Positions 1 through 64,000 of a stretch of DNA of 64,000 bases are shown here, piece by piece (the first letter of the stretch is position 1; the number at the start of each line of letters is the position of its first letter). This DNA is from an uncultured Acetatifactor sp. GTDB taxonomy: Bacteria > Bacillota > Clostridia > Lachnospirales > Lachnospiraceae. The notes under the pieces were generated by a model, which searched no databases, had not been told where the DNA came from, and worked only from the letters and a program-made list of their open reading frames with translations. The stretch lies in NCBI GenBank assembly GCA_910579755.1, contig CAJTVB010000011.1, positions 11,742 to 75,741 on the forward strand, written 5' to 3'. The translations under genes were made by a program, and so were the position numbers.

Positions 1-57
1 ACAGAGAACCCTTCTCATAAGTGCAGAATCATCAACTACCAGAATTTTTTTTGCCAT
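1..57 (-). CDS. Partial CDS (first 19 codons only, gene continues beyond the window start): response-regulator receiver N-terminus, probably chemotaxis methylesterase CheB
   Basis: The reverse complement of 1-57 reads ATG GCA AAA AAA ATT CTG GTA GTT GATGAT TCT GCA... = MAKKILVVDDSALMRRVLC, a typical CheB/receiver start. It sits after flhG and the PilZ gene, where cheB lies in Bacillus-type fla/che operons. Only 19 aa are visible. Confidence 0.4.
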   Translation of the reverse strand, partial: MAKKILVVDDSALMRRVLC

Positions 58-58
58 A

Positions 59-793
59 TCATTGACCTCTCTTCTTTCTGCTTTTTCTCTCTTCTTCAAA
101 TATATACCGGACAAGATCCTCTTTGGTTTCCGTATCTGCATCAAAAAAAACAATCCGATGCCGGTACTCTCCCTTTGAATCTCCCACGGCCGGCGCTTCA
201 GCCACCCTGCCGATCATTTCGTACTTCCTTATCCCCTGTTCTCCCGGCAGATCATAGCAAAGGTACAAAAGACTCTCCGGTTCATAATATTGTGAAGAGC
301 TGAAGCACAGCTCATCCGAACTGACATCCACCACCATGCACCGCTCCATGGGACGCCCTCTGGTCAGCGCAAAAGGCAGCTTATCCTCCACGGCCTGCAC
401 TTCCTCCTGATCCAGACTGCGCACCAGGGTTTCCAGTGCGCAGTCAAACCGATAATACTCCCGGCGCTGGTATCTCCTCAGATTGCTGGTAAGCTCCATG
501 GTCATCATATACTCATTGTCTCTCCTGTAGCGGTCCGTGATCCTGGCAAAGCACTGATAAGAGACCTCTTTCCCGCAAAATACAAGGTCATATTCCCTGT
601 CCACGGAAAGCAGGACCGGCTGCCCGTTTTCCACGGGCATGGCCGCCTCAAAGGTATCCTCCGTCAAAACGGCATACACCCTGCTGATATAAATCCTTCC
701 CCTGTCTCCGGAAGCCTCCTCCGGCTCCGGTTCCGCCGGCCTCAGTTCTACCTTTGTGCCGGCAATGATCAATTTCGAAAGCACTTCCTCCAC
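59..793 (-). CDS. PilZ-domain protein (YcgR/MotI-like flagellar brake candidate)
   Basis: 244 aa. QRREYYR matches the PilZ RRxxxR motif and DVSSDE is the candidate second motif. It lies at the distal end of the flagellar operon right after flhG. Confidence 0.65.
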   Translation of the reverse strand: MEEVLSKLIIAGTKVELRPAEPEPEEASGDRGRIYISRVYAVLTEDTFEAAMPVENGQPVLLSVDREYDLVFCGKEVSYQCFARITDRYRRDNEYMMTMELTSNLRRYQRREYYRFDCALETLVRSLDQEEVQAVEDKLPFALTRGRPMERCMVVDVSSDELCFSSSQYYEPESLLYLCYDLPGEQGIRKYEMIGRVAEAPAVGDSKGEYRHRIVFFDADTETKEDLVRYIFEEERKSRKKRGQ

Positions 794-833
794 CCCAAAT
801 CTGTCTTTGACTCCAGGCTCCCCTGTAAAATTA

Positions 834-1706
834 CTATTTTCTCCCGGAAAGAATATGGGAGAAAAATGCCGCCATACCTCTTTTTGGCTGCCGCTCCTCC
901 TCCTCTTTATCCATAAGTCGGTCCGCTATCTTTTTATATGCCGCCGTGGACCGGGCACCGGGATTCTGGATGGAAACCGGCATCTGCTGCATAACGGCCC
1001 TGGAAAGCTGGGTATCCTCCGGAATGCTTCCCAGATATGTCATGGGAATCTTCAGGTAACGCTCCACCACGGCATTCAGCTTGCCAAACAGGATCTCCCC
1101 CTCTTCCTCTTTGGCTACCCGGTTTGCTATCATCTTCACCTTGGACGCTTCCTCGTCAAACCTGGGATGCCGGTACAGCGCCTTTAACAGGGAATAGGAA
1201 TCCGTTATGGATGTGGGCTCCGGCGTGGTCACCAGCAGAATTTCACCGCTGGCCACCAGAAACTCCAGCACCGCATCCGAGATTCCCGCTCCCGTATCCA
1301 CAATAATGATGTCTGCCATGGTATCCAAAAGCGCCAGATTCTGGATAATATAGCTTAAATAATCTCTGCTTAAGTTGGACATTCCCGCGATACCGCTGCC
1401 GCCCGATATGAATCCCACCTCCATGGGACCCCATGTGATAATTTCCGTAATCTGCTTCCCCTGATAGATCAGATCGCAAAGATTATGCTTCGGAACGGCT
1501 CCGAACATAATCTCAATATTTGCAAGACCGAAATCGGCATCCAGAATGATGACCTTTTTCCCCATTTTTCGAAACTGTATTGCAAGATTGATGGAGGTAT
1601 TTGATTTTCCCACACCGCCTTTACCGCTTGTGACCGTAATCACACGCGCCAGCGGACGGGACTGTCTGTTCGCTTTTATAATTCGTAACTGTTCTGCCTG
1701 ATCCAC
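834..1706 (-). CDS. flhG: MinD/ParA-type ATPase FlhG (YlxH), flagellar number regulator
   Basis: Deviant Walker A VTSGKGGVGKSN. 290 aa, immediately downstream of flhF. Confidence 0.9.
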   Translation of the reverse strand: MDQAEQLRIIKANRQSRPLARVITVTSGKGGVGKSNTSINLAIQFRKMGKKVIILDADFGLANIEIMFGAVPKHNLCDLIYQGKQITEIITWGPMEVGFISGGSGIAGMSNLSRDYLSYIIQNLALLDTMADIIIVDTGAGISDAVLEFLVASGEILLVTTPEPTSITDSYSLLKALYRHPRFDEEASKVKMIANRVAKEEEGEILFGKLNAVVERYLKIPMTYLGSIPEDTQLSRAVMQQMPVSIQNPGARSTAAYKKIADRLMDKEEEERQPKRGMAAFFSHILSGRK

Positions 1707-1721
1707 CTTGTCCCTCCTCCC

Positions 1722-2963
1722 TTAGTGCCTCATACTCAATAATTGCTTCACCGTCTTCTGGGGATTAAATTGTTCAATATCCTCGGGCACATTCTGTCCG
1801 CAGGTTACATAGGCAATCTCCGCATCCGTATAAAGCTTCAGGTTGAGCAGATTCCCCAGCGTAGATGTCTCATCCAGCTTGGTAAATATCATTTGGTAAT
1901 CCGAAACCTCCTCATAATTGGAAGCGATCTTCAACAGATCCCTGTACTTGGTTGTGGCCGAAAGTACCAGAAATGTCTGATATTCTCCCGCCCGCTTCAA
2001 GGTATCCATCAGCTCCCTCATATTGTTCAGCTGCTCTTCATTCTGATGAGAATGTCCTGCTGTGTCTACAAAAATATAGTCATAGTCATTAAAATCCGCC
2101 ACTGCCGCTGCGGCTTCCTCTTTTGTATACACCACCCGGAAGGGCACTTCCAAAATATTGGCATAGGTTCTCAGCTGCTCCGCCGCAGCGATACGGTAGG
2201 TATCCGCTGTCAGAAGCGCCAGACGTTTTTTTTCATCCATAACAAAATGGCTGGCAATCTTGGCAATGGTTGTGGTTTTTCCCACTCCGGTAGGCCCCAT
2301 AAAAAGAACCAGCCTGGGACCGCTTTCGGCCTCTTTGATCCCCTCTGCCTTACCGAATTTAAGAATCAGCTTCTGATATACATTGGACAATATATAGTCA
2401 AACGGAATATTGCCGTTCTTCCCCTTTTCCAGCTCATCAATGATCTGGTTGGCGTACTTTTCGTCCACCTCGTTTTCCAACATAGTGTTGTACAGGAGCT
2501 TTACAAATCTTTCCTGTTCGGATATTTCCTGCTTTTCCTCATCCGCGTCCTCCTGAGGTTCGGCGGCCGGCTGGGTATTTCTCGCCGCTTCCTCCTGCTG
2601 AAACCGGCTGAGTAAAAGAGTCTGAAGGCTGTCCAGTTTTTTTTCGATGCTTTGAGAATTCTCCTGCTGAGTCCCCCAGGCGCCTCCCGATGTCGGGACG
2701 GCGGCTCTGTCTCCCCTGGCACGGCTGTCTTTTTCCCCGGAGTCCGCAGCTCCTCCCCGGGTCTGCTCCCGGCGGATGGGCCTGGGCTCCTCATGCTCCT
2801 CCAGTGCGGCCGTTATCTCCACCTGCTTGGGAAGAAACAGCGCTGCGATCCCCTTCCGTTTTACATCCTTAACGTTCATGACCACAACGCCGCTGCCCAT
2901 ATCCTTTCTGGCAGCCTCTACCGCTTCCTCCTTGGTCTTCCCGGTAAACTTTTTGATTATCAT
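1722..2963 (-). CDS. flhF: SRP-type GTPase FlhF, flagellar biosynthesis regulator
   Basis: GPTGVGKTTT (G1), VDTAGHS (G3) and TKLDET (G4). The basic/acidic low-complexity N-terminal region is typical of the FlhF B-domain. Confidence 0.9.
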   Translation of the reverse strand: MIIKKFTGKTKEEAVEAARKDMGSGVVVMNVKDVKRKGIAALFLPKQVEITAALEEHEEPRPIRREQTRGGAADSGEKDSRARGDRAAVPTSGGAWGTQQENSQSIEKKLDSLQTLLLSRFQQEEAARNTQPAAEPQEDADEEKQEISEQERFVKLLYNTMLENEVDEKYANQIIDELEKGKNGNIPFDYILSNVYQKLILKFGKAEGIKEAESGPRLVLFMGPTGVGKTTTIAKIASHFVMDEKKRLALLTADTYRIAAAEQLRTYANILEVPFRVVYTKEEAAAAVADFNDYDYIFVDTAGHSHQNEEQLNNMRELMDTLKRAGEYQTFLVLSATTKYRDLLKIASNYEEVSDYQMIFTKLDETSTLGNLLNLKLYTDAEIAYVTCGQNVPEDIEQFNPQKTVKQLLSMRH

Positions 2964-5008
2964 TACGCTGTCACCATCCCAACTGACTGTAATTCAACAT
3001 TTGGCTCCACTTCATTGTATGACACTACCACAAGCTCCCTGTAATAGTCCTCAGTCAGCCGCCTGAAATACATGCGCACGATAGGAGATGTGATGATAAT
3101 AGGACTCTTTCCCAGATTTTCCAGCTTCTGTATTTCCTTCCCCACGGCGTCGATAATAGCTCTGGACCGGTTGGGATCCAGATTCAGGAAGGCGCCGCTC
3201 TCCGTCTGTTTCACGCTGCCCATGATCTCCTGCTCCACCTTGGGATCCAGCGTCACCACATTTGTGGTCTCATGGGAAGGAAAATATTTCGTGGATATAG
3301 CCCGTTTCAGGCTTTGGCGGACATACTCCGTGAGAATGTCTGTGTCCCTGGTGGTAGGCGAATAATCTGCCAGAGTCTCCATAATGGTCAGCAGATCCCG
3401 GATGGATATACCCTCCTGAAGAAGATTCTGCAAAACCTTCTGAAGCTCTCCCAGTCCCAAAAGCTTCGGAACCAGCTCCTCCACCAGAGAAGGATTTGTC
3501 TCCTTCATATTGTTCACCAGATTCTGCACATCCTGACGGGTCAGAAGCTCCGCAATATGCTGCCTGATAATCTCCGTCAGGTGAGTGGCAATGATAGACG
3601 GGGGATCCACCACCGTATATCCCATGCTCTCCGCCCTCTCACGCTGGCTCTCCGTAATCCAGATGGCCGGCAGATGGAAGGAGGGCTCAAAGGTAGGAAT
3701 TCCGGTGATCTCCTCCTCCACATACCCGGGATTCATAGCCATATAATGATCGAAAAGGATCTCTCCCTCGCTGACCTGTATTCCTTTGATCTTTATAATA
3801 TATTGATTGGGATTCAGCTGAATGTTGTCCCGCAGACGGATGATAGGCACCACTGTTCCCAACTCCAGCGCAATCTGTCTTCGGATCATTACCACCCGGT
3901 CCAGCAGGTCGCCGCCCTGATTCATATCCGCCAGAGGGATAATACCATAGCCGAACTCCAACTCTATAGGATCCACCTGCAACAGACTGTTTACATTTTC
4001 AGGCTGTCGGATCTCCTCGGCCGCCGCTTCGTCCGCATCTATTTCACTTTCAATCTGGGCTGTTTCCAGATTGCCGGCGATCAGTCTTCCCCCGATGACA
4101 AACAGCATTCCCATTCCCACGAAAAGAATGGTATTCAGATCTGTAACCACACCCAGAAAAGCAAGTGTCCCTCCTACCAGATACATAACCTTCGGCACGC
4201 CAAAGAGCTGTTTCATGATAGCAGGGCCGAACTCCGCTTCCTTGCTTCCCTTTGTCACCAGAATACCGGTGGAAAGAGAAATCAGAAGGGAAGGAACCTG
4301 GCTCACCAGTCCGTCACCGATGGTGAGAATTCCATAATTATCCACGGCGGATGCCAGATCCATACCGTCTCGCAGCATGCCCATGGCCATACCGCCCACC
4401 ACGTTCAGCACCGTCAGAAGCAGACCTGCCACCGCATCTCCCTTTACATACTTCACGGCACCGTCCATGGATCCGAAAAAGCTGGATTCCTGCTGGATCT
4501 TATCACGCCGCAGCTTTGCTTCCTTGTCATCGATGGCGCCGGTATTCAGATCCGCATCGATAGCCATCTGCTTACCGGGCATAGCGTCCAGGGTAAACCT
4601 TGCAGTCACCTCGGCCACACGCTCCGAACCTTTGTTGATTACCAGAAACTGAACCATGATCAGGATGATAAAAATAATACCACCTATAATCAGATCGCCG
4701 CCGCCCACGAACTGTCCGAAGGTCTTAACCACATTACCGGAGGTACCGGTACTCAGAATGCATCTGGTGGAGGAAACGTTCATGGCGATTCGGAAAATCG
4801 TGGTGAACAGCAAAATGGTCGGGAAGTAGGAAACATCCAGCACTTCCTTGGAAAACATGCAGACAAACAATATGGTAAAAGCAATGGCGATGTTAAATGC
4901 CATAAACACATCCAGCACTGCCGCCGGAAGAGGAACAATGAACATGATAAACGCCACAAGCATATAGATTGCTACAATAATATCTGTTCTGGCCAATTTC
5001 GCACTCAC
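2963..5008 (-). CDS. flhA: Flagellar type III export gate protein FlhA
   Basis: 681 aa with an N-terminal polytopic membrane domain plus a large cytoplasmic domain. Typical FlhA/FHIPEP sequence. Position between flhB and flhF. Confidence 0.95.
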   Translation of the reverse strand: MSAKLARTDIIVAIYMLVAFIMFIVPLPAAVLDVFMAFNIAIAFTILFVCMFSKEVLDVSYFPTILLFTTIFRIAMNVSSTRCILSTGTSGNVVKTFGQFVGGGDLIIGGIIFIILIMVQFLVINKGSERVAEVTARFTLDAMPGKQMAIDADLNTGAIDDKEAKLRRDKIQQESSFFGSMDGAVKYVKGDAVAGLLLTVLNVVGGMAMGMLRDGMDLASAVDNYGILTIGDGLVSQVPSLLISLSTGILVTKGSKEAEFGPAIMKQLFGVPKVMYLVGGTLAFLGVVTDLNTILFVGMGMLFVIGGRLIAGNLETAQIESEIDADEAAAEEIRQPENVNSLLQVDPIELEFGYGIIPLADMNQGGDLLDRVVMIRRQIALELGTVVPIIRLRDNIQLNPNQYIIKIKGIQVSEGEILFDHYMAMNPGYVEEEITGIPTFEPSFHLPAIWITESQRERAESMGYTVVDPPSIIATHLTEIIRQHIAELLTRQDVQNLVNNMKETNPSLVEELVPKLLGLGELQKVLQNLLQEGISIRDLLTIMETLADYSPTTRDTDILTEYVRQSLKRAISTKYFPSHETTNVVTLDPKVEQEIMGSVKQTESGAFLNLDPNRSRAIIDAVGKEIQKLENLGKSPIIITSPIVRMYFRRLTEDYYRELVVVSYNEVEPNVELQSVGMVTA

Positions 5009-5069
5009 TTGCCCTGCTCCCCCTTTTCTATCTTATACATTAAAACTCCTGTTCTCCCCTTCAAAAAAA

Positions 5070-6182
5070 TCACACTTTTCCCTGCAGATGGTACACAAAC
5101 GCCAGCACCTCCGCAACCGCCTGATACAGCTCCGGCGGAATGGCCTGCCCCACATCCACATTGGCATACAACATTCGGGCCAGGGGTTTATTTTCCACAA
5201 TCTCTATCTTATTTTCCTTTGCGATCTCCTTGATACGCCGGGCCAGATGGTCCTCTCCCTTGGCCAGCACAATGGGCGCATCCGCCACGTCCGGGTCGTA
5301 CTTGACGGCCACGGCATAATGGGTAGGATTGGTGATAACCACATCCGCCTTGGGCAGATCCTGCATCATGCGGCGCATGGACGCCTCGCGCATTTTTTGT
5401 CTGATCTTACCCTTGACCTGAGGGTCTCCTTCCTGCTGCTTATACTCTTCCTTGATCTCCTGCTTACTCATCTTCATGTCATTTTTGAATTTCACCTTCT
5501 GATAGATGAAATCCGCCGCGGCAATAAGCATATAAATAATGGAGATCCTGATTCCCAGATCCGTCACCACAGTGGCTGCCAGCTCCAGTGCCTGCATCAG
5601 AGTCAAATCATATAGATTCAGCAACAGTATCCACTTATCCTTCAGGTAACCATAGCAGATATACAAAATCAATCCGATTTTTGCAATTGACTTGATCAGC
5701 TCTACCAGGGAATTCACCGAAAAAAGTTTTTTAACTCCCTTCAGAGGATTCAGCTTACTGAACTTGGGATGCAGAGGCTTGAAAGTTGGATGCCACTTCA
5801 CCTGGGCGATATCACAGATAAATGCCACCGCAACCCCCACCAGCAGAATGGGCGCTATGATAATCATCACATCCTGCAGCATGGTCTGAAAAACAATTTT
5901 AATATCCTTCTCGGGCATATAGCCCTGCCAGAAGGTAGTGGTATCGGGAATCCGATTGTAAATTCCGGGAAAAACCTCCATCAGCTGAATGCCCATGCGG
6001 CCTACCCAGAACTTCAGTACCAGAAACAGGGACAACAGCCCCATACAGTTTGCGATCTCACGGCTTTTCGCCACCTGCCCTTCCTTGCGGGCATCCGTCA
6101 GCTTTTTCTGAGTGGCCGGCTCCGTTCTCTCGCCGCCCATACCCTCCTTGGCAAAAAACTGCAGATTATATCTTAAGATCAT
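5070..6182 (-). CDS. flhB: Flagellar export switch protein FlhB
   Basis: 370 aa. N-terminus EKTEPAT-like (GERTEPATQKKLTDARKEGQVAKS) and the NPTH autocleavage motif (VITNPTHYAVAV). Confidence 0.95.
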   Translation of the reverse strand: MILRYNLQFFAKEGMGGERTEPATQKKLTDARKEGQVAKSREIANCMGLLSLFLVLKFWVGRMGIQLMEVFPGIYNRIPDTTTFWQGYMPEKDIKIVFQTMLQDVMIIIAPILLVGVAVAFICDIAQVKWHPTFKPLHPKFSKLNPLKGVKKLFSVNSLVELIKSIAKIGLILYICYGYLKDKWILLLNLYDLTLMQALELAATVVTDLGIRISIIYMLIAAADFIYQKVKFKNDMKMSKQEIKEEYKQQEGDPQVKGKIRQKMREASMRRMMQDLPKADVVITNPTHYAVAVKYDPDVADAPIVLAKGEDHLARRIKEIAKENKIEIVENKPLARMLYANVDVGQAIPPELYQAVAEVLAFVYHLQGKV

Positions 6183-6961
6183 ATCATATCACCCACAAAG
6201 GAAACGATCATTCTCTTCATCTCCTGAAAGATAAAATCCGCCGCTCCCGGCAGCATTCCCGCCGTAAAGAACAACACGGAAAGTCCTACCAATATCTTCA
6301 TTTGAATACCCACCGCAAACATGTTCATCTGAGGGGAAACCTTTGCCAGCACACCCAGAACCGCATTCAGCAGCAGAATCGTACAAAACACCGGCAGAAC
6401 AATGCGGAAACCGATCACCACATAATCCCCCAGGAATTCAAGCATAGAGCTCAGAAGCGCATCCGAACGGAACACAGCCCTGTTCACCGGTATCAGCGAA
6501 AAGGTATCTGCCAGCGCCCCGAACAGGTATCGATACATCCCTGTAACGATCATCATCAGCATCAGACTGTACTGATACATTACCCCGGTAATACTTGTGT
6601 TCTCCCGGGAGGTGGGATCCATCAGCGTCACCATGGACAAGCCTACTTCCATATCTGCGATGGAGCCTGCAAAATTCACGATGGAAGTACATATGGATGC
6701 TGCAAGTCCTATCAGCAGCCCCACAACAGCCTCCTTCATGACAATAATAACATATTCAAGAACCGAAGAATAGACCACCGCTTCCGCCGGCGTCAAAACC
6801 TGATACAAAAGCACAGAAGTAAAAAAACTGATGCCGATCCGGACATTTGCCGGCGTATTTTTCATACTGAAGAATGGCGCTGTAAACACAAAGCATGACA
6901 CCCGGGTAAATATTAAAAGGAAAAATTCCAGGTCATACATGGAAAATGAATAATTAATCAT
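6179..6961 (-). CDS. fliR: Flagellar export apparatus protein FliR
   Basis: 260-aa polytopic membrane protein between fliQ and flhB. Its end overlaps the flhB start by 4 nt. Confidence 0.85.
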   Translation of the reverse strand: MINYSFSMYDLEFFLLIFTRVSCFVFTAPFFSMKNTPANVRIGISFFTSVLLYQVLTPAEAVVYSSVLEYVIIVMKEAVVGLLIGLAASICTSIVNFAGSIADMEVGLSMVTLMDPTSRENTSITGVMYQYSLMLMMIVTGMYRYLFGALADTFSLIPVNRAVFRSDALLSSMLEFLGDYVVIGFRIVLPVFCTILLLNAVLGVLAKVSPQMNMFAVGIQMKILVGLSVLFFTAGMLPGAADFIFQEMKRMIVSFVGDMI

Positions 6962-6973
6962 AAACGTCCCCGG

Positions 6974-7246
6974 CTATCCGCGCGTATACAGGCTGAAGGT
7001 AGACCATAACTGAGTCACAAATTCCACCATGCCGGTGATCATCCACTGTCCAAACAGGATCAGCGACAAAAAAATAGCAATAATTTTGGGCACAAATGTC
7101 AGCGTCTGCTCCTGTATGGAGGTTACCGTCTGAAAAATGCTGACAGACAAACCCACAATCAAAGACACCAGCAAAAGCGGCATAGCAGTTTTGATAATCA
7201 GGAAAAGAGCATCCCGCATAATATCCGCCACAGCATCGACTGTCAT
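6974..7246 (-). CDS. fliQ: Flagellar export apparatus protein FliQ
   Basis: 90-aa, two-TM protein in the fliP-fliQ-fliR order. Confidence 0.9.
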   Translation of the reverse strand: MTVDAVADIMRDALFLIIKTAMPLLLVSLIVGLSVSIFQTVTSIQEQTLTFVPKIIAIFLSLILFGQWMITGMVEFVTQLWSTFSLYTRG

Positions 7247-7267
7247 TTCAAGCTTCCTTTCTTTCTG

Positions 7268-8110
7268 CTATCTTCCCATTGTTACCAAAAAAGTATCCAT
7301 CAGATTTCCGATCACCAGCGTCCAGCCGTCAGCAAGCACGAACAGCAAGATCTTAAAGGGCATGGAAATCGTCGTGGGCGGCAGCATCATCATACCCATG
7401 CTCATCAGCGTGGATGCCACTACCATATCAATTACAATAAAGGGAATGTAGATCATAAAGCCAATCCAAAATGCCAGACGCATTTCACTCAGCATAAAGC
7501 TTGGAAGCAGAACGGATAAAGGAATGGCATCCAGGTCGCTTCCGTCCCAGGTCTGCCCTGCTATATCCATAAACAGCTCCACATCCTTTACCTGCGTCTG
7601 GTCATACATAAAGTTGCGAAGGGGAGCCACTCCGGCTTCAAAGGCCTCCTCCTGGGTCAATTCTCCCGCCTCAAAGGGCTGAATCGCCTCCTCGTTGATC
7701 CTGGTTATGGTAGGCTCCATTATAAAAAAAGTCAGAATCAGTGCCATTCCAATCAAAACCTGATTGGGCGGGGCCGTCTGTGTATTCAGGGCCGCCCTGG
7801 TAAAATGAAGCACAATGATGATCCTGGTAAAGGATGTCATCATAATCAGAATGGTGGGAGCAAGGGAAAGCAGTGTCAGCGTGATAAAAATGCGAAGAGC
7901 CCCGTTCAGCTGTCCGTTTCCTCCGTCATCCAGAGTCAGAGTCAGGGAATTTCCCCCGCTGTCTTCTCCGGTCTGAGACTCCGCCGCAGACGGCCTCCCT
8001 GACTCCGCGGCTGAAACTCTTATGGAGCTTTGCATACACAATATGCCTACCGTAATCAGCAGGCATATCATCATTATTATTTGCTTTAGTCCTGACCTAA
8101 AATTACTCAT
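7268..8110 (-). CDS. fliP: Flagellar export apparatus protein FliP
   Basis: 280 aa with a signal-like N-terminus and a conserved FliP core (LTLLSLAPTILIMMTSFTRIIIVL, PNQVLIGMALILTFFIM). Confidence 0.9.
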   Translation of the reverse strand: MSNFRSGLKQIIMMICLLITVGILCMQSSIRVSAAESGRPSAAESQTGEDSGGNSLTLTLDDGGNGQLNGALRIFITLTLLSLAPTILIMMTSFTRIIIVLHFTRAALNTQTAPPNQVLIGMALILTFFIMEPTITRINEEAIQPFEAGELTQEEAFEAGVAPLRNFMYDQTQVKDVELFMDIAGQTWDGSDLDAIPLSVLLPSFMLSEMRLAFWIGFMIYIPFIVIDMVVASTLMSMGMMMLPPTTISMPFKILLFVLADGWTLVIGNLMDTFLVTMGR

Positions 8111-8492
8111 CTACCCGACTTCCTTTTGGTCCGCTCCGATCCTCGGCCTGTTTTTTTACAGTCTTGTCAAACAGCTCCCGGAAACGGAATCCCTGAGGCG
8201 GATCCCCTGTCTTCAATTGTTCCCCCGGAATTTCTCCCAGCATGGTAACCGTATCCTTACAGACAGCCACCACGAAATACTTTTCCCCTGTCCGGATAAT
8301 CTGGACAAACTTATTATTCGCAATGCGGGCCGTCTCAATCACCTGAATATTTTCATTTGTTCCTGCCTGTTTCTGGTAATTGGCGATCCACCTGGTAGTC
8401 AGCGCCGTAATACCCAGCACCAGCACAAACAGCAACAGCACCGTAATAAACTGTGCGTAGCTGTCCGTGCTTCCCGTCAAAAGAACACACAT
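8103..8492 (-). CDS. fliO: FliO/FliZ-type flagellar biosynthesis protein
   Basis: 129 aa with a single N-terminal TM helix. It sits between cheY and fliP as in B. subtilis (fliZ) and overlaps the fliP start. Confidence 0.6.
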   Translation of the reverse strand: MCVLLTGSTDSYAQFITVLLLFVLVLGITALTTRWIANYQKQAGTNENIQVIETARIANNKFVQIIRTGEKYFVVAVCKDTVTMLGEIPGEQLKTGDPPQGFRFRELFDKTVKKQAEDRSGPKGSRVDE

Positions 8493-8851
8493 TAACCCAC
8501 AACCTTCTTCACAGCCTCAAGCACGCGTTCCGGCGCAAAGGGTTTGACGATAAAATCCTTTGCGCCGGCCTGGATGGACTCGATCACCATCGCCTGCTGT
8601 CCCATGGCGGAACACATGATAACCTTTGCGCTTCCGTCAATCTTCCGGATCTCCTTCAGCGCCTGAATTCCATCCATCTCGGGCATGGTAATATCCATCA
8701 GCACAAGGTCGGGCTTAAGCTCTGTGTACTTTTCAACGGCCTTATGTCCATTTTCCGCTTCCCCGGCGACGGTATAGCCATTCTTGCCCAGAATGTCCTT
8801 GATCATCATCCTCATGAAAGCCGCATCATCACAAACCAAAATACCTGCCAT
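8492..8851 (-). CDS. cheY: Chemotaxis response regulator CheY
   Basis: 119-aa stand-alone receiver domain (VCDDAAFMR, LVLMDITMPEMDG, KDFIVKPF). Located between fliY and fliO as in the B. subtilis fla/che operon. Confidence 0.85.
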   Translation of the reverse strand: MAGILVCDDAAFMRMMIKDILGKNGYTVAGEAENGHKAVEKYTELKPDLVLMDITMPEMDGIQALKEIRKIDGSAKVIMCSAMGQQAMVIESIQAGAKDFIVKPFAPERVLEAVKKVVG

Positions 8852-8863
8852 TATCTCTTCCTC

Positions 8864-10177
8864 CTATTTGACAATCTCTGTTACTCTAACTGCAAAACTT
8901 TCCTCAATGACTACAACTTCACCCCTTGCAACAAACTTCCCGTTCACCAGAACATCTATGGGTTCTCCGGCAATCCTGTCCAGTTCGATAACCGTCCCGG
9001 GTGCAAAGTTCAGAATTTCTGAAATAGACTTTGACGTCCGTCCAAGCTCCACCGTAACCTCCAGAGGCACATCCATGATCAGGCCGATATTTTCCTGTCC
9101 CATGATTCCTCTTCCGTCCCCGGCAAAACTCTGAAACTGTGCCGGATGAATATTGATGTTCTGCATGGGCATCTGCTGATTCATCCCCATCATCTGAGGA
9201 TTCATTCCCATCATCTGAGGGTTCATCCCCATCATCTGAGGGTTCATCCCCATCATCTGAGAATTCATTCCCATCATCTGAGGATTCATTCCCATCATTT
9301 GAGGGTTCACTCCCATTTGTTGATTCATCCCCATCCCATTCATATTCATCTGCCCTGCTGCCTGACCAGAATCCGCTGCCGAAGCATCCTGGGCATCCCC
9401 TGCCTTCTTTGCTGCTTTTTTTGCATCGTCCTCCTGTGTATGGAGGAAGGTTCTCACCAGCATGCGCGACAATTCCATAGGATACAGCTGCATAATGGAG
9501 CTGTCCACCAGATTGTCGATCTGCATCCGGAAAGATATCTTGACAAATTCCCCTCCCAGAAAAGGAGAGATATCCTCTCCGTTCTGTATTTTTGTCAAAT
9601 CCAGCAGCGACGCGTTCGGCGGGCTGATATCAATGGTTCTTTTCAGCATAGTGGAGAGAGATGTGGAAGCGGAACCCATCATCTGATTCATGGCCTCGGA
9701 AATGGCGCTCAGATGAAGTTCTCCAAGTTCTCCCTCCGTGTTTGTGCCATCCCCTCCCATCATCAGATCGGTGATGACCTTCGCATCGTTCTCCTTCAGC
9801 ACCAAAATATTGGTGCCGTCCAATCCCATGGTATACTTAATCTGTATAAAAACGCAGGGCCTCTCATATTCGGACAGCAGATTTTTCCACCGTACCACCT
9901 CCACATGAGGAGTTGTGATGCTTACTTTTCTGTTGACAAGCGAATACAGTGCCGTGGCCGAGGAGCCCATGCTGATATTGGCCACCTCGCCGATCGCGTC
10001 TCTTTCTTCCTCTGTCAATACTGTTTTAATCTCTTCCCGGGAATCCTGGGCCGGCTCACTGCTGGGTACCTCAGTGACCTCTTCCGTACTTCCGATCCCT
10101 CCCGGCTCTCCATCATCAGACAGATTCATGCCGCTGAGCAAAGCATTAATCTCGTCTTGCGACAGCATTCCATCCAT
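8864..10177 (-). CDS. fliY: Flagellar motor switch protein/phosphatase FliY (CheC-like domains plus C-terminal FliN/SpoA domain)
   Basis: N-terminal LSQDEINALLSG CheY-P-binding peptide. CheC-like middle region. C-terminal FliN-type sequence (LEVTVELGRTSKSISEILNFAPGTVIELDRIAGEPIDVLVNG). The linker is Q/M/N-rich. Confidence 0.85.
   Translation of the reverse strand: MDGMLSQDEINALLSGMNLSDDGEPGGIGSTEEVTEVPSSEPAQDSREEIKTVLTEEERDAIGEVANISMGSSATALYSLVNRKVSITTPHVEVVRWKNLLSEYERPCVFIQIKYTMGLDGTNILVLKENDAKVITDLMMGGDGTNTEGELGELHLSAISEAMNQMMGSASTSLSTMLKRTIDISPPNASLLDLTKIQNGEDISPFLGGEFVKISFRMQIDNLVDSSIMQLYPMELSRMLVRTFLHTQEDDAKKAAKKAGDAQDASAADSGQAAGQMNMNGMGMNQQMGVNPQMMGMNPQMMGMNSQMMGMNPQMMGMNPQMMGMNPQMMGMNQQMPMQNINIHPAQFQSFAGDGRGIMGQENIGLIMDVPLEVTVELGRTSKSISEILNFAPGTVIELDRIAGEPIDVLVNGKFVARGEVVVIEESFAVRVTEIVK
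9159..9340. repeat. In-frame 21-bp tandem repeat array inside fliY (six clean units at 9180-9305 plus degenerate flanks) encoding (MGMNPQM)n
   Basis: The unit ttcatccccatcatctgaggg recurs at 9180, 9201, 9222, 9243, 9264 and 9285 with 1-3 substitutions each. The translation reads QMMGMNPQMMGMNSQMMGMNPQM... Confidence 0.9.
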
Positions 10178-10180
10178 TAA

Positions 10181-11161
10181 TTACTCCTCCTCTCTGATTA
10201 CCGATGTAATCCGGACAGCATAAGAGTCTTTTTCGGCGCCGGGCAATGCGGTAAATTTTTTAATATTTCCCACAAATATATTCATATCATCATCCACCTT
10301 GGAATTAAGGCGAATGCAGTCCCCTATCTGCAGGTTCATAAAATCATTAACTGATATGGTGCTCTTTCCAAGTACGGCCCTGACCGGGATATCCACTTTA
10401 CGAATCAGCGACTCAATATACCCCTCATAATTTTCATCGTGATTGTCCTGCATAGTGGAAAACCAATACTTTGTATTCAATTTATCCATAACGTCCTCCA
10501 ATGTAAAAAATGGAAGACAGACATTCATAAAGCCTTCTACGTCCCCTACTTTTACATTCAGAGTGACAATCGCTATCATTTCATTGGGACCAATCACCTG
10601 CGCAAACTGTGGATTCGTCTCCAAACGGTTCAGCACAGGACTGATATCTATCACATTTTTCCAGGGTTCTCTCAAGAGCTGAGCAAACATGACCAATACC
10701 TTCTGAATGATCATCAGCTCGATCTCCGAAAACTCACGAATCTTCTCCAATGGAAGCCCGCTTCCTCCCAGCATGCGGTCCAGCATGGCGTAAGCAAGAT
10801 TTGTAGCCATCTCAATAATAATATTTCCGTTCAGCGGTGCAAAATTGATAATGCCCAAAATTACGGGATTGGACATGGAATTTGTAAACTCACTGAAAGA
10901 AACCGTCTCCGAACTGGCTACCGTAACCTGCACATTCTTTCTGAGATATACAGGAAGATTCGTGGAAATCAAACGGCTGTAATGCTCAAATATGATCTCC
11001 AGGGTCCTTAAATGTTCCTTGGAAAATTTTGTAGGGTGATTAAAGTCATAACCCTTGACTTGTTTCTCTTCGCTTTCCCGCATCCGGTCCGCATCAAGTT
11101 CTCCCGATGCCAGATCCGTCAACAGCTTATCTATGTCTCTTTGAGATAAAGCCTCACCCAC
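10181..11161 (-). CDS. fliM: Flagellar motor switch protein FliM
   Basis: 326 aa. N-terminal LSQRDIDKLL CheY-P-binding motif. Adjacent to fliY. Confidence 0.9.
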   Translation of the reverse strand: MGEALSQRDIDKLLTDLASGELDADRMRESEEKQVKGYDFNHPTKFSKEHLRTLEIIFEHYSRLISTNLPVYLRKNVQVTVASSETVSFSEFTNSMSNPVILGIINFAPLNGNIIIEMATNLAYAMLDRMLGGSGLPLEKIREFSEIELMIIQKVLVMFAQLLREPWKNVIDISPVLNRLETNPQFAQVIGPNEMIAIVTLNVKVGDVEGFMNVCLPFFTLEDVMDKLNTKYWFSTMQDNHDENYEGYIESLIRKVDIPVRAVLGKSTISVNDFMNLQIGDCIRLNSKVDDDMNIFVGNIKKFTALPGAEKDSYAVRITSVIREEE

Positions 11162-11211
11162 ACAAACTCACCTCCTCATGTTGGTTCTTGAACACTTATC
11201 CAAGCCGCCCA

Positions 11212-11736
11212 TCAACCGTACTGAACCCCGCTGATTGCAATATCATAGATACAGCCGGTCTGGTATCTTTGCTGCAAAGCTTTCAGGATCTCATCCCTGA
11301 CGCTTCCGAAATCATTACGGCACTCCTCTTCTGTGTGGGCGCTTACCACCTCATTGACAATATCCATGATTAGACTGTCTCTTACCACACCGGTATCTGT
11401 ACCGATATCCTTGCTTATCTTTTTATAATCTTCATGCTTTGTGTTCAAAAGCAGGGATATCTTGAAGGTAATATATCCGTTTGACCCGTTTAAAGGAATC
11501 AGCAGCGCATCCTGTACATCATAAGTATACGTATCGGCCAGGGGAACCTCCACATTGGCGATCCCGCTGGGGCCGATCAGCTCCAGGTTCATCACCGCAG
11601 CAATGCTGGTAACCAGCTCCGCGTTCTTTTTGTTTGTGCCAATGACGCTGATCATCATTACGGAAGTCAACGCTATGTTCACCAGCAGCAGTACCAGAAT
11701 CAATATGCTAAGCAAATTCTTTTTCATCGTATCCAA
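11212..11736 (-). CDS. fliL: FliL-like flagellar basal-body-associated protein
   Basis: 174 aa with a single N-terminal TM helix. Position between motB and fliM. Confidence 0.55.
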   Translation of the reverse strand: MDTMKKNLLSILILVLLLVNIALTSVMMISVIGTNKKNAELVTSIAAVMNLELIGPSGIANVEVPLADTYTYDVQDALLIPLNGSNGYITFKISLLLNTKHEDYKKISKDIGTDTGVVRDSLIMDIVNEVVSAHTEEECRNDFGSVRDEILKALQQRYQTGCIYDIAISGVQYG

Positions 11737-11794
11737 ACCCCTTTTATCTATAATCTGATTTTCCGGCCTCCAGGCCGCTTTGCCCGTTGCAGAG

Positions 11795-12622
11795 CTACTG
11801 TCCCTGAGATGGATTAAATATCCTGATCTCCACGCGCCTGTTCCGGCTTCTGCCTTCTTCTGTGGTATTGTCCGCTATAGGAGCCCGCTCGCCCATACCG
11901 GAGTGCTTCAGGTTCACCGGATCCAGGAAAGTCGTATCCCTGAGGTAGTAAAACACGGACAAGGCTCTGGCGCTGCTCAGCTCTTCGTTGCTGGCATACC
12001 GTGAACTGCTCATGGGCACATTGTCGGTATGCCCTTCAATCTCGATAATTCCGGTACCATAGCGCTCCAGGATCACTCCGATCTTATCCAGCATCTGTTC
12101 AGCCTTCTCTTTCAGCTCTGCCCTTCCCGAATCAAAGAGAAGCGCGCCGTTCATGGTCAGCTGAACAAATTGAGACGTAAAACTGAGCTCCACCTCATCT
12201 CCAATATTGTTCTCATTGAGAGCTTCCTCTATCCGCTCCGCCAGCTCCTCGTTCTCCTTCAGCTTTTCCTCCTGAAGATACTGCTCCATAGCCTCTGAAG
12301 ACTGATCATATTCCTCCATATTGTCTCCGTCGGTCTTACTGTCAGCAGTCTTTCCGGTACTATTGATAAACTGATCAAGCTCATTCAGCTGACTGACACC
12401 GTTGCTGATCAGAATGCCCTCTCCAATAGCCGTTGCACCTTTTTCAAAAATGCTGATGGAATTGTTCATGGCCGCCACCATTTCCTGGAGCTTGCTTTCC
12501 TCCAGAGTAGACATGGCAAACAGCATAACAAAGAAACAAAGCAGCAGATTCATCAGATCACTGAAGGTTGCCATCCAGGCCGGTGCCCCCGGCGGCGGCG
12601 TATCTTCCTTGCGCTTTGCCAT
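11795..12622 (-). CDS. motB: Flagellar stator protein MotB (OmpA-like C-terminus)
   Basis: N-terminal TM helix carrying the conserved Asp (ATFSDLMNLLLCFF). C-terminal OmpA/peptidoglycan-binding motif (GHTDNVP...NRRVEI). Confidence 0.85.
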   Translation of the reverse strand: MAKRKEDTPPPGAPAWMATFSDLMNLLLCFFVMLFAMSTLEESKLQEMVAAMNNSISIFEKGATAIGEGILISNGVSQLNELDQFINSTGKTADSKTDGDNMEEYDQSSEAMEQYLQEEKLKENEELAERIEEALNENNIGDEVELSFTSQFVQLTMNGALLFDSGRAELKEKAEQMLDKIGVILERYGTGIIEIEGHTDNVPMSSSRYASNEELSSARALSVFYYLRDTTFLDPVNLKHSGMGERAPIADNTTEEGRSRNRRVEIRIFNPSQGQ

Positions 12623-13422
12623 TACTCGTCACCTCCCGCGCCTTCCTCGGAAATGGTCCTGTCCTTGGGAGCCAGGAATGATTTCAGCTTTTCCTCAATT
12701 ACTCTGGGGTTTTCTCCCGCCTGAATGGACAAAAGCCCCTCGATCATAACTTCCTTCAGCACAACCTCCTCGCCGTTGTCAGCCTTCAGCTTATTTGACA
12801 CCGGTGTACAGATCCAGTTGGCAAGCAGGGAACCGTACAGCGTAGTGATCAGGGCCACAGCCATTGCAGGACCCAGATTCGCCACGTCATCCATATTGTA
12901 CAACATATTTACCAGACCTACCAGAGTACCGATCATACCCCAGGCAGGGCCCATGGCACCCAGTGTATCCCAGAATCCGCTGCACTTCTTATGCCGCTCT
13001 TCCAGACTGTTCATCTCTGTCTCCATGATGGCTCTGACCAGATCCGGATCCGTGCCGTCCACGATCAGCAAAATGCCCTTCTTCAGGAAGGGCTCATCCA
13101 TATCTGCCGCCGCTTCCTCCAGAGACAACAGACCATCCTTACGAGCCACATTGGACAACTCTATAATCTTTCGTATCATCTCTGCCGTGTCCAGAGCCGG
13201 CGACTTGAAGATCAGCGTAAAGCTCTTGAGCCCGGCCACAAAATCCGGCATGCTGACGGAAGCCAGTGTGGCAGAAAACGCACCGCCAAAGGTGATGAGC
13301 GCCGAAGGCGGGTCTATGTACCGGCCGATGTTCTGCAGCCCGGCATTAAAATGAATTCCGAGCACAAGCATGACCAGACAAATAACGATACCTGCTAATG
13401 ATGCTATATCCACAAAAACCAC
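12622..13422 (-). CDS. motA: Flagellar stator protein MotA
   Basis: 266-aa, four-TM MotA/TolQ/ExbB-type protein. Its stop overlaps the motB start. Confidence 0.9.
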   Translation of the reverse strand: MVFVDIASLAGIVICLVMLVLGIHFNAGLQNIGRYIDPPSALITFGGAFSATLASVSMPDFVAGLKSFTLIFKSPALDTAEMIRKIIELSNVARKDGLLSLEEAAADMDEPFLKKGILLIVDGTDPDLVRAIMETEMNSLEERHKKCSGFWDTLGAMGPAWGMIGTLVGLVNMLYNMDDVANLGPAMAVALITTLYGSLLANWICTPVSNKLKADNGEEVVLKEVMIEGLLSIQAGENPRVIEEKLKSFLAPKDRTISEEGAGGDE

Positions 13423-13443
13423 CTACCATTTTGCTCTTATTGA

Positions 13444-13629
13444 CTATTCCGCAAAAATATCCTTTCTGTACAATTTTACAAGATTTTTTATCTCTTGTCT
13501 ACTTTCTTTTACAATTATTTTCTTGCCTGTAGTAAGAGTGATCACCGTATCCGGCGTCTCCTCCACGATTTCAAACAGATGAGGGTTTACAAGGATCTTT
13601 ACTCCGTTGATTTTGGTCACCTCTACCAT
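13444..13629 (-). CDS. flbD: Flagellar protein FlbD
   Basis: 61 aa, MVEVTKINGVKILVNPHLFEIVEETPDTVITLTTGKKIIVKES, a typical FlbD sequence. It precedes motA as in Clostridia and spirochaetes. Confidence 0.8.
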   Translation of the reverse strand: MVEVTKINGVKILVNPHLFEIVEETPDTVITLTTGKKIIVKESRQEIKNLVKLYRKDIFAE

Positions 13630-13840
13630 AATCTTACCCTGCCTTTCTTCAAATCGACAAACCTTCGTCTGCCCCTGCAGACATTGTTTCCTGTCACCAA
13701 CGCTTTCGTCTCACGACCCCTTCCTTTCTATCATTACATACTCCCCTGCGCGCCGCATACAGCACCCCTCGCCTTTGTTCTTCTGAAGCGTTCCTGTCTG
13801 CCGGAGTATCTTTACCTCCAAACAAAGCTGTCCCCACGAT

Positions 13841-13871
13841 ACAAGAATAAGGGGCGGAAAACTTCCGTCCC
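13841..13871 (-). terminator. Hairpin plus U-rich tail about 60 nt downstream of flgE (attenuator or processing site)
   Basis: The minus strand reads GGGACGGAA-GTT-TTCCGCCCC followed by TTATTCTTGT. The stem is 9 bp with one G-U pair. Confidence 0.35.
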
Positions 13872-13930
13872 TTATTGTATCACATTTTACGAAGTATTGT
13901 GAGGGAAAAATGTACCATCTTTCACACCTG

Positions 13931-15736
13931 TTATCTCTTCAAATTAGTCAACTCTTCCAAAAGAGTGTCAGACACAGTTATAATACGACTATTCGCCTGA
14001 AATCCACGCTGGGTGGTGATCATTTCTGTGAACTCTGCGGACAGATCCACGTTGCTCATCTCCAGCTGTCCGGTGGACATATATCCGCCGTTGGCAGTGA
14101 CGTTTACACCGATACCGTCAAACTCACCGGAATTCAGCGTGGCAGAATAAAGGTTATCGCCGGATTTCTGCAGACCGGATGCGTTGGCAAAGGCCGCAGT
14201 GGCAATCTGTCCCAGCAGTCTGGTCATGCCATTGTCATAGCTGGCATAAATTCTGCCGTCCTGCTGAATGGACACGCCAATCATATCTCCCAGACGACGT
14301 CCCATTCCCAGGCCTTCCTCGTCACCGCTGGTGGCGGCCGCCGTAGAGGTTCCCTTGTTGTCGTACATGCCAAGTCCGGAAAGGTCCACCGTAATATTGG
14401 AGAAATTTCCTCCCAGAGCGGACAGGTTCATAACGGCGGTAGTCACCGTCTCCTGTCCCTGAATCCCTGCAAATTTACCGGTCTTGCCGTCAAAGGCAAC
14501 GATAGTGCCGTCAAATCTGCGTCCGGAAGTCTCGAAACTGGTCACATCCGTAGGGAAATGGGCCTGATCCGGATTGGTGGTGGTGTTTGTTCCGTTGGCC
14601 AGATTCAAAAGCATCTGCTCCACCGTGATCTGAGGATGAACCACATCAGCGCCGGCAGCATCCTGGCTGACAGGTGTATAGAGCAGATTCAGGAAATCAT
14701 CCGTGGAGCCTTCATAACCGTAAGCCTTTGCGATGGCATCCAGCTGATTCTGAACAGTTAAGGGTTCGGGAGGCGTTCCAGTAGTAAGCGTCGTCTCCGC
14801 ATCTCTGTCCAGCATATTGCCGCTTCCATCCACTATGGTAGCCAAATCTGCTATAATATTGCCGTCTTTATCCTTCAGCTGCTTTGTGTTGGTAGTATCC
14901 CAGCTGTAATTCTTTGTATCAATGGTCAGCTTGCCGGCGATATTCTGAGAGTTGCCTGCAGTTCCGAAAATGTTAGCGGCGCCTTCCTCAGAAGCCGAAT
15001 ATACCACCTTTCCTGTGGAATCCAGGATTCTGTCCAGCTCCAGGCTGTAATTGTTGACCCCGCCGGAATCCTCCGGTGAATCAGATTTCCGGAACACAAA
15101 TTTAGCCGTATAGGCATAGCCCAGAGCATCAAAGAAGTTCAGGTTCACCACCTTACCGTTCTTGCTGGTCACATCCTTATCGTTTTTGTCAATGATGCCG
15201 TCCATAACGGCCTGTGTGGTAGCCTCGGGAGGATAGGTCATATTGACGGCGCTCATGATCCGCAGTGCGGCCACGGTATCCTGCTTGATGTCTCCGGTCT
15301 CGTCGTCAACCTGCCAGCCCATTACGTTGTAGCCCGTACTGGTCATGGCCAGGTTTCCCGCACCGTCCACATAGAAAGAACCATCTCTGGTAAAGAAATT
15401 CTCTGTGCCGTTGTTTACTACAAAGAAATTGTCCCCGGTTATCATAATGTCAAAGGGATTGCCGGTGGACTGGCTGGAGCCCTGGCCGGTGATATTGACG
15501 TTGATGGCTCCGGATTTTACGCCCAATCCGATCTGTCTGGCGTTGGTACCGCCGGTGCCCGTAGTGGCATTGGCGCCGCTGGCCCTCTGGGTGGTCTGGC
15601 TCATCAGTTCGCTGAAAACGATGGAACTGGATTTGAAAGCCGTAGTGTTGACGTTGGCAATATTATTACCGATAACGTCCATTTTGGTCTGGTGGGTCTT
15701 CAATCCGGCCACACCAGAAAAAAGTGATCTCATCAT
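13931..15736 (-). CDS. flgE: Flagellar hook protein FlgE (long form, 601 aa)
   Basis: N-terminal rod/hook motif MMRSLFSGVAGLKTHQTKMDVIGNNIANVNTTAFK. C-terminal flagellar basal-body rod domain (EMITTQRGFQANSRIITVSDTLLEEL). Confidence 0.9.
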   Translation of the reverse strand: MMRSLFSGVAGLKTHQTKMDVIGNNIANVNTTAFKSSSIVFSELMSQTTQRASGANATTGTGGTNARQIGLGVKSGAINVNITGQGSSQSTGNPFDIMITGDNFFVVNNGTENFFTRDGSFYVDGAGNLAMTSTGYNVMGWQVDDETGDIKQDTVAALRIMSAVNMTYPPEATTQAVMDGIIDKNDKDVTSKNGKVVNLNFFDALGYAYTAKFVFRKSDSPEDSGGVNNYSLELDRILDSTGKVVYSASEEGAANIFGTAGNSQNIAGKLTIDTKNYSWDTTNTKQLKDKDGNIIADLATIVDGSGNMLDRDAETTLTTGTPPEPLTVQNQLDAIAKAYGYEGSTDDFLNLLYTPVSQDAAGADVVHPQITVEQMLLNLANGTNTTTNPDQAHFPTDVTSFETSGRRFDGTIVAFDGKTGKFAGIQGQETVTTAVMNLSALGGNFSNITVDLSGLGMYDNKGTSTAAATSGDEEGLGMGRRLGDMIGVSIQQDGRIYASYDNGMTRLLGQIATAAFANASGLQKSGDNLYSATLNSGEFDGIGVNVTANGGYMSTGQLEMSNVDLSAEFTEMITTQRGFQANSRIITVSDTLLEELTNLKR

Positions 15737-15811
15737 AGTGCTTGTTCCTCCTGAAATCGGAGCGTGCCCCTCTCGGTCAGTCGAGGGGCATAAGCCTCCG
15801 CAAAGGTCCGG

Positions 15812-16213
15812 CTATATAATTACCGCTCCGTTGATATTAGTGAATATGTTTTCGTTTGTTTCCGTGCTGTCCATTGCAGTGACTACCGTCTGATTCGGTA
15901 CGTTGACGATAAACGCCAGCTGATCCACGATCACCAGAGAATCTCTGATTCCCTTCCGCTCCGCTTTCTTCGCCCCGTCCTCCAGCCGCTCCAGCTGCCC
16001 GGCACTCAGTTCGATGTTTCGGTCATTCAACCTTCCCAGCGCATGTCTGGAAAATTTCAGGGTTCCATCCCCGCCCTGCAGGCTTCTGCTCTCCAGAATT
16101 TCCTGAAAGGAAAGACCGTCCCTGGTCTCGTGCGTGTCTGCCTTCTGGGGACTGCTTAAGTATTTTTCTGTCAACTGCTCAATGGAAAGATATCCGTTAT
16201 TCTGTATCTGCAT
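15812..16213 (-). CDS. Small 'flagellar operon protein' of unknown function found between flgD and flgE in Firmicutes
   Basis: 133 aa. The call rests on position and general resemblance to the conserved uncharacterised ORF at this site. No catalytic motif was recognised. Confidence 0.5.
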   Translation of the reverse strand: MQIQNNGYLSIEQLTEKYLSSPQKADTHETRDGLSFQEILESRSLQGGDGTLKFSRHALGRLNDRNIELSAGQLERLEDGAKKAERKGIRDSLVIVDQLAFIVNVPNQTVVTAMDSTETNENIFTNINGAVII

Positions 16214-16252
16214 CTTCCTTAAGCCCCCGTTCTGATCTGTCGGCCTGCGCTT

Positions 16253-17047
16253 TTACGCACCACCGTTCTCTGTGCCGCCTGATTCGTCCGGTTTTTCCGT
16301 TCCGCCCGGTTCCTCCGGCTTCTCAGTTCCGTCCGTATTTTCCCCGTCTCCCGGTTTCTCTGTTCCGTCCGGTTCTTCTGGCTTTTCCGCTCCGTCGGCT
16401 TCTCCTGCCGCCAGGCGCACTTCCTTCAGCTTCTCAATGTACTTGGCAAGCTTATCCTTGTTCTCCTTGGTGATAAAGGTCTTCTCATAGTCGCTCATCT
16501 CGTTGAAGGTCTTCTCCAGCTTGTCGATGGCATCTGCATCCGTCAGATCCACAGCTGCCAGAATCGGAAGCTTATTCATACCGATGGTAAATTCCTCCGC
16601 CTTCTTGTAAGCGTCGAAGTAAGTCTCGTCGAGCACAGTGTCCAGATCTTCCAGCGCATAAAGCTTCTCCTCGATGGAAAGCTTTGCCTTGCCGTTCTCG
16701 AATACCACATAGTCCACCCGGCCCTGCTTATACCCGGTATCTCCCGCCGCGTTGGTAGTCCTGATATAGACCTCCTTACCTACCAGAGAGCTTGCTCTCG
16801 CCAGATCGCTGCTGGCCGCCATATTCTGCATCTGCTCCACCTGGGAAAATTGTGCATACTGGGAAATATATTCCGTATTTGAAGTAGGCTCCAGCGGATC
16901 CTGATATTGCATCTGTGCCACCAAAAGCTGCAGAAATGCATCCTTATCCATACCGCTCTGCATCCCTGTGGCATTATTCTTTTTCAGGGAATTCTGAGAT
17001 TCTGTAGTGACGATTTTTCCGTCTTCTACCGGTGCCATTAAAGCCAT
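16253..17047 (-). CDS. flgD: Flagellar hook capping/assembly protein FlgD with an acidic P/E/G-rich C-terminal tail
   Basis: FLQLLVAQMQYQDPLEPTSNTEYISQYAQFSQVEQ is the canonical FlgD N-terminal motif. The tail carries repeated GTEKPEEP. Confidence 0.85.
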   Translation of the reverse strand: MALMAPVEDGKIVTTESQNSLKKNNATGMQSGMDKDAFLQLLVAQMQYQDPLEPTSNTEYISQYAQFSQVEQMQNMAASSDLARASSLVGKEVYIRTTNAAGDTGYKQGRVDYVVFENGKAKLSIEEKLYALEDLDTVLDETYFDAYKKAEEFTIGMNKLPILAAVDLTDADAIDKLEKTFNEMSDYEKTFITKENKDKLAKYIEKLKEVRLAAGEADGAEKPEEPDGTEKPGDGENTDGTEKPEEPGGTEKPDESGGTENGGA

Positions 17048-17089
17048 TACGCATTCTCCTTTCCTGTCCTTTTATTGAACGTTGGCCTA

Positions 17090-18532
17090 TCATGCCGTAT
17101 AGTCCACCGTACTTCCGTTGGCAGTCATAATTTCCGCTGCCAGTACATCCTCCTGTTCCATTTCCTCGACGGAAAAAGGATCATTCAGATCAATTCTTCT
17201 GGTCCGGGCTTTTCTTTCCGGTTCCCGGCCCTGGTTTCCGCGGCCCCTTCCCTGCTCCAGATTTCTCTCAAAGGCATGGGACTGAACCGTTACCTCGATA
17301 GCCTCCACCTTTACGCCCTGCTCCTCAAAGCTTTCCTTCAGCTGGATCATCTGGCTTTCCAGCGCAGATTTCACCGCCTCGTTCTGGGTGATAAAGTTCG
17401 CCGTAATCACGCCGCCCTTTGACGCCACCTGTACCTGCAGAGTGCCGAGACTGGCAGGATGCAGCTGCATTTCCAGATTTGTGAGCTCCGGTTTCAGGTT
17501 AATCCGCATATAGTCCATAACCTGGCGCATGATGTCCTGGGTGGATGTATCCCATTGACTGGCGGACAGCGCCTCGCTCCTTTGAAGCTGTGGCTGAAAT
17601 TGTTCCGCGCGCAGATTTTGAGCAAACAGATTCAGATTCTGATTTTCTCCGCTTTCCCGGTGGCGGCTTCCCTTTTCTTCTCCGGCGCCGGTCTGTTCAC
17701 CGGCATTTTCCCTGTTCCAGACCTGCTGTGTTGGAGTCTCCTCCTGCACCATGGTCTGCTCCGGCTCCCGGACTGCCTTCTGGCCCTGATCCACAGGCTC
17801 TTCAACCGAAGTTTTCTCCGGTATAATCCGGATATCCTCTGTAAGCTCTTCCGGAATCTCGGGGAGAGTCAAAGTCTCCTCCTGCGGCTGAGCTTCCTGC
17901 ACTTCTCCATTCTGCACCGAGATTTCCTTCAGCTGCTGTGCCAGCTCGTTTAACTGCTCTGGATTCAGCTGAAGCTCTCTGCCGCATTCCTGAAGTACGG
18001 TGCTCAGCTCTCCCATCAGCTCCCGATAGCTTCCGTACAGCTCCTCATTGGTCACAAGAGCACTGGAATCCTGCGCTCCTCCCACCTTCAGAATCAGTTC
18101 ACCCAAAGCCCGGGGATCCAAAACATCCAGCTGCTCCATTCCCAGCTCTTCCATGGCGGCGCTCAGTTCCTCCACCGTCACCCCAAAGGTATCCGCGATC
18201 TGTTCCATCAGCTCTGCAGCCGCCGGCCCCAGCACCTCCATGGCCGCTCTCAGCTCATCCTCCGAAAGCTCCCATGCCTCACCGTTTTCCTCCGCAGGCT
18301 CCTGCTTTTCGGTGCGTACCCGATGTGCGTCTCTGGCCTTCAGAGAATCACCCGGCACCTTTTTTACCGCCGCCCTGGACTCGGTTTCCTGGCTGCCCGA
18401 AGGCTCCTTCCCCGACTGGTTGTTCCAGACCGCCTGGAAACTGCCCCCTGTCACGTTTTTGGCTCCCGAGCCAGCCGCCGGCGCCAGATTGGTCAGGATG
18501 GAACTGACATCCTTTACCGATGTGTTTGTCAT
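17090..18532 (-). CDS. fliK: Flagellar hook-length control protein FliK
   Basis: C-terminal Flg_hook-type domain (LKPELTNLEMQLHPASLGTLQVQVASKGGVITANFITQNEAVKSALE). The start is placed at MTNTSVKD, which is preceded by AAAGGAGG. The ORF-track start at 18589 is probably an over-extension. Confidence 0.75.
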   Translation of the reverse strand: MTNTSVKDVSSILTNLAPAAGSGAKNVTGGSFQAVWNNQSGKEPSGSQETESRAAVKKVPGDSLKARDAHRVRTEKQEPAEENGEAWELSEDELRAAMEVLGPAAAELMEQIADTFGVTVEELSAAMEELGMEQLDVLDPRALGELILKVGGAQDSSALVTNEELYGSYRELMGELSTVLQECGRELQLNPEQLNELAQQLKEISVQNGEVQEAQPQEETLTLPEIPEELTEDIRIIPEKTSVEEPVDQGQKAVREPEQTMVQEETPTQQVWNRENAGEQTGAGEEKGSRHRESGENQNLNLFAQNLRAEQFQPQLQRSEALSASQWDTSTQDIMRQVMDYMRINLKPELTNLEMQLHPASLGTLQVQVASKGGVITANFITQNEAVKSALESQMIQLKESFEEQGVKVEAIEVTVQSHAFERNLEQGRGRGNQGREPERKARTRRIDLNDPFSVEEMEQEDVLAAEIMTANGSTVDYTA

Positions 18533-18617
18533 TTGTGGCCTCCTTTCCGCAATCTCCTGACTGCTTTTTTCGGGAAAAAAATCTCCCATATTTTTATCGG
18601 CCCCAAAGACAAAAACC

Positions 18618-19505
18618 TTAAGAGCTGGGATCCATCATTTTTGTCAAACGTGCGGCGACCTCTGCATCCATAGACTCCAGGATTTTACTCCTCTGCTCTG
18701 CCGTCATAGCCTCCAGAATCCGAGCCACCTGAGCCAAATCACTGGTCATTCCCTCAAAAATCTTAGCCGCCTTCTTTGCATTCATCTCTGTATAAGTTTT
18801 TACAAACTGTTTGATCTCTTCATCTTCCTCCTGCTGAAGCACCACCTGTTTATAGAGGAATTCTGCTGTGGCGGGATCCATGGCCTCATAATACTTCTTA
18901 AACTCCTCGATCCCGGGCCCCTTGTCGGAATAAACGACTTCTTCGTAAAACTCATTCATGATCCGCTGGAACTCCACCTGCTTTGCCTCAAACTCCTTCA
19001 GCCTTGCGACCTCCGCCTTCAGCTGCTCCAGGTCGCTGTCCTTAGAATTGGAGGCTGTCTGCACTCGATCCAGCTCCAGCTCCAGCTCCCGGATCCGGTC
19101 CACCGCCTCCTTCAGATCATTGTAGCCGCCATAGCTCTCCTGGGTAGTGGAATTCCCGCCAAGGGCAGAGCCCGGCAAAATCAGATTCAGTACAGGAACA
19201 TCCTTCAGAATCGGTGTGAGCACTCTGCTTCCGAATCCACCCACATCCAGCTTTACTATGACGCAGATCACAGCGATCCACAGCACCACAATCACTACTG
19301 TCGCCCCAAAGGTCACCAGGCCGTTTCCCTCGTCCATCCCCAAGGCTTCCTCCTGCTTGGCAATTTCCCTGGCCCGGCGCTTTGCCTCCTTTTTCTGCTC
19401 CTTCTGTTCCTTTTTCAGCTGCTTTTTATCATCCAGGACCTTCTGCTTTTCATCTTCTGTCCCGACTGCCTCCGGCACTGCTTCCTTTGCTTTTGCTTTT
19501 GCCAT
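18618..19505 (-). CDS. YlxF/MotE-like flagellar protein (K/E-rich N-terminus, one TM helix, coiled coil, MgtE-N/FliG-like helical C-terminus)
   Basis: It lies between fliJ and fliK as ylxF does in B. subtilis. The C-terminal sequence LAQVARILEAMTAEQRSKILESMDAEVAARLTKMM resembles the MgtE N-terminal fold. The start at MAKAKAKE follows GAGGAGAG. Confidence 0.5.
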   Translation of the reverse strand: MAKAKAKEAVPEAVGTEDEKQKVLDDKKQLKKEQKEQKKEAKRRAREIAKQEEALGMDEGNGLVTFGATVVIVVLWIAVICVIVKLDVGGFGSRVLTPILKDVPVLNLILPGSALGGNSTTQESYGGYNDLKEAVDRIRELELELDRVQTASNSKDSDLEQLKAEVARLKEFEAKQVEFQRIMNEFYEEVVYSDKGPGIEEFKKYYEAMDPATAEFLYKQVVLQQEEDEEIKQFVKTYTEMNAKKAAKIFEGMTSDLAQVARILEAMTAEQRSKILESMDAEVAARLTKMMDPSS

Positions 19506-19513
19506 AACTCTCC

Positions 19514-19969
19514 TCATTTCCCGGCGCTTCTCCGCTGTCCGTAAGTATAACTGGTAAGCTCGTCGATCTCCTTCCCCTCCTGCCTCTTCTCTTCCATTAG
19601 GAATGCGTCAAAGGCCTTTTCCTTCAGAGTCTCATGAGTTTTCCGCTCCATCATCACTTCCGTCAAGCGAATCCTTGCCTGCTCCAGATTTTTTTCTGCC
19701 GCCGCCACACGAAGGCGCTGCTCCGCAATATAATCCTCCATCCGCTGAATCGCGGTTCTGTTCTCTTCGATTTTACCCACATCCAGTGCTCCCGCTAAAA
19801 GCTCCTGGGCCCTCCGCTCGTATCCGTCCTTCCTCTGGAAAAGCTGCTTAAGCCGCTCCTCCTCCCGGTCCAGCGCCGCCCGTGCCGCGGAAAACTCCTG
19901 CTTTGCCTGGGTCTCCATCTTCATTTTTATATTCAGGATACTCTGCATGGAGTATCGAAATCGCGCCAT
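19514..19969 (-). CDS. fliJ: Flagellar export chaperone-like protein FliJ
   Basis: 151-aa coiled-coil protein directly downstream of fliI. The N-terminus FRYSMQSILNIK... is typical of FliJ. Confidence 0.7.
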   Translation of the reverse strand: MARFRYSMQSILNIKMKMETQAKQEFSAARAALDREEERLKQLFQRKDGYERRAQELLAGALDVGKIEENRTAIQRMEDYIAEQRLRVAAAEKNLEQARIRLTEVMMERKTHETLKEKAFDAFLMEEKRQEGKEIDELTSYTYGQRRSAGK

Positions 19970-20024
19970 ACCGCCTGTTCTCCGCCTTTTTTACACTTTC
20001 ATGCATCACGGCGCCACAGATTGT

Positions 20025-21344
20025 CTACTCGTCAAACAATCCGTGAAGCATTGACACACTTGTCTCAAATTCAAATTTCTCATCCACATCCTGACACAAA
20101 AATTGATTTACTGCATCAATCTTGGATATGGCATAATCGATGGAAGGATTACTGCCGGACTTATAGGCGCCGATATTGATCAGATCCTCCGCCTCATTAT
20201 AGGTGGCAAGCACATTTTTCAGCCTGCCCGCCACCTGCTTGTGATCCTTTTCGGCAATCTGACTCATACACCGGGAAATACTCTGCAAAATGTCGATTGC
20301 CGGATAATGATTCTTATGCCCCAGCTTTCTGTCCAACATGATATGACCGTCAAGAATACTTCTGGCCGTATCCGTGATGGGCTCATTGAAATCGTCTCCG
20401 TCTACCAAAACCGTGTACAATCCGGTGATAGAGCCCCTGGAGGCCCTTCCCGCCCGCTCTAAAAGCTTGGGCATTTCCGAATATACGCTGGGAGGATAGC
20501 CTCTGCTCACCGGCGGTTCGCCGCTGGCCAGGCCGATCTCTCTCTGTGCCATGGAAAAACGGGTCAGGGAATCCATCATAAGCAATACATCCTTCCCCTG
20601 GTCTCTGAAATATTCCGCTATGGCCGTAGCCGTCTTGGCCGCCTTATTTCTCTCCAGGGCAGGTCTGTCCGAAGTGGAAACCACTACCACGGACCTTCTC
20701 ATGCCTTCTTCTCCCAGATCCCGTTCAATAAACTCTCTTACTTCCCTGCCTCGTTCGCCGATCAGCGCGATCACATTAATGTCCGCCCTGGTATTTCTGG
20801 CAAACATTCCCATCAAGGTGGATTTTCCCACTCCGGAGCCGGCAAAAATACCGATACGCTGCCCCTTTCCCACAGTGATCAATCCGTCTACGGCTTTTAC
20901 CCCCAGGGGAAGAACCTCGTCAATAATCTCCCTGCTCATGGGAGCGGGAGGCGCCGCCTCCACCAGATAGGGAATCCCGTCGGGAACCGTCCCGTCCAGA
21001 AAGCGCCCCAGTCCGTCCAGCGTCTTTCCCAGCAGCTCGTCACTCACCGACACCTGCAGAGGATTTCCTGTATTTTCCACAATACATCCCAGCCCGATCC
21101 CGTCCACGGAATCATAGGGCATCAGCAGTGTCTTTCTGTCTCGAAAGCCCACCACCTCCGCCATAATAGGCTGCCGCTCTCCCCGGCTTTCGGGAACGAT
21201 CCTGCAGATATCCCCCAGCCTGGCGTCAGGCCCCGAAGACTCTATGGTCAGCCCTACCACATTCACGACCTTTCCCAATCTGCGGAAACAGGTGCTTTCC
21301 ATTAATTTATAATACTTTTCCAAATTTACAGAAACAGCTTCCAA
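20025..21344 (-). CDS. fliI: Flagellum-specific ATPase FliI
   Basis: Walker A GSGVGKSTLMGM and Walker B VLLMMDSLTR. 439 aa, F1-ATPase beta-like. Confidence 0.95.
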   Translation of the reverse strand: MEAVSVNLEKYYKLMESTCFRRLGKVVNVVGLTIESSGPDARLGDICRIVPESRGERQPIMAEVVGFRDRKTLLMPYDSVDGIGLGCIVENTGNPLQVSVSDELLGKTLDGLGRFLDGTVPDGIPYLVEAAPPAPMSREIIDEVLPLGVKAVDGLITVGKGQRIGIFAGSGVGKSTLMGMFARNTRADINVIALIGERGREVREFIERDLGEEGMRRSVVVVSTSDRPALERNKAAKTATAIAEYFRDQGKDVLLMMDSLTRFSMAQREIGLASGEPPVSRGYPPSVYSEMPKLLERAGRASRGSITGLYTVLVDGDDFNEPITDTARSILDGHIMLDRKLGHKNHYPAIDILQSISRCMSQIAEKDHKQVAGRLKNVLATYNEAEDLINIGAYKSGSNPSIDYAISKIDAVNQFLCQDVDEKFEFETSVSMLHGLFDE

Positions 21345-21362
21345 AAGATCCCTCCTGCCGCT

Positions 21363-22226
21363 TTATTCCCTGGACCAGGACAATAAAGCCAGCTTCTGCT
21401 TCAATTCAGCCAGCTGCGTGCCCAAACCACAGTCAAATATACCGCCGTCCGTCTCAATCAGGCATTCATTTTTTTCCAGCGACATATCCTCTGTCACTTC
21501 CACTGCACAACTGCCCGCTCCCCCCTCTGTGATGATCTGCTTCTTCTGCATACTCACATAAGGGTAATCCTCTCTGGACACCCGGATGGTAAAGCTGCGG
21601 CTTCCGTCCGCCTTGCGCATGGCAGCAGTAATCAGATATGTCAAAATATCACGATAGGAGGAAAGCTCCACATGGAAAAAATGCTGATAGATCTCCGTGA
21701 TGGCATCCACCAGCCTGGGTTCCAGCTCCTGAAGCTGCTGCTGGTAAAAGGCTTCCAGCTGCTTTTCTTTTACCTGATATTCTTTTTTAACAGCTTCAAC
21801 CTGGGCTTCAGCCTGAGCCTTCGCCTGGGTCAAGCCCTCGTTATGTCCCTGCTTTCTGGCTGTTTCCCGGATCTGCTCCTTCTCGGCTTCTGCCGCTGCC
21901 ACGGCTTCCCTGCGAATATTCTCCGCCTCCTCCCGCGCCTGGGCCAGCAGGCTCTCCGCCTGCTCCCGGGCCTGGGACTCGATCCTTTTGGCCTCCTCAT
22001 TGGCCTTAATCACGTTGCCGCTTTCCGATTCTCCGGCGGAGGACACTTCTATGGTCTCCGCCGCCAGCCCCGAAACAAAGCCTTCTTTCATCGGCTGCTT
22101 CTCCTGGAGCTCAGCCATTTCTCTTCTCTGCCGAAGTACTCCGTTAGTGTCAATAACTCTTTTTTCATCCGACACTGTCACGGTAAATACCTGTTTTACC
22201 AGATTCCTAGACAACAATTTCGTCAC
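21363..22226 (-). CDS. fliH: Flagellar assembly protein FliH
   Basis: 287 aa with an E/A/Q-rich coiled coil followed by a FliH-type C-terminal domain. It sits between fliG and fliI and overlaps the fliG 3' end. Confidence 0.7.
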   Translation of the reverse strand: MTKLLSRNLVKQVFTVTVSDEKRVIDTNGVLRQRREMAELQEKQPMKEGFVSGLAAETIEVSSAGESESGNVIKANEEAKRIESQAREQAESLLAQAREEAENIRREAVAAAEAEKEQIRETARKQGHNEGLTQAKAQAEAQVEAVKKEYQVKEKQLEAFYQQQLQELEPRLVDAITEIYQHFFHVELSSYRDILTYLITAAMRKADGSRSFTIRVSREDYPYVSMQKKQIITEGGAGSCAVEVTEDMSLEKNECLIETDGGIFDCGLGTQLAELKQKLALLSWSRE

Positions 22227-23238
22227 CTCCGCCTCTGGAAATCACGATCTCCCCTGAATCCTCCAGCTTCCTGATAATATTTACAATCTTCTGCTGGGCT
22301 TCCTCTACATCCTTCATGCGGACAGGGCCCATAAATTCCATATCTTCCTTGATCATAACAGCCAGACGCTTGGACAGGTTGTCGAAGATAGCGTTCTGAA
22401 CCTGCTCATTGGCATTCTTCATGGCGATTGCCAGATCATTGTTATCCACATCACGCAGCACACGCTGAATGGCTCTGTTGTCCAGCAGCAACACATCCTC
22501 GAACACAAACATTTTCTTTCTGATCTCGTCGGCCAGCTCCGGCTCCTCGATCTCCAGAGTTTCCATAATATGGCGCTCTGTGCTCCTGTCTACGGTATTC
22601 AGGACCTCCACTACTGCGTCTACGCCGCCGATAATAGTGTAATCCTGATTTACCAGGCTGGCCATCTTGGATTCCAGCACCTTCTCCACTTCCTTGATCA
22701 CATCCGGACTGGTACGATCCATAACCGCAATACGCTTGGCCACATCCGCCTGTCTCTCGGCAGGCAGGCCTGAAAGGATCATTGCGGCCTGAGATGCCGA
22801 CAGATAAGACAAAATCAGCGCAATCGTCTGGGGATGTTCGTCCTGAATAAAGTTGATCAGCTGTGAAGGGTCTGTCTTGCGTATAAACTCGAAAGGCTTC
22901 ACCTGCAGGGAGGCCGTCAGCTTGCCGATAACATCCATTGCCTTTTCGGCTCCCAGCGCCTTTTCCAGCAGATCCCTGGCATAATTAATGCCGCCCTCTG
23001 CAATGTATTGCTGAGCCAGACACACCTCGTAAAACTCATCGATGATCTGTTCCTTTATCTGAGGCGTCACACTCCGCGTATTGGCAATCTCCAGCGTCAG
23101 CTCTTCTATCTCGTCCTCCTTCAGATGCTTGAAAATTCCTGCCGATCTCTCCGGCCCTAAAGCTATCAGAAGGATCGCGGCTTTTTGAAGTCCCTTCAGG
23201 CTCTGCTCCATCTCCGTATTAGCAGCATTAGCAGCCAT
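22207..23238 (-). CDS. fliG: Flagellar motor switch protein FliG
   Basis: Conserved FliG sequence (KAAILLIALGPE, MFVFEDVLLLD, charged C-terminal torque helix). The start is set at MAANAAN; the ORF-track start is 5 codons upstream. Confidence 0.9.
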   Translation of the reverse strand: MAANAANTEMEQSLKGLQKAAILLIALGPERSAGIFKHLKEDEIEELTLEIANTRSVTPQIKEQIIDEFYEVCLAQQYIAEGGINYARDLLEKALGAEKAMDVIGKLTASLQVKPFEFIRKTDPSQLINFIQDEHPQTIALILSYLSASQAAMILSGLPAERQADVAKRIAVMDRTSPDVIKEVEKVLESKMASLVNQDYTIIGGVDAVVEVLNTVDRSTERHIMETLEIEEPELADEIRKKMFVFEDVLLLDNRAIQRVLRDVDNNDLAIAMKNANEQVQNAIFDNLSKRLAVMIKEDMEFMGPVRMKDVEEAQQKIVNIIRKLEDSGEIVISRGGGDEIVV

Positions 23239-23243
23239 ATTCT

Positions 23244-24857
23244 TTACCCCCAATCGTCACTCAGCCAGTTCCGCAGCAGACTTGCGGCGGCATCCGGATT
23301 TTCGTCCACAAATTTCTCTACCATCAAGCGTTTCTCAGACTTCGCCTCCAGATCAATATCCTCCAGCTCGCTTTCCGGCATAGATTGCAGCATCTCTTCC
23401 ACGGACAACTCCTCTTCTACAGGCTCTTCCGCAGCTTCCTTCTTCACACGCATACTGCGCAGAACCACAAATCCCAGAAGCCCCAGTATCAACACGATCA
23501 TCACGATACTGAGAATATCTGTACCGCTGACCGGCAGTCCTTCTTTATCATAGAAAACAGGTGATTCATATGCCAGAATTGTAATTCGATCCTGGCTGAT
23601 GCCGGTGGCATTGGCCACCATGCTATAATATTCCTCATCCACCTCCAGCTTCACGTCCCGGCTGTTGGCGGCCTTGAATTCCTCCCAGGTCATGCCATCC
23701 AGAAGCCCCTGGGCTTTTACAGTTTCCTCATAATAATCCCTGCGGCTGAACATGGATACCGCTATGGATGAGCTGTCATATTTTATACTGCCGGGAGACG
23801 TAACCCACTCCTCATAAGAGTGGTTAGGCTGAAAATGCTCCTTCCGCTCCGACTGGGACGATTCTCCGCTGCTGGCATCAGGATTCAGATATCCTGTCTG
23901 TTCGTTTCCGTCATTGGTATCCGTTCCGGGAATGCCCACCAGTCCGTTGCTGCTGCTGGATTCAAAGGTTTCCCGGTCAATCACCATCCCGTTCTCCTGT
24001 CCCGAGTTGGCATAATACTCATCCACATTCTTCCGGTACTCGGAAAAATCCATATCCAGATGGCTGGAAACCTCGATCATGCTGTATTGCCCCGTGCCCA
24101 AAAGCACCTTTTTCACACGGTTGGCCAAAAGAGTATGTGCCTGTTCCTGCAGCTCCTGCATGGATGTGGCAAAGCTTCCATAATCGTAATCGTCTCCGCC
24201 GGCAAAAAGCATATTGCCGGTCCGGTCCATAATGGTGATATTAGCCGTACTTGCATTTCCCATGCTGCAGGCCGCCATCTGTGCCAGTGCCGCCGCGGTG
24301 GCCGAAGAAATGCTTTCCCGAAGTCCCAGGGTAACAGTTACCGAAACCTCTGCCTGCTGATCAGTGAGGCGGCCCGTGTCCCGAGGTCTGTTCATCATCA
24401 CCTGAGCGCTTTCTACCTGCGCCTGCAGAAGAAACATATTTTCCAGTTCTTTCTGCAGAAACATCGTATATTGATTTTCCCGGTCCGCGGAGGTAGTGGA
24501 CATACTGCTTTGCACCCAGTCTCCATACTTTAAGTCATCCGGCGTAAAACCGGCTGTAGCCAAAGCATAATGAGCCTGCGTCAACTGGCTGTTCTCCACC
24601 TCTATAACCAGTCCATCCGTGGATTCCTTGTGAGTGATTCCCGCATCATTCAGGATCTCAACAACCTTTGCCGCATCCGATGTATTGCTATATGTACCGA
24701 TCTTTGTATATTCAGGTCTGGTGAAGGTATATGTAACGATCACAACCGTAAAGACCGCCACCGCTATGGTAGCTATTAGAATTGTCTTTTGTTTTGAGGT
24801 AAATTTATTCCACCATTCCAGAATTTTACCCGGAATCTCTTTCAGCTTGTCAGCCAT
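23244..24857 (-). CDS. fliF: Flagellar MS-ring protein FliF
   Basis: 537 aa with N-terminal and C-terminal TM helices flanking a large periplasmic region. The acidic C-terminus is of the FliG-binding type. It follows fliE. Confidence 0.9.
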   Translation of the reverse strand: MADKLKEIPGKILEWWNKFTSKQKTILIATIAVAVFTVVIVTYTFTRPEYTKIGTYSNTSDAAKVVEILNDAGITHKESTDGLVIEVENSQLTQAHYALATAGFTPDDLKYGDWVQSSMSTTSADRENQYTMFLQKELENMFLLQAQVESAQVMMNRPRDTGRLTDQQAEVSVTVTLGLRESISSATAAALAQMAACSMGNASTANITIMDRTGNMLFAGGDDYDYGSFATSMQELQEQAHTLLANRVKKVLLGTGQYSMIEVSSHLDMDFSEYRKNVDEYYANSGQENGMVIDRETFESSSSNGLVGIPGTDTNDGNEQTGYLNPDASSGESSQSERKEHFQPNHSYEEWVTSPGSIKYDSSSIAVSMFSRRDYYEETVKAQGLLDGMTWEEFKAANSRDVKLEVDEEYYSMVANATGISQDRITILAYESPVFYDKEGLPVSGTDILSIVMIVLILGLLGFVVLRSMRVKKEAAEEPVEEELSVEEMLQSMPESELEDIDLEAKSEKRLMVEKFVDENPDAAASLLRNWLSDDWG

Positions 24858-24956
24858 GGTATTTCTCCCCTAGTCATTTTGTCTTGTCATAACTGCCCTG
24901 CGCTCCATACCGGGCACAGCCCTGCAGAAGCTCCCCTGCAGGCAGTTACGAACTCA

Positions 24957-25298
24957 TTAGATCTGAATCTGCATGATCTCCCTGTATGCCTCCAGAAGCT
25001 TATCCCGGACGGCAACGGTATATTGCAACGCGGAAGAAGCCTTCTGCATGGCGATGGTCAAATCATGAGCATTCTCCGTTTCTCCCAGGGCAAAGCTGAT
25101 ATACTCATTTTCCATATCGGAAAGATAATTGTTTGTGGTTTTAATATTATCTATGGCAGAATTCAACACACTGTCAAACAAAGTTCCGTCGGTTTTTTCT
25201 TTTTTTTCAGCCAGAGTTCCGGTCAATGAAGTCACTCTGGCAGACGACACCCGGTCTGCACTGTTTATGCTTCCCAGCTCTGAAATTGTCAGATCCAT
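24957..25298 (-). CDS. fliE: Flagellar hook-basal body protein FliE
   Basis: The C-terminal sequence AMQKASSALQYTVAVRDKLLEAYREIMQIQI is typical of FliE. The start at MDLTISEL is preceded by GGAGGAG at 8-nt spacing, so the ORF-track start at 25355 is rejected. Confidence 0.8.
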   Translation of the reverse strand: MDLTISELGSINSADRVSSARVTSLTGTLAEKKEKTDGTLFDSVLNSAIDNIKTTNNYLSDMENEYISFALGETENAHDLTIAMQKASSALQYTVAVRDKLLEAYREIMQIQI

Positions 25299-25382
25299 TC
25301 TATGTACTCCTCCATCCTGCTGCTCATACTTCGTTACAAAAACAATTGGCAGCAATTCAACGATCCACCTGCACCATTACAT

Positions 25383-25832
25383 TTATTGAGCCAGCTCCAA
25401 AGCCTTGAGCACCATGGCCTTGCTGGCGTTAAAAGCCGTGGAATTTGCCTCATAGGCACGGCTTGCATCAATCATATTTGTCATCTCTGTGATAATATTT
25501 ACATTAGGATATTCCACATACCCATTCTCGTCCGCATCGGGATGAGAAGGATCATACACCAGATTCATTTCCGTCACATGGTCCTCATAGACTCCATGCA
25601 CCTTGACACCTGCTCCTGTATAATCCTGGCCGCGGGTCGCCTGTCCAAGAACCCGCTGAAAGGTATCTCTTCCGCCCTTTTCTTCAAAGGCCACTACCTT
25701 TCTACGGTACGGCGTACCGTCTGCCGTCCTCGTGGTGCTGGCATTGGCAACATTCTCCGAAATCACGTCCATGCGGTATCTCTGTGCTGTCAGACCTGAT
25801 GCGTTTATGTTAAATGCCGAAAACATACTCAT
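25383..25832 (-). CDS. flgC: Flagellar basal-body rod protein FlgC
   Basis: SAFNINASGLTAQRYRMDVISENVANASTTRT is the rod-protein N-terminal motif. The start at MSMF is preceded by AAGGAGG. Confidence 0.9.
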   Translation of the reverse strand: MSMFSAFNINASGLTAQRYRMDVISENVANASTTRTADGTPYRRKVVAFEEKGGRDTFQRVLGQATRGQDYTGAGVKVHGVYEDHVTEMNLVYDPSHPDADENGYVEYPNVNIITEMTNMIDASRAYEANSTAFNASKAMVLKALELAQ

Positions 25833-25882
25833 ACTTTTACCTCCTTGCCCGCCTGCGGCGGGTGCCACTTCTTTTCTATGCT

Positions 25883-25924
25883 GCTTTCATGCTTTTATAT
25901 GCCGCTTCCATGCTTTTATATGCA
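25883..25924. repeat. Two tandem 21-bp units in the flgB-flgC spacer
   Basis: gctttcatgcttttatatgcc (25883-25903) and gcttccatgcttttatatgca (25904-25924) match at 19 of 21 positions. Confidence 0.85.
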
Positions 25925-26033
25925 TTTTATGCGTCATACCCGTGCACATACTCTCCGGATCCCAATGCTCCGTTTGCGGACAGGCTTTCCTTCAGAGCGG
26001 CAGAATACTCCGCCTCCTCACGGCATTACAGCC

Positions 26034-26423
26034 CTACTTCATCACCATCTGCAAATTAGTAAATTCCTGCCGAATGGCAGCGATCAGCCCCTGATATTTC
26101 AACTGGTTTTCAGCAAACATCACGTTCTCATTGTCCACATCCACATTGTTTTTATCCAGGCGATAGGAAAAAGCCGCCTGATCTGTGAACACCTTGGCCG
26201 AGAGATTCTCTTTTCCCGCATCGGCAACTCTGGCATCCATGGATTTGGAGAACCCGCTGCCCAGGGCGCTTTTAAGCGTCTCCTCAAAAGACACGTCCTG
26301 TCTCTTATAGCCCGGAGTGTCCACATTGGACAGATTGTTGGAGATAACCTCATGCCGAAGCCAGCTGGCATCGGCAGCTTTATCTAATACATTTACATAA
26401 TCAAAAACATTTGACTGAAACAT
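26034..26423 (-). CDS. flgB: Flagellar basal-body rod protein FlgB
   Basis: LRHEVISNNLSNVDTPGYKRQDV is the FlgB motif. It is the first gene of the operon. The start at MFQSNVF is preceded by AGGGAGAG. Confidence 0.9.
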   Translation of the reverse strand: MFQSNVFDYVNVLDKAADASWLRHEVISNNLSNVDTPGYKRQDVSFEETLKSALGSGFSKSMDARVADAGKENLSAKVFTDQAAFSYRLDKNNVDVDNENVMFAENQLKYQGLIAAIRQEFTNLQMVMK

Positions 26424-26480
26424 TTTACTCTCCCTTCTTACATGCAAAAACAAGGCAGATACTACAGCCCACCTTATTAC

Positions 26481-26535
26481 ATTATAAATGTTTTCGCCAA
26501 AAACACAATAGATTATATGTTTTTTTCTAAAAACT
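26481..26535 (-). promoter_or_regulatory. Candidate fla/che promoter region: two TATAAT boxes and a CodY-box-like element
   Basis: The minus strand has TATAAT at 26486-26481 and CATATAAT at 26517-26512. AGTTTTTAGAAAAAA (26535-26521) matches the CodY consensus AATTTTCWGAAAATT at 11 of 15 positions. No convincing -35 hexamers were found. Confidence 0.35.
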
Positions 26536-26679
26536 ACCTGTTTGCCTGCGCAGTCAGGCAGGCAAAAAATATCTTCAAACGCATAAAAAGGGACTTATCC
26601 TTGCCCGACAAATCCCTTTACCTCTGCATTCCCCCGCAAATTCCTTTTTGCGTTTCCCGGTATTCTGACCGGGCCGTAT

Positions 26680-27480
26680 CTACCTATGCTGACCGTGCTG
26701 GCTGTTCTGCCGCTTCAGTTCCTCTATTTCGTCAAACACCACATCGTTGAGTACCTTAATGTAAGTTCCCTTCATCCCTGAAGATCTGGATTCAATGACG
26801 CCGGCGCTTTCGAATTTTCTCAGAGCATTGACAATCACCGAACGCGTAATACCGACTCTGTCCGCAATCTTACTGGCCACAAGAATCCCTTCCATACCGT
26901 TCAATTCATCAAAAATGTGGGTAATCGCCTCCATCTCCGAGAAAGACAATGTGCTGATCGCCGATTTGACCACAGCAACCTTGCGGCTCTCCTCTGCACT
27001 TTCCTCATTCACGGCACGCAGCATTTCCAATCCCACTACTGTAGTGCCATATTCGCAAAGAATGATGTCATCAATATCATACTGCGTGTTGCACTTGTAA
27101 ATAAACAGCGTTCCCAGTCTCTCGCCGGCTATCTCGATGGGTGTTATGATAGCCTGAAATTTTGTGACATCCGTGCTCTCAAAGCCAAGTGTTTCCAGAT
27201 TCACATTTTCCTTGGTGGACAAAACCCCCAACAGCCTTTCATTCAGCAAACTATCGATGAATCCGCCCACATTTTCATCGATCAGCTCCGTGATCGATTC
27301 AACTCCATCGGCTTTTCCAACTCCCAGGACCTTTCCTTTGCGGCTGATGACCAGCACATTGGAATTCAGGATCTCGCGCATTACCTTGCAGATGTCGTTA
27401 AATACCACCTTGCTGGAATTATTGTTGTGCAAAAGCTTGCCAATTTTTCTGGTCTTATCCAGAAGCTGTACACTACTCAT
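26680..27480 (-). CDS. codY: GTP/BCAA-sensing global transcriptional repressor CodY
   Basis: The C-terminal wHTH sequence ASKIADRVGITRSVIVNALRKFESAGVIESRSSGMKGTYIKVLN is nearly identical to the B. subtilis CodY sequence as I recall it. The start is at MSSVQLLDKTRKI. Confidence 0.95.
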   Translation of the reverse strand: MSSVQLLDKTRKIGKLLHNNNSSKVVFNDICKVMREILNSNVLVISRKGKVLGVGKADGVESITELIDENVGGFIDSLLNERLLGVLSTKENVNLETLGFESTDVTKFQAIITPIEIAGERLGTLFIYKCNTQYDIDDIILCEYGTTVVGLEMLRAVNEESAEESRKVAVVKSAISTLSFSEMEAITHIFDELNGMEGILVASKIADRVGITRSVIVNALRKFESAGVIESRSSGMKGTYIKVLNDVVFDEIEELKRQNSQHGQHR

Positions 27481-27553
27481 ACACTTTCCTCCGTTTCGCC
27501 GCACCACAACATTCTATGAATATATAAATTTCTTGTGATATTTATTCAAACAT

Positions 27554-27582
27554 ATCATAGCACAAACAAAATCAGATTACAA
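27554..27582 (-). promoter_or_regulatory. Sigma-A-type promoter candidate for codY
   Basis: The minus strand reads TTGTAA-17 nt-TATGAT, about 70 nt upstream of the codY start. Confidence 0.45.
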
Positions 27583-27611
27583 TGCGCAAAACGGCAATTT
27601 ATTAGTATTTT

Positions 27612-29705
27612 CTAAGATTTATCTGGCAATTCCGGTATGACGTAATATCCGCAACGTTCCTCCGAGCACACCAGCTTATTTCCCTTCACCAACAGCATGG
27701 ATCCGCATTTGGGGCATTTCTCATTGGATGGCTTCTGCCAAACCATGAAATCACAGTCCGGATTATCAATGCAGCCATAATACCTGCGTCCTTTTTTTGT
27801 TTTCTTTGCCACCACATCCTTTCCGCATTTCGGACAGGCTACGCCGATCTTTTCAAAATAGGGACTGGTGTTGCGGCACTCCGGAAACCCGGGACATGCC
27901 AGAAACCGTCCATGAGGCCCATACTTTATCACCATCTGCCTTCCACACAGCTCGCACACCTCGTCGCTGACCTCGTCAGCAATAGTGACCTCAGCCAAAT
28001 CCTCCTCCGCCTGCTTTACCGCTTCGTCCAGATCGGGGTAAAAATTGGAAATAACCGTTTTCCATTTAACGCTTCCTTCCTCCACTCCGTCCAGCAGCGC
28101 TTCCATATTAGCGGTAAAATTCACATCCACGATAGACGGGAACGCTTTCTTCATCATATTGTTTACTACCTCGCCCAGCTCGGTCACGTAAATATTCTTA
28201 TTCTCCTTGGTCACATACCTCCTGGCCAGAATCGTGGTGATCGTAGGTGCGTAGGTACTCGGTCTCCCGATCCCCAACTCCTCCAGGGCCCTGACCAAGG
28301 ATGCCTCCGTATAGTGGGCCGGCGGCTGAGTAAAGTGCTGGACGGGATCAAACGCCCCAAAGGACAGGCTGCTGTCCTGGTCAAGTCTTCCCGTAAGCGT
28401 GTTTTCCTCCTCTTTATCCTCCTCCGAAATATATACGCTCATATATCCCTCAAACTTCAATTTTGAAGCCGACAGAGTAAACACCTGCTCCTTATTCTGA
28501 AGATCCCCGGCCTGTATTTTCACAGAGGTGGTCTCATATTTCGCGGCGCTCATGCGGCTTGCCAAAAAGCGCTTCCAGATCAGCTGGTACAGCCGGAACA
28601 GATCCCTGGGAAGCTCATCCTTCAAAGCTGCCGGAATCCTGTCCAGCCCCGTAGGCCTGATCGCTTCATGGGCATCCTGGATCTTTTGACCGTTCTTTTT
28701 TTCAGCCCCCTTCTCCGCCACATATTCCTCTCCATAATGTGCCTGGATATAGTCCTCCGCCATGCGCTGAGCCTCCTCGGAGACCCGGGTGGAGTCCGTA
28801 CGCAGATAGGTAATCAAGCCTACTGTTCCTTCACCCTTAATATCAACTCCCTCATAGAGCTGCTGGGCAAGGCGCATGGTCTTTTGGGTGGAAAAATTCA
28901 GCGCCTTGCTGGCCTCCTGCTGCAAAGTCGAGGTGGTAAACGGAAGCGGCGGCTTTTTCAGGCGTTCTCCCCGCTTTACCTCAGCCACCCTGTACTGTGC
29001 CCCCTCCAGCGACTGCATAATATCTTCCACCTGTTCTTTACTTTGGATGGATACTTTTTCCTCTGTAGTGCCGTAATATTTGGCTTTGATAGGCTTTTTC
29101 TCCCCCTCAATGTTCAGGGACACCTCCAGGGACCAATATTCCTCCGGAATAAAGGCATTAATTTCGTCCTCCCGATCGCAGATTATACGCAGTGCCACCG
29201 ATTGAACACGTCCCGCGCTGAGTCCCCTCTTGATTTTGGCCCAAAGCAGGGGAGAAATCCGGTAGCCTACCACCCGGTCCAGAGCCCTGCGGGCCTGCTG
29301 GGCATCCACCAGATTCATATTAATCTCACGGGCATTCTTCAAAGACTCCTTCACCGCATTCTTGGTAATCTCATTGAAAGTGATCCGATAAACCTTTTTG
29401 TCCTCCAGCTTCAGCGCGGCAAAAAGATGCCAGGAAATTGCCTCTCCTTCCCGGTCAGGGTCGGTAGCCAGATAAACCTTCTCCGCCTTCCTGACCTCCC
29501 GGCGAAGATTTGCGAGAATATCCCCTTTCCCGCGGATCGTGATATATTTCGGCTCATAGTCATGCTCCACGTCGATCCCCAGAGAGCTTTTAGGCAGATC
29601 CCGCACATGCCCGTTGCTGGCAGCCACTTCATAATTCGACCCCAAAAACTTCTTAATGGTCTTCACCTTTGCAGGTGACTCCACAATCACCAGATACTTG
29701 GCCAT
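27612..29705 (-). CDS. topA: DNA topoisomerase I
   Basis: MAKYLVIVESPAKVKTIKKFLG is a Toprim start. The type IA core follows, with C-terminal CxxC zinc ribbons. The ORF-track start at 29810 is a 35-codon over-extension. Confidence 0.95.
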   Translation of the reverse strand: MAKYLVIVESPAKVKTIKKFLGSNYEVAASNGHVRDLPKSSLGIDVEHDYEPKYITIRGKGDILANLRREVRKAEKVYLATDPDREGEAISWHLFAALKLEDKKVYRITFNEITKNAVKESLKNAREINMNLVDAQQARRALDRVVGYRISPLLWAKIKRGLSAGRVQSVALRIICDREDEINAFIPEEYWSLEVSLNIEGEKKPIKAKYYGTTEEKVSIQSKEQVEDIMQSLEGAQYRVAEVKRGERLKKPPLPFTTSTLQQEASKALNFSTQKTMRLAQQLYEGVDIKGEGTVGLITYLRTDSTRVSEEAQRMAEDYIQAHYGEEYVAEKGAEKKNGQKIQDAHEAIRPTGLDRIPAALKDELPRDLFRLYQLIWKRFLASRMSAAKYETTSVKIQAGDLQNKEQVFTLSASKLKFEGYMSVYISEEDKEEENTLTGRLDQDSSLSFGAFDPVQHFTQPPAHYTEASLVRALEELGIGRPSTYAPTITTILARRYVTKENKNIYVTELGEVVNNMMKKAFPSIVDVNFTANMEALLDGVEEGSVKWKTVISNFYPDLDEAVKQAEEDLAEVTIADEVSDEVCELCGRQMVIKYGPHGRFLACPGFPECRNTSPYFEKIGVACPKCGKDVVAKKTKKGRRYYGCIDNPDCDFMVWQKPSNEKCPKCGSMLLVKGNKLVCSEERCGYYVIPELPDKS

Positions 29706-29854
29706 ATTACATTCCCCTTTTCCATTTCTTCTATATATAATATACCCTTCCCTATGATATACCATCCTTCCCCCACCACGCCGGTCATACCGTGAACCAC
29801 TATACACCAAAAAATCAGAAGGCGCAAGTTTTTTATAAATTTTAAAAAAAACAC

Positions 29855-29883
29855 TTGCTTTTTTCTCTGAAATGTATTATTAT
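29855..29883 (+). promoter_or_regulatory. Sigma-A-type promoter candidate for tRNA-Glu
   Basis: TTGCTT (29855-29860), a 17-nt spacer, then TATTAT (29878-29883), about 57 nt upstream of the tRNA 5' end. Confidence 0.5.
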
Positions 29884-29940
29884 AAACAAGTGCCGCGGAT
29901 ATAGCGGTAATAAAGAAAATGTGGACAACATTTAATCTAT

Positions 29941-30012
29941 GGCTGATTGGTCAAGCGGTCAAGACGCCGCCCTCTCACGGCGGAAACAGGGGTTCGATTC
30001 CCCTATCAGCTG
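29941..30012 (+). tRNA. tRNA-Glu (anticodon CUC)
   Basis: Manual cloverleaf fold. Acceptor stem GGCTGAT/ATCAGCT (G1-U72 wobble). D-arm GTC/GAC. Anticodon stem CCGCC/GGCGG with loop CTCTCAC. T-arm AGGGG-TTCGATT-CCCCT. Discriminator G. No encoded CCA. Very close to the Bacillus tRNA-Glu sequence as I recall it. Confidence 0.85.
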
Positions 30013-30043
30013 CGACTGTTTTTTAACAGCCCAACCCCGAAAA

Positions 30044-30091
30044 GGCTCTGAATTTCTGATTGAATCAAGAAATTCAGAGCCTTTTTGCTTT
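30044..30091 (+). terminator. Rho-independent terminator after tRNA-Glu
   Basis: Perfect 14-bp stem GGCTCTGAATTTCT / AGAAATTCAGAGCC (30044-30057 and 30068-30081) followed by TTTTTGCTTTTT. Confidence 0.75.
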
Positions 30092-30093
30092 TT

Positions 30094-30155
30094 AAAAATT
30101 TCCACCTGCGCGGTTGGATGCTCTTTGGAGCGTCAGTCGCACAGGCGGAAATTTT
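30094..30155 (-). terminator. Long-stem hairpin downstream of polC (candidate polC terminator)
   Basis: The arms AAAAATTTCCACCTGCGCG (30094-30112) and CGCACAGGCGGAAATTTT (30138-30155) pair over about 18 bp with two G-U pairs. On the minus strand the hairpin is followed by a TTTTT run. Confidence 0.45.
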
Positions 30156-30195
30156 CCATTAACATATTCACAGCCGCAGATCTCCTCCGAAAACG

Positions 30196-33100
30196 CTACA
30201 GCTGAAAATCAAAAAGGCTTAACTGGTTGGATTCCGGAAGGTCTCCCAATAAATTCAACGTGGCCATCATATCCACAACCGTTTTGGAAACCTTTGTCCG
30301 TTCCCGGAAATCCTCCTTTGATAAAAACGGTCCGTCCTTTGCCGCTTCCACAATGGCGTCGGCGGCCTTGTCCCCCAGACCATCTATACTGCTCAACGAA
30401 GGCATCAGCTTATCCCCCACGATCTGAAACGCCCGGGATTTTGCACGGAAAATATCGATCTGTTCAAATTGGAAGCCTCTGGCATACATTTCCTGCACAA
30501 TTCTCATATCACCGTAGGCAAGCTCTTCCTTATTAGAAAGGGGCACTGCCCCCGGCTCCTTGTTGGCCGCCGCATCCATTCTCTTTTTATAGTCCTTCAT
30601 GACCGTTTCCAGATGAGCCTGGCCCTGACACATAATCTCATAGGAAAAAGCCTTTGCCCGGATGCTGAAAAAGGCGCCGTAATAGGCAAGGGGATAATGA
30701 ATTTTACAGTAGGCAATACGCCAGGCCATCATAACATAGGCCGCCGCATGAGCCTTGGGAAACATATACTCAATCTTCTGGCAGGACTCCACGTACCACT
30801 GGGGCACATCATGGGCCAGCATATCCGCCTTCCACTCATCCCACTGGGCACACTTTTTCTTTGCCACCATGCCTTTTCTTACGGCCTCCATGATCTTGAA
30901 GGATTTTTCCGACTCCACCCCCATTTGAATCAGATAGGTCATAATATCGTCACGGGTACAAATAGCCGTAGAAATAGTGGCGGTTCCGCTCATAATCAGA
31001 TCCTGAGCGTTTCCCAGCCACACGTTGGTGCCATGAGACAGCCCTGATATGCGCACCAGATCCGAAAAAGCCTGGGGCTTCGCCTCAATGACCATCTGCA
31101 TGGCAAAATCCGTTCCGAATTCGGGAATCCCCAGCGCCCCCAGCTTTGTTCCGCCGATCTGCTCCGGAGTGATGCCCAGGGCATCTGTATTCTGAAAAAG
31201 ACTCATCACATCCTTGCCGTCCAGGGGAATCGTCAAGGGATCCCTTCCGGTCAGATCCTGCAGCATACGGATCATGGTAGGATCATCGTGTCCCAGAATA
31301 TCCAGCTTCAGAAGGTTGTGATCGATTGAATGGTAATCAAAATGCGTAGTCACCGTATCCGTAGTCATATCGTTGGCCGGATGCTGCACAGGCGTAAAGG
31401 AATTGATATCCTGTCCCAGAGGAAGCACCACAATCCCTCCCGGGTGCTGGCCTGTGCTCCTTCTGACCCCGGTACAGCCCGCAACGATACGATCTATTTC
31501 ACTATTTCTCTTATGTCGTCCTCTTTCTTCAAAGTAATTTTTCACATAGCCAAAGGCCGTCTTGTCCGCCAGGGTGGCGATGGTGCCTGCCCGGAAGGTC
31601 TGGCCGGCGCCGAAAATCACCTCCGTATACTTATGAGCCTTGGACTGATATTCTCCGGAAAAATTCAAATCGATGTCCGGCTCCTTGTCGCCCTTAAATC
31701 CCAAAAAGGTCTCAAAGGGAATGTCAAAGCCTTCCTTATGCAGCATTTCTCCGCATTGAGGGCACTGCCTGTCCGGCATGTCGATGCCGGCCTTACCGGA
31801 GTATGCCTTCACTTCGGGGCTGTCAAAATCCACATAATGGCATTTACTGCAGTAATAGTGGGGACTCAGAGGATTGACCTCGGTGATGCCCGCCATTGTG
31901 GCCACAAAGGAGCTTCCCACGGATCCCCGGGATCCCACCAGATAGCCGTCCTCCACGGACTTCCATACCAGCTTCTGCGCAATAATATACATCACCGCAA
32001 ATCCGTTGGTGATAATGGAATGCAGCTCCTTTTCCAACCGGGCCTCCACGATTCGGGGAAGCTGCGGTCCATATATCTCATGAGCCTTGTCATAGCAGAT
32101 CTTCGTCAGAGTCTTGTCGCTGTCTTCGATAACCGGCGGACATTTATCCGGCCTCACAGGCGCGATAGTCTCTATCATATCCGCTATCAGATTGGTGTTT
32201 TTCACTACTACTTCATATGCCTTATCGCTTCCCAGGTAGGAAAATTCCTCCAGCATCTCCTCCGTGGTGTGCAAAAACAACGGCGCCTGATTGTCCGCAT
32301 CCTCAAAGCCCTTTCCCGCCATGATTATCCGCCGGTATATTTCGTCCTCCGGATCCAGAAAATGTACGTCGCAGGTGGCGGCCACCGGCTTGTGAAACTG
32401 TTCCCCCAGCTTCACGATCCGCCGGTTGATATTCTGAATATCTTCCATAGAATTTACAGACCGGATCTTTTCGGAAGCAATCATAAACTGATTGTTCCCG
32501 CAGGGCTGTATCTCTAAATAGTCATAAAACCGGACAATCCTTGCAATTTGCATATCACTCTGCCCATCCAGCAGTGCCCGATACAATTCTCCGGCCTCAC
32601 AGGCGCTTCCCAAAATCAGTCCTTCCCGGTATTTTTGCACCAGACTCTTGGGAATCCGGGGATGTCTGCTGAAATAAGTCAGATGGGACTCTGACACCAG
32701 CCTGTACAGGTTGACTCTTCCCAAGTCGTTTTTAGCCAAAATAATGGCGTGATAGGAGGGAAGCTTTTTCACCAGATCCGAGCTGGAAGCTCCCAGTGCA
32801 TTTACCTGAGACAGGGAATTTACTTCCCGTTCTTCCAGCATTTTTATAAATTTCACAAAAATCCATGCGGTGCATTCCGCGTCATCCACAGCCCGATGAT
32901 GGTTTTCCAGAGAAATGTTCAGAGTCTTCGCCACTGCATCCAGAGTATGCTTTGACTGTCCCGGCAAAAGCACCCGCGCAATCCCCACCGTATCCACATA
33001 GGTGTACTCAGTGGGCAGTCCCTGCCTTCTGGCGTTTTCCATAATAAAGCTCATATCGAAATTGGCATTATGTGCCACTAATACGCATTCCTTGCTAAAT

Positions 33101-34881
33101 TCCAGGAATCGGGGCAGCACATCCTCGATGAGAGGCGCTTCCATTACCATATCATCCCGTATTCCGGTGAGCTTTTCAATCTCGAAGGGAATTGGCACCC
33201 GAGGATTCACAAAGGTTGAAAAGCGATCCACCACCTGTCCCCCGCTGACCTTCACCGCTCCGATCTCAATAATGTGGTCATTCACCGGTGAAAACCCTGT
33301 AGTCTCTATATCAAAAACCACAAAGTCCTCTTTCAGCCCCTGCCCTTTGTCTCCCGTAACGATCTCCTTCAGGTCATCCACCAAATAGGCCTCTACACCG
33401 TAAATGATTTTAAAGAAGTCCTGCTTATCCGGATTTTCCTCTCCTGCCTCCTTTCGCTTTTTCTTTTCTTCCTTCCACAAATCCTCCCACACATGATTTG
33501 CATCCGTAAAGCTCTGAACCACACCGTGATCTGTGAAAGCTATCGCCTGATGCCCCCACTGATATGCTCTCTTTACGATGTCCCTGGCCTCGGAAACGCC
33601 GTCCATATCACTCATCTTTGTATGACAGTGCAGTTCCACTCTCCTTTCAGACGCCGTATCCGCACGGGTAGTGGTAAAATTGGATATGGACTTGATCCCC
33701 GCCAAAGAACCAACAGTCAATTCATGGTCGAATTTATCCAGTGTAGCTATCCCTTTGATCTTGACATATCCTCCCGGCTTCAGTCTGCCGGTCAGCTCAT
33801 CCACCTGATTGTTGCGCACGAAGATTTTTACGGTCATGGTATCCGTAAAATCCGTCACATCAAACATGAGAATCGATTTTTCGTTCCGGATCTCCCTTTT
33901 ATCCAGCTTCAAAATCTTTCCCCGGATAACCACCTCGCCCATTTCGCCGATAATATCTTCGATGGCGATAGCATCCTCCTCAAAATCACGTCCGTAGATC
34001 ACATCGGGATTATCGGATTGCTTCAGAGAACGAGAATATTCTCCTCTGCCGCGGAATTCTCCCTTGCGGAAGCCGCTCCTGCCTGCATCTCCCCGGCCCG
34101 AATCTCCCTTTCCCGAAAAGCTTTTCGTACTTCCGAAAGACTGCTGCTGACCTTCGCCCTTTTTTTCCGGCCCAGATTGAACCTCCTGCCCCGGCATTCT
34201 CTGTCTGGCTCCGTCCCCGTTCTGGAGCGAAACAACTCCAACACTTTCACGTCTTCCATTTTCAGCCGATGCTTTATCCTCATGTCCCTCATTCTGGGAT
34301 GCCCGCATCCGACGATATATTTCGTTTACCTTCAGCTGGATCTTCCTCTCATCCTCTTCCGCAAACCTGCCTGTGGAGGCCTCCCGATAGTCCACTCTGA
34401 TCCCCACCTTCAGGCCGCACCGCTCCACCAGTATTTTTTCCAGCACCCGCACCAGCTCCGCTTCCTTACTATGATTCAGAACCGTGTCATCGATAAGAAG
34501 GGTCACCTGTTCCGGATCGGGATAAGAAATATCCGCAGTTCGAAACGCATTGTATTCTATATGACTGTATTCCCGCAGTTCTGCCAGAATACTTTCGCCA
34601 TAAACCTCCATCAAATTTTCAGGAGTATACTGAGAGGAAAGCTCAAACCGTTCCAAAATTCTGACCGTCAGTGCAGCTCCTGAAAAAAGCTGACGTCGGA
34701 TCTCCTTTTCCGCCGTCCAGATATCCTCCTTTAAAATCAGCCGGGTACTGAACAGGTACACTGTCAGCCTGTCCTTCTGCTTTGTCACAGACACCCTTTC
34801 CACCTTTGCCTGCTCCAGCTTATCATGCAGGTTTCCCTTAATATCCAGTGTGGGAAATACTTCAAAAAAAGATTTCGTCAT
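30196..34881 (-). CDS. polC: DNA polymerase III alpha subunit, Gram-positive PolC type (1561 aa)
   Basis: PHP motif ELHCHTKMSDMDG. Inserted 3'-5' exonuclease motif FVVFDIETTGFS. Pol III alpha core. Translationally close to ispG upstream. Confidence 0.97.
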   Translation of the reverse strand: MTKSFFEVFPTLDIKGNLHDKLEQAKVERVSVTKQKDRLTVYLFSTRLILKEDIWTAEKEIRRQLFSGAALTVRILERFELSSQYTPENLMEVYGESILAELREYSHIEYNAFRTADISYPDPEQVTLLIDDTVLNHSKEAELVRVLEKILVERCGLKVGIRVDYREASTGRFAEEDERKIQLKVNEIYRRMRASQNEGHEDKASAENGRRESVGVVSLQNGDGARQRMPGQEVQSGPEKKGEGQQQSFGSTKSFSGKGDSGRGDAGRSGFRKGEFRGRGEYSRSLKQSDNPDVIYGRDFEEDAIAIEDIIGEMGEVVIRGKILKLDKREIRNEKSILMFDVTDFTDTMTVKIFVRNNQVDELTGRLKPGGYVKIKGIATLDKFDHELTVGSLAGIKSISNFTTTRADTASERRVELHCHTKMSDMDGVSEARDIVKRAYQWGHQAIAFTDHGVVQSFTDANHVWEDLWKEEKKKRKEAGEENPDKQDFFKIIYGVEAYLVDDLKEIVTGDKGQGLKEDFVVFDIETTGFSPVNDHIIEIGAVKVSGGQVVDRFSTFVNPRVPIPFEIEKLTGIRDDMVMEAPLIEDVLPRFLEFSKECVLVAHNANFDMSFIMENARRQGLPTEYTYVDTVGIARVLLPGQSKHTLDAVAKTLNISLENHHRAVDDAECTAWIFVKFIKMLEEREVNSLSQVNALGASSSDLVKKLPSYHAIILAKNDLGRVNLYRLVSESHLTYFSRHPRIPKSLVQKYREGLILGSACEAGELYRALLDGQSDMQIARIVRFYDYLEIQPCGNNQFMIASEKIRSVNSMEDIQNINRRIVKLGEQFHKPVAATCDVHFLDPEDEIYRRIIMAGKGFEDADNQAPLFLHTTEEMLEEFSYLGSDKAYEVVVKNTNLIADMIETIAPVRPDKCPPVIEDSDKTLTKICYDKAHEIYGPQLPRIVEARLEKELHSIITNGFAVMYIIAQKLVWKSVEDGYLVGSRGSVGSSFVATMAGITEVNPLSPHYYCSKCHYVDFDSPEVKAYSGKAGIDMPDRQCPQCGEMLHKEGFDIPFETFLGFKGDKEPDIDLNFSGEYQSKAHKYTEVIFGAGQTFRAGTIATLADKTAFGYVKNYFEERGRHKRNSEIDRIVAGCTGVRRSTGQHPGGIVVLPLGQDINSFTPVQHPANDMTTDTVTTHFDYHSIDHNLLKLDILGHDDPTMIRMLQDLTGRDPLTIPLDGKDVMSLFQNTDALGITPEQIGGTKLGALGIPEFGTDFAMQMVIEAKPQAFSDLVRISGLSHGTNVWLGNAQDLIMSGTATISTAICTRDDIMTYLIQMGVESEKSFKIMEAVRKGMVAKKKCAQWDEWKADMLAHDVPQWYVESCQKIEYMFPKAHAAAYVMMAWRIAYCKIHYPLAYYGAFFSIRAKAFSYEIMCQGQAHLETVMKDYKKRMDAAANKEPGAVPLSNKEELAYGDMRIVQEMYARGFQFEQIDIFRAKSRAFQIVGDKLMPSLSSIDGLGDKAADAIVEAAKDGPFLSKEDFRERTKVSKTVVDMMATLNLLGDLPESNQLSLFDFQL

Positions 34882-34888
34882 CGATCCT

Positions 34889-35944
34889 TCACCTGTTCCA
34901 ATTATCCAGCTCTTCCTTCAGCGCCTCCAGCAATTGATCCTCCGGCACCTTTCGGAGAATCTGACCTTTTTTAAACAAAAGCCCCTCTCCCGATCCCCCA
35001 GCAATCCCCAGATCCGCTTCCCTGGCCTCTCCCGGTCCGTTGACGGCACAGCCCATGACGGCTACCTTCATATCCAGCGGATAGTCTTCCACAAGCTTCT
35101 CCACCCGGCCCGCCAGGCCGATCAGATCGATCCGGGTTCTGCCGCAGGTAGGGCAGGATACCACCTCAATCCCGCCTTTCCGCAGTCCCAGTGTGCGCAG
35201 AATCAGACGGGCGGACCGGATCTCCTCCACCGGATCTCCCGTCAAAGAAACTCTGACTGTGTCGCCGATTCCCCGGCTCAGAATAAGCCCCAGCCCCATG
35301 GCCGACTTAATATTTCCGCTCCAGAGAGTTCCCGACTCCGTGATCCCTGCATGAAGCGGATATTCCGTTTTCTCTGCCAGCAATTCATGCGCCTTTACAG
35401 ACATCAGCACATCGGAAGACTTGATGCTGATAACTATATTGTCATAGCCCCATTCTTCAATCAAATTCACCTGCTCCAGAGCACTTTCCACAATGGCCTC
35501 GGCAGTGACTCCTCCATATTTTTCCAACAGCCCCTTTTCCAGGGAACCGCTGTTGACCCCCACCCGGATCGGAACATTCCTCTCTCTGGCCGTGTCCACC
35601 ACTGCCCTTACCTTATCAGGGCTTCCGATATTTCCAGGATTAATGCGAATTTTATCAGCGCCGTTCTCCATGGCGGCAACAGCCATTTGATAGTCAAAAT
35701 GAATATCGGCCACCAGAGGGATATGTATTTGCTTTTTAATCTGTGCCAGCGCCCGGGCCGCCTCAATCGTCGGCACCGTACATCGAATGATCTCACATCC
35801 CGCCCGCTCCAGCTCCAGAATCTGGGCCACCGTAGCCTGCACGTCCTCAGTACGGGTATTTGTCATAGACTGGATCAAAACAGGGCTGCCGCCTCCGATT
35901 ACCTGATTTCCGATTCGTATTTTCTTTGTATGATCTCTATGCAT
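34889..35944 (-). CDS. ispG: 4-hydroxy-3-methylbut-2-enyl diphosphate synthase IspG (GcpE)
   Basis: 351 aa. Motifs IRIGNQVIGGGSPVLIQSMTNT, RVSLTGDPVEE and CPTCGR (cluster cysteines). Confidence 0.95.
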   Translation of the reverse strand: MHRDHTKKIRIGNQVIGGGSPVLIQSMTNTRTEDVQATVAQILELERAGCEIIRCTVPTIEAARALAQIKKQIHIPLVADIHFDYQMAVAAMENGADKIRINPGNIGSPDKVRAVVDTARERNVPIRVGVNSGSLEKGLLEKYGGVTAEAIVESALEQVNLIEEWGYDNIVISIKSSDVLMSVKAHELLAEKTEYPLHAGITESGTLWSGNIKSAMGLGLILSRGIGDTVRVSLTGDPVEEIRSARLILRTLGLRKGGIEVVSCPTCGRTRIDLIGLAGRVEKLVEDYPLDMKVAVMGCAVNGPGEAREADLGIAGGSGEGLLFKKGQILRKVPEDQLLEALKEELDNWNR

Positions 35945-36118
35945 AAAGTCTCCTCCCAGGCATCTTTTCCACCTTTGAACGTTTTCGGCTTCTTTCTTCC
36001 GTTCTTTTCCGAAATCTCACTGTATCAATAATACCCCAACCTCTGCTTGTTTGTACAGCGAAAAATCAAATTCCGCGAAAGACCTGTTACTATTCACAGC
36101 TTCGCCGCAAAGTAACTG

Positions 36119-37330
36119 TTAACGTTTCCTCAGGCAAAAACACCCCGGACTCACCTGTTCCGCCAGCCCCTCCATGCAGAGAAGCATCAGCTGAGTCGTA
36201 ATCGATGCTTCCCGATACCGGTCAGGAAGCCGCTCCCTCAGCCGGTCTGCTGTCTGAGGGCAGATTTCCAACGTGCCATAGACAGCCGCCTGTTCCGGAG
36301 TAAGCTTTTTCACTGCATTCTTTTCCCAGAAGGCTTGTTCCGTTTCGCAGCGTCCTCCAGAGCATTTACTCCTTTCTCCTCTTGTTAATACGGAATTTTT
36401 CTCCTTCCGAGCCTCTTTTGGAGCATCACAGTTTTTCCTTCGCCCCTGAATCTCCCAAAATTCTTCCAAAAACTCCTCCGGCTCCAGCAGTACTCCGGCT
36501 CCCTGCCTGATTAAGCGGTTGCAGCCGTCGCTCAGTCTGTCCGTAATCCGGCCTGGCACTACATACACCTCTTTCCCCTGATCCAGAGCCATATCCACCG
36601 TAATAAGAGTTCCGCTCTTCTCCCGTGCTTCCACCACAACCACCACATCCGCCAGCCCGCTGACAATACGATTCCGGGGAGGAAAATTCTGGGGGCGGGC
36701 CGGCGTCTTCAGCGGATATTCAGAAACTACCGATCCATTCCCCACAAGCCGCTCATACAGCTCTCGATTTCGGGCCGGGTAACACACATCCACACCGCTT
36801 CCCAATACGGCGCAGGACCTGCCTCCGGCATTGATTGCCGCCTGTTGGCTGATGCTGTCAATTCCCCGGGCCATTCCGCTGATCACCTCCACCCCTCGCC
36901 GTCCCAGCACCTCCCCCAGCTTTTCCGCCACATATGCTCCGTATGGCGAACACTCCCGAGCTCCCACTATGGCCACTGCAGGCATATTTTCATCAGGCAG
37001 GCTTCCTTTCACAAAAAGAGCATAGGGCGCATCCGGAATATCCCGAAGCCTCCCGGGATACTCCTGCATTGTCTCTGTTATCAGCCGAATCCCCTGGGCC
37101 TTCATTTTTTCATATTCCTCTTCCAGTCTCCATTGGTTTGTAAAATTTCTCAAGCTCTCCGCCTGTCCGAGGGACAGTATCCCTTCCCACTCTTTAGAAG
37201 ATGCAAAATAAGCACTTCTGGCTCCCCCGAAGGCCTGTGCCAATCTGCATCGGGCATTATTGCTCCAGCCCGGAAAGCTGCACAGCCATAAATCATAAAT
37301 CTGATCCTGCGCCTGTCCGCCAAAATCCAT
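36119..37330 (-). CDS. dprA: DNA processing protein DprA (Smf)
   Basis: The Rossmann-like DprA core contains SGMARGIDSISQQAA. The start at MDFGGQ is preceded by GGAAGGAAGAG, so the ORF-track start at 37489 is probably an over-extension. Confidence 0.85.
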   Translation of the reverse strand: MDFGGQAQDQIYDLWLCSFPGWSNNARCRLAQAFGGARSAYFASSKEWEGILSLGQAESLRNFTNQWRLEEEYEKMKAQGIRLITETMQEYPGRLRDIPDAPYALFVKGSLPDENMPAVAIVGARECSPYGAYVAEKLGEVLGRRGVEVISGMARGIDSISQQAAINAGGRSCAVLGSGVDVCYPARNRELYERLVGNGSVVSEYPLKTPARPQNFPPRNRIVSGLADVVVVVEAREKSGTLITVDMALDQGKEVYVVPGRITDRLSDGCNRLIRQGAGVLLEPEEFLEEFWEIQGRRKNCDAPKEARKEKNSVLTRGERSKCSGGRCETEQAFWEKNAVKKLTPEQAAVYGTLEICPQTADRLRERLPDRYREASITTQLMLLCMEGLAEQVSPGCFCLRKR

Positions 37331-37507
37331 TGTCTCTTCCTTCCGTTTCCCAATATCTTTGTTCTCTTCTTTATGTTCCCTTTCCCCGTTCCTGTTCACT
37401 GATATTATTCTCTTTCCCTGCTCTCCAGTATGCCCCACTCTGATTACCATTATTTTTTGCACCGTATAAATTTTCAGTCTGCAAGACAAAAGAGCTTAAA
37501 GTTTCTC

Positions 37508-39052
37508 TTAGATGCCGCCTGCCATAGGCCGATAGAAACACGCTTCCATCAAATGCTCTTTATCAATCAGCTCTTTTCCCGCCAGATCTGCAATGGTCCG
37601 CGCTACCTTCAGCACCCGGTGGTACGCCCTGGCGCTGAGCCTCAGGCTTCGGTACATCTGCTCCATGCATTCCTGTTCTTCCTTTCCCAGGAAGCAGTAT
37701 TCTTCTATCTTTGCCGCTCCGATGTCCCCGTTAAATCTGCACTCCGAGCCTGCAAACCGCTTTTTCTGTATCTCTCTGGCTCTCAGCACCCGCTCACGGA
37801 TCCGGGCGCTGCTTTCCGCTTTATTTCTATCCTTCAAGCTTCTAATGTCCACAGCTCCAAGCTCCACACAAAGGTCGATCCTGTCCATGACCGGCCCGGA
37901 CACCCGCCCCATATATCTCCTGACGGCGGACTCCTGGCAGCGGCACCGGTTACGGTCCGGGTAATAACCGCAGGGACAAGGATTCATGGCACACACCAGC
38001 ATAAAATCGCTGGGGTAAGTCACACTGCCTCCCGCCCTGGCAATACTGACCTGCCTCTCCTCCAGCGGCTGGCGGAGAGAGTCCAGAGAAATCCGTTGAA
38101 ACTCCGGCAATTCATCTAAAAAAAGGACGCCTCTGTGTGCCAATGAGATCATTCCCGGTCTGGGCTGGCTGCTGCCTCCGATCAAGGCAGCCTGGGTAAT
38201 GGTATGGTGTGGACTCTCAAAGGGACGTTTAGTCATCAGCGGTCTTCCCTCCTCCAGAAGTCCAGCCACACTATGCACAGCCGTTACCTCCAGACTTTCC
38301 TCCAACGTTAAAGGCGGCAGAATCCCGGGAATCCTCCTGGCAATCATAGACTTTCCTGCTCCTGGAGGTCCTGTCATAAGCAGATTGTGAAAACCGGCTG
38401 CCGCGATCTCCGCTGCCCGTTTTGCCGTCTCCTGACCGCTGACTTCCGAAAAATCAGGAATCCCCTCCCGCTGACTCCCTTCCATCAGCTCATCAGCTGC
38501 TGCATCTGCCGAAGGAAGAATACTCTCCTTCCTTTTTTCAGAACGCTCCTCCAGAAAACAAAGTATCTCTCTTATATTTTTCGCTCCTCTCACCCTGATC
38601 CCCGGTATCACAGCCCCTTCTCCTGCATTTGCAGCAGGCACGATGCACTGCTTTATTCCCCTGGCCGCTGCTTCCCGCACAATGGGCAGCACGCCTCTGA
38701 CCTTTTTGATCTCACCGTCCAGTCCCAGCTCTCCCAAAAACAAAATGTTTGATGACGCCCCCGCCGGAAAATAGCCCGAAGACTCCAGCATTCCCACGGC
38801 AATGGGAAGATCAAAGGCTGTGCCGTCCTTTCTCCTGTCTGCCGGGGACAAATTTACCGTGATATGATTGGGAGGGATGCGCAGACCCGCATTCTTTAAA
38901 GCAACCGTCACCCGGTCCCGGGATTCCTTCACTTCTCCGCTCAAATAACCTACCATGGAAAATACCGGCAGTCCCGGAGCAATATCCACCTCCACAGTAA
39001 CCAAGTAGGCAGAAACTCCCAGCAGAGCGCCTGAACAGACCGCACTGTACAA
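37508..39052 (-). CDS. comM: YifB/ComM family Mg-chelatase-like AAA+ ATPase
   Basis: 514 aa. Lon-protease-like N-terminal domain, Walker A GPPGAGKSM, Walker B VLFLDELPEF and a C-terminal zinc motif CPCGYYPDRNRCRC. TTG start preceded by AGGAGG. Confidence 0.9.
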   Translation of the reverse strand: MYSAVCSGALLGVSAYLVTVEVDIAPGLPVFSMVGYLSGEVKESRDRVTVALKNAGLRIPPNHITVNLSPADRRKDGTAFDLPIAVGMLESSGYFPAGASSNILFLGELGLDGEIKKVRGVLPIVREAAARGIKQCIVPAANAGEGAVIPGIRVRGAKNIREILCFLEERSEKRKESILPSADAAADELMEGSQREGIPDFSEVSGQETAKRAAEIAAAGFHNLLMTGPPGAGKSMIARRIPGILPPLTLEESLEVTAVHSVAGLLEEGRPLMTKRPFESPHHTITQAALIGGSSQPRPGMISLAHRGVLFLDELPEFQRISLDSLRQPLEERQVSIARAGGSVTYPSDFMLVCAMNPCPCGYYPDRNRCRCQESAVRRYMGRVSGPVMDRIDLCVELGAVDIRSLKDRNKAESSARIRERVLRAREIQKKRFAGSECRFNGDIGAAKIEEYCFLGKEEQECMEQMYRSLRLSARAYHRVLKVARTIADLAGKELIDKEHLMEACFYRPMAGGI

Positions 39053-39207
39053 ATAGACACCTCCTTTTTACAGAATAACCTCTCTGAATAGCTCTTCTTC
39101 CAAGAGCCCCAAATAACTTCTACGATTATAAATGGCAGAAAACGCCGAAATGCTAAGAATCCCGCGATTTGAAACGCTCCGGAGAGCAGATGCCGGCTCT
39201 CGCGGCA

Positions 39208-39245
39208 TTTGTCAAACAGCCATGCAGACATGGCTGTTTGACAAA
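39208..39245. repeat. Perfect 17-bp inverted repeat with a 4-nt loop
   Basis: TTTGTCAAACAGCCATG (39208-39224), loop caga, CATGGCTGTTTGACAAA (39229-39245). A second 6-bp hairpin, ATGCCG...CGGCAT, lies immediately 5' of it on the plus strand (39190-39208). Confidence 0.9.
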
Positions 39246-39308
39246 CGGCCCGCAGGAATAAATGAATTTTGCGCCTAAAGTACGGCGGCTGAATATCTGA
39301 AAAATAAA

Positions 39309-40349
39309 TTAAATATCAGAATAAGAACGTATGAATCTGTTCTGGGTCTCCTGACTGATCCTTCCTTCCAGAAAAAGCTTTTTTACAGCATCCTCCATGG
39401 CCACCATGCCCTGTTCACCGCTGGCTTTTATGACCTGAGTAAGCTGATAAGTCTTTCCCTCCCGGATCAGGCTGCGCACCTGATCATTCACCAGCAGGAA
39501 TTCAAAAACAGCCGTTCTCCTATTCTCGTCCAGCACCGGAACCATCTGCTGAGCCACTACGGCCTCCAGCACGTTTGCCAGCCGGGCCCGCATCTGCTGC
39601 TGTTGATAGAGAGGAAAGGCACCAATCAACCTGTCCACCGTATCGGCAGTACCGATGGAATGCATGGAAGACAGCACCAGATGTCCTGTCTCAGCCGCCT
39701 GAACAGCCATACTGATGGTTTCAGGGTCACACAGCTCTTCTACCAGAATTACATCCGGGTCCTCCCTGAGTGCCGCACGCAGACCGCTGACATAGTTCTC
39801 ACTGTCCAGGCCAATCTCCCTTTGATTGACCAGTGACTGCTTATGCTGGTGCAGATATTCCACAGGATCCTCCAGCGTAATAATATGAGCCTGTCTGCTG
39901 CTGTTTATCCTGTCTACCATAGCCGCAAGCGTTGTGGATTTGCCGTTTCCCGTAGGTCCCGTAACCAGAACCAGCCCCTGCTCCCTTTCACACAAGCCGT
40001 TCACCGATGCCGGCATACCCAGCTCCTCCAGAGAAGGCACTCTGTTATCCACCAGATGAAATGCCAGCGCCACACTTCCTCTCTGCTTATATACATTGAC
40101 GCGGCATCTTCCGCAGCCCGACAGAGAAAGCGAAAAATCGCATTCGCCCTTCTCTTCAAACCGGATCCTGTGAATCTCTGGCATGATGCTGACCACAATG
40201 TCCAATGTGTCTGCAGGCTGAAGTCTGGCACAATCCATGGCCGCCAGCCGTCCTCCCACTCTCATTCTGGGAGAAATCCCTGCCGCCAGATGCACATCGC
40301 TGGCTCCGGCTTTTCTCGCTTCCTGTAATATTTCATCGATCCCCGGCAT
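39309..40349 (-). CDS. pilT: PilT-type (type IV pilus retraction / type II secretion family) hexameric ATPase, orphan
   Basis: Walker A GPTGNGKSTT, Asp box ITLEDPVEY, Walker B-like DPDVILVEEL and His box AETGHLVLSSMHS. About 346 aa, the size of PilT. The start at MPGIDEIL is preceded by GGAGGAG. Confidence 0.8.
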   Translation of the reverse strand: MPGIDEILQEARKAGASDVHLAAGISPRMRVGGRLAAMDCARLQPADTLDIVVSIMPEIHRIRFEEKGECDFSLSLSGCGRCRVNVYKQRGSVALAFHLVDNRVPSLEELGMPASVNGLCEREQGLVLVTGPTGNGKSTTLAAMVDRINSSRQAHIITLEDPVEYLHQHKQSLVNQREIGLDSENYVSGLRAALREDPDVILVEELCDPETISMAVQAAETGHLVLSSMHSIGTADTVDRLIGAFPLYQQQQMRARLANVLEAVVAQQMVPVLDENRRTAVFEFLLVNDQVRSLIREGKTYQLTQVIKASGEQGMVAMEDAVKKLFLEGRISQETQNRFIRSYSDI

Positions 40350-40416
40350 GTCTCTCCTCCTCATACCTTTGAGAGTTAGTTCTATTCCATCATTATATAC
40401 GCACTGTGTATATAAA

Positions 40417-40914
40417 TCAACCGTTTTTTGAAAATATTACAACTTTTTCCTTCTGCAACTCATCATATGTCCCCCATGCCGCAATTCTTCCAAGAGACAT
40501 AACCAATATTTTGTCATATTGCCGCAGAAGCTCAGGGTTCAGCCGGTGGGTAACCGCAATGATCAGACAATCCTTCTGCAGAAGCAGGCGCTGTTCAATC
40601 TCTTTTGCAGTCAGCTGGTCCAGATTGGCCGTAAATTCATCCAGCAAAAGCACACTGCTTTTCCGCAGAATCGCTCTCGCCAGGCTGATTCTCTGTTTCT
40701 CTCCCCCCGAAAAATTTTTCCCGTTTTCTTCCACCATGGTGAGGATTCCCTCTGGAAGTGAATCAATAAAGTCCTTCAATCCCGCCTCCTCAACCGCACG
40801 GTCAATCTCTTTCTGCGCAAATTCCTGATACAGAGTGATATTATTCCGTACCGTGTCATTGAATAAAAACGTGTCCTGGGAGACCACTCCGATCAGTGCG
40901 CTTCTGGCATGATC
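40417..40914 (-). pseudogene. Remnant: C-terminal half of an ABC-exporter ATPase domain (no Walker A, no membrane domain)
   Basis: IGVVSQDTFLF (Q-loop region), signature FSGGEKQRISLARA, Walker B LLLDEFTANLD and H-loop AVTHR. An in-frame TGA at 40915-40917 cuts off everything upstream. Confidence 0.7.
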
Positions 40915-40937
40915 TCACGAGCCGGAAGCCTCCGAAA

Positions 40938-41315
40938 TCATCCTTTATTTCTGCCATATATTCTTCTGCCCGCTTGACAAATTTTTCTGTGCTTTTCTCC
41001 AGCGATCCCCGAATCTCTGACCTTGAATTCTATAATAATTGCATTCCTATAGCAATGATTTATTACCGCATTATCTGTTCCGTTCTTCGGCTCCATCATC
41101 ACATTATATCTTCCAATACCGCTTCCCCGGTTGGATGTAATAACATAGCGCTCTGCCAGCTCCACCGTCAATCCCAACACAAAGCCGTGATAGAACCTCT
41201 CCGGCTGTGTCTCCATAGAGGGATTTCTTACGCTGTCGAAATAGCTGAATGCCGCCAATGCTGCCCGGTTCATGTAAGCGTCCCCCAAACGCCGCGCCGC
41301 TTTTTGCGCTTGTCC
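40938..41315 (-). pseudogene. Remnant: C-terminal PD-(D/E)XK nuclease module of the AAA-ATPase/PDDEXK_9-type family, truncated and probably frameshifted
   Basis: ERFYHGFVLGLTVELAERYVITSNRGSGIGRYNVMMEPK...IIIEFKV matches the FYHGF...SNRESGxGRYD...EFK pattern of that family as I recall it. The N-terminal ATPase of about 350 aa is missing. Protein-like sequence continues in another frame after EFKVRD. Confidence 0.5.
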
Positions 41316-41370
41316 CTATTATATATATTTTCCAGATAACATACAAGAAAATCATCAAGCCACAGCGCAC

Positions 41371-41427
41371 AAAACAGGACAGAACCAGTGCGGCCAACTG
41401 TGGTCCAACTGATTTTGTCCTGTTTTT
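41371..41427 (-). terminator. Hairpin downstream of the sigK-like gene
   Basis: 11-bp stem AAAACAGGACA / TGTCCTGTTTT (41371-41381 and 41416-41426) with a 34-nt, internally structured loop. There are U-rich ends on both strands. Confidence 0.4.
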
Positions 41428-41453
41428 CTGACATTATTTTGGCTCATTAATGC

Positions 41454-42089
41454 CTACTCCTGCTCAAACTTCTCCCGCAGCTTACCAAGCGCTTTCTTCT
41501 CAATCCGGCTCACATAGCTTCTGGAAATCCCCAATACAGCCCCCACCTCGTTCTGCGTAGCCTCCCGGCTCCCGCTGAGTCCGTAGCGCATGACCAAAAT
41601 CTCTCGTTCCCTGTCAGTAAGACTGTCCTCCATTAAAAGGAACAACTTCTTGATATTTCCGGACAGCTCCATATTTTCAATAATGTCCGGCTGTTGCTGT
41701 TCGATTACGTCCACAAGATGAATCTCGTTACCCTCTTTGTCCTGCCCAATGGGTTCAAACAACGACACCTCCCGGGATGTCTTCTTTTTCCCTCTCAACA
41801 GCATCAGCAGTTCATTATCAATGCACCGGCAGGCATACGTAGCCAGTCTTCCCTTACGGTCATCGAAGGTGTCGATGGCCTTGATCAATCCGATACAGCC
41901 GATGGAAATCAGATCCTCCATGTCCTCTTCCGCATTCTGATATTTTTTTGCAATATGCGCCACCAGGCGCAGATTCCTCTCTATTAAAATCTCCTTTGCC
42001 TGCCTTGCTTCCGCCGGGGAGCCTTCCCGCAGCAGGCGGATACATTCTGCTTCTTCTCCTTGGGTCAGTGGCTTTTGAAAGGTCTTCAA
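41454..42089 (-). CDS. sigK: Sporulation sigma factor, SigK-like (sigma-70 family), with no pro-sequence
   Basis: ERNLRLVAHIAKKYQN, DLISIGCIGLIKAIDTF, LATYACRCIDNELLM, EPIGQDKEGNEIHLVDV and ISRSYVSRIEKKAL. The pattern is closest to B. subtilis SigK (DPIGQDKEGNEISLIDV). TTG start. An in-frame TAA lies 12 codons upstream. Confidence 0.7.
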   Translation of the reverse strand: MKTFQKPLTQGEEAECIRLLREGSPAEARQAKEILIERNLRLVAHIAKKYQNAEEDMEDLISIGCIGLIKAIDTFDDRKGRLATYACRCIDNELLMLLRGKKKTSREVSLFEPIGQDKEGNEIHLVDVIEQQQPDIIENMELSGNIKKLFLLMEDSLTDREREILVMRYGLSGSREATQNEVGAVLGISRSYVSRIEKKALGKLREKFEQE

Positions 42090-42118
42090 AACGAACCCCC
42101 ATGGGTCACTCTTAGTTA

Positions 42119-42145
42119 TAGTTTATGTTTTTTTTGCCCCACGGT
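42119..42145 (-). promoter_or_regulatory. Candidate mother-cell (sigma-K/E-type) promoter upstream of the sigK-like gene
   Basis: The minus strand reads AC-16 nt-CATAAACTA, which fits the sigma-K consensus AC-N16/17-CATA---TA. It lies about 30 nt upstream of the TTG start. Confidence 0.3.
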
Positions 42146-42188
42146 GCCTGACTACCCAATCTTTTCGCAAAAAGGATCATGCTTCCCC

Positions 42189-43352
42189 CTAGTCCAGCAA
42201 AAACTGCGCAAACACATAGTTGCTTAGGTCAAGCCCTCTGTCCGTCAGAGCAAGCATCGCCCCTTCCCCAATCCCCCGATATTCCAACAAGCCATCCGCC
42301 AAATTTTTCTTTATCACCCGGCCATAAATCTCCTCCAGGGACTGTCCAAAGCACTCCTGAAACCTCTGCGGACTGATGCCCTCCGTTCTCCGCAGTCCCA
42401 AAAACATAAATTCCTCCATCTGCTCCCTCCGGCTTAGAGCATGCTCCTCCTGCCGGCAGTTAAGGGGGTTCTCCAGGTAAGCCTGAAGACTGCTGCCATT
42501 TTGAAACCGCACGTTTTGAAGCAACGAGGCGGCGCCGATGCCGAAGCCCAAATAATTCCGGCGGCTCCAGTAGCCGCAGTTATGCCGGCATTCCCGTCCC
42601 TTCAGGGCGTAATTGGAAATCTCATACCGCACATATCCCGCCTGTTCCAGAATACGCCTGGTTTCCACATACATCATTCTGTCTGCCTCTTCCTCCAAAA
42701 GCTCCAGCTTCCCCTCCTCCCACAGGCGGTAAAACTGCGTTCCCTCCTCCAGAATCAGGCTGTAGGCAGAAATATGGCATGGCGGTGGTTTCAGGGACAA
42801 TACCTTTTCCAGGGAAGTCCTCCAGGTCTCCAGGGTCTGGCCGGGCAGTGCACTCATAAGATCCACATTGATATTGTCAAAGCCCTCCGCCAGGGCCTCC
42901 TCATAGGTATTCAGAAACTGCTGCCAGGTGTGAATCCTTCCCAGGGTCGCCAACTCTTCATCGAAGGCGGACTGCAGGCCGATGCTGAGCCGGTTGATTC
43001 CTGCCCTGCGCCAGCAGGCAAGCTTTTGTCGGTCTACCGTGCCCGGATTGGCCTCTATGGTAATCTCCGCACAGGGATCCAGGCAATAATTTTTCCGGAT
43101 GGTCTCCATAAGCTCCAGGATCCGTTCTCCAGCCAGCAGGGAAGGGGTGCCTCCCCCGAAAAAAACAGAAGTCACCTGTAAACCTGCACACTCCTGCGCC
43201 CGCCCTTCCAGTTCAGCCTTCAAGGCCTTTATGTAGGCCTCTCTGATGGACCTGTCCGCCGGCCAGGACAGGAAATCACAATATAGACACTTTTTTACGC
43301 AAAAGGGAATGTGGAGATATAGCTCCAACACTCCCTTTGTCAATTCCTTCAT
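42189..43352 (-). CDS. hemW: Radical SAM heme chaperone HemW (HemN-like, oxygen-independent coproporphyrinogen oxidase family)
   Basis: LYLHIPFCVKKCLYCDF contains the CxxxCxxC motif. 387 aa. It follows lepA as in B. subtilis. Confidence 0.85.
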   Translation of the reverse strand: MKELTKGVLELYLHIPFCVKKCLYCDFLSWPADRSIREAYIKALKAELEGRAQECAGLQVTSVFFGGGTPSLLAGERILELMETIRKNYCLDPCAEITIEANPGTVDRQKLACWRRAGINRLSIGLQSAFDEELATLGRIHTWQQFLNTYEEALAEGFDNINVDLMSALPGQTLETWRTSLEKVLSLKPPPCHISAYSLILEEGTQFYRLWEEGKLELLEEEADRMMYVETRRILEQAGYVRYEISNYALKGRECRHNCGYWSRRNYLGFGIGAASLLQNVRFQNGSSLQAYLENPLNCRQEEHALSRREQMEEFMFLGLRRTEGISPQRFQECFGQSLEEIYGRVIKKNLADGLLEYRGIGEGAMLALTDRGLDLSNYVFAQFLLD

Positions 43353-43410
43353 ATGTTGTGGACTCCTTCATATGCTCTCGCATCTGCAATTTTCGATTAA
43401 TGTTCTATCA

Positions 43411-45216
43411 TCAATCGTCATCCAGCTTCAGTACGCTCATAAAAGCCTTTTGAGGAATCTCCACGCTGCCGATCTGACGCATGCGCTTCTTTCCTTCCTT
43501 CTGCTTTTCCAAGAGCTTCTTCTTCCGGGTAATATCGCCGCCGTAGCATTTTGCAAGCACATCCTTGCGCATGGCTTTCACGGTCTCCCGGGCAATGATC
43601 TTGCCTCCCACCGCCGCCTGGATGGGAATTTCAAACAGGTGTCTGGGAATCTCCTCCTTCAGCTTCTCGCACATTCTCCGGCCCCGCTCATAAGCGGAAT
43701 CCGCATGCACAATAAAGGAAAGCGCGTCCACCTCCTCCCGGTTGATCAAAATATCCAGCTTCACCAGCCGGGACGTCTCATAACCCTTAATGTCATAGTC
43801 AAAGGAGGCATAGCCTCTGGAACGGGATTTCAGGGCATCAAAAAAGTCATAAATAATCTCGTTCAGGGGCAGCTCATATTTTAGCAGCGCTCTGGCGCCC
43901 TCGATATATTCCATTCCCAGATAGCGCCCCCGCCTTTCCTGGCACAGCTCCATGATAGAGCCAATGTATTCGCTGGTCACCATGATCTCTGCAGTGACGA
44001 TAGGCTCCTCCATGTGCTCGATCTCCGAAGGGTCGGGCAGATTGGTGGGATTAGTCAGCTCGATGACCTCGCCGTTTGATTTATATACCTTATACACTAC
44101 GCCGGGAGCCGTGGTCACCAGGTCCAGATTATATTCCCTCTCCAGCCTCTCCTGGATCACCTCCAGATGGAGCAGTCCCAGAAAACCGCAGCGGAATCCA
44201 AATCCCAGGGCCACGGAGGTCTCCGGTTCATACTGCAGGGAAGCATCGTTGAGCTGCAGCTTCTCCAGCGCATCCCGCAAATCGGGGTATTTGGCTCCGT
44301 CCGCAGGATACAGACCACAGTAGACCATGGACTGCACCTTTTTATATCCGGGAAGGGGTTCTGCACAGGGATTTTTATCATCTGTCACCGTATCCCCCAC
44401 GGCTGTATCCTTTACATTTTTAATGGATGCGGTGATATATCCCACCATACCCGCGCTCAGCTCCTGACAGGGAATAAATTGCCCCGCTCCAAAATAGCCT
44501 ACCTCCACCACTTCCTGTCTGGCTCCCGTAGCCATCAGGCGGATCACGGTTCCTTTTTTAACGGTTCCCTCCATGATGCGGCAGAAAATAATGACTCCTT
44601 TGTAGGAATCATACACGGAATCGAAAATCAAGGCCTGAAGCGGCGCACTGGGATCTCCCGCCGGCGCCGGGATCTTCGTCACGATCTGCTCCAGCACCTC
44701 CTCGATGCCGATACCATTCTTGGCAGAAATCAGGGGCGCGTCCTGTGCTTCCAGGCCGATCACGTCCTCGATCTCTTCAATCACCCGCTGAGGCTCCGCA
44801 CTTGGCAGGTCGATCTTGTTGATCACAGGAAATACATCCAGATCATGATCCAGGGCAAGATATACGTTGGCCAGCGTCTGTGCTTCGATCCCCTGGGCGG
44901 CATCCACCACCAGCACTGCGCCGTCGCAGGCCGCCAGAGACCGGCTCACCTCATAGTTAAAATCCACGTGTCCCGGTGTGTCAATCAGATTGAAAATATA
45001 TTCTTCTCCGTCGCAGGCCCTGTATACCGTGCGAACCGTCTGGGCCTTGATGGTAATTCCTCTTTCTCTCTCCAGGTCCATGTTGTCCAGTACCTGATTC
45101 TGCATTTCCCTGCTGGTCAGCAGACCGGTTTTCTCAATAATCCGGTCCGCCAACGTAGATTTTCCATGGTCGATATGTGCAATGATACAAAAGTTACGGA
45201 TTCTGCTCTGATCCAT
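43411..45216 (-). CDS. lepA: Translation elongation factor 4 (LepA)
   Basis: [20 protein letters not shown] and DTPGHVDF. 601 aa with the characteristic LepA C-terminal domain. Confidence 0.97.
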
Positions 45217-45329
45217 CGATGCTTACGCTCCTCATTCTCCGAATTTCCCATGTCCTGGCCCGGGCGGGCAAAGCCAGCGACTCTATTCAAAGATTGTAGC
45301 AGAATTTAACTCCGTTGTCCAGATATCCA

Positions 45330-46682
45330 TTATTCCGATTCACCGGCTGAACTGAGAACCATGTCTAAAATATGTGCCAGCGGGTCGCAGGCATTCATGG
45401 CCTCCTCCACTGTATTGTTCTGAGCCCCCAGCTCGATCAGCAGATATTTGGGGCACAGATGCATATTATAACGGTAGCCCTTCAGATAAATTTTTCTGGT
45501 AAGTCCGGGGTAATACTCCATGGCCTTTAACTGCATTTGGAAGGAGAATGCCAGGTTATCATCCAGATTTTTATTATACAGGTACTCGATATTTCCCGTC
45601 TTTTTTGTTCGGGATAAACCGTTAAAAAACATAAATCTGGCCGTGGGTCTGCCGTCCAGCTCCGTTACCAGCCTGGTGGATTCGGGCATGGCATCTCTGT
45701 GCAGATCAATGACCACTTGAATGGACGGGTTATCACGCAGCAATTTTTCAATCTCCGGCAAGGCCTTGGAATAGGCGTCATTTCTGGACTCCACATCATA
45801 GCCTGCCGTGTGGTGAAGCACCTGATAACCGTAAGTCTCCGTCAGGATCTGCGTCAGCCTCTCTCCCACCCCTACAATGGAGGTGGACGTGTCACCGGGC
45901 ACAGAATCAGCAAAGGCCTCCTGTGAATGAGTGTGATAAATCAATATCTGCGGCCCCTCTCCTTCCTTGGATATAGTCATGTCCTTCTCCAAAAAAGACA
46001 CCGCATTCAATTGATCGCTTCCCACCATGGTAGTGGGATCTACCGTATAAAATCGGCTCACCAGGTCTTCATAAGCCTCAAGAGCTGCCAGATCCACAGG
46101 GGTCTGAATACTATGGGGCACGAAATATGTATCGGGGGCCTGAGAATCCAGCGCCGCCTGGTTTTCCTCCTGCAGAAGCTCCTTCAGGCTGTTGTCAGTT
46201 TCAGGGGATATTCCCTCCGGATACTCCTCCTGAACCCAATATGTGCCTTCCTCTGCCTCCGCAAGCAGAATCTCCCGAATATCCATGGCCTCCCTCTCCC
46301 CGCCCTCCATGGACTCCAGTGAGAAACCATAAAGAGGAAACAAACCGTCGATCTGTTCCTGCAGAAGCCAAAAGGTCTCGTGGTCTCCTTCCTCTGCAAA
46401 AGAAATACAAGGCATATAACTTCTATATAATATTTCTGCCGCAGCCTGCCCCAGCTCCTGCAGCAAGGCAGCTCCCACAGGCCTTCCGCTTTCCACTGAA
46501 ACAGGCGTGCGGGCGCTGCAGCCTGCAGAAATGCAGGACAGCCCCAGCAACAGGACAGCGGCGGCAGCCAGCTTTGCAGCCAGACGGTCTACAATGGTAT
46601 TTTTTTTAACGGAGACGCACTTCCTTTCCCCAGCCGCAGTCAAAAAAACTTTTGCCGCCCTTGGCGGTACAGCTCTTTTCAA
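45330..46682 (-). CDS. spoIIP: Stage II sporulation protein P (SpoIIP, cell-wall amidase/endopeptidase)
   Basis: N-terminal membrane anchor. ILIYHTHSQEAF and VIDLHRD motifs of the SpoIIP family. Synteny gpr-spoIIP-lepA. The exact start is uncertain. Confidence 0.8.
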   Translation of the reverse strand: MKRAVPPRAAKVFLTAAGERKCVSVKKNTIVDRLAAKLAAAAVLLLGLSCISAGCSARTPVSVESGRPVGAALLQELGQAAAEILYRSYMPCISFAEEGDHETFWLLQEQIDGLFPLYGFSLESMEGGEREAMDIREILLAEAEEGTYWVQEEYPEGISPETDNSLKELLQEENQAALDSQAPDTYFVPHSIQTPVDLAALEAYEDLVSRFYTVDPTTMVGSDQLNAVSFLEKDMTISKEGEGPQILIYHTHSQEAFADSVPGDTSTSIVGVGERLTQILTETYGYQVLHHTAGYDVESRNDAYSKALPEIEKLLRDNPSIQVVIDLHRDAMPESTRLVTELDGRPTARFMFFNGLSRTKKTGNIEYLYNKNLDDNLAFSFQMQLKAMEYYPGLTRKIYLKGYRYNMHLCPKYLLIELGAQNNTVEEAMNACDPLAHILDMVLSSAGESE

Positions 46683-46703
46683 CCTAATATATGCCCGTCT
46701 GTC

Positions 46704-47624
46704 TCACTCCATTCGCATTTCCATGGCAATATTGATGCCTTCGGACACGGTAAAGCTGATTCTTTTGATAACTGCGTCAATGTCCTTTCCCGTCATATAC
46801 ATATTATTCAGCTCCGGAAAATTCATCTGCTGTCTGGTCACATACTTCATGGTATCCAGATCCTTCTCATCCTCCAACAGCTTTTCCATGGCATCCGCCA
46901 CAATCGTCGCCGCGTCCACCACCGTAGGTATTCCTATGGCGATCACCGGCACCCCCAGGCTTTCCTTTGTCAGAGCATTTCTGTGATTCCCCACGCCTGA
47001 CCCAGGCTGGATTCCGGTGTTGGTAATCTGAATGGTACGGTTCAGACGCCTGGTGCTCCGAGCCGCCAGGGCATCTATTACAATCACTACATCGGGCGAA
47101 GTCTCCTTTACCACCCCCGTTACAATCTCCGCTGTCTCCATACCGGTTCTGGCCATGACACCGGGCTCCAGGGCACTGAGCAGATTCATTCTGCTGCAGT
47201 TGTATGCCGCTTTTCCGTATTCTCTGACAATGTGTCTTGTGATAAAAAGGTTATCCACTGTCTGCGGCCCCAGCGCATCTGCCGTGACCTCCCGGTTACC
47301 CAGGCCTACCACCAGAATTTCCTGTTCCTGCCCGGAATCAGGCAGAAGCTCCAGAAGCTCTTCCGCAAGACACTTGGATATTTCCCGATGATACTCGTCA
47401 TCCGGCTCCACCATCGCGGGCGCTTCCATGGTTACGTAAATCCCCATGGGCTTTCCCATAGCCTTTGCGGCATTTTTGGTGTCAATAGTCACCCTGGTCA
47501 CCCGCACGTCCTCTTCCTCCCGATAATACTCCTCCACACTGACTCCCCGCAGTTCACTGTCCGCCTCGCCGATACTCTCCCTCGCCTCCAGCGCCAGATC
47601 CGTCCTCACTTGAAATCCTGCCAT
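46704..47624 (-). CDS. gpr: Germination protease Gpr (spore endopeptidase)
   Basis: VRTDLALEARE start region and the conserved GPR core (VVGLGNREVTADALGP, IDALAARS). The start at MAGFQV is preceded by AAAGGAGAG. Confidence 0.85.
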   Translation of the reverse strand: MAGFQVRTDLALEARESIGEADSELRGVSVEEYYREEEDVRVTRVTIDTKNAAKAMGKPMGIYVTMEAPAMVEPDDEYHREISKCLAEELLELLPDSGQEQEILVVGLGNREVTADALGPQTVDNLFITRHIVREYGKAAYNCSRMNLLSALEPGVMARTGMETAEIVTGVVKETSPDVVIVIDALAARSTRRLNRTIQITNTGIQPGSGVGNHRNALTKESLGVPVIAIGIPTVVDAATIVADAMEKLLEDEKDLDTMKYVTRQQMNFPELNNMYMTGKDIDAVIKRISFTVSEGINIAMEMRME

Positions 47625-47802
47625 GATAGCTCTCCTTTGGTTATAATCCACAGCAATTATTTTTCAGTTACATTTCACACGCCATTTCATGAGCAAAAGG
47701 AGCTGCAGCCCAGCGAAGAGTGCTGAAAGCACAATTTTGCGAATGGCGCGGTGTGAACAGTAACAATAGTAACATTTTTCACACTTTTTCTCAGAATATG
47801 TA

Positions 47803-47831
47803 TTGACAAACCCGCCGGAGTTTACTAAAAT
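47803..47831 (+). promoter_or_regulatory. Sigma-A promoter candidate for rpsT
   Basis: TTGACA (47803-47808), a 17-nt spacer, then TAAAAT (47826-47831). The leader is about 85 nt. Confidence 0.55.
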
Positions 47832-47918
47832 TACATGGTATGTTTACATTAGTCCTCCGTGTCTGGCTAAGGTGAAACAATCGATAACTATTTTGTATAC
47901 AAATTGGAGGTGTACGAC

Positions 47919-48182
47919 TTGGCTAACATTAAATCCGCAAAAAAGAGAATTCTGGTAAACCGCACAAAGGCAGACAGAAATAAGGCTCTGCGCTCCGGTG
48001 TCAAGACCGCTATGAAGAAGGTATTTGCCGCCATCGAATCCGGTGACAAGACCGTTGCCCAGAAGGAGCTGACCGCCGCTACCAAGACCATCGAGATGGC
48101 CGCCAGCAAGGGTATTTATCACAAGAACAATGCGGCCCGGAAGGTTTCCCGTATCAGCAAAGCTGTAAACAAAATGGCCTGA
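47919..48182 (+). CDS. rpsT: 30S ribosomal protein S20
   Basis: (M)ANIKSAKKRILVNRTKADRNKALRS is the canonical S20 N-terminus. The TTG start is 6 nt after GGAGGTG. Confidence 0.95.
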   Translation: MANIKSAKKRILVNRTKADRNKALRSGVKTAMKKVFAAIESGDKTVAQKELTAATKTIEMAASKGIYHKNNAARKVSRISKAVNKMA

Positions 48183-48254
48183 AGCAGGCCGTCGTACCGC
48201 GGCAAAGCCATACATGGTAAGATATATGATCAGGAAACGATTTCTGATACGTAA

Positions 48255-48290
48255 AGAGCGCCCATACCGTCATGTGGGCGCTCTTTTTTA
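48255..48290 (+). terminator. Rho-independent terminator after rpsT
   Basis: 10-bp stem AGAGCGCCCA / TGGGCGCTCT followed by TTTTTTATATTTATTTTTTT. Confidence 0.75.
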
Positions 48291-48305
48291 TATTTATTTT
48301 TTTGC

Positions 48306-49208
48306 TCAATGTCTGTGGCTTCCGCCGCCGTGGCTGGCTCCGCTGCTGCTGTGATGGTGTCCGCCTCCGCCGCTCCTGCCTCCGCCGCTGCCTCCACTGC
48401 TGGTCTCGATCCGGCGGGAAACAGTGGATTTTCGAATAAACTGATCTTCCTTGCTGCGAAGCACAGGCTTTCCTCCGGACACATAGTCATTCACCGCTGT
48501 GGTATCCCGGGCCTTTTCCTGATGAAGATGACTGGCTCCATAGATAAATGCCGCTGCGGCAGATGCTGCCAGCGCCGCCAGCCAGTACCAGGAGGGAATC
48601 CGGAAGCCTCCCATAAGATTACACACCGTATCTATATACACCTTATAAGCCCTGTATGGATCGGAATCATAATACCGGTCTACCGCATTCAAAACCTTTT
48701 CCACATCCCGGGCACTGAGACTGTATTCCACCCTTCCGCTGGTGCTCAAATGCTCACCCCGCTGACCCGGATATCGATTGTCCAGAAGCAGGGCCCCGTC
48801 CCCTTCAAAGCCCTTGTTGTAGCCGTACTGATTTTTGTCCCAGAAGTCATCGGCGATATCCTGCATATTCTGGGTCCACCCGGTGGAGCGGTACCCATAT
48901 TGTTCCTTGGCCTCCGTCCCTTCCACCGGCTGTTTCATGGTAACCAGCACCAGATCAATTCCCAGTTCCCCTTCCTTTTGTGAAATATAGCTGCGAAGCT
49001 TCTCTTCCTCCTCGTCTGTAAGCATATCCCCATAATCATACACACGCTCTGAAGGAGCCGCGCTGTTGGTTCTGGGAATGCTGCCCTTCATGGCGCGCAG
49101 GACACCCGCCCCCAAAAGCGCAATCGCCAAGAGCCCCACCGTGATAAACCATATTCTGAAATATTTCAAATACTGCTTTCTAGCTTCCCGCTTCAACTCA
49201 TCGCTCAT
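48306..49208 (-). CDS. TPM-domain (YgcG-like) membrane protein with a G/S/H-rich C-terminal tail
   Basis: N-terminal TM helix. A TPM-like region starts at VYDYGDMLTDEEEEKLRSYI...IDLVLVTM. A second TM helix follows. The tail is SSGGSGGGRSGGGGHHHSSSGASHGGGSHRH, as in YgcG-type proteins. Confidence 0.65.
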   Translation of the reverse strand: MSDELKREARKQYLKYFRIWFITVGLLAIALLGAGVLRAMKGSIPRTNSAAPSERVYDYGDMLTDEEEEKLRSYISQKEGELGIDLVLVTMKQPVEGTEAKEQYGYRSTGWTQNMQDIADDFWDKNQYGYNKGFEGDGALLLDNRYPGQRGEHLSTSGRVEYSLSARDVEKVLNAVDRYYDSDPYRAYKVYIDTVCNLMGGFRIPSWYWLAALAASAAAAFIYGASHLHQEKARDTTAVNDYVSGGKPVLRSKEDQFIRKSTVSRRIETSSGGSGGGRSGGGGHHHSSSGASHGGGSHRH

Positions 49209-49326
49209 CTTTTCCGAAACTCCCCTTCCCCTCCTGATCTTTGCCGGATCTCATCCGCCCCTTCGGCTCTCCTTCCCCAATCACACCGGGAGCCCAGCCC
49301 CGTCATTATATCTATGCCCATAGTCC

Positions 49327-50316
49327 TTACAGCCAGGACACAAGCAGGGGAACCATAATCAGGATGGCTGTCAGACATGCCCACAAGGTCCCCGCATACA
49401 GCCATACCCTCCCGGGAGACACCGGAGCCGTACCCACGATCTTTCCGGTCTGCCCGTTCACATAAAAGGGATATTCCTTATTATTGTAGGTATACACATA
49501 TCTCCATATAGGCAGCAGGCCGTACCTGGTTCTGCTGTTCTTTACACGAACATCCTGGCGCAGAGTCTTGACTGAAGAATAGCCGGAAACGCTGTCCCGC
49601 AGCATCTTGCCTGCGTCCTCATCCATCTTGGCCCTGGCGCGGTTTTCCACTGCTTCGGAATCCATATTGTACTTTTCGGCATAAAAGCCCGATATGTATT
49701 CGGGTGCAAAATTCTCCAGCTGACTGTACTGGAAGGGCTCCATCAAATTCATTACATCATCGGGCATCTGTTCGGACGCATCCACCGGAATTTTCTGAAA
49801 ATCGATGTCCATATCCCGCCGGATGGCATAATAAGAGGTCTCCGTATACTGCATATTGCCGCTCCGCCAGGTTTTGACCCGGGTGCCCTCCCCTTCATAG
49901 CAGCAGTCTGTATCATAGTCATAAAACCAGAACGGCACATACACGCCCTGCATGCTGTCAAGCCGTACCTCCGACAAAAAATCCACAGGTGCAAAAATGC
50001 ATTTCCGAAATTTCTCACGGATAGATTTCTTGCAGGTCTCCTTTCCCAGCTTAAAAGGAATCATGAGCTCCGGAGCATATTTTCCTTCCACTCTCTGGTT
50101 AAAAATCAAATAACTGTCACAGCTGGGGCATTGTGTGGCCGAGGTATGCTCCTCCACCGGCACCTCACCACCGCAATTGGGACAGATCGTCATAGCCTCA
50201 GACACCCCCTCCGCCCTTTCCCCGCTTCTTTCACTCTCGCAGTAAGGACAGAACATTGTCTGCTTTTCCGGACTGTATACTACGTTTCCCCCGCAATTTT
50301 TACATCTGAAATACAT
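49327..50316 (-). CDS. Double zinc-ribbon protein with a C-terminal TM anchor, function unknown
   Basis: CKNCGG...CPYCES and CPNCGG...CPSCDS motifs. About 230 aa of unassigned domain. Hydrophobic C-terminus LYAGTLWACLTAILIMVPLLVSWL. Confidence 0.55.
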   Translation of the reverse strand: MYFRCKNCGGNVVYSPEKQTMFCPYCESERSGERAEGVSEAMTICPNCGGEVPVEEHTSATQCPSCDSYLIFNQRVEGKYAPELMIPFKLGKETCKKSIREKFRKCIFAPVDFLSEVRLDSMQGVYVPFWFYDYDTDCCYEGEGTRVKTWRSGNMQYTETSYYAIRRDMDIDFQKIPVDASEQMPDDVMNLMEPFQYSQLENFAPEYISGFYAEKYNMDSEAVENRARAKMDEDAGKMLRDSVSGYSSVKTLRQDVRVKNSRTRYGLLPIWRYVYTYNNKEYPFYVNGQTGKIVGTAPVSPGRVWLYAGTLWACLTAILIMVPLLVSWL

Positions 50317-50406
50317 AGCCTTTACCCCGTGTCCGCTCTTGGCGGACGCCCCTTATAATATTTACTCTAAAAGTCCCTGCGCCATTCACGGCTCCTGGCA
50401 ATGCTT

Positions 50407-51006
50407 CTATGGCCTGTGGATACTTTTTTCTATATTCACAAAGGTCACGTAAATATGACCAACCGCAAAAAATACGGCGCATAAAATCAGAGGAATATGC
50501 ATCAATACAATTCCGCTGAGCAAAAACAGCAGAGAAGGAACCACCGCCAGCAGCATTTTGATCACCGCAGTCTTTTTTACCGCAGGCTTTCCCGCAATAA
50601 AAACCGCCGTAGGCCCCTCCTGCCTGGAAACACTTACTTGAGGCCTTGTCCGGAAAAAATATATTCCCCACAAAACCCAATAAACCGCCAGAAGCACCAG
50701 ATTTCCTGCTAAATAGGCTGCAAATGCAGCAACAGAGGGAAAGCCGCTTCCTTTTCCAAAAAACAGTACCATAAACAGCATGGAGCCGTACCGCCCAGCC
50801 TGCTCAATTACATTCATAAGCCTGTTGCTGCAAAGATTTTTCTCCCCTGGATTTCTCAGAGCATAAACAATATTGGGAATCAAAAGCAATATTACAATCA
50901 CCAGGCCCCACATGCTGATCCAGCCGCTCCAGGCGCTCTCCAGCACTCCCGCCGAAAATACCACTGTCGATCCGTCAGCGCCGGCCGCCGCATACACATG
51001 TCCCAT
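50407..51006 (-). CDS. Polytopic membrane protein, function unknown
   Basis: 199 aa with about 5 hydrophobic segments. No recognisable motif. Confidence 0.5.
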   Translation of the reverse strand: MGHVYAAAGADGSTVVFSAGVLESAWSGWISMWGLVIVILLLIPNIVYALRNPGEKNLCSNRLMNVIEQAGRYGSMLFMVLFFGKGSGFPSVAAFAAYLAGNLVLLAVYWVLWGIYFFRTRPQVSVSRQEGPTAVFIAGKPAVKKTAVIKMLLAVVPSLLFLLSGIVLMHIPLILCAVFFAVGHIYVTFVNIEKSIHRP

Positions 51007-51058
51007 CTGACATCCCTTCCTGCCGCATCAGTCAATACAGCCTCCCACAGCATTTTCC

Positions 51059-52018
51059 TCAGGGCAGCTCCTCCACCATGGCAATTGCCTGCTCAATGAT
51101 ATTTTGGAAGGTCTCCATAAGTACACCTTTTTTGCTGTCGTCAATATCCATCCTGTCAATAATATCACTGTAAATGCCTGCTGTCCCGGCAAGAGAATCC
51201 TGAACGATTTTCACATATGTACGGTTTCTCTTCACTGCACCTTCGATTGCCTCCCGTACCTCCGATGTGCCTGAAACACTTCTCTTCACATCGTCAAAAT
51301 ATCTGCCTGTCTGTTCTATACTCCTGATATTGCAAAGCATTGCATCATCGGAGGCATGAATGAACTTATTCAGTTCATTGCTTTGGCGCTCTACCTCCAT
51401 AATGCTCGCATTAATGCCCTCAACCATATCCCGGCTCATCTTTGCGAGCTTGCCTACCTCCTCCGCTACAACCGCAAAGCCTCTCCCCTGCTCACCGGCT
51501 CTCGCCGCCTCAATGCTTGCATTCAATGCCAGAAGGTTTGTCTGGTCAGCAACCTCTCCGATACCCGACAGGCTATATCTGATCTTGTCCAGCGCCCCCT
51601 GCAGCATATCAAAGGTTTTGGACATATTCCTGAAATTTTCCTGTAAAGAATTGGAATCCTGTTTCAGCCGATCCATCTGCTGCTGCGCTTCCGATACAGC
51701 TTCATTAATCTCTGACTCCACAACATTAAAATGATCTGCCGCCATGGTGATATCCCGAAATCCCTCATCCAGCGCATTCACCTCGCCCTGAGGACCAATC
51801 ATATCATCCTTCAGTCCCGAGAGCTGTTCTGTTGCATATCGCATCTGCTGTGTGGTAAAAAAAACATCCTCTGCCAGTTCATTTACAACCCTGTATGCGC
51901 TTGTCAGTGCATAATCCAAAGGATGCTTGTCAAAAGCCGCCTGTTTCTCCACTGCCATGACGGAAACAGAACCTTTTTCCTTGTCTTTATTTCCAGCGTT
52001 TCCAAATAATTTAAACAC
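51059..52018 (-). CDS. Soluble methyl-accepting chemotaxis protein (signalling domain only; no TM helix or HAMP seen)
   Basis: Highly conserved MCP hairpin tip [34 protein letters not shown]. 319 aa. GTG start 12 nt after the stop of the upstream FIST gene. Confidence 0.85.
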
Positions 52019-52030
52019 GTCTTTTTCCCC

Positions 52031-53104
52031 CTACTCAAATGCCAGACAGCACATTGTCTGATTGACAAACTGTGTATTATAATGTTCACCCACACCAACC
52101 ACGCCTGCATGCGAAAAGCTGCGGGACATATCTGCAAGATAGCCCTCCCAGTAATGTTCATCGTTGAACATAATGTACCGAAACAGACAGTTTACGGAAA
52201 GTACCGTCGGTGTACCGCCAAGTTCGCTCTTAATCCGTGAAATCGTATCCTGAACCACTTCCCGATAGTCTCCAATACTCAGTATCGTGAGAAAGTCCAT
52301 CTTGTTTGCAGGACGAAATGTAGTGATACTTCCGTCTGCCTCAACCCCTTTTATAGACACAATATATGTATCGGAATCGCAGACATGCCCAAATGGATTC
52401 TTGAATGTCTGCGTGGTGATCTTATCTCTGGAGATTCCCAGCTCGGAAGTATATACCTTCTCGGCAGACATATTCTCCAAGGTCCGTATTCTGTATTCCC
52501 TGGGATCTGCATCCGTCACCATAAACTGTTTTTCGCTTCCCTGCGGACGTAAATAAATATTTTCCTTATATGATTTTATTTTACCCTTAAGATTTTTAAA
52601 GATGAAAAATGCGCACGCATCCTTATAAATCTTACCATTACAGGCAATCGCCGCCGAATTGCTTGTACCGCCTGCAAGATCATATCCCATACGGCAGAGG
52701 TAATTGGACAGTGTTGTGACAGCTCGAAGGTCTGCCCCCGCCGAACAGACATCAAAGCACGCAGTCTTTCCCCGTTCTCCGCCTACTGCCTTTACAGCAT
52801 TTTCAAGTCGTCTGATATATTTGATGGGCATAACAGATGCCTGCTCGAGAACATCCGCCACTACCTTAATGTTTTCCTTCATTGCGATAACTGTAATACC
52901 TGCATCAAAAAACTGCTTGTCAATATATGCCGGACCCACTCCTCCTATGGATGCCACCCCGGGGAAAAATCTTTCAATTTCCTTGGCCGTGCGTTCAAGC
53001 ATATCCTCACTCGCAACAGAAAAAAGCAACGCTGCAGGCTCTGTGATATTTTTTAACGCCTCCGACACATCCCCCTTCTTACTGCTGCCGTATGCTAACT
53101 TCAT
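52031..53104 (-). CDS. FIST-domain (FIST_N + FIST_C) sensory protein candidate
   Basis: About 357 aa. The size, the two-lobed layout and the C-terminal GVVGVGEHYNTQFVNQTMCCLAF (GEI...HNQT-like ending of FIST_C) fit my recollection of the family. The start at MKLAYGSS is preceded by GGAGGA. Confidence 0.55.
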   Translation of the reverse strand: MKLAYGSSKKGDVSEALKNITEPAALLFSVASEDMLERTAKEIERFFPGVASIGGVGPAYIDKQFFDAGITVIAMKENIKVVADVLEQASVMPIKYIRRLENAVKAVGGERGKTACFDVCSAGADLRAVTTLSNYLCRMGYDLAGGTSNSAAIACNGKIYKDACAFFIFKNLKGKIKSYKENIYLRPQGSEKQFMVTDADPREYRIRTLENMSAEKVYTSELGISRDKITTQTFKNPFGHVCDSDTYIVSIKGVEADGSITTFRPANKMDFLTILSIGDYREVVQDTISRIKSELGGTPTVLSVNCLFRYIMFNDEHYWEGYLADMSRSFSHAGVVGVGEHYNTQFVNQTMCCLAFE

Positions 53105-53390
53105 ATCAGTGTCCTCCATTCATATTAATGCGGTTAAATCCACATAATTGTACCATATAAGATGACATTTTCCTACTGTTTTTTGATAAAATTATTGGCG
53201 AATTTATCAGAATCTCCATTCCGATATTCAATGCCTCAGACCTGGCCGTATCCGCCTCCTCCGAGAATACAGAAACAGATCAGTATCAGTCTGCAAGTGA
53301 TAAAAATGCTGATTTTTCCATCATTCCAGCTACATCCAATCCCAACTGCCTTGGTCCGCATTTTTCTGATAATTCAGTCAATATCAGGGA

Positions 53391-53431
53391 CAAAAAGGGA
53401 TACCAAAGGCTTACATTTCCTTTGATATCCC
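53391..53431 (-). terminator. Rho-independent terminator after tpiA
   Basis: The minus strand reads GGGATATCAAAGG-loop-CCTTTGGTATCCC (13 bp, one G-U pair) followed by TTTTTGT. Confidence 0.75.
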
Positions 53432-53473
53432 TTTATTACTGCATTTTCAAACTATCCGATTTTTGAGAAAATC

Positions 53474-54226
53474 CTATTTGTTATAATTGACAATCTGCCC
53501 AAAGTCAGGCTTCAGAGAAGCGCCGCCTACCAGGCCGCCGTCGATATCCTCCTGGGCAAACAGCTCGGGAGCGCTGGACGCGGAAACAGATCCGCCGTAC
53601 TGGATGCGGATAGCCGCCGCAGCAGCGTCGTCATAGATCTCGGCGATACACTCGCGGATAGCCTTGCATACCTCCTGAGCCTGCTCGGTGGTAGCCACCT
53701 TGCCGGTGCCGATGGCCCAGATAGGCTCGTATGCGATCACCGCGCTGGCCGCCTGCTGGGCAGTCACATTCAGGAAAGCGATCTTGATCTGCTGGCGGAT
53801 AAAGTCAATGGTGACGCCCTGCTCTCTCTGGGTCAGAGTTTCGCCGCAGCAGACGATGGGAGTGATCCCATGCTCAAAGGCCTTGAGAACCTTCTTGTTG
53901 ACGGTCTCATCCGTCTCCGCAAAATACTCTCTTCTCTCGGAATGGCCGATAATAACGTATTTCACGCCTGCATCCACAAGCATTTCGGGAGAAATCTCGC
54001 CGGTATATGCGCCCTTCTCCTCAAAATACATATTCTCAGCCCCGATCAGAATATTGGAATCCTTTGCCGCCTCCATGGCAGGGATAATGTCAATGGCGGG
54101 TACGCAGAACACCACGTCCACGTTGTCATTCTTTACCAAAGGCTTTAAGGTGTTGATCAGTTCCACTGCCTGACTGGGAGTCATATTCATCTTCCAGTTG
54201 CCGGCAATAATCTTTCTTCTTGCCAT
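53474..54226 (-). CDS. tpiA: Triosephosphate isomerase
   Basis: [17 protein letters not shown] and [11 protein letters not shown] motifs. Confidence 0.95.
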
Positions 54227-54308
54227 GATTTATTCCTCGTTTTCTATATAAATATTTAAAGAAACTACTGCTTCCCCCGCGCACGGTATCGCGGCCTCTA
54301 GGCTCTTC

Positions 54309-55532
54309 CTATTTATCATCCGCTGCCGCCACACCGGGAAGTACCTTGCCCTCAAGGAATTCCAGAGAAGCGCCGCCGCCGGTGGAAATGTGGCTCATTT
54401 TCTCGCCAAAGCCCAGCTGATTTACAGCCGCTGCGGAGTCGCCGCCGCCGATGATCGTGGTGGCATCTGTCTCTGCCAGAGCCTTTGCCACAGCGATGGT
54501 GCCCTTTGCAAGAGTCGGATTCTCAAATACACCCATAGGTCCGTTCCACACAACGGTCTTAGCGCTCTTCACCGCATCGGCGTAGAGCTCGGCAGTCTTG
54601 GGTCCGATATCACAGCCCTCTCTGTCGGCAGGCATATCTGCGACTCCATACACCTCTACCTCCACAGGAGCATCGATGGGATTGGGGAACTGGGTGATGG
54701 TAGCGGAGTCCACAGGAAGAAGCAGCTTTTTGCCCAGCTTCTCTGCCTTCTCCATCATCTCCTTGCAGTAATCCAGCTTCTCGTTGTCCACCAGAGAATT
54801 TCCGATCTCATAGCCCTGAGCCTTCAGGAAAGTATAGGCCATGCCGCCGCCGATGATCAGCGTATCGCACTTCTCCAGCAGATTGGAAATAACGTTGAGC
54901 TTGTCAGCCACCTTTGCGCCTCCCAGGATCGCAACAAAGGGCCTTACCGGATTTTCCACAGCGTTGCCCAGGAAATTGATTTCCTTCTGCATCAGGTAAC
55001 CCACCACATTCTCGCCGCCCTTAGCAGTGATGAATTTGGTCACTCCCTCTACGGAAGCATGAGCTCTGTGAGAGGATCCAAAGGCATCACACACATAGAG
55101 ATCTGCCAGATCGGCCAGCTCTTTGGAGAATTCTTCTCCGTTTTTAGTCTCTTCCTTGCCCCGGAAACGGGTATTCTGAAGCAGAACCACATCTCCTTCT
55201 TTCATGGCCTCCACAGCCTTTGTGGCAGCCTCGCCGGTCACATTATAATCGCTTACGAACACCACTTCCTTGCCCAGCTTCTCGGACAATCTCTTTGCTA
55301 CAGGAGCCAGGGACTCCTTCTCGTTGGGGCCTTCCTTCACTTTGCCCAAATGAGAGCAGAGGATCACCTTGCCGCCGTCATTGATCAGCTTCTGAATGGT
55401 AGGCAGAGCAGCCACAATCCTTGTCTCATCTGTGATTTCGCCGTTTTTCAGCGGCACATTGAAATCACATCTCACCAATACTCTCTTCCCTTTTGCGTTG
55501 ATGTCATCAACCGATTTCTTATTCAAACCCAT
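54309..55532 (-). CDS. pgk: Phosphoglycerate kinase
   Basis: VRCDFNVP, and the C-terminal [13 protein letters not shown]. The start at MGLNKKS is preceded by GGAGGT. Confidence 0.95.
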
Positions 55533-55549
55533 TTTAACCTCCACACTGA

Positions 55550-55588
55550 ATCTCTAAAAACAGGGGTCCGGTCCAACAGACCGGACCC
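55550..55588 (-). terminator. Intercistronic hairpin plus U-tract between gap and pgk (partial terminator/attenuator)
   Basis: Perfect 10-bp stem GGGTCCGGTC / GACCGGACCC (55564-55588) followed on the minus strand by CTGTTTTTAG. Confidence 0.6.
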
Positions 55589-55681
55589 TGCAGGTCGTAA
55601 TGTCTTTACTTCTTCGCCAGGCGCCAGGAATGCTTCACAACGGAATATCAGTCCCATTTCACCTGCTTATTGCTCTCTTGA

Positions 55682-56695
55682 TCAGCCAAGCTCGCTGAAG
55701 TACTTAATGGTGCGGACCATCTGAGAGGTATAGCTGTTCTCATTATCATACCAGGAAACAACCTGTACCTGCGTATTGCCGTCCTCCATGGGAGCTACCA
55801 TGGTCTGAGTTGCATCAAAGATGGAGCCGTAGGTGCTTCCGATTACATCGGAGGATACGATCTCATCCTCGTTGTAAGCAAAGGACTCGGTGGAAGCGCT
55901 CTTCATAGCGGCATTGATCTCTTCCTTGGTTACAGCGCCCTTCACTACAGCCACCAGAATCGTGGTGGAACCGGTAGGAGTGGGAACACGCTGTGCGGAG
56001 CCGATCAGCTTGCCGTTCAGCTCAGGGATAACCAGGCCGATTGCCTTGGCAGCGCCGGTGGAATTGGGAACGATATTGCAGGCGCCTGCACGGCTTCTTC
56101 TCAGATCGCCCTTTCTCTGAGGACCGTCAAGGATCATCTGATCGCCGGTGTAAGCATGTACGGTTGTCATGATACCGCTCATGATGGATCTGCAGTCGTT
56201 CAGAGCCTTAGCCATGGGAGCCAGGCAGTTGGTGGTGCAGGAAGCTGCGGAGATAACGGTATCCTCGGGCTTCAGTGTGTCGTGGTTTACATTATATACG
56301 ATGGTAGGAAGATCGTTTCCTGCAGGTGCGGAAATGACAACCTTGCGGGCGCCGGCAGTGATGTGCGCGGAAGCCTTCTCCTTGGAGGTATAGAAACCGG
56401 TACACTCCAGAACCACGTCCACCTTCAGCTCACCCCAGGGAAGCTTGGATGCATCCGCTTCCTTGTAAATGGTGATGGTCTTGCCGTTCACGGTGATGTT
56501 GTCCTCGCCTGCCACAACAGAATCAGCATATTTGTACTTGCCCTGGGAAGAGTCGTACTTCAACAGATGTGCCAGCATCTTGGGGCTGGTCAGATCGTTG
56601 ATGGCCACTACCTCATACCCTTCTGCATCAAACATCTGCCGGAATGCCAGACGGCCGATACGGCCAAAACCATTAATTGCTACTCTTACTGCCAT
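55682..56695 (-). CDS. gap: Glyceraldehyde-3-phosphate dehydrogenase
   Basis: INGFGRIGR and the active site SCTTNCLAP. 337 aa. Confidence 0.95.
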
Positions 56696-56973
56696 TTTAG
56701 TTTCCTCCTAAAATATTATTTTATATCTTTTGGCAACCGTCTGCCTCTGATATGCATGTCCGATTGTCAAAACTTTATCAGCAAGGATATTTTACCTAAT
56801 TTCCCCTGATAATTCAAGATGTAAATGAAAAATAATTGGTATTCTCCGGAAAATTTACGGTTTGTTTAGAATTAGCCCCCTTCCCTTTTTTCATCCGTTG
56901 CTATATACTATGAAAGTCTTCCCTTTCAAATTACTTCCACAGTCCGTTCCACAAAACATAAAGGAGAATTATC

Positions 56974-57792
56974 ATGCCCATCAATGCAGACTGCCATCTT
57001 CACTCGTCCTTTTCCGGCGACTCGGAAACGCCCATGGAGGATATGGTGCTTCAGGGAATTTCCAAGGGCCTGTCCGTCATGTGCTTTACGGAACACCATG
57101 ACCTGAATTTCCCGGATTCATCAGATGGACCGGGAAGTTCGTTCTTGCTGGACGCAGAGGCTTTCCGCCAGGAGCTATTCCGCCTGCGGGAAAAATACCG
57201 GGAGAAAATCCGCCTTCTTTTCGGCGTGGAGCTGGGGCTTCAGCCGCCCGTCTCCCGGGAAAATGCTCTCTTTGCAAAATCCTATCCTTTTGATTTTATT
57301 ATCGGCTCCACCCATATATGCCGCGGAAAAGACCCGTATTATCCGGATTTTTATCAGGAAAGAAGCGAGGAAGCGGCCTACCGTGAATATTTCGAAGCCG
57401 TTCTGGAAAACGTCGCTTCTTTCCCGGACTTCGACTCCTGCGGCCATCTGGACTACGTTACCCGATATGGCCCCAGCCGGGACAAATATTACAGTTACGA
57501 TAAATACAGGGATATCCTGGACGAAATCCTAAAATGTCTGATCCGGAAGGGAAAAGGTCTGGAGCTGAACACCGGAGGCCTGAACGCAGGCATGCGCGAT
57601 TTCCACCCCTGTCGGGAAGCTCTTTTACGTTACCGCAGTCTGGGAGGAGAAATCATAACCATCGGCTCCGATTCTCATGATCCCGGCCTGATCGCCCAGG
57701 GCTTTGATCTGGCAGCCCGGGCCCTGAAGGAATGCGGCTTCAATTACTATGCCGTCTATGAAAAGCGGCGCCCTGTCTTTGTGAAAATTTAA
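56974..57792 (+). CDS. PHP-family histidinol-phosphatase (HisJ/HisK type)
   Basis: DCHLHSSFSGDS is the N-terminal PHP motif, with further His/Asp motifs (GSTHICRG, SCGHLDY, IGSDSH). AAGGAG RBS. Confidence 0.8.
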   Translation: MPINADCHLHSSFSGDSETPMEDMVLQGISKGLSVMCFTEHHDLNFPDSSDGPGSSFLLDAEAFRQELFRLREKYREKIRLLFGVELGLQPPVSRENALFAKSYPFDFIIGSTHICRGKDPYYPDFYQERSEEAAYREYFEAVLENVASFPDFDSCGHLDYVTRYGPSRDKYYSYDKYRDILDEILKCLIRKGKGLELNTGGLNAGMRDFHPCREALLRYRSLGGEIITIGSDSHDPGLIAQGFDLAARALKECGFNYYAVYEKRRPVFVKI

Positions 57793-57868
57793 GGAAGCGC
57801 CCATTTGGCAGCGCCACGCAAAGAAGTTTACCAGATTGGTTAGGTGGTTTTATAAAAAATATTAATAT

Positions 57869-57893
57869 GCCGCCCGCTTTTTGGGCAGGCGGC
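57869..57893. terminator. GC-rich hairpin between the convergent hisJ-like and nrdR genes
   Basis: GCCGCCCGC-tttttg-GGCAGGCGGC, a 6+2 bp stem with one mismatch. The sequence following it on the minus strand is AT-rich. Confidence 0.3.
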
Positions 57894-58046
57894 AAGATTC
57901 CAAATTTGAATGTTGTGTTCGGCTTTAGGCACCCAATGATATATTCACCCGAGCGCCCCACCCCTTTTATGTGCGATTTAATTTCTAATCATAAAGGAAA
58001 ACAGCGCAAAAAACATTTCTGCCTTCTACGCTGTCTCTCCGACGTA

Positions 58047-58496
58047 TCACTCCAACACTTTTTTCAGTTCATCCATAAAGGTATTGATGTCCTTAAATTC
58101 TCTGTAAACAGATGCAAAGCGCACATAGGCCACCGCGTCCAGGGATTTCAGCTTGTTCATCAAAAGCTCGCCGACCACCTGGCTGGAAATTTCCTTTTCT
58201 TCCATATTAGATATCTCATTTTCCACCTGATCCACCAGCTCAGTGATCTGCTGGACGCTGACCGGACGCTTGTGGCAGGCGCGCAGAACCCCTGCCTCGA
58301 TCTTGGAACGGTCATAGGTCTCCCGGTTGTTATCCTTTTTTATGATAATCAGCGGAATGGTTTCCACCTTTTCATAGGTGGTAAACCGCTTGCCGCACTC
58401 ATCACAAACCCGGCGGCGGCGGATGGAATTGTGATCCTCCACCGGCCTGGAATCGATCACTCTGGTATTTTCATGACTGCAAAAAGGACACTTCAT
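58047..58496 (-). CDS. nrdR: Transcriptional repressor NrdR
   Basis: MKCPFCSHENTRVIDSRPVEDHNSIRRRRVCDECGKRFTTYE (zinc ribbon) followed by an ATP-cone. The start follows AAGAGGAGAAAG. Confidence 0.9.
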   Translation of the reverse strand: MKCPFCSHENTRVIDSRPVEDHNSIRRRRVCDECGKRFTTYEKVETIPLIIIKKDNNRETYDRSKIEAGVLRACHKRPVSVQQITELVDQVENEISNMEEKEISSQVVGELLMNKLKSLDAVAYVRFASVYREFKDINTFMDELKKVLE

Positions 58497-58588
58497 ATTC
58501 TTTCTCCTCTTCTGTTTTCGGATCCCCAAAGCTTATGGGCTCCGTAGCGCTGCCAATATACGACTATCCTTACTTAAAATTAGCATAT

Positions 58589-58822
58589 TCAGCAATGAAT
58601 GTCAACTAAAATGATGTCCGGTCCGATCTGCTTGATGTCCTTATAAGGAATCACAATATTGGGCTCGCAATTGAGAAAATTCAATACCTTGTTGCACCCC
58701 GGAACCATGATCTTACAGATACAGCCGCTGCACTGGTCAAACTCCAGGTCACATACCTTCCCCAGCTTCTTACAGTCCCTGATGTTGATCACATCCTTAC
58801 ATTTCAACTCTGAAAACAGCAT
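58589..58822 (-). CDS. ylmC: YlmC/YmxH-family sporulation protein (PRC-barrel)
   Basis: MLFSELKCKDVINIRDCKKLGKVCDLEFD...IPYKDIKQIGPDIILVD is typical of YlmC/YmxH. About 77 aa. Confidence 0.75.
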   Translation of the reverse strand: MLFSELKCKDVINIRDCKKLGKVCDLEFDQCSGCICKIMVPGCNKVLNFLNCEPNIVIPYKDIKQIGPDIILVDIHC

Positions 58823-58947
58823 AGTCTTTTGCCTCAATTCCAGCTTTCCCGTTCATAATAGTATATGCTTTTTATCCTGGAAGGATTCGCTCCTGCGCAA
58901 ATGTAATAACTGGTCCTTCATTTTATTCCACAACTGTCCCCTGTCCG

Positions 58948-58976
58948 GAATAATTTTCATTTCAGGGTCCATACTA
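58948..58976 (+). promoter_or_regulatory. Forespore (sigma-F/G-type) promoter candidate upstream of sigG
   Basis: GAATA (58948-58952), a 17-nt spacer, then CATACTA (58970-58976). This fits the sigma-G consensus GHATR-N17/18-CATXHTA. Confidence 0.5.
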
Positions 58977-59025
58977 AAAACGAATTGAAAATCCGGCGCC
59001 GGCCGGCGCAGAAATGAGGAACAAA

Positions 59026-59805
59026 ATGGCACAGGGAAAGGTTGAAATTTGCGGGGTAAACACAGCCAAACTGCCCCTTTTGAAATCAGAGGAAAAGGAA
59101 GCGCTTTTCCAGCAGATCGAAGCCGGAGACGCAAAAGCCCGGGAAACCTATATCGAAGGAAATCTGCGGCTTGTTTTAAGCGTTATCAAACGTTTTTCCT
59201 CCAGCAACGAAAACGTGGACGATCTGTTTCAGATAGGATGCATTGGTCTGATTAAGGCCATCGACAACTTCGACTCCTCCCTGAACGTGAAATTTTCCAC
59301 CTACGCGGTGCCCATGATCATTGGTGAGATACGCCGATTTTTAAGAGACAACAGCAGCCTTCGGGTATCCCGCTCATTAAAGGATACCGCCTACAAGGCC
59401 ATCTATGCCCGGGAATCTCTGACCCGGAAAAATCTGAAGGAGCCCTCCATAGAAGAAATCGCCAGTGAAATCGGCATTTCCAAGGAGGATGTTACCTACG
59501 CCCTGGATGCCATTCAGAATCCCATGAGTCTTTATGAGCCCATTTTCACGGACGGCGGCGATACCCTGTATGTGATGGACCAAATCAGCGACAAAAAGAA
59601 CAAGGAAGAAAACTGGGTGGAGCATCTTTCCCTCAGCGAGGCAATGAAAAAGCTAAATTCCAGAGAACATGAAATCATTTCCCTGCGCTTCTTCGAGGGA
59701 AAAACCCAGATGGAGGTGGCGGAATCCATCGGTATCTCCCAGGCCCAGGTCTCAAGACTTGAAAAAAATGCCCTGAGGACCATGCGAAACTATCTGACCG
59801 CATAG
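59026..59805 (+). CDS. sigG: Forespore sporulation sigma factor SigG
   Basis: KVEICGVNTAKLPLLKSEE..., VDDLFQIGCIGLIKAIDNFD, KFSTYAVPMIIGEIRRFLRD and GISQAQVSRLEK are close to B. subtilis SigG as I recall it. The start may be 59014 (MRNK) or 59026 (MAQGK, which follows GAGGAA). Confidence 0.9.
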   Translation: MAQGKVEICGVNTAKLPLLKSEEKEALFQQIEAGDAKARETYIEGNLRLVLSVIKRFSSSNENVDDLFQIGCIGLIKAIDNFDSSLNVKFSTYAVPMIIGEIRRFLRDNSSLRVSRSLKDTAYKAIYARESLTRKNLKEPSIEEIASEIGISKEDVTYALDAIQNPMSLYEPIFTDGGDTLYVMDQISDKKNKEENWVEHLSLSEAMKKLNSREHEIISLRFFEGKTQMEVAESIGISQAQVSRLEKNALRTMRNYLTA

Positions 59806-59825
59806 GGTCTGCAGGATAGAAAAAC

Positions 59826-60383
59826 TCACTCCAAAACCCTCTGATCATCGCACACCAAACCAAAATATATCGTATCCACACCGTTTCCTCTATGGTTCTT
59901 CAAAACGGCCAGCCTCTGATATCCCCTCTTGTCCAGCTCGTGAAGCTGGGCCTCGTTCAGGGACCATGTGCGCGTGGATATTCTGGGACACTGATACTTC
60001 TTTGGCATCTCCCGCTCCATGAAACTGTAAAGTTCCTTCATGACACCCTTTCCCCGGCAGTCTTTTCTGACACAAACCGTGGTTATGTAAAGAGATGTAC
60101 CAAAATCCTCCAGCGCCTCGCACAGATAATCCTTTTTAAAGGTCATAAATCCTACCATGCGGTCCCCCTCCAGGGCCGCCAGGAATTCCTGGGCAATCAT
60201 TTCTTTAAAATAAGAGTGAGGAAGCGCCTGCTCCTTCGTTCCGTCCACCTTCAGCTGTTTCTGGGATGAGCTCTCTCTTGCTGACAAACTGGGATAGAAC
60301 TCCTGGTCGCATTCACATAAGATCTCCCAGATCTGTTCCTTCTCCTTCGATGTCAGAATATTTCCCTTGTACTGTACCCTCAT
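59826..60383 (-). CDS. GNAT-family N-acetyltransferase
   Basis: Motif A-like VCVRKDCRGKGVMKELY. The start at MRVQYKG is preceded by AGGAGG at 5-nt spacing, so the ORF-track start at 60557 is probably an over-extension. Confidence 0.65.
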   Translation of the reverse strand: MRVQYKGNILTSKEKEQIWEILCECDQEFYPSLSARESSSQKQLKVDGTKEQALPHSYFKEMIAQEFLAALEGDRMVGFMTFKKDYLCEALEDFGTSLYITTVCVRKDCRGKGVMKELYSFMEREMPKKYQCPRISTRTWSLNEAQLHELDKRGYQRLAVLKNHRGNGVDTIYFGLVCDDQRVLE

Positions 60384-60575
60384 TTCATCCTCCTGACTCA
60401 GTCTATGACACCTATTCATATCCCGGATAAGCAGCAAATGCTTCCACCCCATCCGGAAGCCCGCGTTAAACCACTTCATTACCGTAAACGGAAGCTGATA
60501 CCGGGTAAACACATCTGCCACCGCTATTATTATATCCTCTCCGGCTTCATAGAACAACTATCCCGGCATAACCGT

Positions 60576-62795
60576 CTAGGGCCGAAACCCATGGATATAC
60601 AGCCTGTGTGCCCGCTTCTCCACCGGTTCCGTGTCGCATATATGTAAAAATTCCTTCTTCAGGCCTGCATATTCCTCGTCGCTCAGTCCCACATTTTTAT
60701 AATAAATCAGACTGGCATTGGCGAAATTATCTGCCAGACTGGCATTATTTTTCTCATCGGAATAAACACTCTCCACTCGGATATCCTCATAGCCGATTTC
60801 TTCCAGAAGCTCCTCCAGCTCTTCCTTTTCCGGATAGTATGCCGGAAATATCCAATGCTTGAACCGCTCTGTCAGCCCCGTCCTCTTAATGGCCTCCCTG
60901 GCCGCCTTATGCAGACCGGCATAGGTTCCGAAGCCTCCCTGATGCACGGCCAGCTCTCCTCCCGGCGTCAGAGCCTCAAACAGCCTTCGGTAAGCCTCCT
61001 TCGGCTCCCGCATCCAGTGCATTACAGCGTTGGAAAAAATCAAATCATATTGGCATTTCTCATGCATGTTCATAATATCCCGGGCCAGGAATTCAATGCT
61101 GCCTCTGTAATCATGCTGCAAAGCAGAATTCCCCGCTAAATCAGGCGCCTCCTGTAAAGAGACCTCCTCCATGTCCTCCCTCTCCTGCCGCAAAAGCTCC
61201 TGATAATTGGCTCTGGCCGTTTCCACCTGGCTCTCCGAAATGTCAAAAGCCGTAACCTCCATATCCCGGTTTTTCATCCACATGGCAATAGTAGTCTTTC
61301 CTGAGCCGCAGCCCACATCCAGCACCCGGCGGCATCCGCTGAAATCGGTGGTATCGATCAGATAGGTTCCCTGTTTTTGCTGGGTCTGGGAGGATTTATC
61401 ATAGGCCGCACCGTCATAACGTACCTCCATTTCCTTGACGGGACGTCTGCTGATGACATTGACAATTCCCAGCGCCTGTTCCACCTGCTCTCCGTTTCTC
61501 TGACAGCGGTTCTGCAGCCTCTCATATATTTCCAAAAGCTCCTTGACACGGTAATAATTCTGTCGGATCACATCATCCCGGGCCACCGACAGATAGATCA
61601 TTTCCTTCCAGGGCTCGTCCAGCTGAAACTGTTCTCTGACATATGCGGAAATCTCTGTGTTTTCCGCCAGATGATCCTTATGCCACAGCTCCAGGTTGCT
61701 GTTGTGGCAGATCATATCGTACACCTGGGGAAAAGAAAGCTGCAGTCCCATCAGCAGAAGCTCCAGTACACGGAAATCCGGGCTGCAGGAGGCCTCAGAC
61801 TCCCTGCTCTCCGGCAGAGGCTTCACCGACAGCACCAGCTGCATCATGTTCATAAGCCTCTTGATGGCTCGGGGATTCTTATTGGTAGACAGCTTTACAA
61901 TGGATTCCACTACCTCCTCGTACTTTGTGTAATTGTATTCCCTTTCAAAAAAAATCATCTTACGCAGCCGCCGCATAACCATGGGTAAAATCTGGTATTT
62001 GGACATGGGAATCACATAAGGAACCTGTATCAGCTTGTCAAAGAAATCCTGTTGAATATTACGCTTATTTATACTTCTCTTACCGTATTTCTCCTCCACG
62101 CCGCAGGCTACAATGTCATAATCAATAGCAAGGATGAAGATGCATTTCCGGATATCAAATAAATTCTTCAGAGCCTCCAGCAGCGTCACCGCCATTTTGG
62201 GCTCAAGCCTGTCCAAGTCATCTACAAATATCAAAAAAGCGTTGTCCGTGACCCCGTTGCGCTTTTCCTCCACCTCGCCGGTCAGAAAGGTCTCCAGGCT
62301 GTCCTTTGCCTTCCGGATACTTCCCTGGGAGCTTCCCGCCGAAAACACCTGCCCCAGCAGCTCGTCGCTATGCTCACTGGTCACATTTACCAAATCCAGC
62401 GCCACGCTGGAAAAAATCTTCAGGCAGTTCTTCAGACTTTCCTTCCTGTGCTCCACATTCTGCCTCTGCACCAGCTTCTCAAAATGCTCCTCCATCTGGG
62501 CAATCAGGCTCATAACCAGCTTTCTGACCGCCTGCTCGCAATCGTTTTCCAAAAACAGCTCCCAGGTATTCAGCCAGATAGGCTCATACCGCTCCTGGGG
62601 CGGCAGTGTCTCGCTGCAGAGACAGTTCTCCAGAATTTTCATAAAGGAAGATTTTCCGCTGCCCCACTCTCCCTGCAAGGCTATGGTCACCGGCGTATCA
62701 CAGCTTTTGATAAAATCGCACAGCGCCCTCACGTATCTCTCGATTCCAAATTCATCCTGCTCCAGCGTTTCCACCGGAATATCCCTGTATTCCAC
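60576..62795 (-). CDS. Fusion protein: N-terminal KAP-family P-loop NTPase plus C-terminal class I SAM-dependent methyltransferase (739 aa)
   Basis: KAP part: Walker A GEWGSGKSS, Walker B LIFVDDLDRL and NPRAIKRLMN. MTase part: motif I VLDVGCGSGKTT, then FDISESQ, and post-I/II DLIFSNAVMHW...LTPGGEL. It is one uninterrupted ORF. The GTG start is 7 nt after AGGAGG. Confidence 0.75.
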   Translation of the reverse strand: MEYRDIPVETLEQDEFGIERYVRALCDFIKSCDTPVTIALQGEWGSGKSSFMKILENCLCSETLPPQERYEPIWLNTWELFLENDCEQAVRKLVMSLIAQMEEHFEKLVQRQNVEHRKESLKNCLKIFSSVALDLVNVTSEHSDELLGQVFSAGSSQGSIRKAKDSLETFLTGEVEEKRNGVTDNAFLIFVDDLDRLEPKMAVTLLEALKNLFDIRKCIFILAIDYDIVACGVEEKYGKRSINKRNIQQDFFDKLIQVPYVIPMSKYQILPMVMRRLRKMIFFEREYNYTKYEEVVESIVKLSTNKNPRAIKRLMNMMQLVLSVKPLPESRESEASCSPDFRVLELLLMGLQLSFPQVYDMICHNSNLELWHKDHLAENTEISAYVREQFQLDEPWKEMIYLSVARDDVIRQNYYRVKELLEIYERLQNRCQRNGEQVEQALGIVNVISRRPVKEMEVRYDGAAYDKSSQTQQKQGTYLIDTTDFSGCRRVLDVGCGSGKTTIAMWMKNRDMEVTAFDISESQVETARANYQELLRQEREDMEEVSLQEAPDLAGNSALQHDYRGSIEFLARDIMNMHEKCQYDLIFSNAVMHWMREPKEAYRRLFEALTPGGELAVHQGGFGTYAGLHKAAREAIKRTGLTERFKHWIFPAYYPEKEELEELLEEIGYEDIRVESVYSDEKNNASLADNFANASLIYYKNVGLSDEEYAGLKKEFLHICDTEPVEKRAHRLYIHGFRP

Positions 62796-62927
62796 GGCAG
62801 CCCCTCCTATTGTCCGTCAAACTCTCAGGCATCCTTCGTTTTCGTACATTTAAACCCAAATCTCCGTTTTCGGATTCGTTTCCTGTATCTTCCGCTTTAA
62901 GTTCTCACGCTTGCTATGCGCCGGATC

Positions 62928-63491
62928 TTAAAGGTCTTCACGCTTGTCCTCCGCCGGCGTGCCCCGGAATATCCGGCACACGCCCCTCCAAAGCCAGTAT
63001 ATGAGAAATCCCAAAATCGTGCCCAGAGTGTTAGTCAAAATATCGTCAATCTGAAAGTAGCCCCTTCTGGTAAGCAGCTGAAGGGATTCGATCCCCAAGC
63101 TGGTAACCGCCCCGATCAAAGTACAGCAGAACAAATTCCGGGCACGGCGAAAAACCCATGGACAGGCAAAGCCATAGGGAATAAACAAAAGAATATTCTC
63201 CACCACAAAAGCATTATTCCTGTCATTGATTCCCCAGGTGGAAAACAGCTCCAGATCCATAATACCTCTTCTGGTTCCGCTCTCCCGGGACAAAAAAGTA
63301 ATGGTCAGCATTACTGTCAGGTAAACCGCAAATACGGCCACGGGCACATACTTGCCTTTTACTCCTCCCTCTTTTCCGCGCCAGAGCCTGGCAGCCAGAA
63401 GGCAGACTACCGCTGCGGGCAGCCCTACCGCCAGACTGTATGGAAGATACCTGACCATAGACAACATATCTTTATATATATATTCAATCAT
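62928..63491 (-). CDS. VanZ-family membrane protein
   Basis: 187 aa with 4-5 TM segments. NILLFIPYGF and DDILTNTLG are VanZ-like motifs. Confidence 0.7.
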   Translation of the reverse strand: MIEYIYKDMLSMVRYLPYSLAVGLPAAVVCLLAARLWRGKEGGVKGKYVPVAVFAVYLTVMLTITFLSRESGTRRGIMDLELFSTWGINDRNNAFVVENILLFIPYGFACPWVFRRARNLFCCTLIGAVTSLGIESLQLLTRRGYFQIDDILTNTLGTILGFLIYWLWRGVCRIFRGTPAEDKREDL

Positions 63492-63585
63492 TTCTGCTCA
63501 TTTCCTGATCAATTCTGCGGCTTCCCGGCACCTCGCTTTTCATCGGCAGATCCGCCTGATTTTATGAGACATGGTTCTGCACGTT

Positions 63586-64000
63586 CTATCGGAAACGATC
63601 CCAGTTTTCTCCCGCATGATCCCACTTATCCTTTTCCTCAAACAGCCTGTCGTTCATCCAGGCTACCGCATCCGTCACACCGTCCTCTTCAAAGGGAAAC
63701 TCCGCTGTTTCCTTCTCTTCCTCCGGTGTCTTGAAAAAATTAAAGGGCTCCGGCCAGACAGTGCACCTGAGCCGCTTTCCTTCCTCCCCCGAAACGCCCT
63801 CCAGACGGTACCGCATCCCCTGACAGCAACCGGTAAACTCCGTCTTTTTTAAAAATTCCATTGATAATATATCTTCACGCCGTATCATGTCGAACACTTT
63901 CCACCCATTCCCATGGGGCTGATATTTAAAAAGGCTCCGGCGCCCCTTTTGCCGGTCAAAGGATTCAGCAAAAGCTATGCCAGAGCCTCCATATTCAGTA
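63586..64000 (-). CDS. Partial CDS, hypothetical protein (the reading frame stays open to the window edge)
   Basis: The frame containing ...GWKVFDMIRREDILSMEFLKKTEFTGCCQGMRYRL... has no stop between 63897 and 64000. The ORF-track GTG start is therefore probably internal. No motif was recognised. Confidence 0.4.
   Translation of the reverse strand, partial: TEYGGSGIAFAESFDRQKGRRSLFKYQPHGNGWKVFDMIRREDILSMEFLKKTEFTGCCQGMRYRLEGVSGEEGKRLRCTVWPEPFNFFKTPEEEKETAEFPFEEDGVTDAVAWMNDRLFEEKDKWDHAGENWDRFR

Follow-up and report, generated by a model that had tools for sequence, protein, structure and literature searches.

The window, a stretch of 64,000 nucleotides from an uncultured Acetatifactor sp., contains a two-gene operon composed of a KAP NTPase-methyltransferase fusion gene and a gene for a dedicated GNAT N-acetyltransferase. 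All features described below lie on the minus strand. The fusion gene (60576..62795), defined by the open reading frame list, Pfam matches and homologues, encodes a protein of 739 aa between a GTG start and a TAG stop. Its start position is indicated by the MEYRDIP N-terminus, which matches the N-termini of 41 homologues in the alignment, and a ribosome-binding site read from the sequence (AGGAGG, 62803..62808) lies 7 nt 5' of the GTG. Downstream, an intergenic spacer of 192 nt (60384..60575) reaches from the fusion stop to the start of the GNAT gene (59826..60383; 185 aa, ATG at 60383), which was assigned from Pfam, orthologue clusters and adjacency and has a ribosome-binding site of its own, again found by sequence reading (AGGAGG, 60389..60394). 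The spacer gave no Rfam match. Most relatives instead have an 11-nt overlap between the fusion stop and the GNAT start. The neighbours of the fusion gene in the window are VanZ and the GNAT.

The original prediction described a single 739-aa ORF carrying both an NTPase and a methyltransferase, and this was borne out at 60576..62795. Profile-HMM searches (Pfam) upheld both domain assignments, all quoted motifs were found (including GEWGSGKSS, LIFVDDLDRL, NPRAIKRLMN, VLDVGCGSGKTT, FDISESQ, DLIFSNAVMHW and PGGEL), and the same fusion, when sought in other genomes, was present in ~79 full-length clusters. These homologue clusters, in which identity is as low as 29%, contain both domains at 99-100% query coverage, come from many assemblies and sources, and retain the catalytic motifs of both halves without change (42 homologues). 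The idea that neighbouring KAP and methyltransferase genes were merged by a sequencing or assembly error has no point in its favour among those considered and can be rejected, since the uninterrupted architecture recurs in these independent clusters, 13 species-representative genomes encode it, and the linker region between NTPase and methyltransferase aligns continuously across homologues. An AF2 model of the whole protein has a mean pLDDT of 81.8.

Domains of the fusion protein and its GNAT partner

The KAP-family P-loop NTPase domain (aa 1-325; 61821..62795) was identified with Pfam and PADLOC. The KAP_NTPase profile PF07693 matches aa 21-320 with E=1.9e-36 and 126.3 bits, against a cut-off of 20 bits, and covers profile positions 4-288 of 293. 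The family Walker patterns GxxGxGK[ST] and hhhhDD(L)DR appear here as GEWGSGKS and FVDDLDR, both invariant in 42 homologues. Within Walker A (GEWGSGKSS, aa 42-50; 62646..62672) the invariant residues are G42, W44, G45, G47, K48, and S50; within Walker B (LIFVDDLDRL, aa 188-197; 62205..62234) they are D192, D193, L194, D195, and R196. The C-terminal KAP motif NPRAIKRLMN (aa 307-316; 61848..61877) keeps N307, P308, R309, and K312 throughout. With PADLOC, the N-terminal ~390 aa best match PDC-S20 (E 6e-32), PifA (3e-28), and QatA (5e-20).

Transmembrane helices between Walker A and Walker B are frequent, but not universal, among KAP NTPases. No transmembrane segment was found in the fusion protein, where the highest Kyte-Doolittle 19-residue window reaches 1.53 and falls in the core beta-strand CIFILAIDYD. 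Identity, the AF2 model, and hydropathy instead define a soluble, fast-evolving insert between the two motifs (aa 86-180; 62256..62540), which is helical, not hydrophobic, and modelled at low pLDDT at aa 136-157; the expectation of a soluble protein lacking a hydrophobic insertion was thus correct. A second variable region, delimited by identity, the AF2 model, and KAP-only relatives, is an all-helical domain joining NTPase to methyltransferase (aa 326-455; 61431..61820), with modelled helices at 339-449, and is common to KAP-only relatives up to aa ~450-470. Mean pairwise identity within the KAP class is 25% in the insert and 28% in the joining domain, compared with 51-53% in the P-loop core and 46-53% over the enzymatic cores. 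Such fast divergence of two helical regions beside conserved cores is as expected for recognition surfaces, and the domain at aa 326-455 is a candidate surface for recognition of a trigger.

The C-terminal part (aa 456-739 and the stop codon; 60576..61430) is a class I SAM-dependent methyltransferase according to Pfam, PDB profiles, and Foldseek. Pfam models Methyltransf_31/25/12/11/23 match aa ~486-672 with E-values of 1e-13 to 2e-16, each above its cut-off. The class I features comprise a VLDVGCGSG motif I, the invariant acidic residue D518 at the end of strand 2, and a fold that Foldseek matches to many class I methyltransferases at probability 1.00. In the motif I that binds SAM, VLDVGCGSGKTT (aa 491-502; 61290..61325), the residues D493, G495, C496, G497, G499, and T502 are invariant. 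In the N-terminal lid, Y-D-x-S-S-x-T-Q, the codon of Gln472 (61380..61382) specifies a residue that aligns with the catalytic Gln of JHAMT (reference chain 9xyo) and is invariant in both methyltransferase alignments. The DLIFSNAVMHW motif (aa 584-594; 61014..61046) has S588, H593, and W594 invariant, and in the alignments to 3ccf and JHAMT His593-Trp594 corresponds to JHAMT His114/115-Trp115/116. The catalytic Gln and His(-Trp) of JHAMT anchor and deprotonate the substrate carboxylate (PMC8526772). By PDB profile search 3ccf is the best match (1e-21), followed by JHAMT, Tam, and BioC, and the top Foldseek matches are small-molecule methyltransferases. These alignments suggest that the domain is a carboxyl O-methyltransferase of the JHAMT/Tam/3ccf type.

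A Tam/UbiE-like enzyme had been proposed, and this holds only roughly. Tam follows 3ccf and JHAMT among the closest structures, but the equivalog cut-offs for Tam, BioC, and UbiE are not reached. Identity with the NCBIfam equivalogs BioC (TIGR02072, 84.8 vs 184.95) or Tam (NF010703, 52.7 vs 320) was therefore rejected, and the UbiE-type models likewise score far under their cut-offs. JHAMT, Tam, BioC, CmoM, and 3ccf share the class I fold with the window methyltransferase; the lid Gln and the "HW" after strand 4 are as in JHAMT, and the GG-x-G and YFP motifs are held in common with 3ccf, an uncharacterised Anabaena protein. Unlike the window family, none of these enzymes is paired with a GNAT or fused to an NTPase. 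The family also has motifs of its own (HQGG, YP-x-YYP, and AGLLPYL), so its substrate is probably different from those of JHAMT, Tam, BioC, and CmoM. A DNA methyltransferase of restriction-modification, BREX, or MADS type was rejected because the (D/N/S)PP(Y/F) and PCQ/ENV motifs are absent from the conserved columns. A PADLOC match to mad2 is confined to the generic region that binds SAM (positions 274-418 of 492), and no other Mad, Brx, or Pgl genes were found nearby among the window ORFs or in the census of locus neighbourhoods.

The partner protein matches Acetyltransf_1 (PF00583) with E=1.3e-11 and 45.2 bits, above the cut-off of 20.7. Its AF2 model (pLDDT 91) has GNAT topology, with Foldseek probability 1.00 to GNATs, and R110, within the acetyl-CoA-loop motif R-x-x-G, is invariant. 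The structurally nearest proteins are small amino-acid or N-alpha-acetyltransferases, among them ArsN/PAT, YncA, RimI, and Ard1/Naa30. Orthologues form 71 clusters, all with E<1e-40.

Methyltransferase-GNAT pairing and exchangeable N-terminal modules

The GNAT, 192 nt downstream, had been suggested as a possible member of the same module, and the comparison of loci strongly confirmed this. A pair was counted where a methyltransferase of the clade, either at the extreme C-terminus of a protein or free-standing, has an orthologous GNAT, detected by a family HMM, as the adjacent gene; the window locus qualifies. Of 37 loci with room for a neighbour, 36 have the orthologous GNAT next to the methyltransferase gene. 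This includes every KAP-type locus with flanking sequence (17/17), the three loci with standalone methyltransferases (L093, L094, and L113), the cyclase-methyltransferase locus of Halobellus limi, and 15 of 16 metagenomic loci, namely 11 of the ~600-aa P-loop class, two with unclassified or cut N-termini, and two fused to a cyclase. Conversely, the orthologue was found beside none of ~67 KAP-only relatives. The two families are also of similar size (71 GNAT clusters and ~79 fusion clusters). L007 and L113 have the two genes in inverted order, and in L021 they converge. The GNAT is an obligate partner of the methyltransferase, and the single-gene effector originally envisaged does not fit this family.

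Further architectures were collected by a phmmer search for the methyltransferase clade, exhaustive over 1.84e9 representative proteins. The methyltransferase occurs alone, or fused to a KAP NTPase, a P-loop module, a TIR domain, a cyclase, or a WD40-FtsK-like module, and in all fusions it lies at the extreme C-terminus. The P-loop module of ~600 aa is found with or without an N-terminal TIR domain. The cyclase is a class III nucleotide cyclase, one example being encoded on a Halobellus limi megaplasmid, and the WD40-FtsK-like fusion is seen as a protein without genomic context. Some of the "standalone" representatives may be gene fragments. A neighbour-joining tree, a rough one without support values, interleaves the architectures. 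The KAP-methyltransferase fusion is therefore not the defining feature of the family, since the pair also occurs free of any NTPase, and no fewer than three further kinds of N-terminal module are found with it. The methyltransferase and the GNAT make up the conserved core, and the KAP NTPase is one interchangeable regulator. Occurrence behind at least four N-terminal modules, in both bacteria and archaea, marks the pair as a portable functional cassette.

Distribution and relation to known systems

The pair is rare and patchy, and is found in Bacillota, in high-GC sequences that are probably actinobacterial, and in haloarchaea. The KAP class is present in ~13 of 185,579 species genomes, at varying genomic positions. 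Cultured carriers are Halobellus limi CGMCC 1.10331, Petrocella sp. FN5, and the mouse-gut isolate 1xD42-67. Some loci adjoin a TIR-WD40 protein, an integrase, RhuM and a tRNA gene, or mobile-element genes. Of the standalone pairs, one has a minimal nucleotidyltransferase-like gene as a neighbour, and another is located on a mobile-element-like contig. In a census of the neighbourhoods with PADLOC, covering 130 ORFs from 24 loci, matches were few and mainly to generic helicases and ATPases, the sole strong match being PDC-S05 at one locus. The neighbourhood comparison established linkage to the GNAT; enrichment in defence islands was not clear in this census. Neighbours are mostly housekeeping genes (PFOR, Der, GltX, HflX, and SpoIVA), and within one lineage L005 and L091 share a fixed syntenic site, a pattern closer to stable inheritance of a chromosomal gene than to a mobile defence cassette. 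Neither 50,697 phage genomes nor 2.9 million viral contigs contained the pair, a result that does not bear on defence either way and lends mobility no support.

Literature searches found no published account of the methyltransferase-GNAT pair or of a KAP-methyltransferase fusion, and the cassette is new to the searched literature. No characterised KAP-methyltransferase protein was found in the databases either, where names are generic and NCBIfam scores fall under every cut-off, in agreement with the earlier statement that no characterised architecture of this kind was known. The closest functional precedent is a set of antiphage KAP NTPases with unknown C-terminal regions, EF_KAP and three proteins from gut metagenomes, with Lachnospira and Faecalibacterium among the sources, whose activity depends on Walker B and the C-terminal region (PLoS Biol 2026, PMC13552941). 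The window protein resembles this set in its N-terminal KAP NTPase, its exchangeable C-terminus, and its host range. EF_KAP has transmembrane helices, whereas the window protein has none. Moreover, the C-termini of the EF_KAP set have no recognisable domain, whereas the window protein has a methyltransferase with an intact catalytic site and an obligate GNAT gene.

The likeness to PDC-S20, PifA, and QatA is limited to the NTPase part, which has the same KAP P-loop core. The PDC-S20 match (E=6.2e-32, model positions 16-382 of 464) comes from PADLOC, which sets no curated cut-off for it, and PDC-S20 proteins, defence candidates only, are ~450-aa single-gene products lacking the additional methyltransferase of the window protein. 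PifA of the F plasmid has 720 aa and a C-terminal half unrelated to that of the window protein. A Qat system was rejected, as the NCBIfam QatA model gave 79.6 bits against a cut-off of 600 and QatB, QatC, and QatD are not nearby. With STAND/NLR-like Avs and bNACHT proteins the family has in common the logic of a nucleotide switch with exchangeable domains, and TIR-P-loop-methyltransferase relatives exist; the likeness is one of logic. The constant part here is an enzyme pair including a separate GNAT gene rather than a repeat-type sensor, and the NTPase itself is swapped (KAP, ~600-aa P-loop, or FtsK-like module).

Possible functions of the cassette

Our preferred interpretation, put forward tentatively, is a conflict module of two enzymes gated by the NTPase, in which one substrate is both N-acetylated and carboxyl-methylated. 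The NTPase would be kept in an off state until a trigger is recognised through its fast-evolving helical regions (aa 86-180 and 326-455). Recognition would lead to nucleotide-dependent activation or assembly and would license the fused methyltransferase and the GNAT to act on one substrate, the amine being N-acetylated and the carboxylate methyl-esterified. Candidates for this substrate are amino-acid-like metabolites and aminoacyl or protein termini, and the outcome could be a conflict or anti-phage type of response. We infer each of these elements, that is, the carboxyl-methylation chemistry, the shared substrate, the gating by the NTPase, and the role in defence. Signals of the conflict type are the PADLOC matches of the KAP domain, the precedent of the antiphage KAP proteins, the TIR and cyclase partners, the patchy distribution, the variable genomic position, and the TIR-WD40, integrase, RhuM, or mobile-element neighbours of some loci. 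Weighing against a conflict module are the few PADLOC matches among mostly housekeeping neighbours, the fixed syntenic site in one lineage, the usual sensor position held by the methyltransferase of TIR-P-loop-methyltransferase proteins, and the possibility that the two enzymes have separate substrates. To our knowledge, methyl or acetyl transfer to small molecules is no known immune effector chemistry. It is possible, if doubtful, that the family forms a new modular immune-type system extending from gut Clostridia to haloarchaea. Its carboxyl methyltransferase and GNAT would "double-cap" the amino-acid-like metabolite or the aminoacyl or protein terminus, and the pair would have been repeatedly plugged onto triggers (KAP, ~600-aa P-loop with or without TIR, class III cyclase, and WD40-FtsK-like modules).

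An ordinary metabolic or detoxification role, excluding phage defence, is rather unlikely. Here an amino-acid-like compound, either toxic or used in signalling, would have its amine and carboxylate capped by the pair, serving detoxification, export, or the synthesis of a signal, with the NTPase, cyclase, and other modules as metabolic regulators. The housekeeping neighbourhoods and the stable synteny in one lineage agree with this, and the nearest characterised relatives of both enzymes use small molecules, carboxylates being the targets of Tam, JHAMT, BioC, and CmoM, whereas ArsN, PAT, and YncA N-acetylate toxic amino-acid analogues. Several loci also have neighbours of amino-acid or peptide metabolism, such as an S58 aminopeptidase, an S12 beta-lactamase/Pab87-like protein, an asparaginase, and, 8 nt downstream of a GNAT, a PLP enzyme. 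However, the examined loci revealed neither a conserved pathway or transporter neighbour nor a riboswitch or another regulator linked to metabolites. Fusion of a methyltransferase to KAP, ~600-aa P-loop, or TIR modules is moreover characteristic of conflict systems and uncommon in metabolism, and the very sparse occurrence of the KAP class speaks against a metabolic role as well.

An improbable alternative is a toxin-antitoxin-like (type VII-like) arrangement, in which the GNAT is a toxin neutralised by the upstream methyltransferase, which would bind it, methylate it, or methylate what it makes. The toxin might, for example, acetylate aminoacyl-tRNA in the manner of TacT and AtaT. Infection or stress would be sensed by the fused KAP, P-loop, TIR, or cyclase modules, and their release of the toxin would cause abortive infection. 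Like TacT, AtaT, KacT, and ItaT, the GNAT of this family is a small protein of ~180 aa encoded directly downstream of its partner, often with overlap, and a larger upstream gene whose stop usually overlaps the start of the next recalls antitoxin-toxin operons. Strict one-to-one pairing, the repeated capture of a free-standing pair by sensor-type NTPases, and the setting of the standalone pairs beside a nucleotidyltransferase-like gene or on a mobile-element-like contig would also fit. Yet the partner is a methyltransferase and not a DUF1778/RHH protein. No antitoxin of that type was found with Pfam or PADLOC, and the GNAT has no PADLOC match, so membership in the DUF1778 type II family was rejected. 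Specific sequence or structure similarity to these toxins is absent, with TacT, AtaT, and KacT outside the top 50 Foldseek matches of the GNAT model. A mere binder would not need the complete small-molecule-type active site (Gln/His-Trp) of the methyltransferase, and the inverted order in L007 and L113 and the convergent genes of L021 depart from an operon of this kind.

Still less probable is a sensory function, in which the methyltransferase, together with the GNAT, binds or turns over a metabolite and TIR, cyclase, or NTP consumption provides the effector. It might, for example, control the N-terminal module in response to a phage-made compound or to the levels of SAM and acetyl-CoA. The C-terminus of TIR-P-loop-X immune proteins is normally the sensor, and here it is always the methyltransferase. 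A constant C-terminal module with variable N-termini is reminiscent of Avs-type proteins, in which a conserved sensor is combined with different effectors, and TIR and cyclase domains are recognised effector or signal-generating domains. But the majority of the P-loop-methyltransferase proteins start directly at Walker A without a further effector domain, which leaves the methyltransferase/GNAT pair as the only enzymatic output; the same is true of the KAP class. The free-standing pairs would have nothing to regulate, and the invariant residues include catalytic ones beyond those that bind the cofactor.

A role of KAP NTPases in phage defence was established very recently, for proteins whose C-termini have no recognisable function (PMC13552941). 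In the present family a recognisable, intact enzyme with an obligate second enzyme makes the output of the KAP switch directly testable. If the pair is metabolic, it would represent an unusual metabolite modification coupled to an NTPase, TIR domain, or cyclase. If it is a defence effector, small-molecule or terminus capping would be added to the known immune chemistries, and should the immune-system reading prove true, conflict systems would gain a new effector chemistry and KAP NTPases a defined output.

The KAP–methyltransferase fusion and its family

The fusion gene occupies 60576..62795 on the minus strand of the window, as one ORF of 739 aa with a GTG start preceded by AGGAGG. The N-terminus of its product, MEYRDIP, lines up with those of 41 homologues. 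In Pfam searches, aa 21-320 matched KAP_NTPase (E=1.9e-36) and aa ~486-672 matched five models of class I methyltransferases, all of them above curated cut-offs. The ORF list and the profiles of both halves bear out the original prediction of one polypeptide carrying both domains, and every motif quoted in it was found. The predicted lack of a hydrophobic insertion between Walker A and Walker B also held. The top 19-residue hydropathy window (1.53) sits inside a core beta-strand, so the fusion has no transmembrane insertion, and the stretch between the two Walker motifs is a soluble helical insert. The AF2 model of the fusion has a pLDDT of 81.8. An acidic ~25-aa insertion, EDMEEVSLQEAPDLAGNSALQHDY, lies within the methyltransferase domain of the window (~61098-61175, aa ~541-566); it is missing from almost all homologues and modelled with low pLDDT. 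The operon is immediately preceded, on its own strand, by the gene for a VanZ-family membrane protein (62928-63491, minus; Pfam E=2e-23) and by a 103-aa ORF that Pfam does not match (63586-63897, minus); neither is kept beside the pair in other loci.

A search of 5.8 billion proteins revealed ~79 clusters (P0001-P0079) which bear both domains over 99-100% of the query, down to 29% identity. Their sources are all Clostridia-type metagenome assemblies or genomes, and the proteins carry generic names only. From P0080 downwards the matches are KAP-only proteins. Among 185,579 species-representative genomes, the full-length fusion was found in only about 13 species, mostly Lachnospiraceae or other Bacillota, together with one member of the Izemoplasmatales and a distant member of the Coriobacteriales. 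This abundance of full-length homologues ruled out an assembly or frameshift artefact and settled the earlier concern that the ORF might be two separate genes. In an alignment of 42 sequences, Walker A, the Walker B DDLDR, NPR..K, the SAM motif I DxGCGxG, D518, and SNAxxHW were invariant; both halves are therefore under purifying selection as active enzymes. Mean pairwise identity within the KAP class is 51-53% for the P-loop core, 46% for the methyltransferase, and 51% for the GNAT acetyltransferase. Divergence is fast in two helical regions, aa 86-180 and aa 326-455 (25-28% mean pairwise identity), which are the best candidates for a putative trigger-recognition surface. A PDB profile search with the fusion gave methyltransferase matches only and no KAP relative of solved structure; Foldseek results for the full-length model were likewise dominated by the methyltransferase domain.

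The GNAT partner and the exchangeable N-terminal modules

The GNAT gene (59826..60383, minus strand) encodes 185 aa, has its own AGGAGG site, and begins exactly 192 nt past the fusion stop codon, as originally described. In diverse relatives the GNAT is ~180 aa and directly downstream, usually with an 11-nt overlap with the fusion stop codon; in the most divergent fusion clade it is directly upstream. As judged by an HMM built from neighbouring GNATs, an orthologue adjoins the fusion gene in 17/17 distinct KAP-type loci with flanking sequence, one further locus that stops at a contig edge being outside this count. Counting all architectures, 36 of the 37 loci with space for a neighbour have the orthologous GNAT beside the methyltransferase gene. 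The sole exception is a Coriobacteriales locus (L071, 26% identity), whose downstream ORF is a weak, non-orthologous GNAT. This GNAT was not found next to KAP-only relatives at any of ~67 loci. These proteins share fusion aa ~5-460 and continue into unrelated 120-200-aa tails with no Pfam domains. The GNAT family comprises 71 clusters, all at E<1e-40 with no tail of distant matches, and its size agrees with that of the fusion family. The GNAT is an obligate partner of the methyltransferase gene, confirming the suspicion that it belongs to the module.

The window differs from most relatives in that a 192-nt spacer (60384-60575) separates the two genes in place of the 11-nt overlap. The GNAT frame is open across nearly the whole spacer, giving a 243-aa ORF from TTG 60557. 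On the minus strand at ~60515-60545 is a promoter-like element with a TATAAT box, a weak -35 (TTGTTC), and 17-nt spacing, so the GNAT of the window may have its own promoter. No riboswitch or other RNA element was found upstream or in the spacer, whether in the window or at 13 related loci.

Queries with the isolated methyltransferase domain turned up standalone methyltransferases, 258-273 aa long and 27-41% identical over their whole length, and the orthologous GNAT adjoins each of them (L093, L094, L113). When 1.84 billion representatives were searched exhaustively with phmmer, 60 matches fell below 1e-30. With Pfam support, the architectures of this clade were assigned as standalone (~250-300 aa), KAP-fused (~700 aa), ~835-876-aa proteins whose N-terminus begins at a Walker A motif, TIR-bearing proteins (615-1303 aa), class III cyclase-methyltransferases (~513-520 aa), and a WD40 plus FtsK/SpoIIIE-like fusion (796 aa) known from one protein without genomic context. 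A further architecture joins a KAP NTPase to two tandem methyltransferase domains (aa 450-722 and 723-981 of the 981-aa P0212, a protein without a locus). The ~600-aa P-loop module is one family, on which TIR is an optional N-terminal extra. The methyltransferase forms the extreme C-terminus of every fusion found.

A metagenome scan seeded with non-KAP methyltransferase domains yielded 16 loci, in 15 of which the orthologous GNAT is the next gene; the remaining locus is a 1-kb fragment. Thirteen of the 15 have P-loop class or unclassified/truncated N-termini, and two are cyclase-fused. Further, in a plasmid collection, the megaplasmid of the cultured haloarchaeon Halobellus limi CGMCC 1.10331 (L111; NZ_CP031312.1, record 71377-74286) was found to encode, in order, a 520-aa class III cyclase-methyltransferase (WP_103992540), the GNAT (WP_103992539), and a metallophosphoesterase (WP_103992538), which could be a cyclic-nucleotide phosphodiesterase of the same module. 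A decayed copy is present on a Haloarcula marina plasmid. An apparent frameshift breaks the GNAT into two short ORFs at both of the metagenomic cyclase-methyltransferase loci (L106 3776-4158 and L107 8248-8630). At L107, where RhuM lies upstream and a tRNA gene about 1.4 kb downstream, this suggests a decaying copy on a genomic island.

The architectures are interleaved in a rough neighbour-joining tree of methyltransferase domains, which has no support values and in which some "standalone" entries may be fragments. This interleaving suggests that N-terminal modules were repeatedly gained, lost or exchanged. The KAP domain is exchangeable, and the conserved core is the methyltransferase with its GNAT. 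They form a two-gene unit in which the catalytic sites are intact and the nucleotide-dependent modules at the N-terminus are interchangeable.

Predicted chemistry of the two enzymes

The closest solved match to the methyltransferase is 3ccf, an uncharacterised Anabaena protein (E=1e-21 with the fusion profile and 5.6e-28 with the non-KAP profile). The carboxyl methyltransferases JHAMT, Tam, CmoM, and BioC follow, and phosphoethanolamine N-methyltransferases also rank high. Foldseek with the fusion AF2 model likewise returned small-molecule methyltransferases. JHAMT uses a Gln in its N-terminal helix and a His that lies after strand 4, with a Trp next to it, to hold and deprotonate the carboxylate of its substrate, and their mutation abolishes activity (PMC8526772). 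Profile alignment equated these residues with Q472 and H593-W594 of the fusion, which are invariant in KAP-fused and non-KAP alignments alike. From this correspondence with the catalytic residues of JHAMT, we infer that the methyltransferase probably performs carboxyl O-methylation. The early label "Tam/UbiE-like" survives insofar as Tam is among the nearest solved relatives; identity as a Tam, BioC or UbiE equivalog was rejected, with NCBIfam scores far under the cut-offs. A DNA methyltransferase or restriction-modification-like role was also rejected, since DNA-methyltransferase motifs are lacking and the nearest folds are small-molecule methyltransferases.

The AF2 model of the GNAT (pLDDT 91) matched many small GNATs in Foldseek at about E 1e-9 to 1e-7, including amino-acid-analogue N-acetyltransferases (ArsN/PAT, YncA) and N-alpha-acetyltransferases (RimI, Ard1, Naa30). 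Because the E-values were similar across many subfamilies, the structure does not single out a substrate class.

Genomic neighbourhood and proposed role

The chromosomal position of the pair differs among lineages, and within one lineage (L005 and L091) it is syntenic. It adjoins an integrase in L007 and RhuM, near a tRNA gene, in L107; in L094 it shares a contig with HTH_36/DUF6017. In L001, from a gut lineage, it lies beside a 1067-aa TIR-WD40 protein (matching the PADLOC candidate defence model PDC-S05, E=3e-141) and giant genes in a run of 752, 1135 (Tubulin_2), 678, and 1354 aa (flanks at 6752-9955 and 12893-22235). The giant genes are nearly unannotated, and these flanks may be a separate uncharacterised defence-like cluster. 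Housekeeping genes are the commoner neighbours. PADLOC matches among 130 ORFs neighbouring the pair at 24 loci were few and mostly generic; this census, together with Pfam scans of the neighbours, revealed no third gene kept with the pair. Moreover, the pair was found in none of 50,697 phage genomes and none of 2.9 million viral contigs. For these reasons, the enrichment in defence islands put forward earlier as a check is not evident in the census, whose raw counts have no proper background. In L113, the standalone methyltransferase-GNAT pair adjoins a divergently oriented gene on the minus strand (1510-2184), whose 224-aa product has a minimal nucleotidyltransferase-like GSxxxxxxD/E motif (MntA-like).

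At non-KAP pair loci, several neighbours belong to amino-acid or peptide metabolism: an S58 (DmpA-type) aminopeptidase, a beta-lactamase/Pab87-type S12 protein, an asparaginase, and a PLP-dependent enzyme (L098 1408-2451, L113 195-1508, L097 2828-4408, L102 5603-6574). The PLP-dependent enzyme starts 8 nt past the GNAT at its locus. These neighbours are a weak lead towards an amino-acid-like substrate. Along with the housekeeping neighbourhoods, they also favour an enzyme pair for metabolism or detoxification that the NTPase would control, a reading we consider rather unlikely. A toxin-antitoxin-like pair in which the GNAT is the toxin appears improbable. No other effector domain was found in any KAP-methyltransferase protein or in most P-loop-methyltransferase proteins, so the simplest interpretation has the NTPase as switch and the two enzymes as output. 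The reverse arrangement, with the methyltransferase and GNAT as a metabolite sensor for N-terminal effectors, is the most doubtful of these three rivals.

Our tentative preference, held at a little short of even confidence, is for an NTPase-gated conflict module, in which the NTPase would act as the switch for a pair that would N-acetylate and carboxyl-methylate one substrate. This is favoured because the KAP half resembles PDC-S20 (a PADLOC candidate defence model), PifA, and QatA, because antiphage KAP proteins are known, and because TIR and cyclase partners occur. A recent study showed Walker-B-dependent antiphage activity for KAP NTPases with C-terminal regions of no known function, some from gut Firmicutes (PMC13552941). 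Given the cut-offs and the incomplete coverage of its matches, the fusion is probably not a member of the QatA, PifA or mad2 families. A limited literature search, which took in the eLife 2020 (NTP-dependent conflict systems) and NAR 2026 (BREX diversity) papers, found no description of a methyltransferase-GNAT pair tied to KAP, STAND or TIR modules. The fusion belongs both to the KAP NTPases and to the class I methyltransferases, with a GNAT as its partner. The TIR and cyclase partners of the wider family point to conflict or signalling biology, and we rate the whole as a putative conflict-type system built on an NTPase and carrying a new, well-defined enzymatic cassette.
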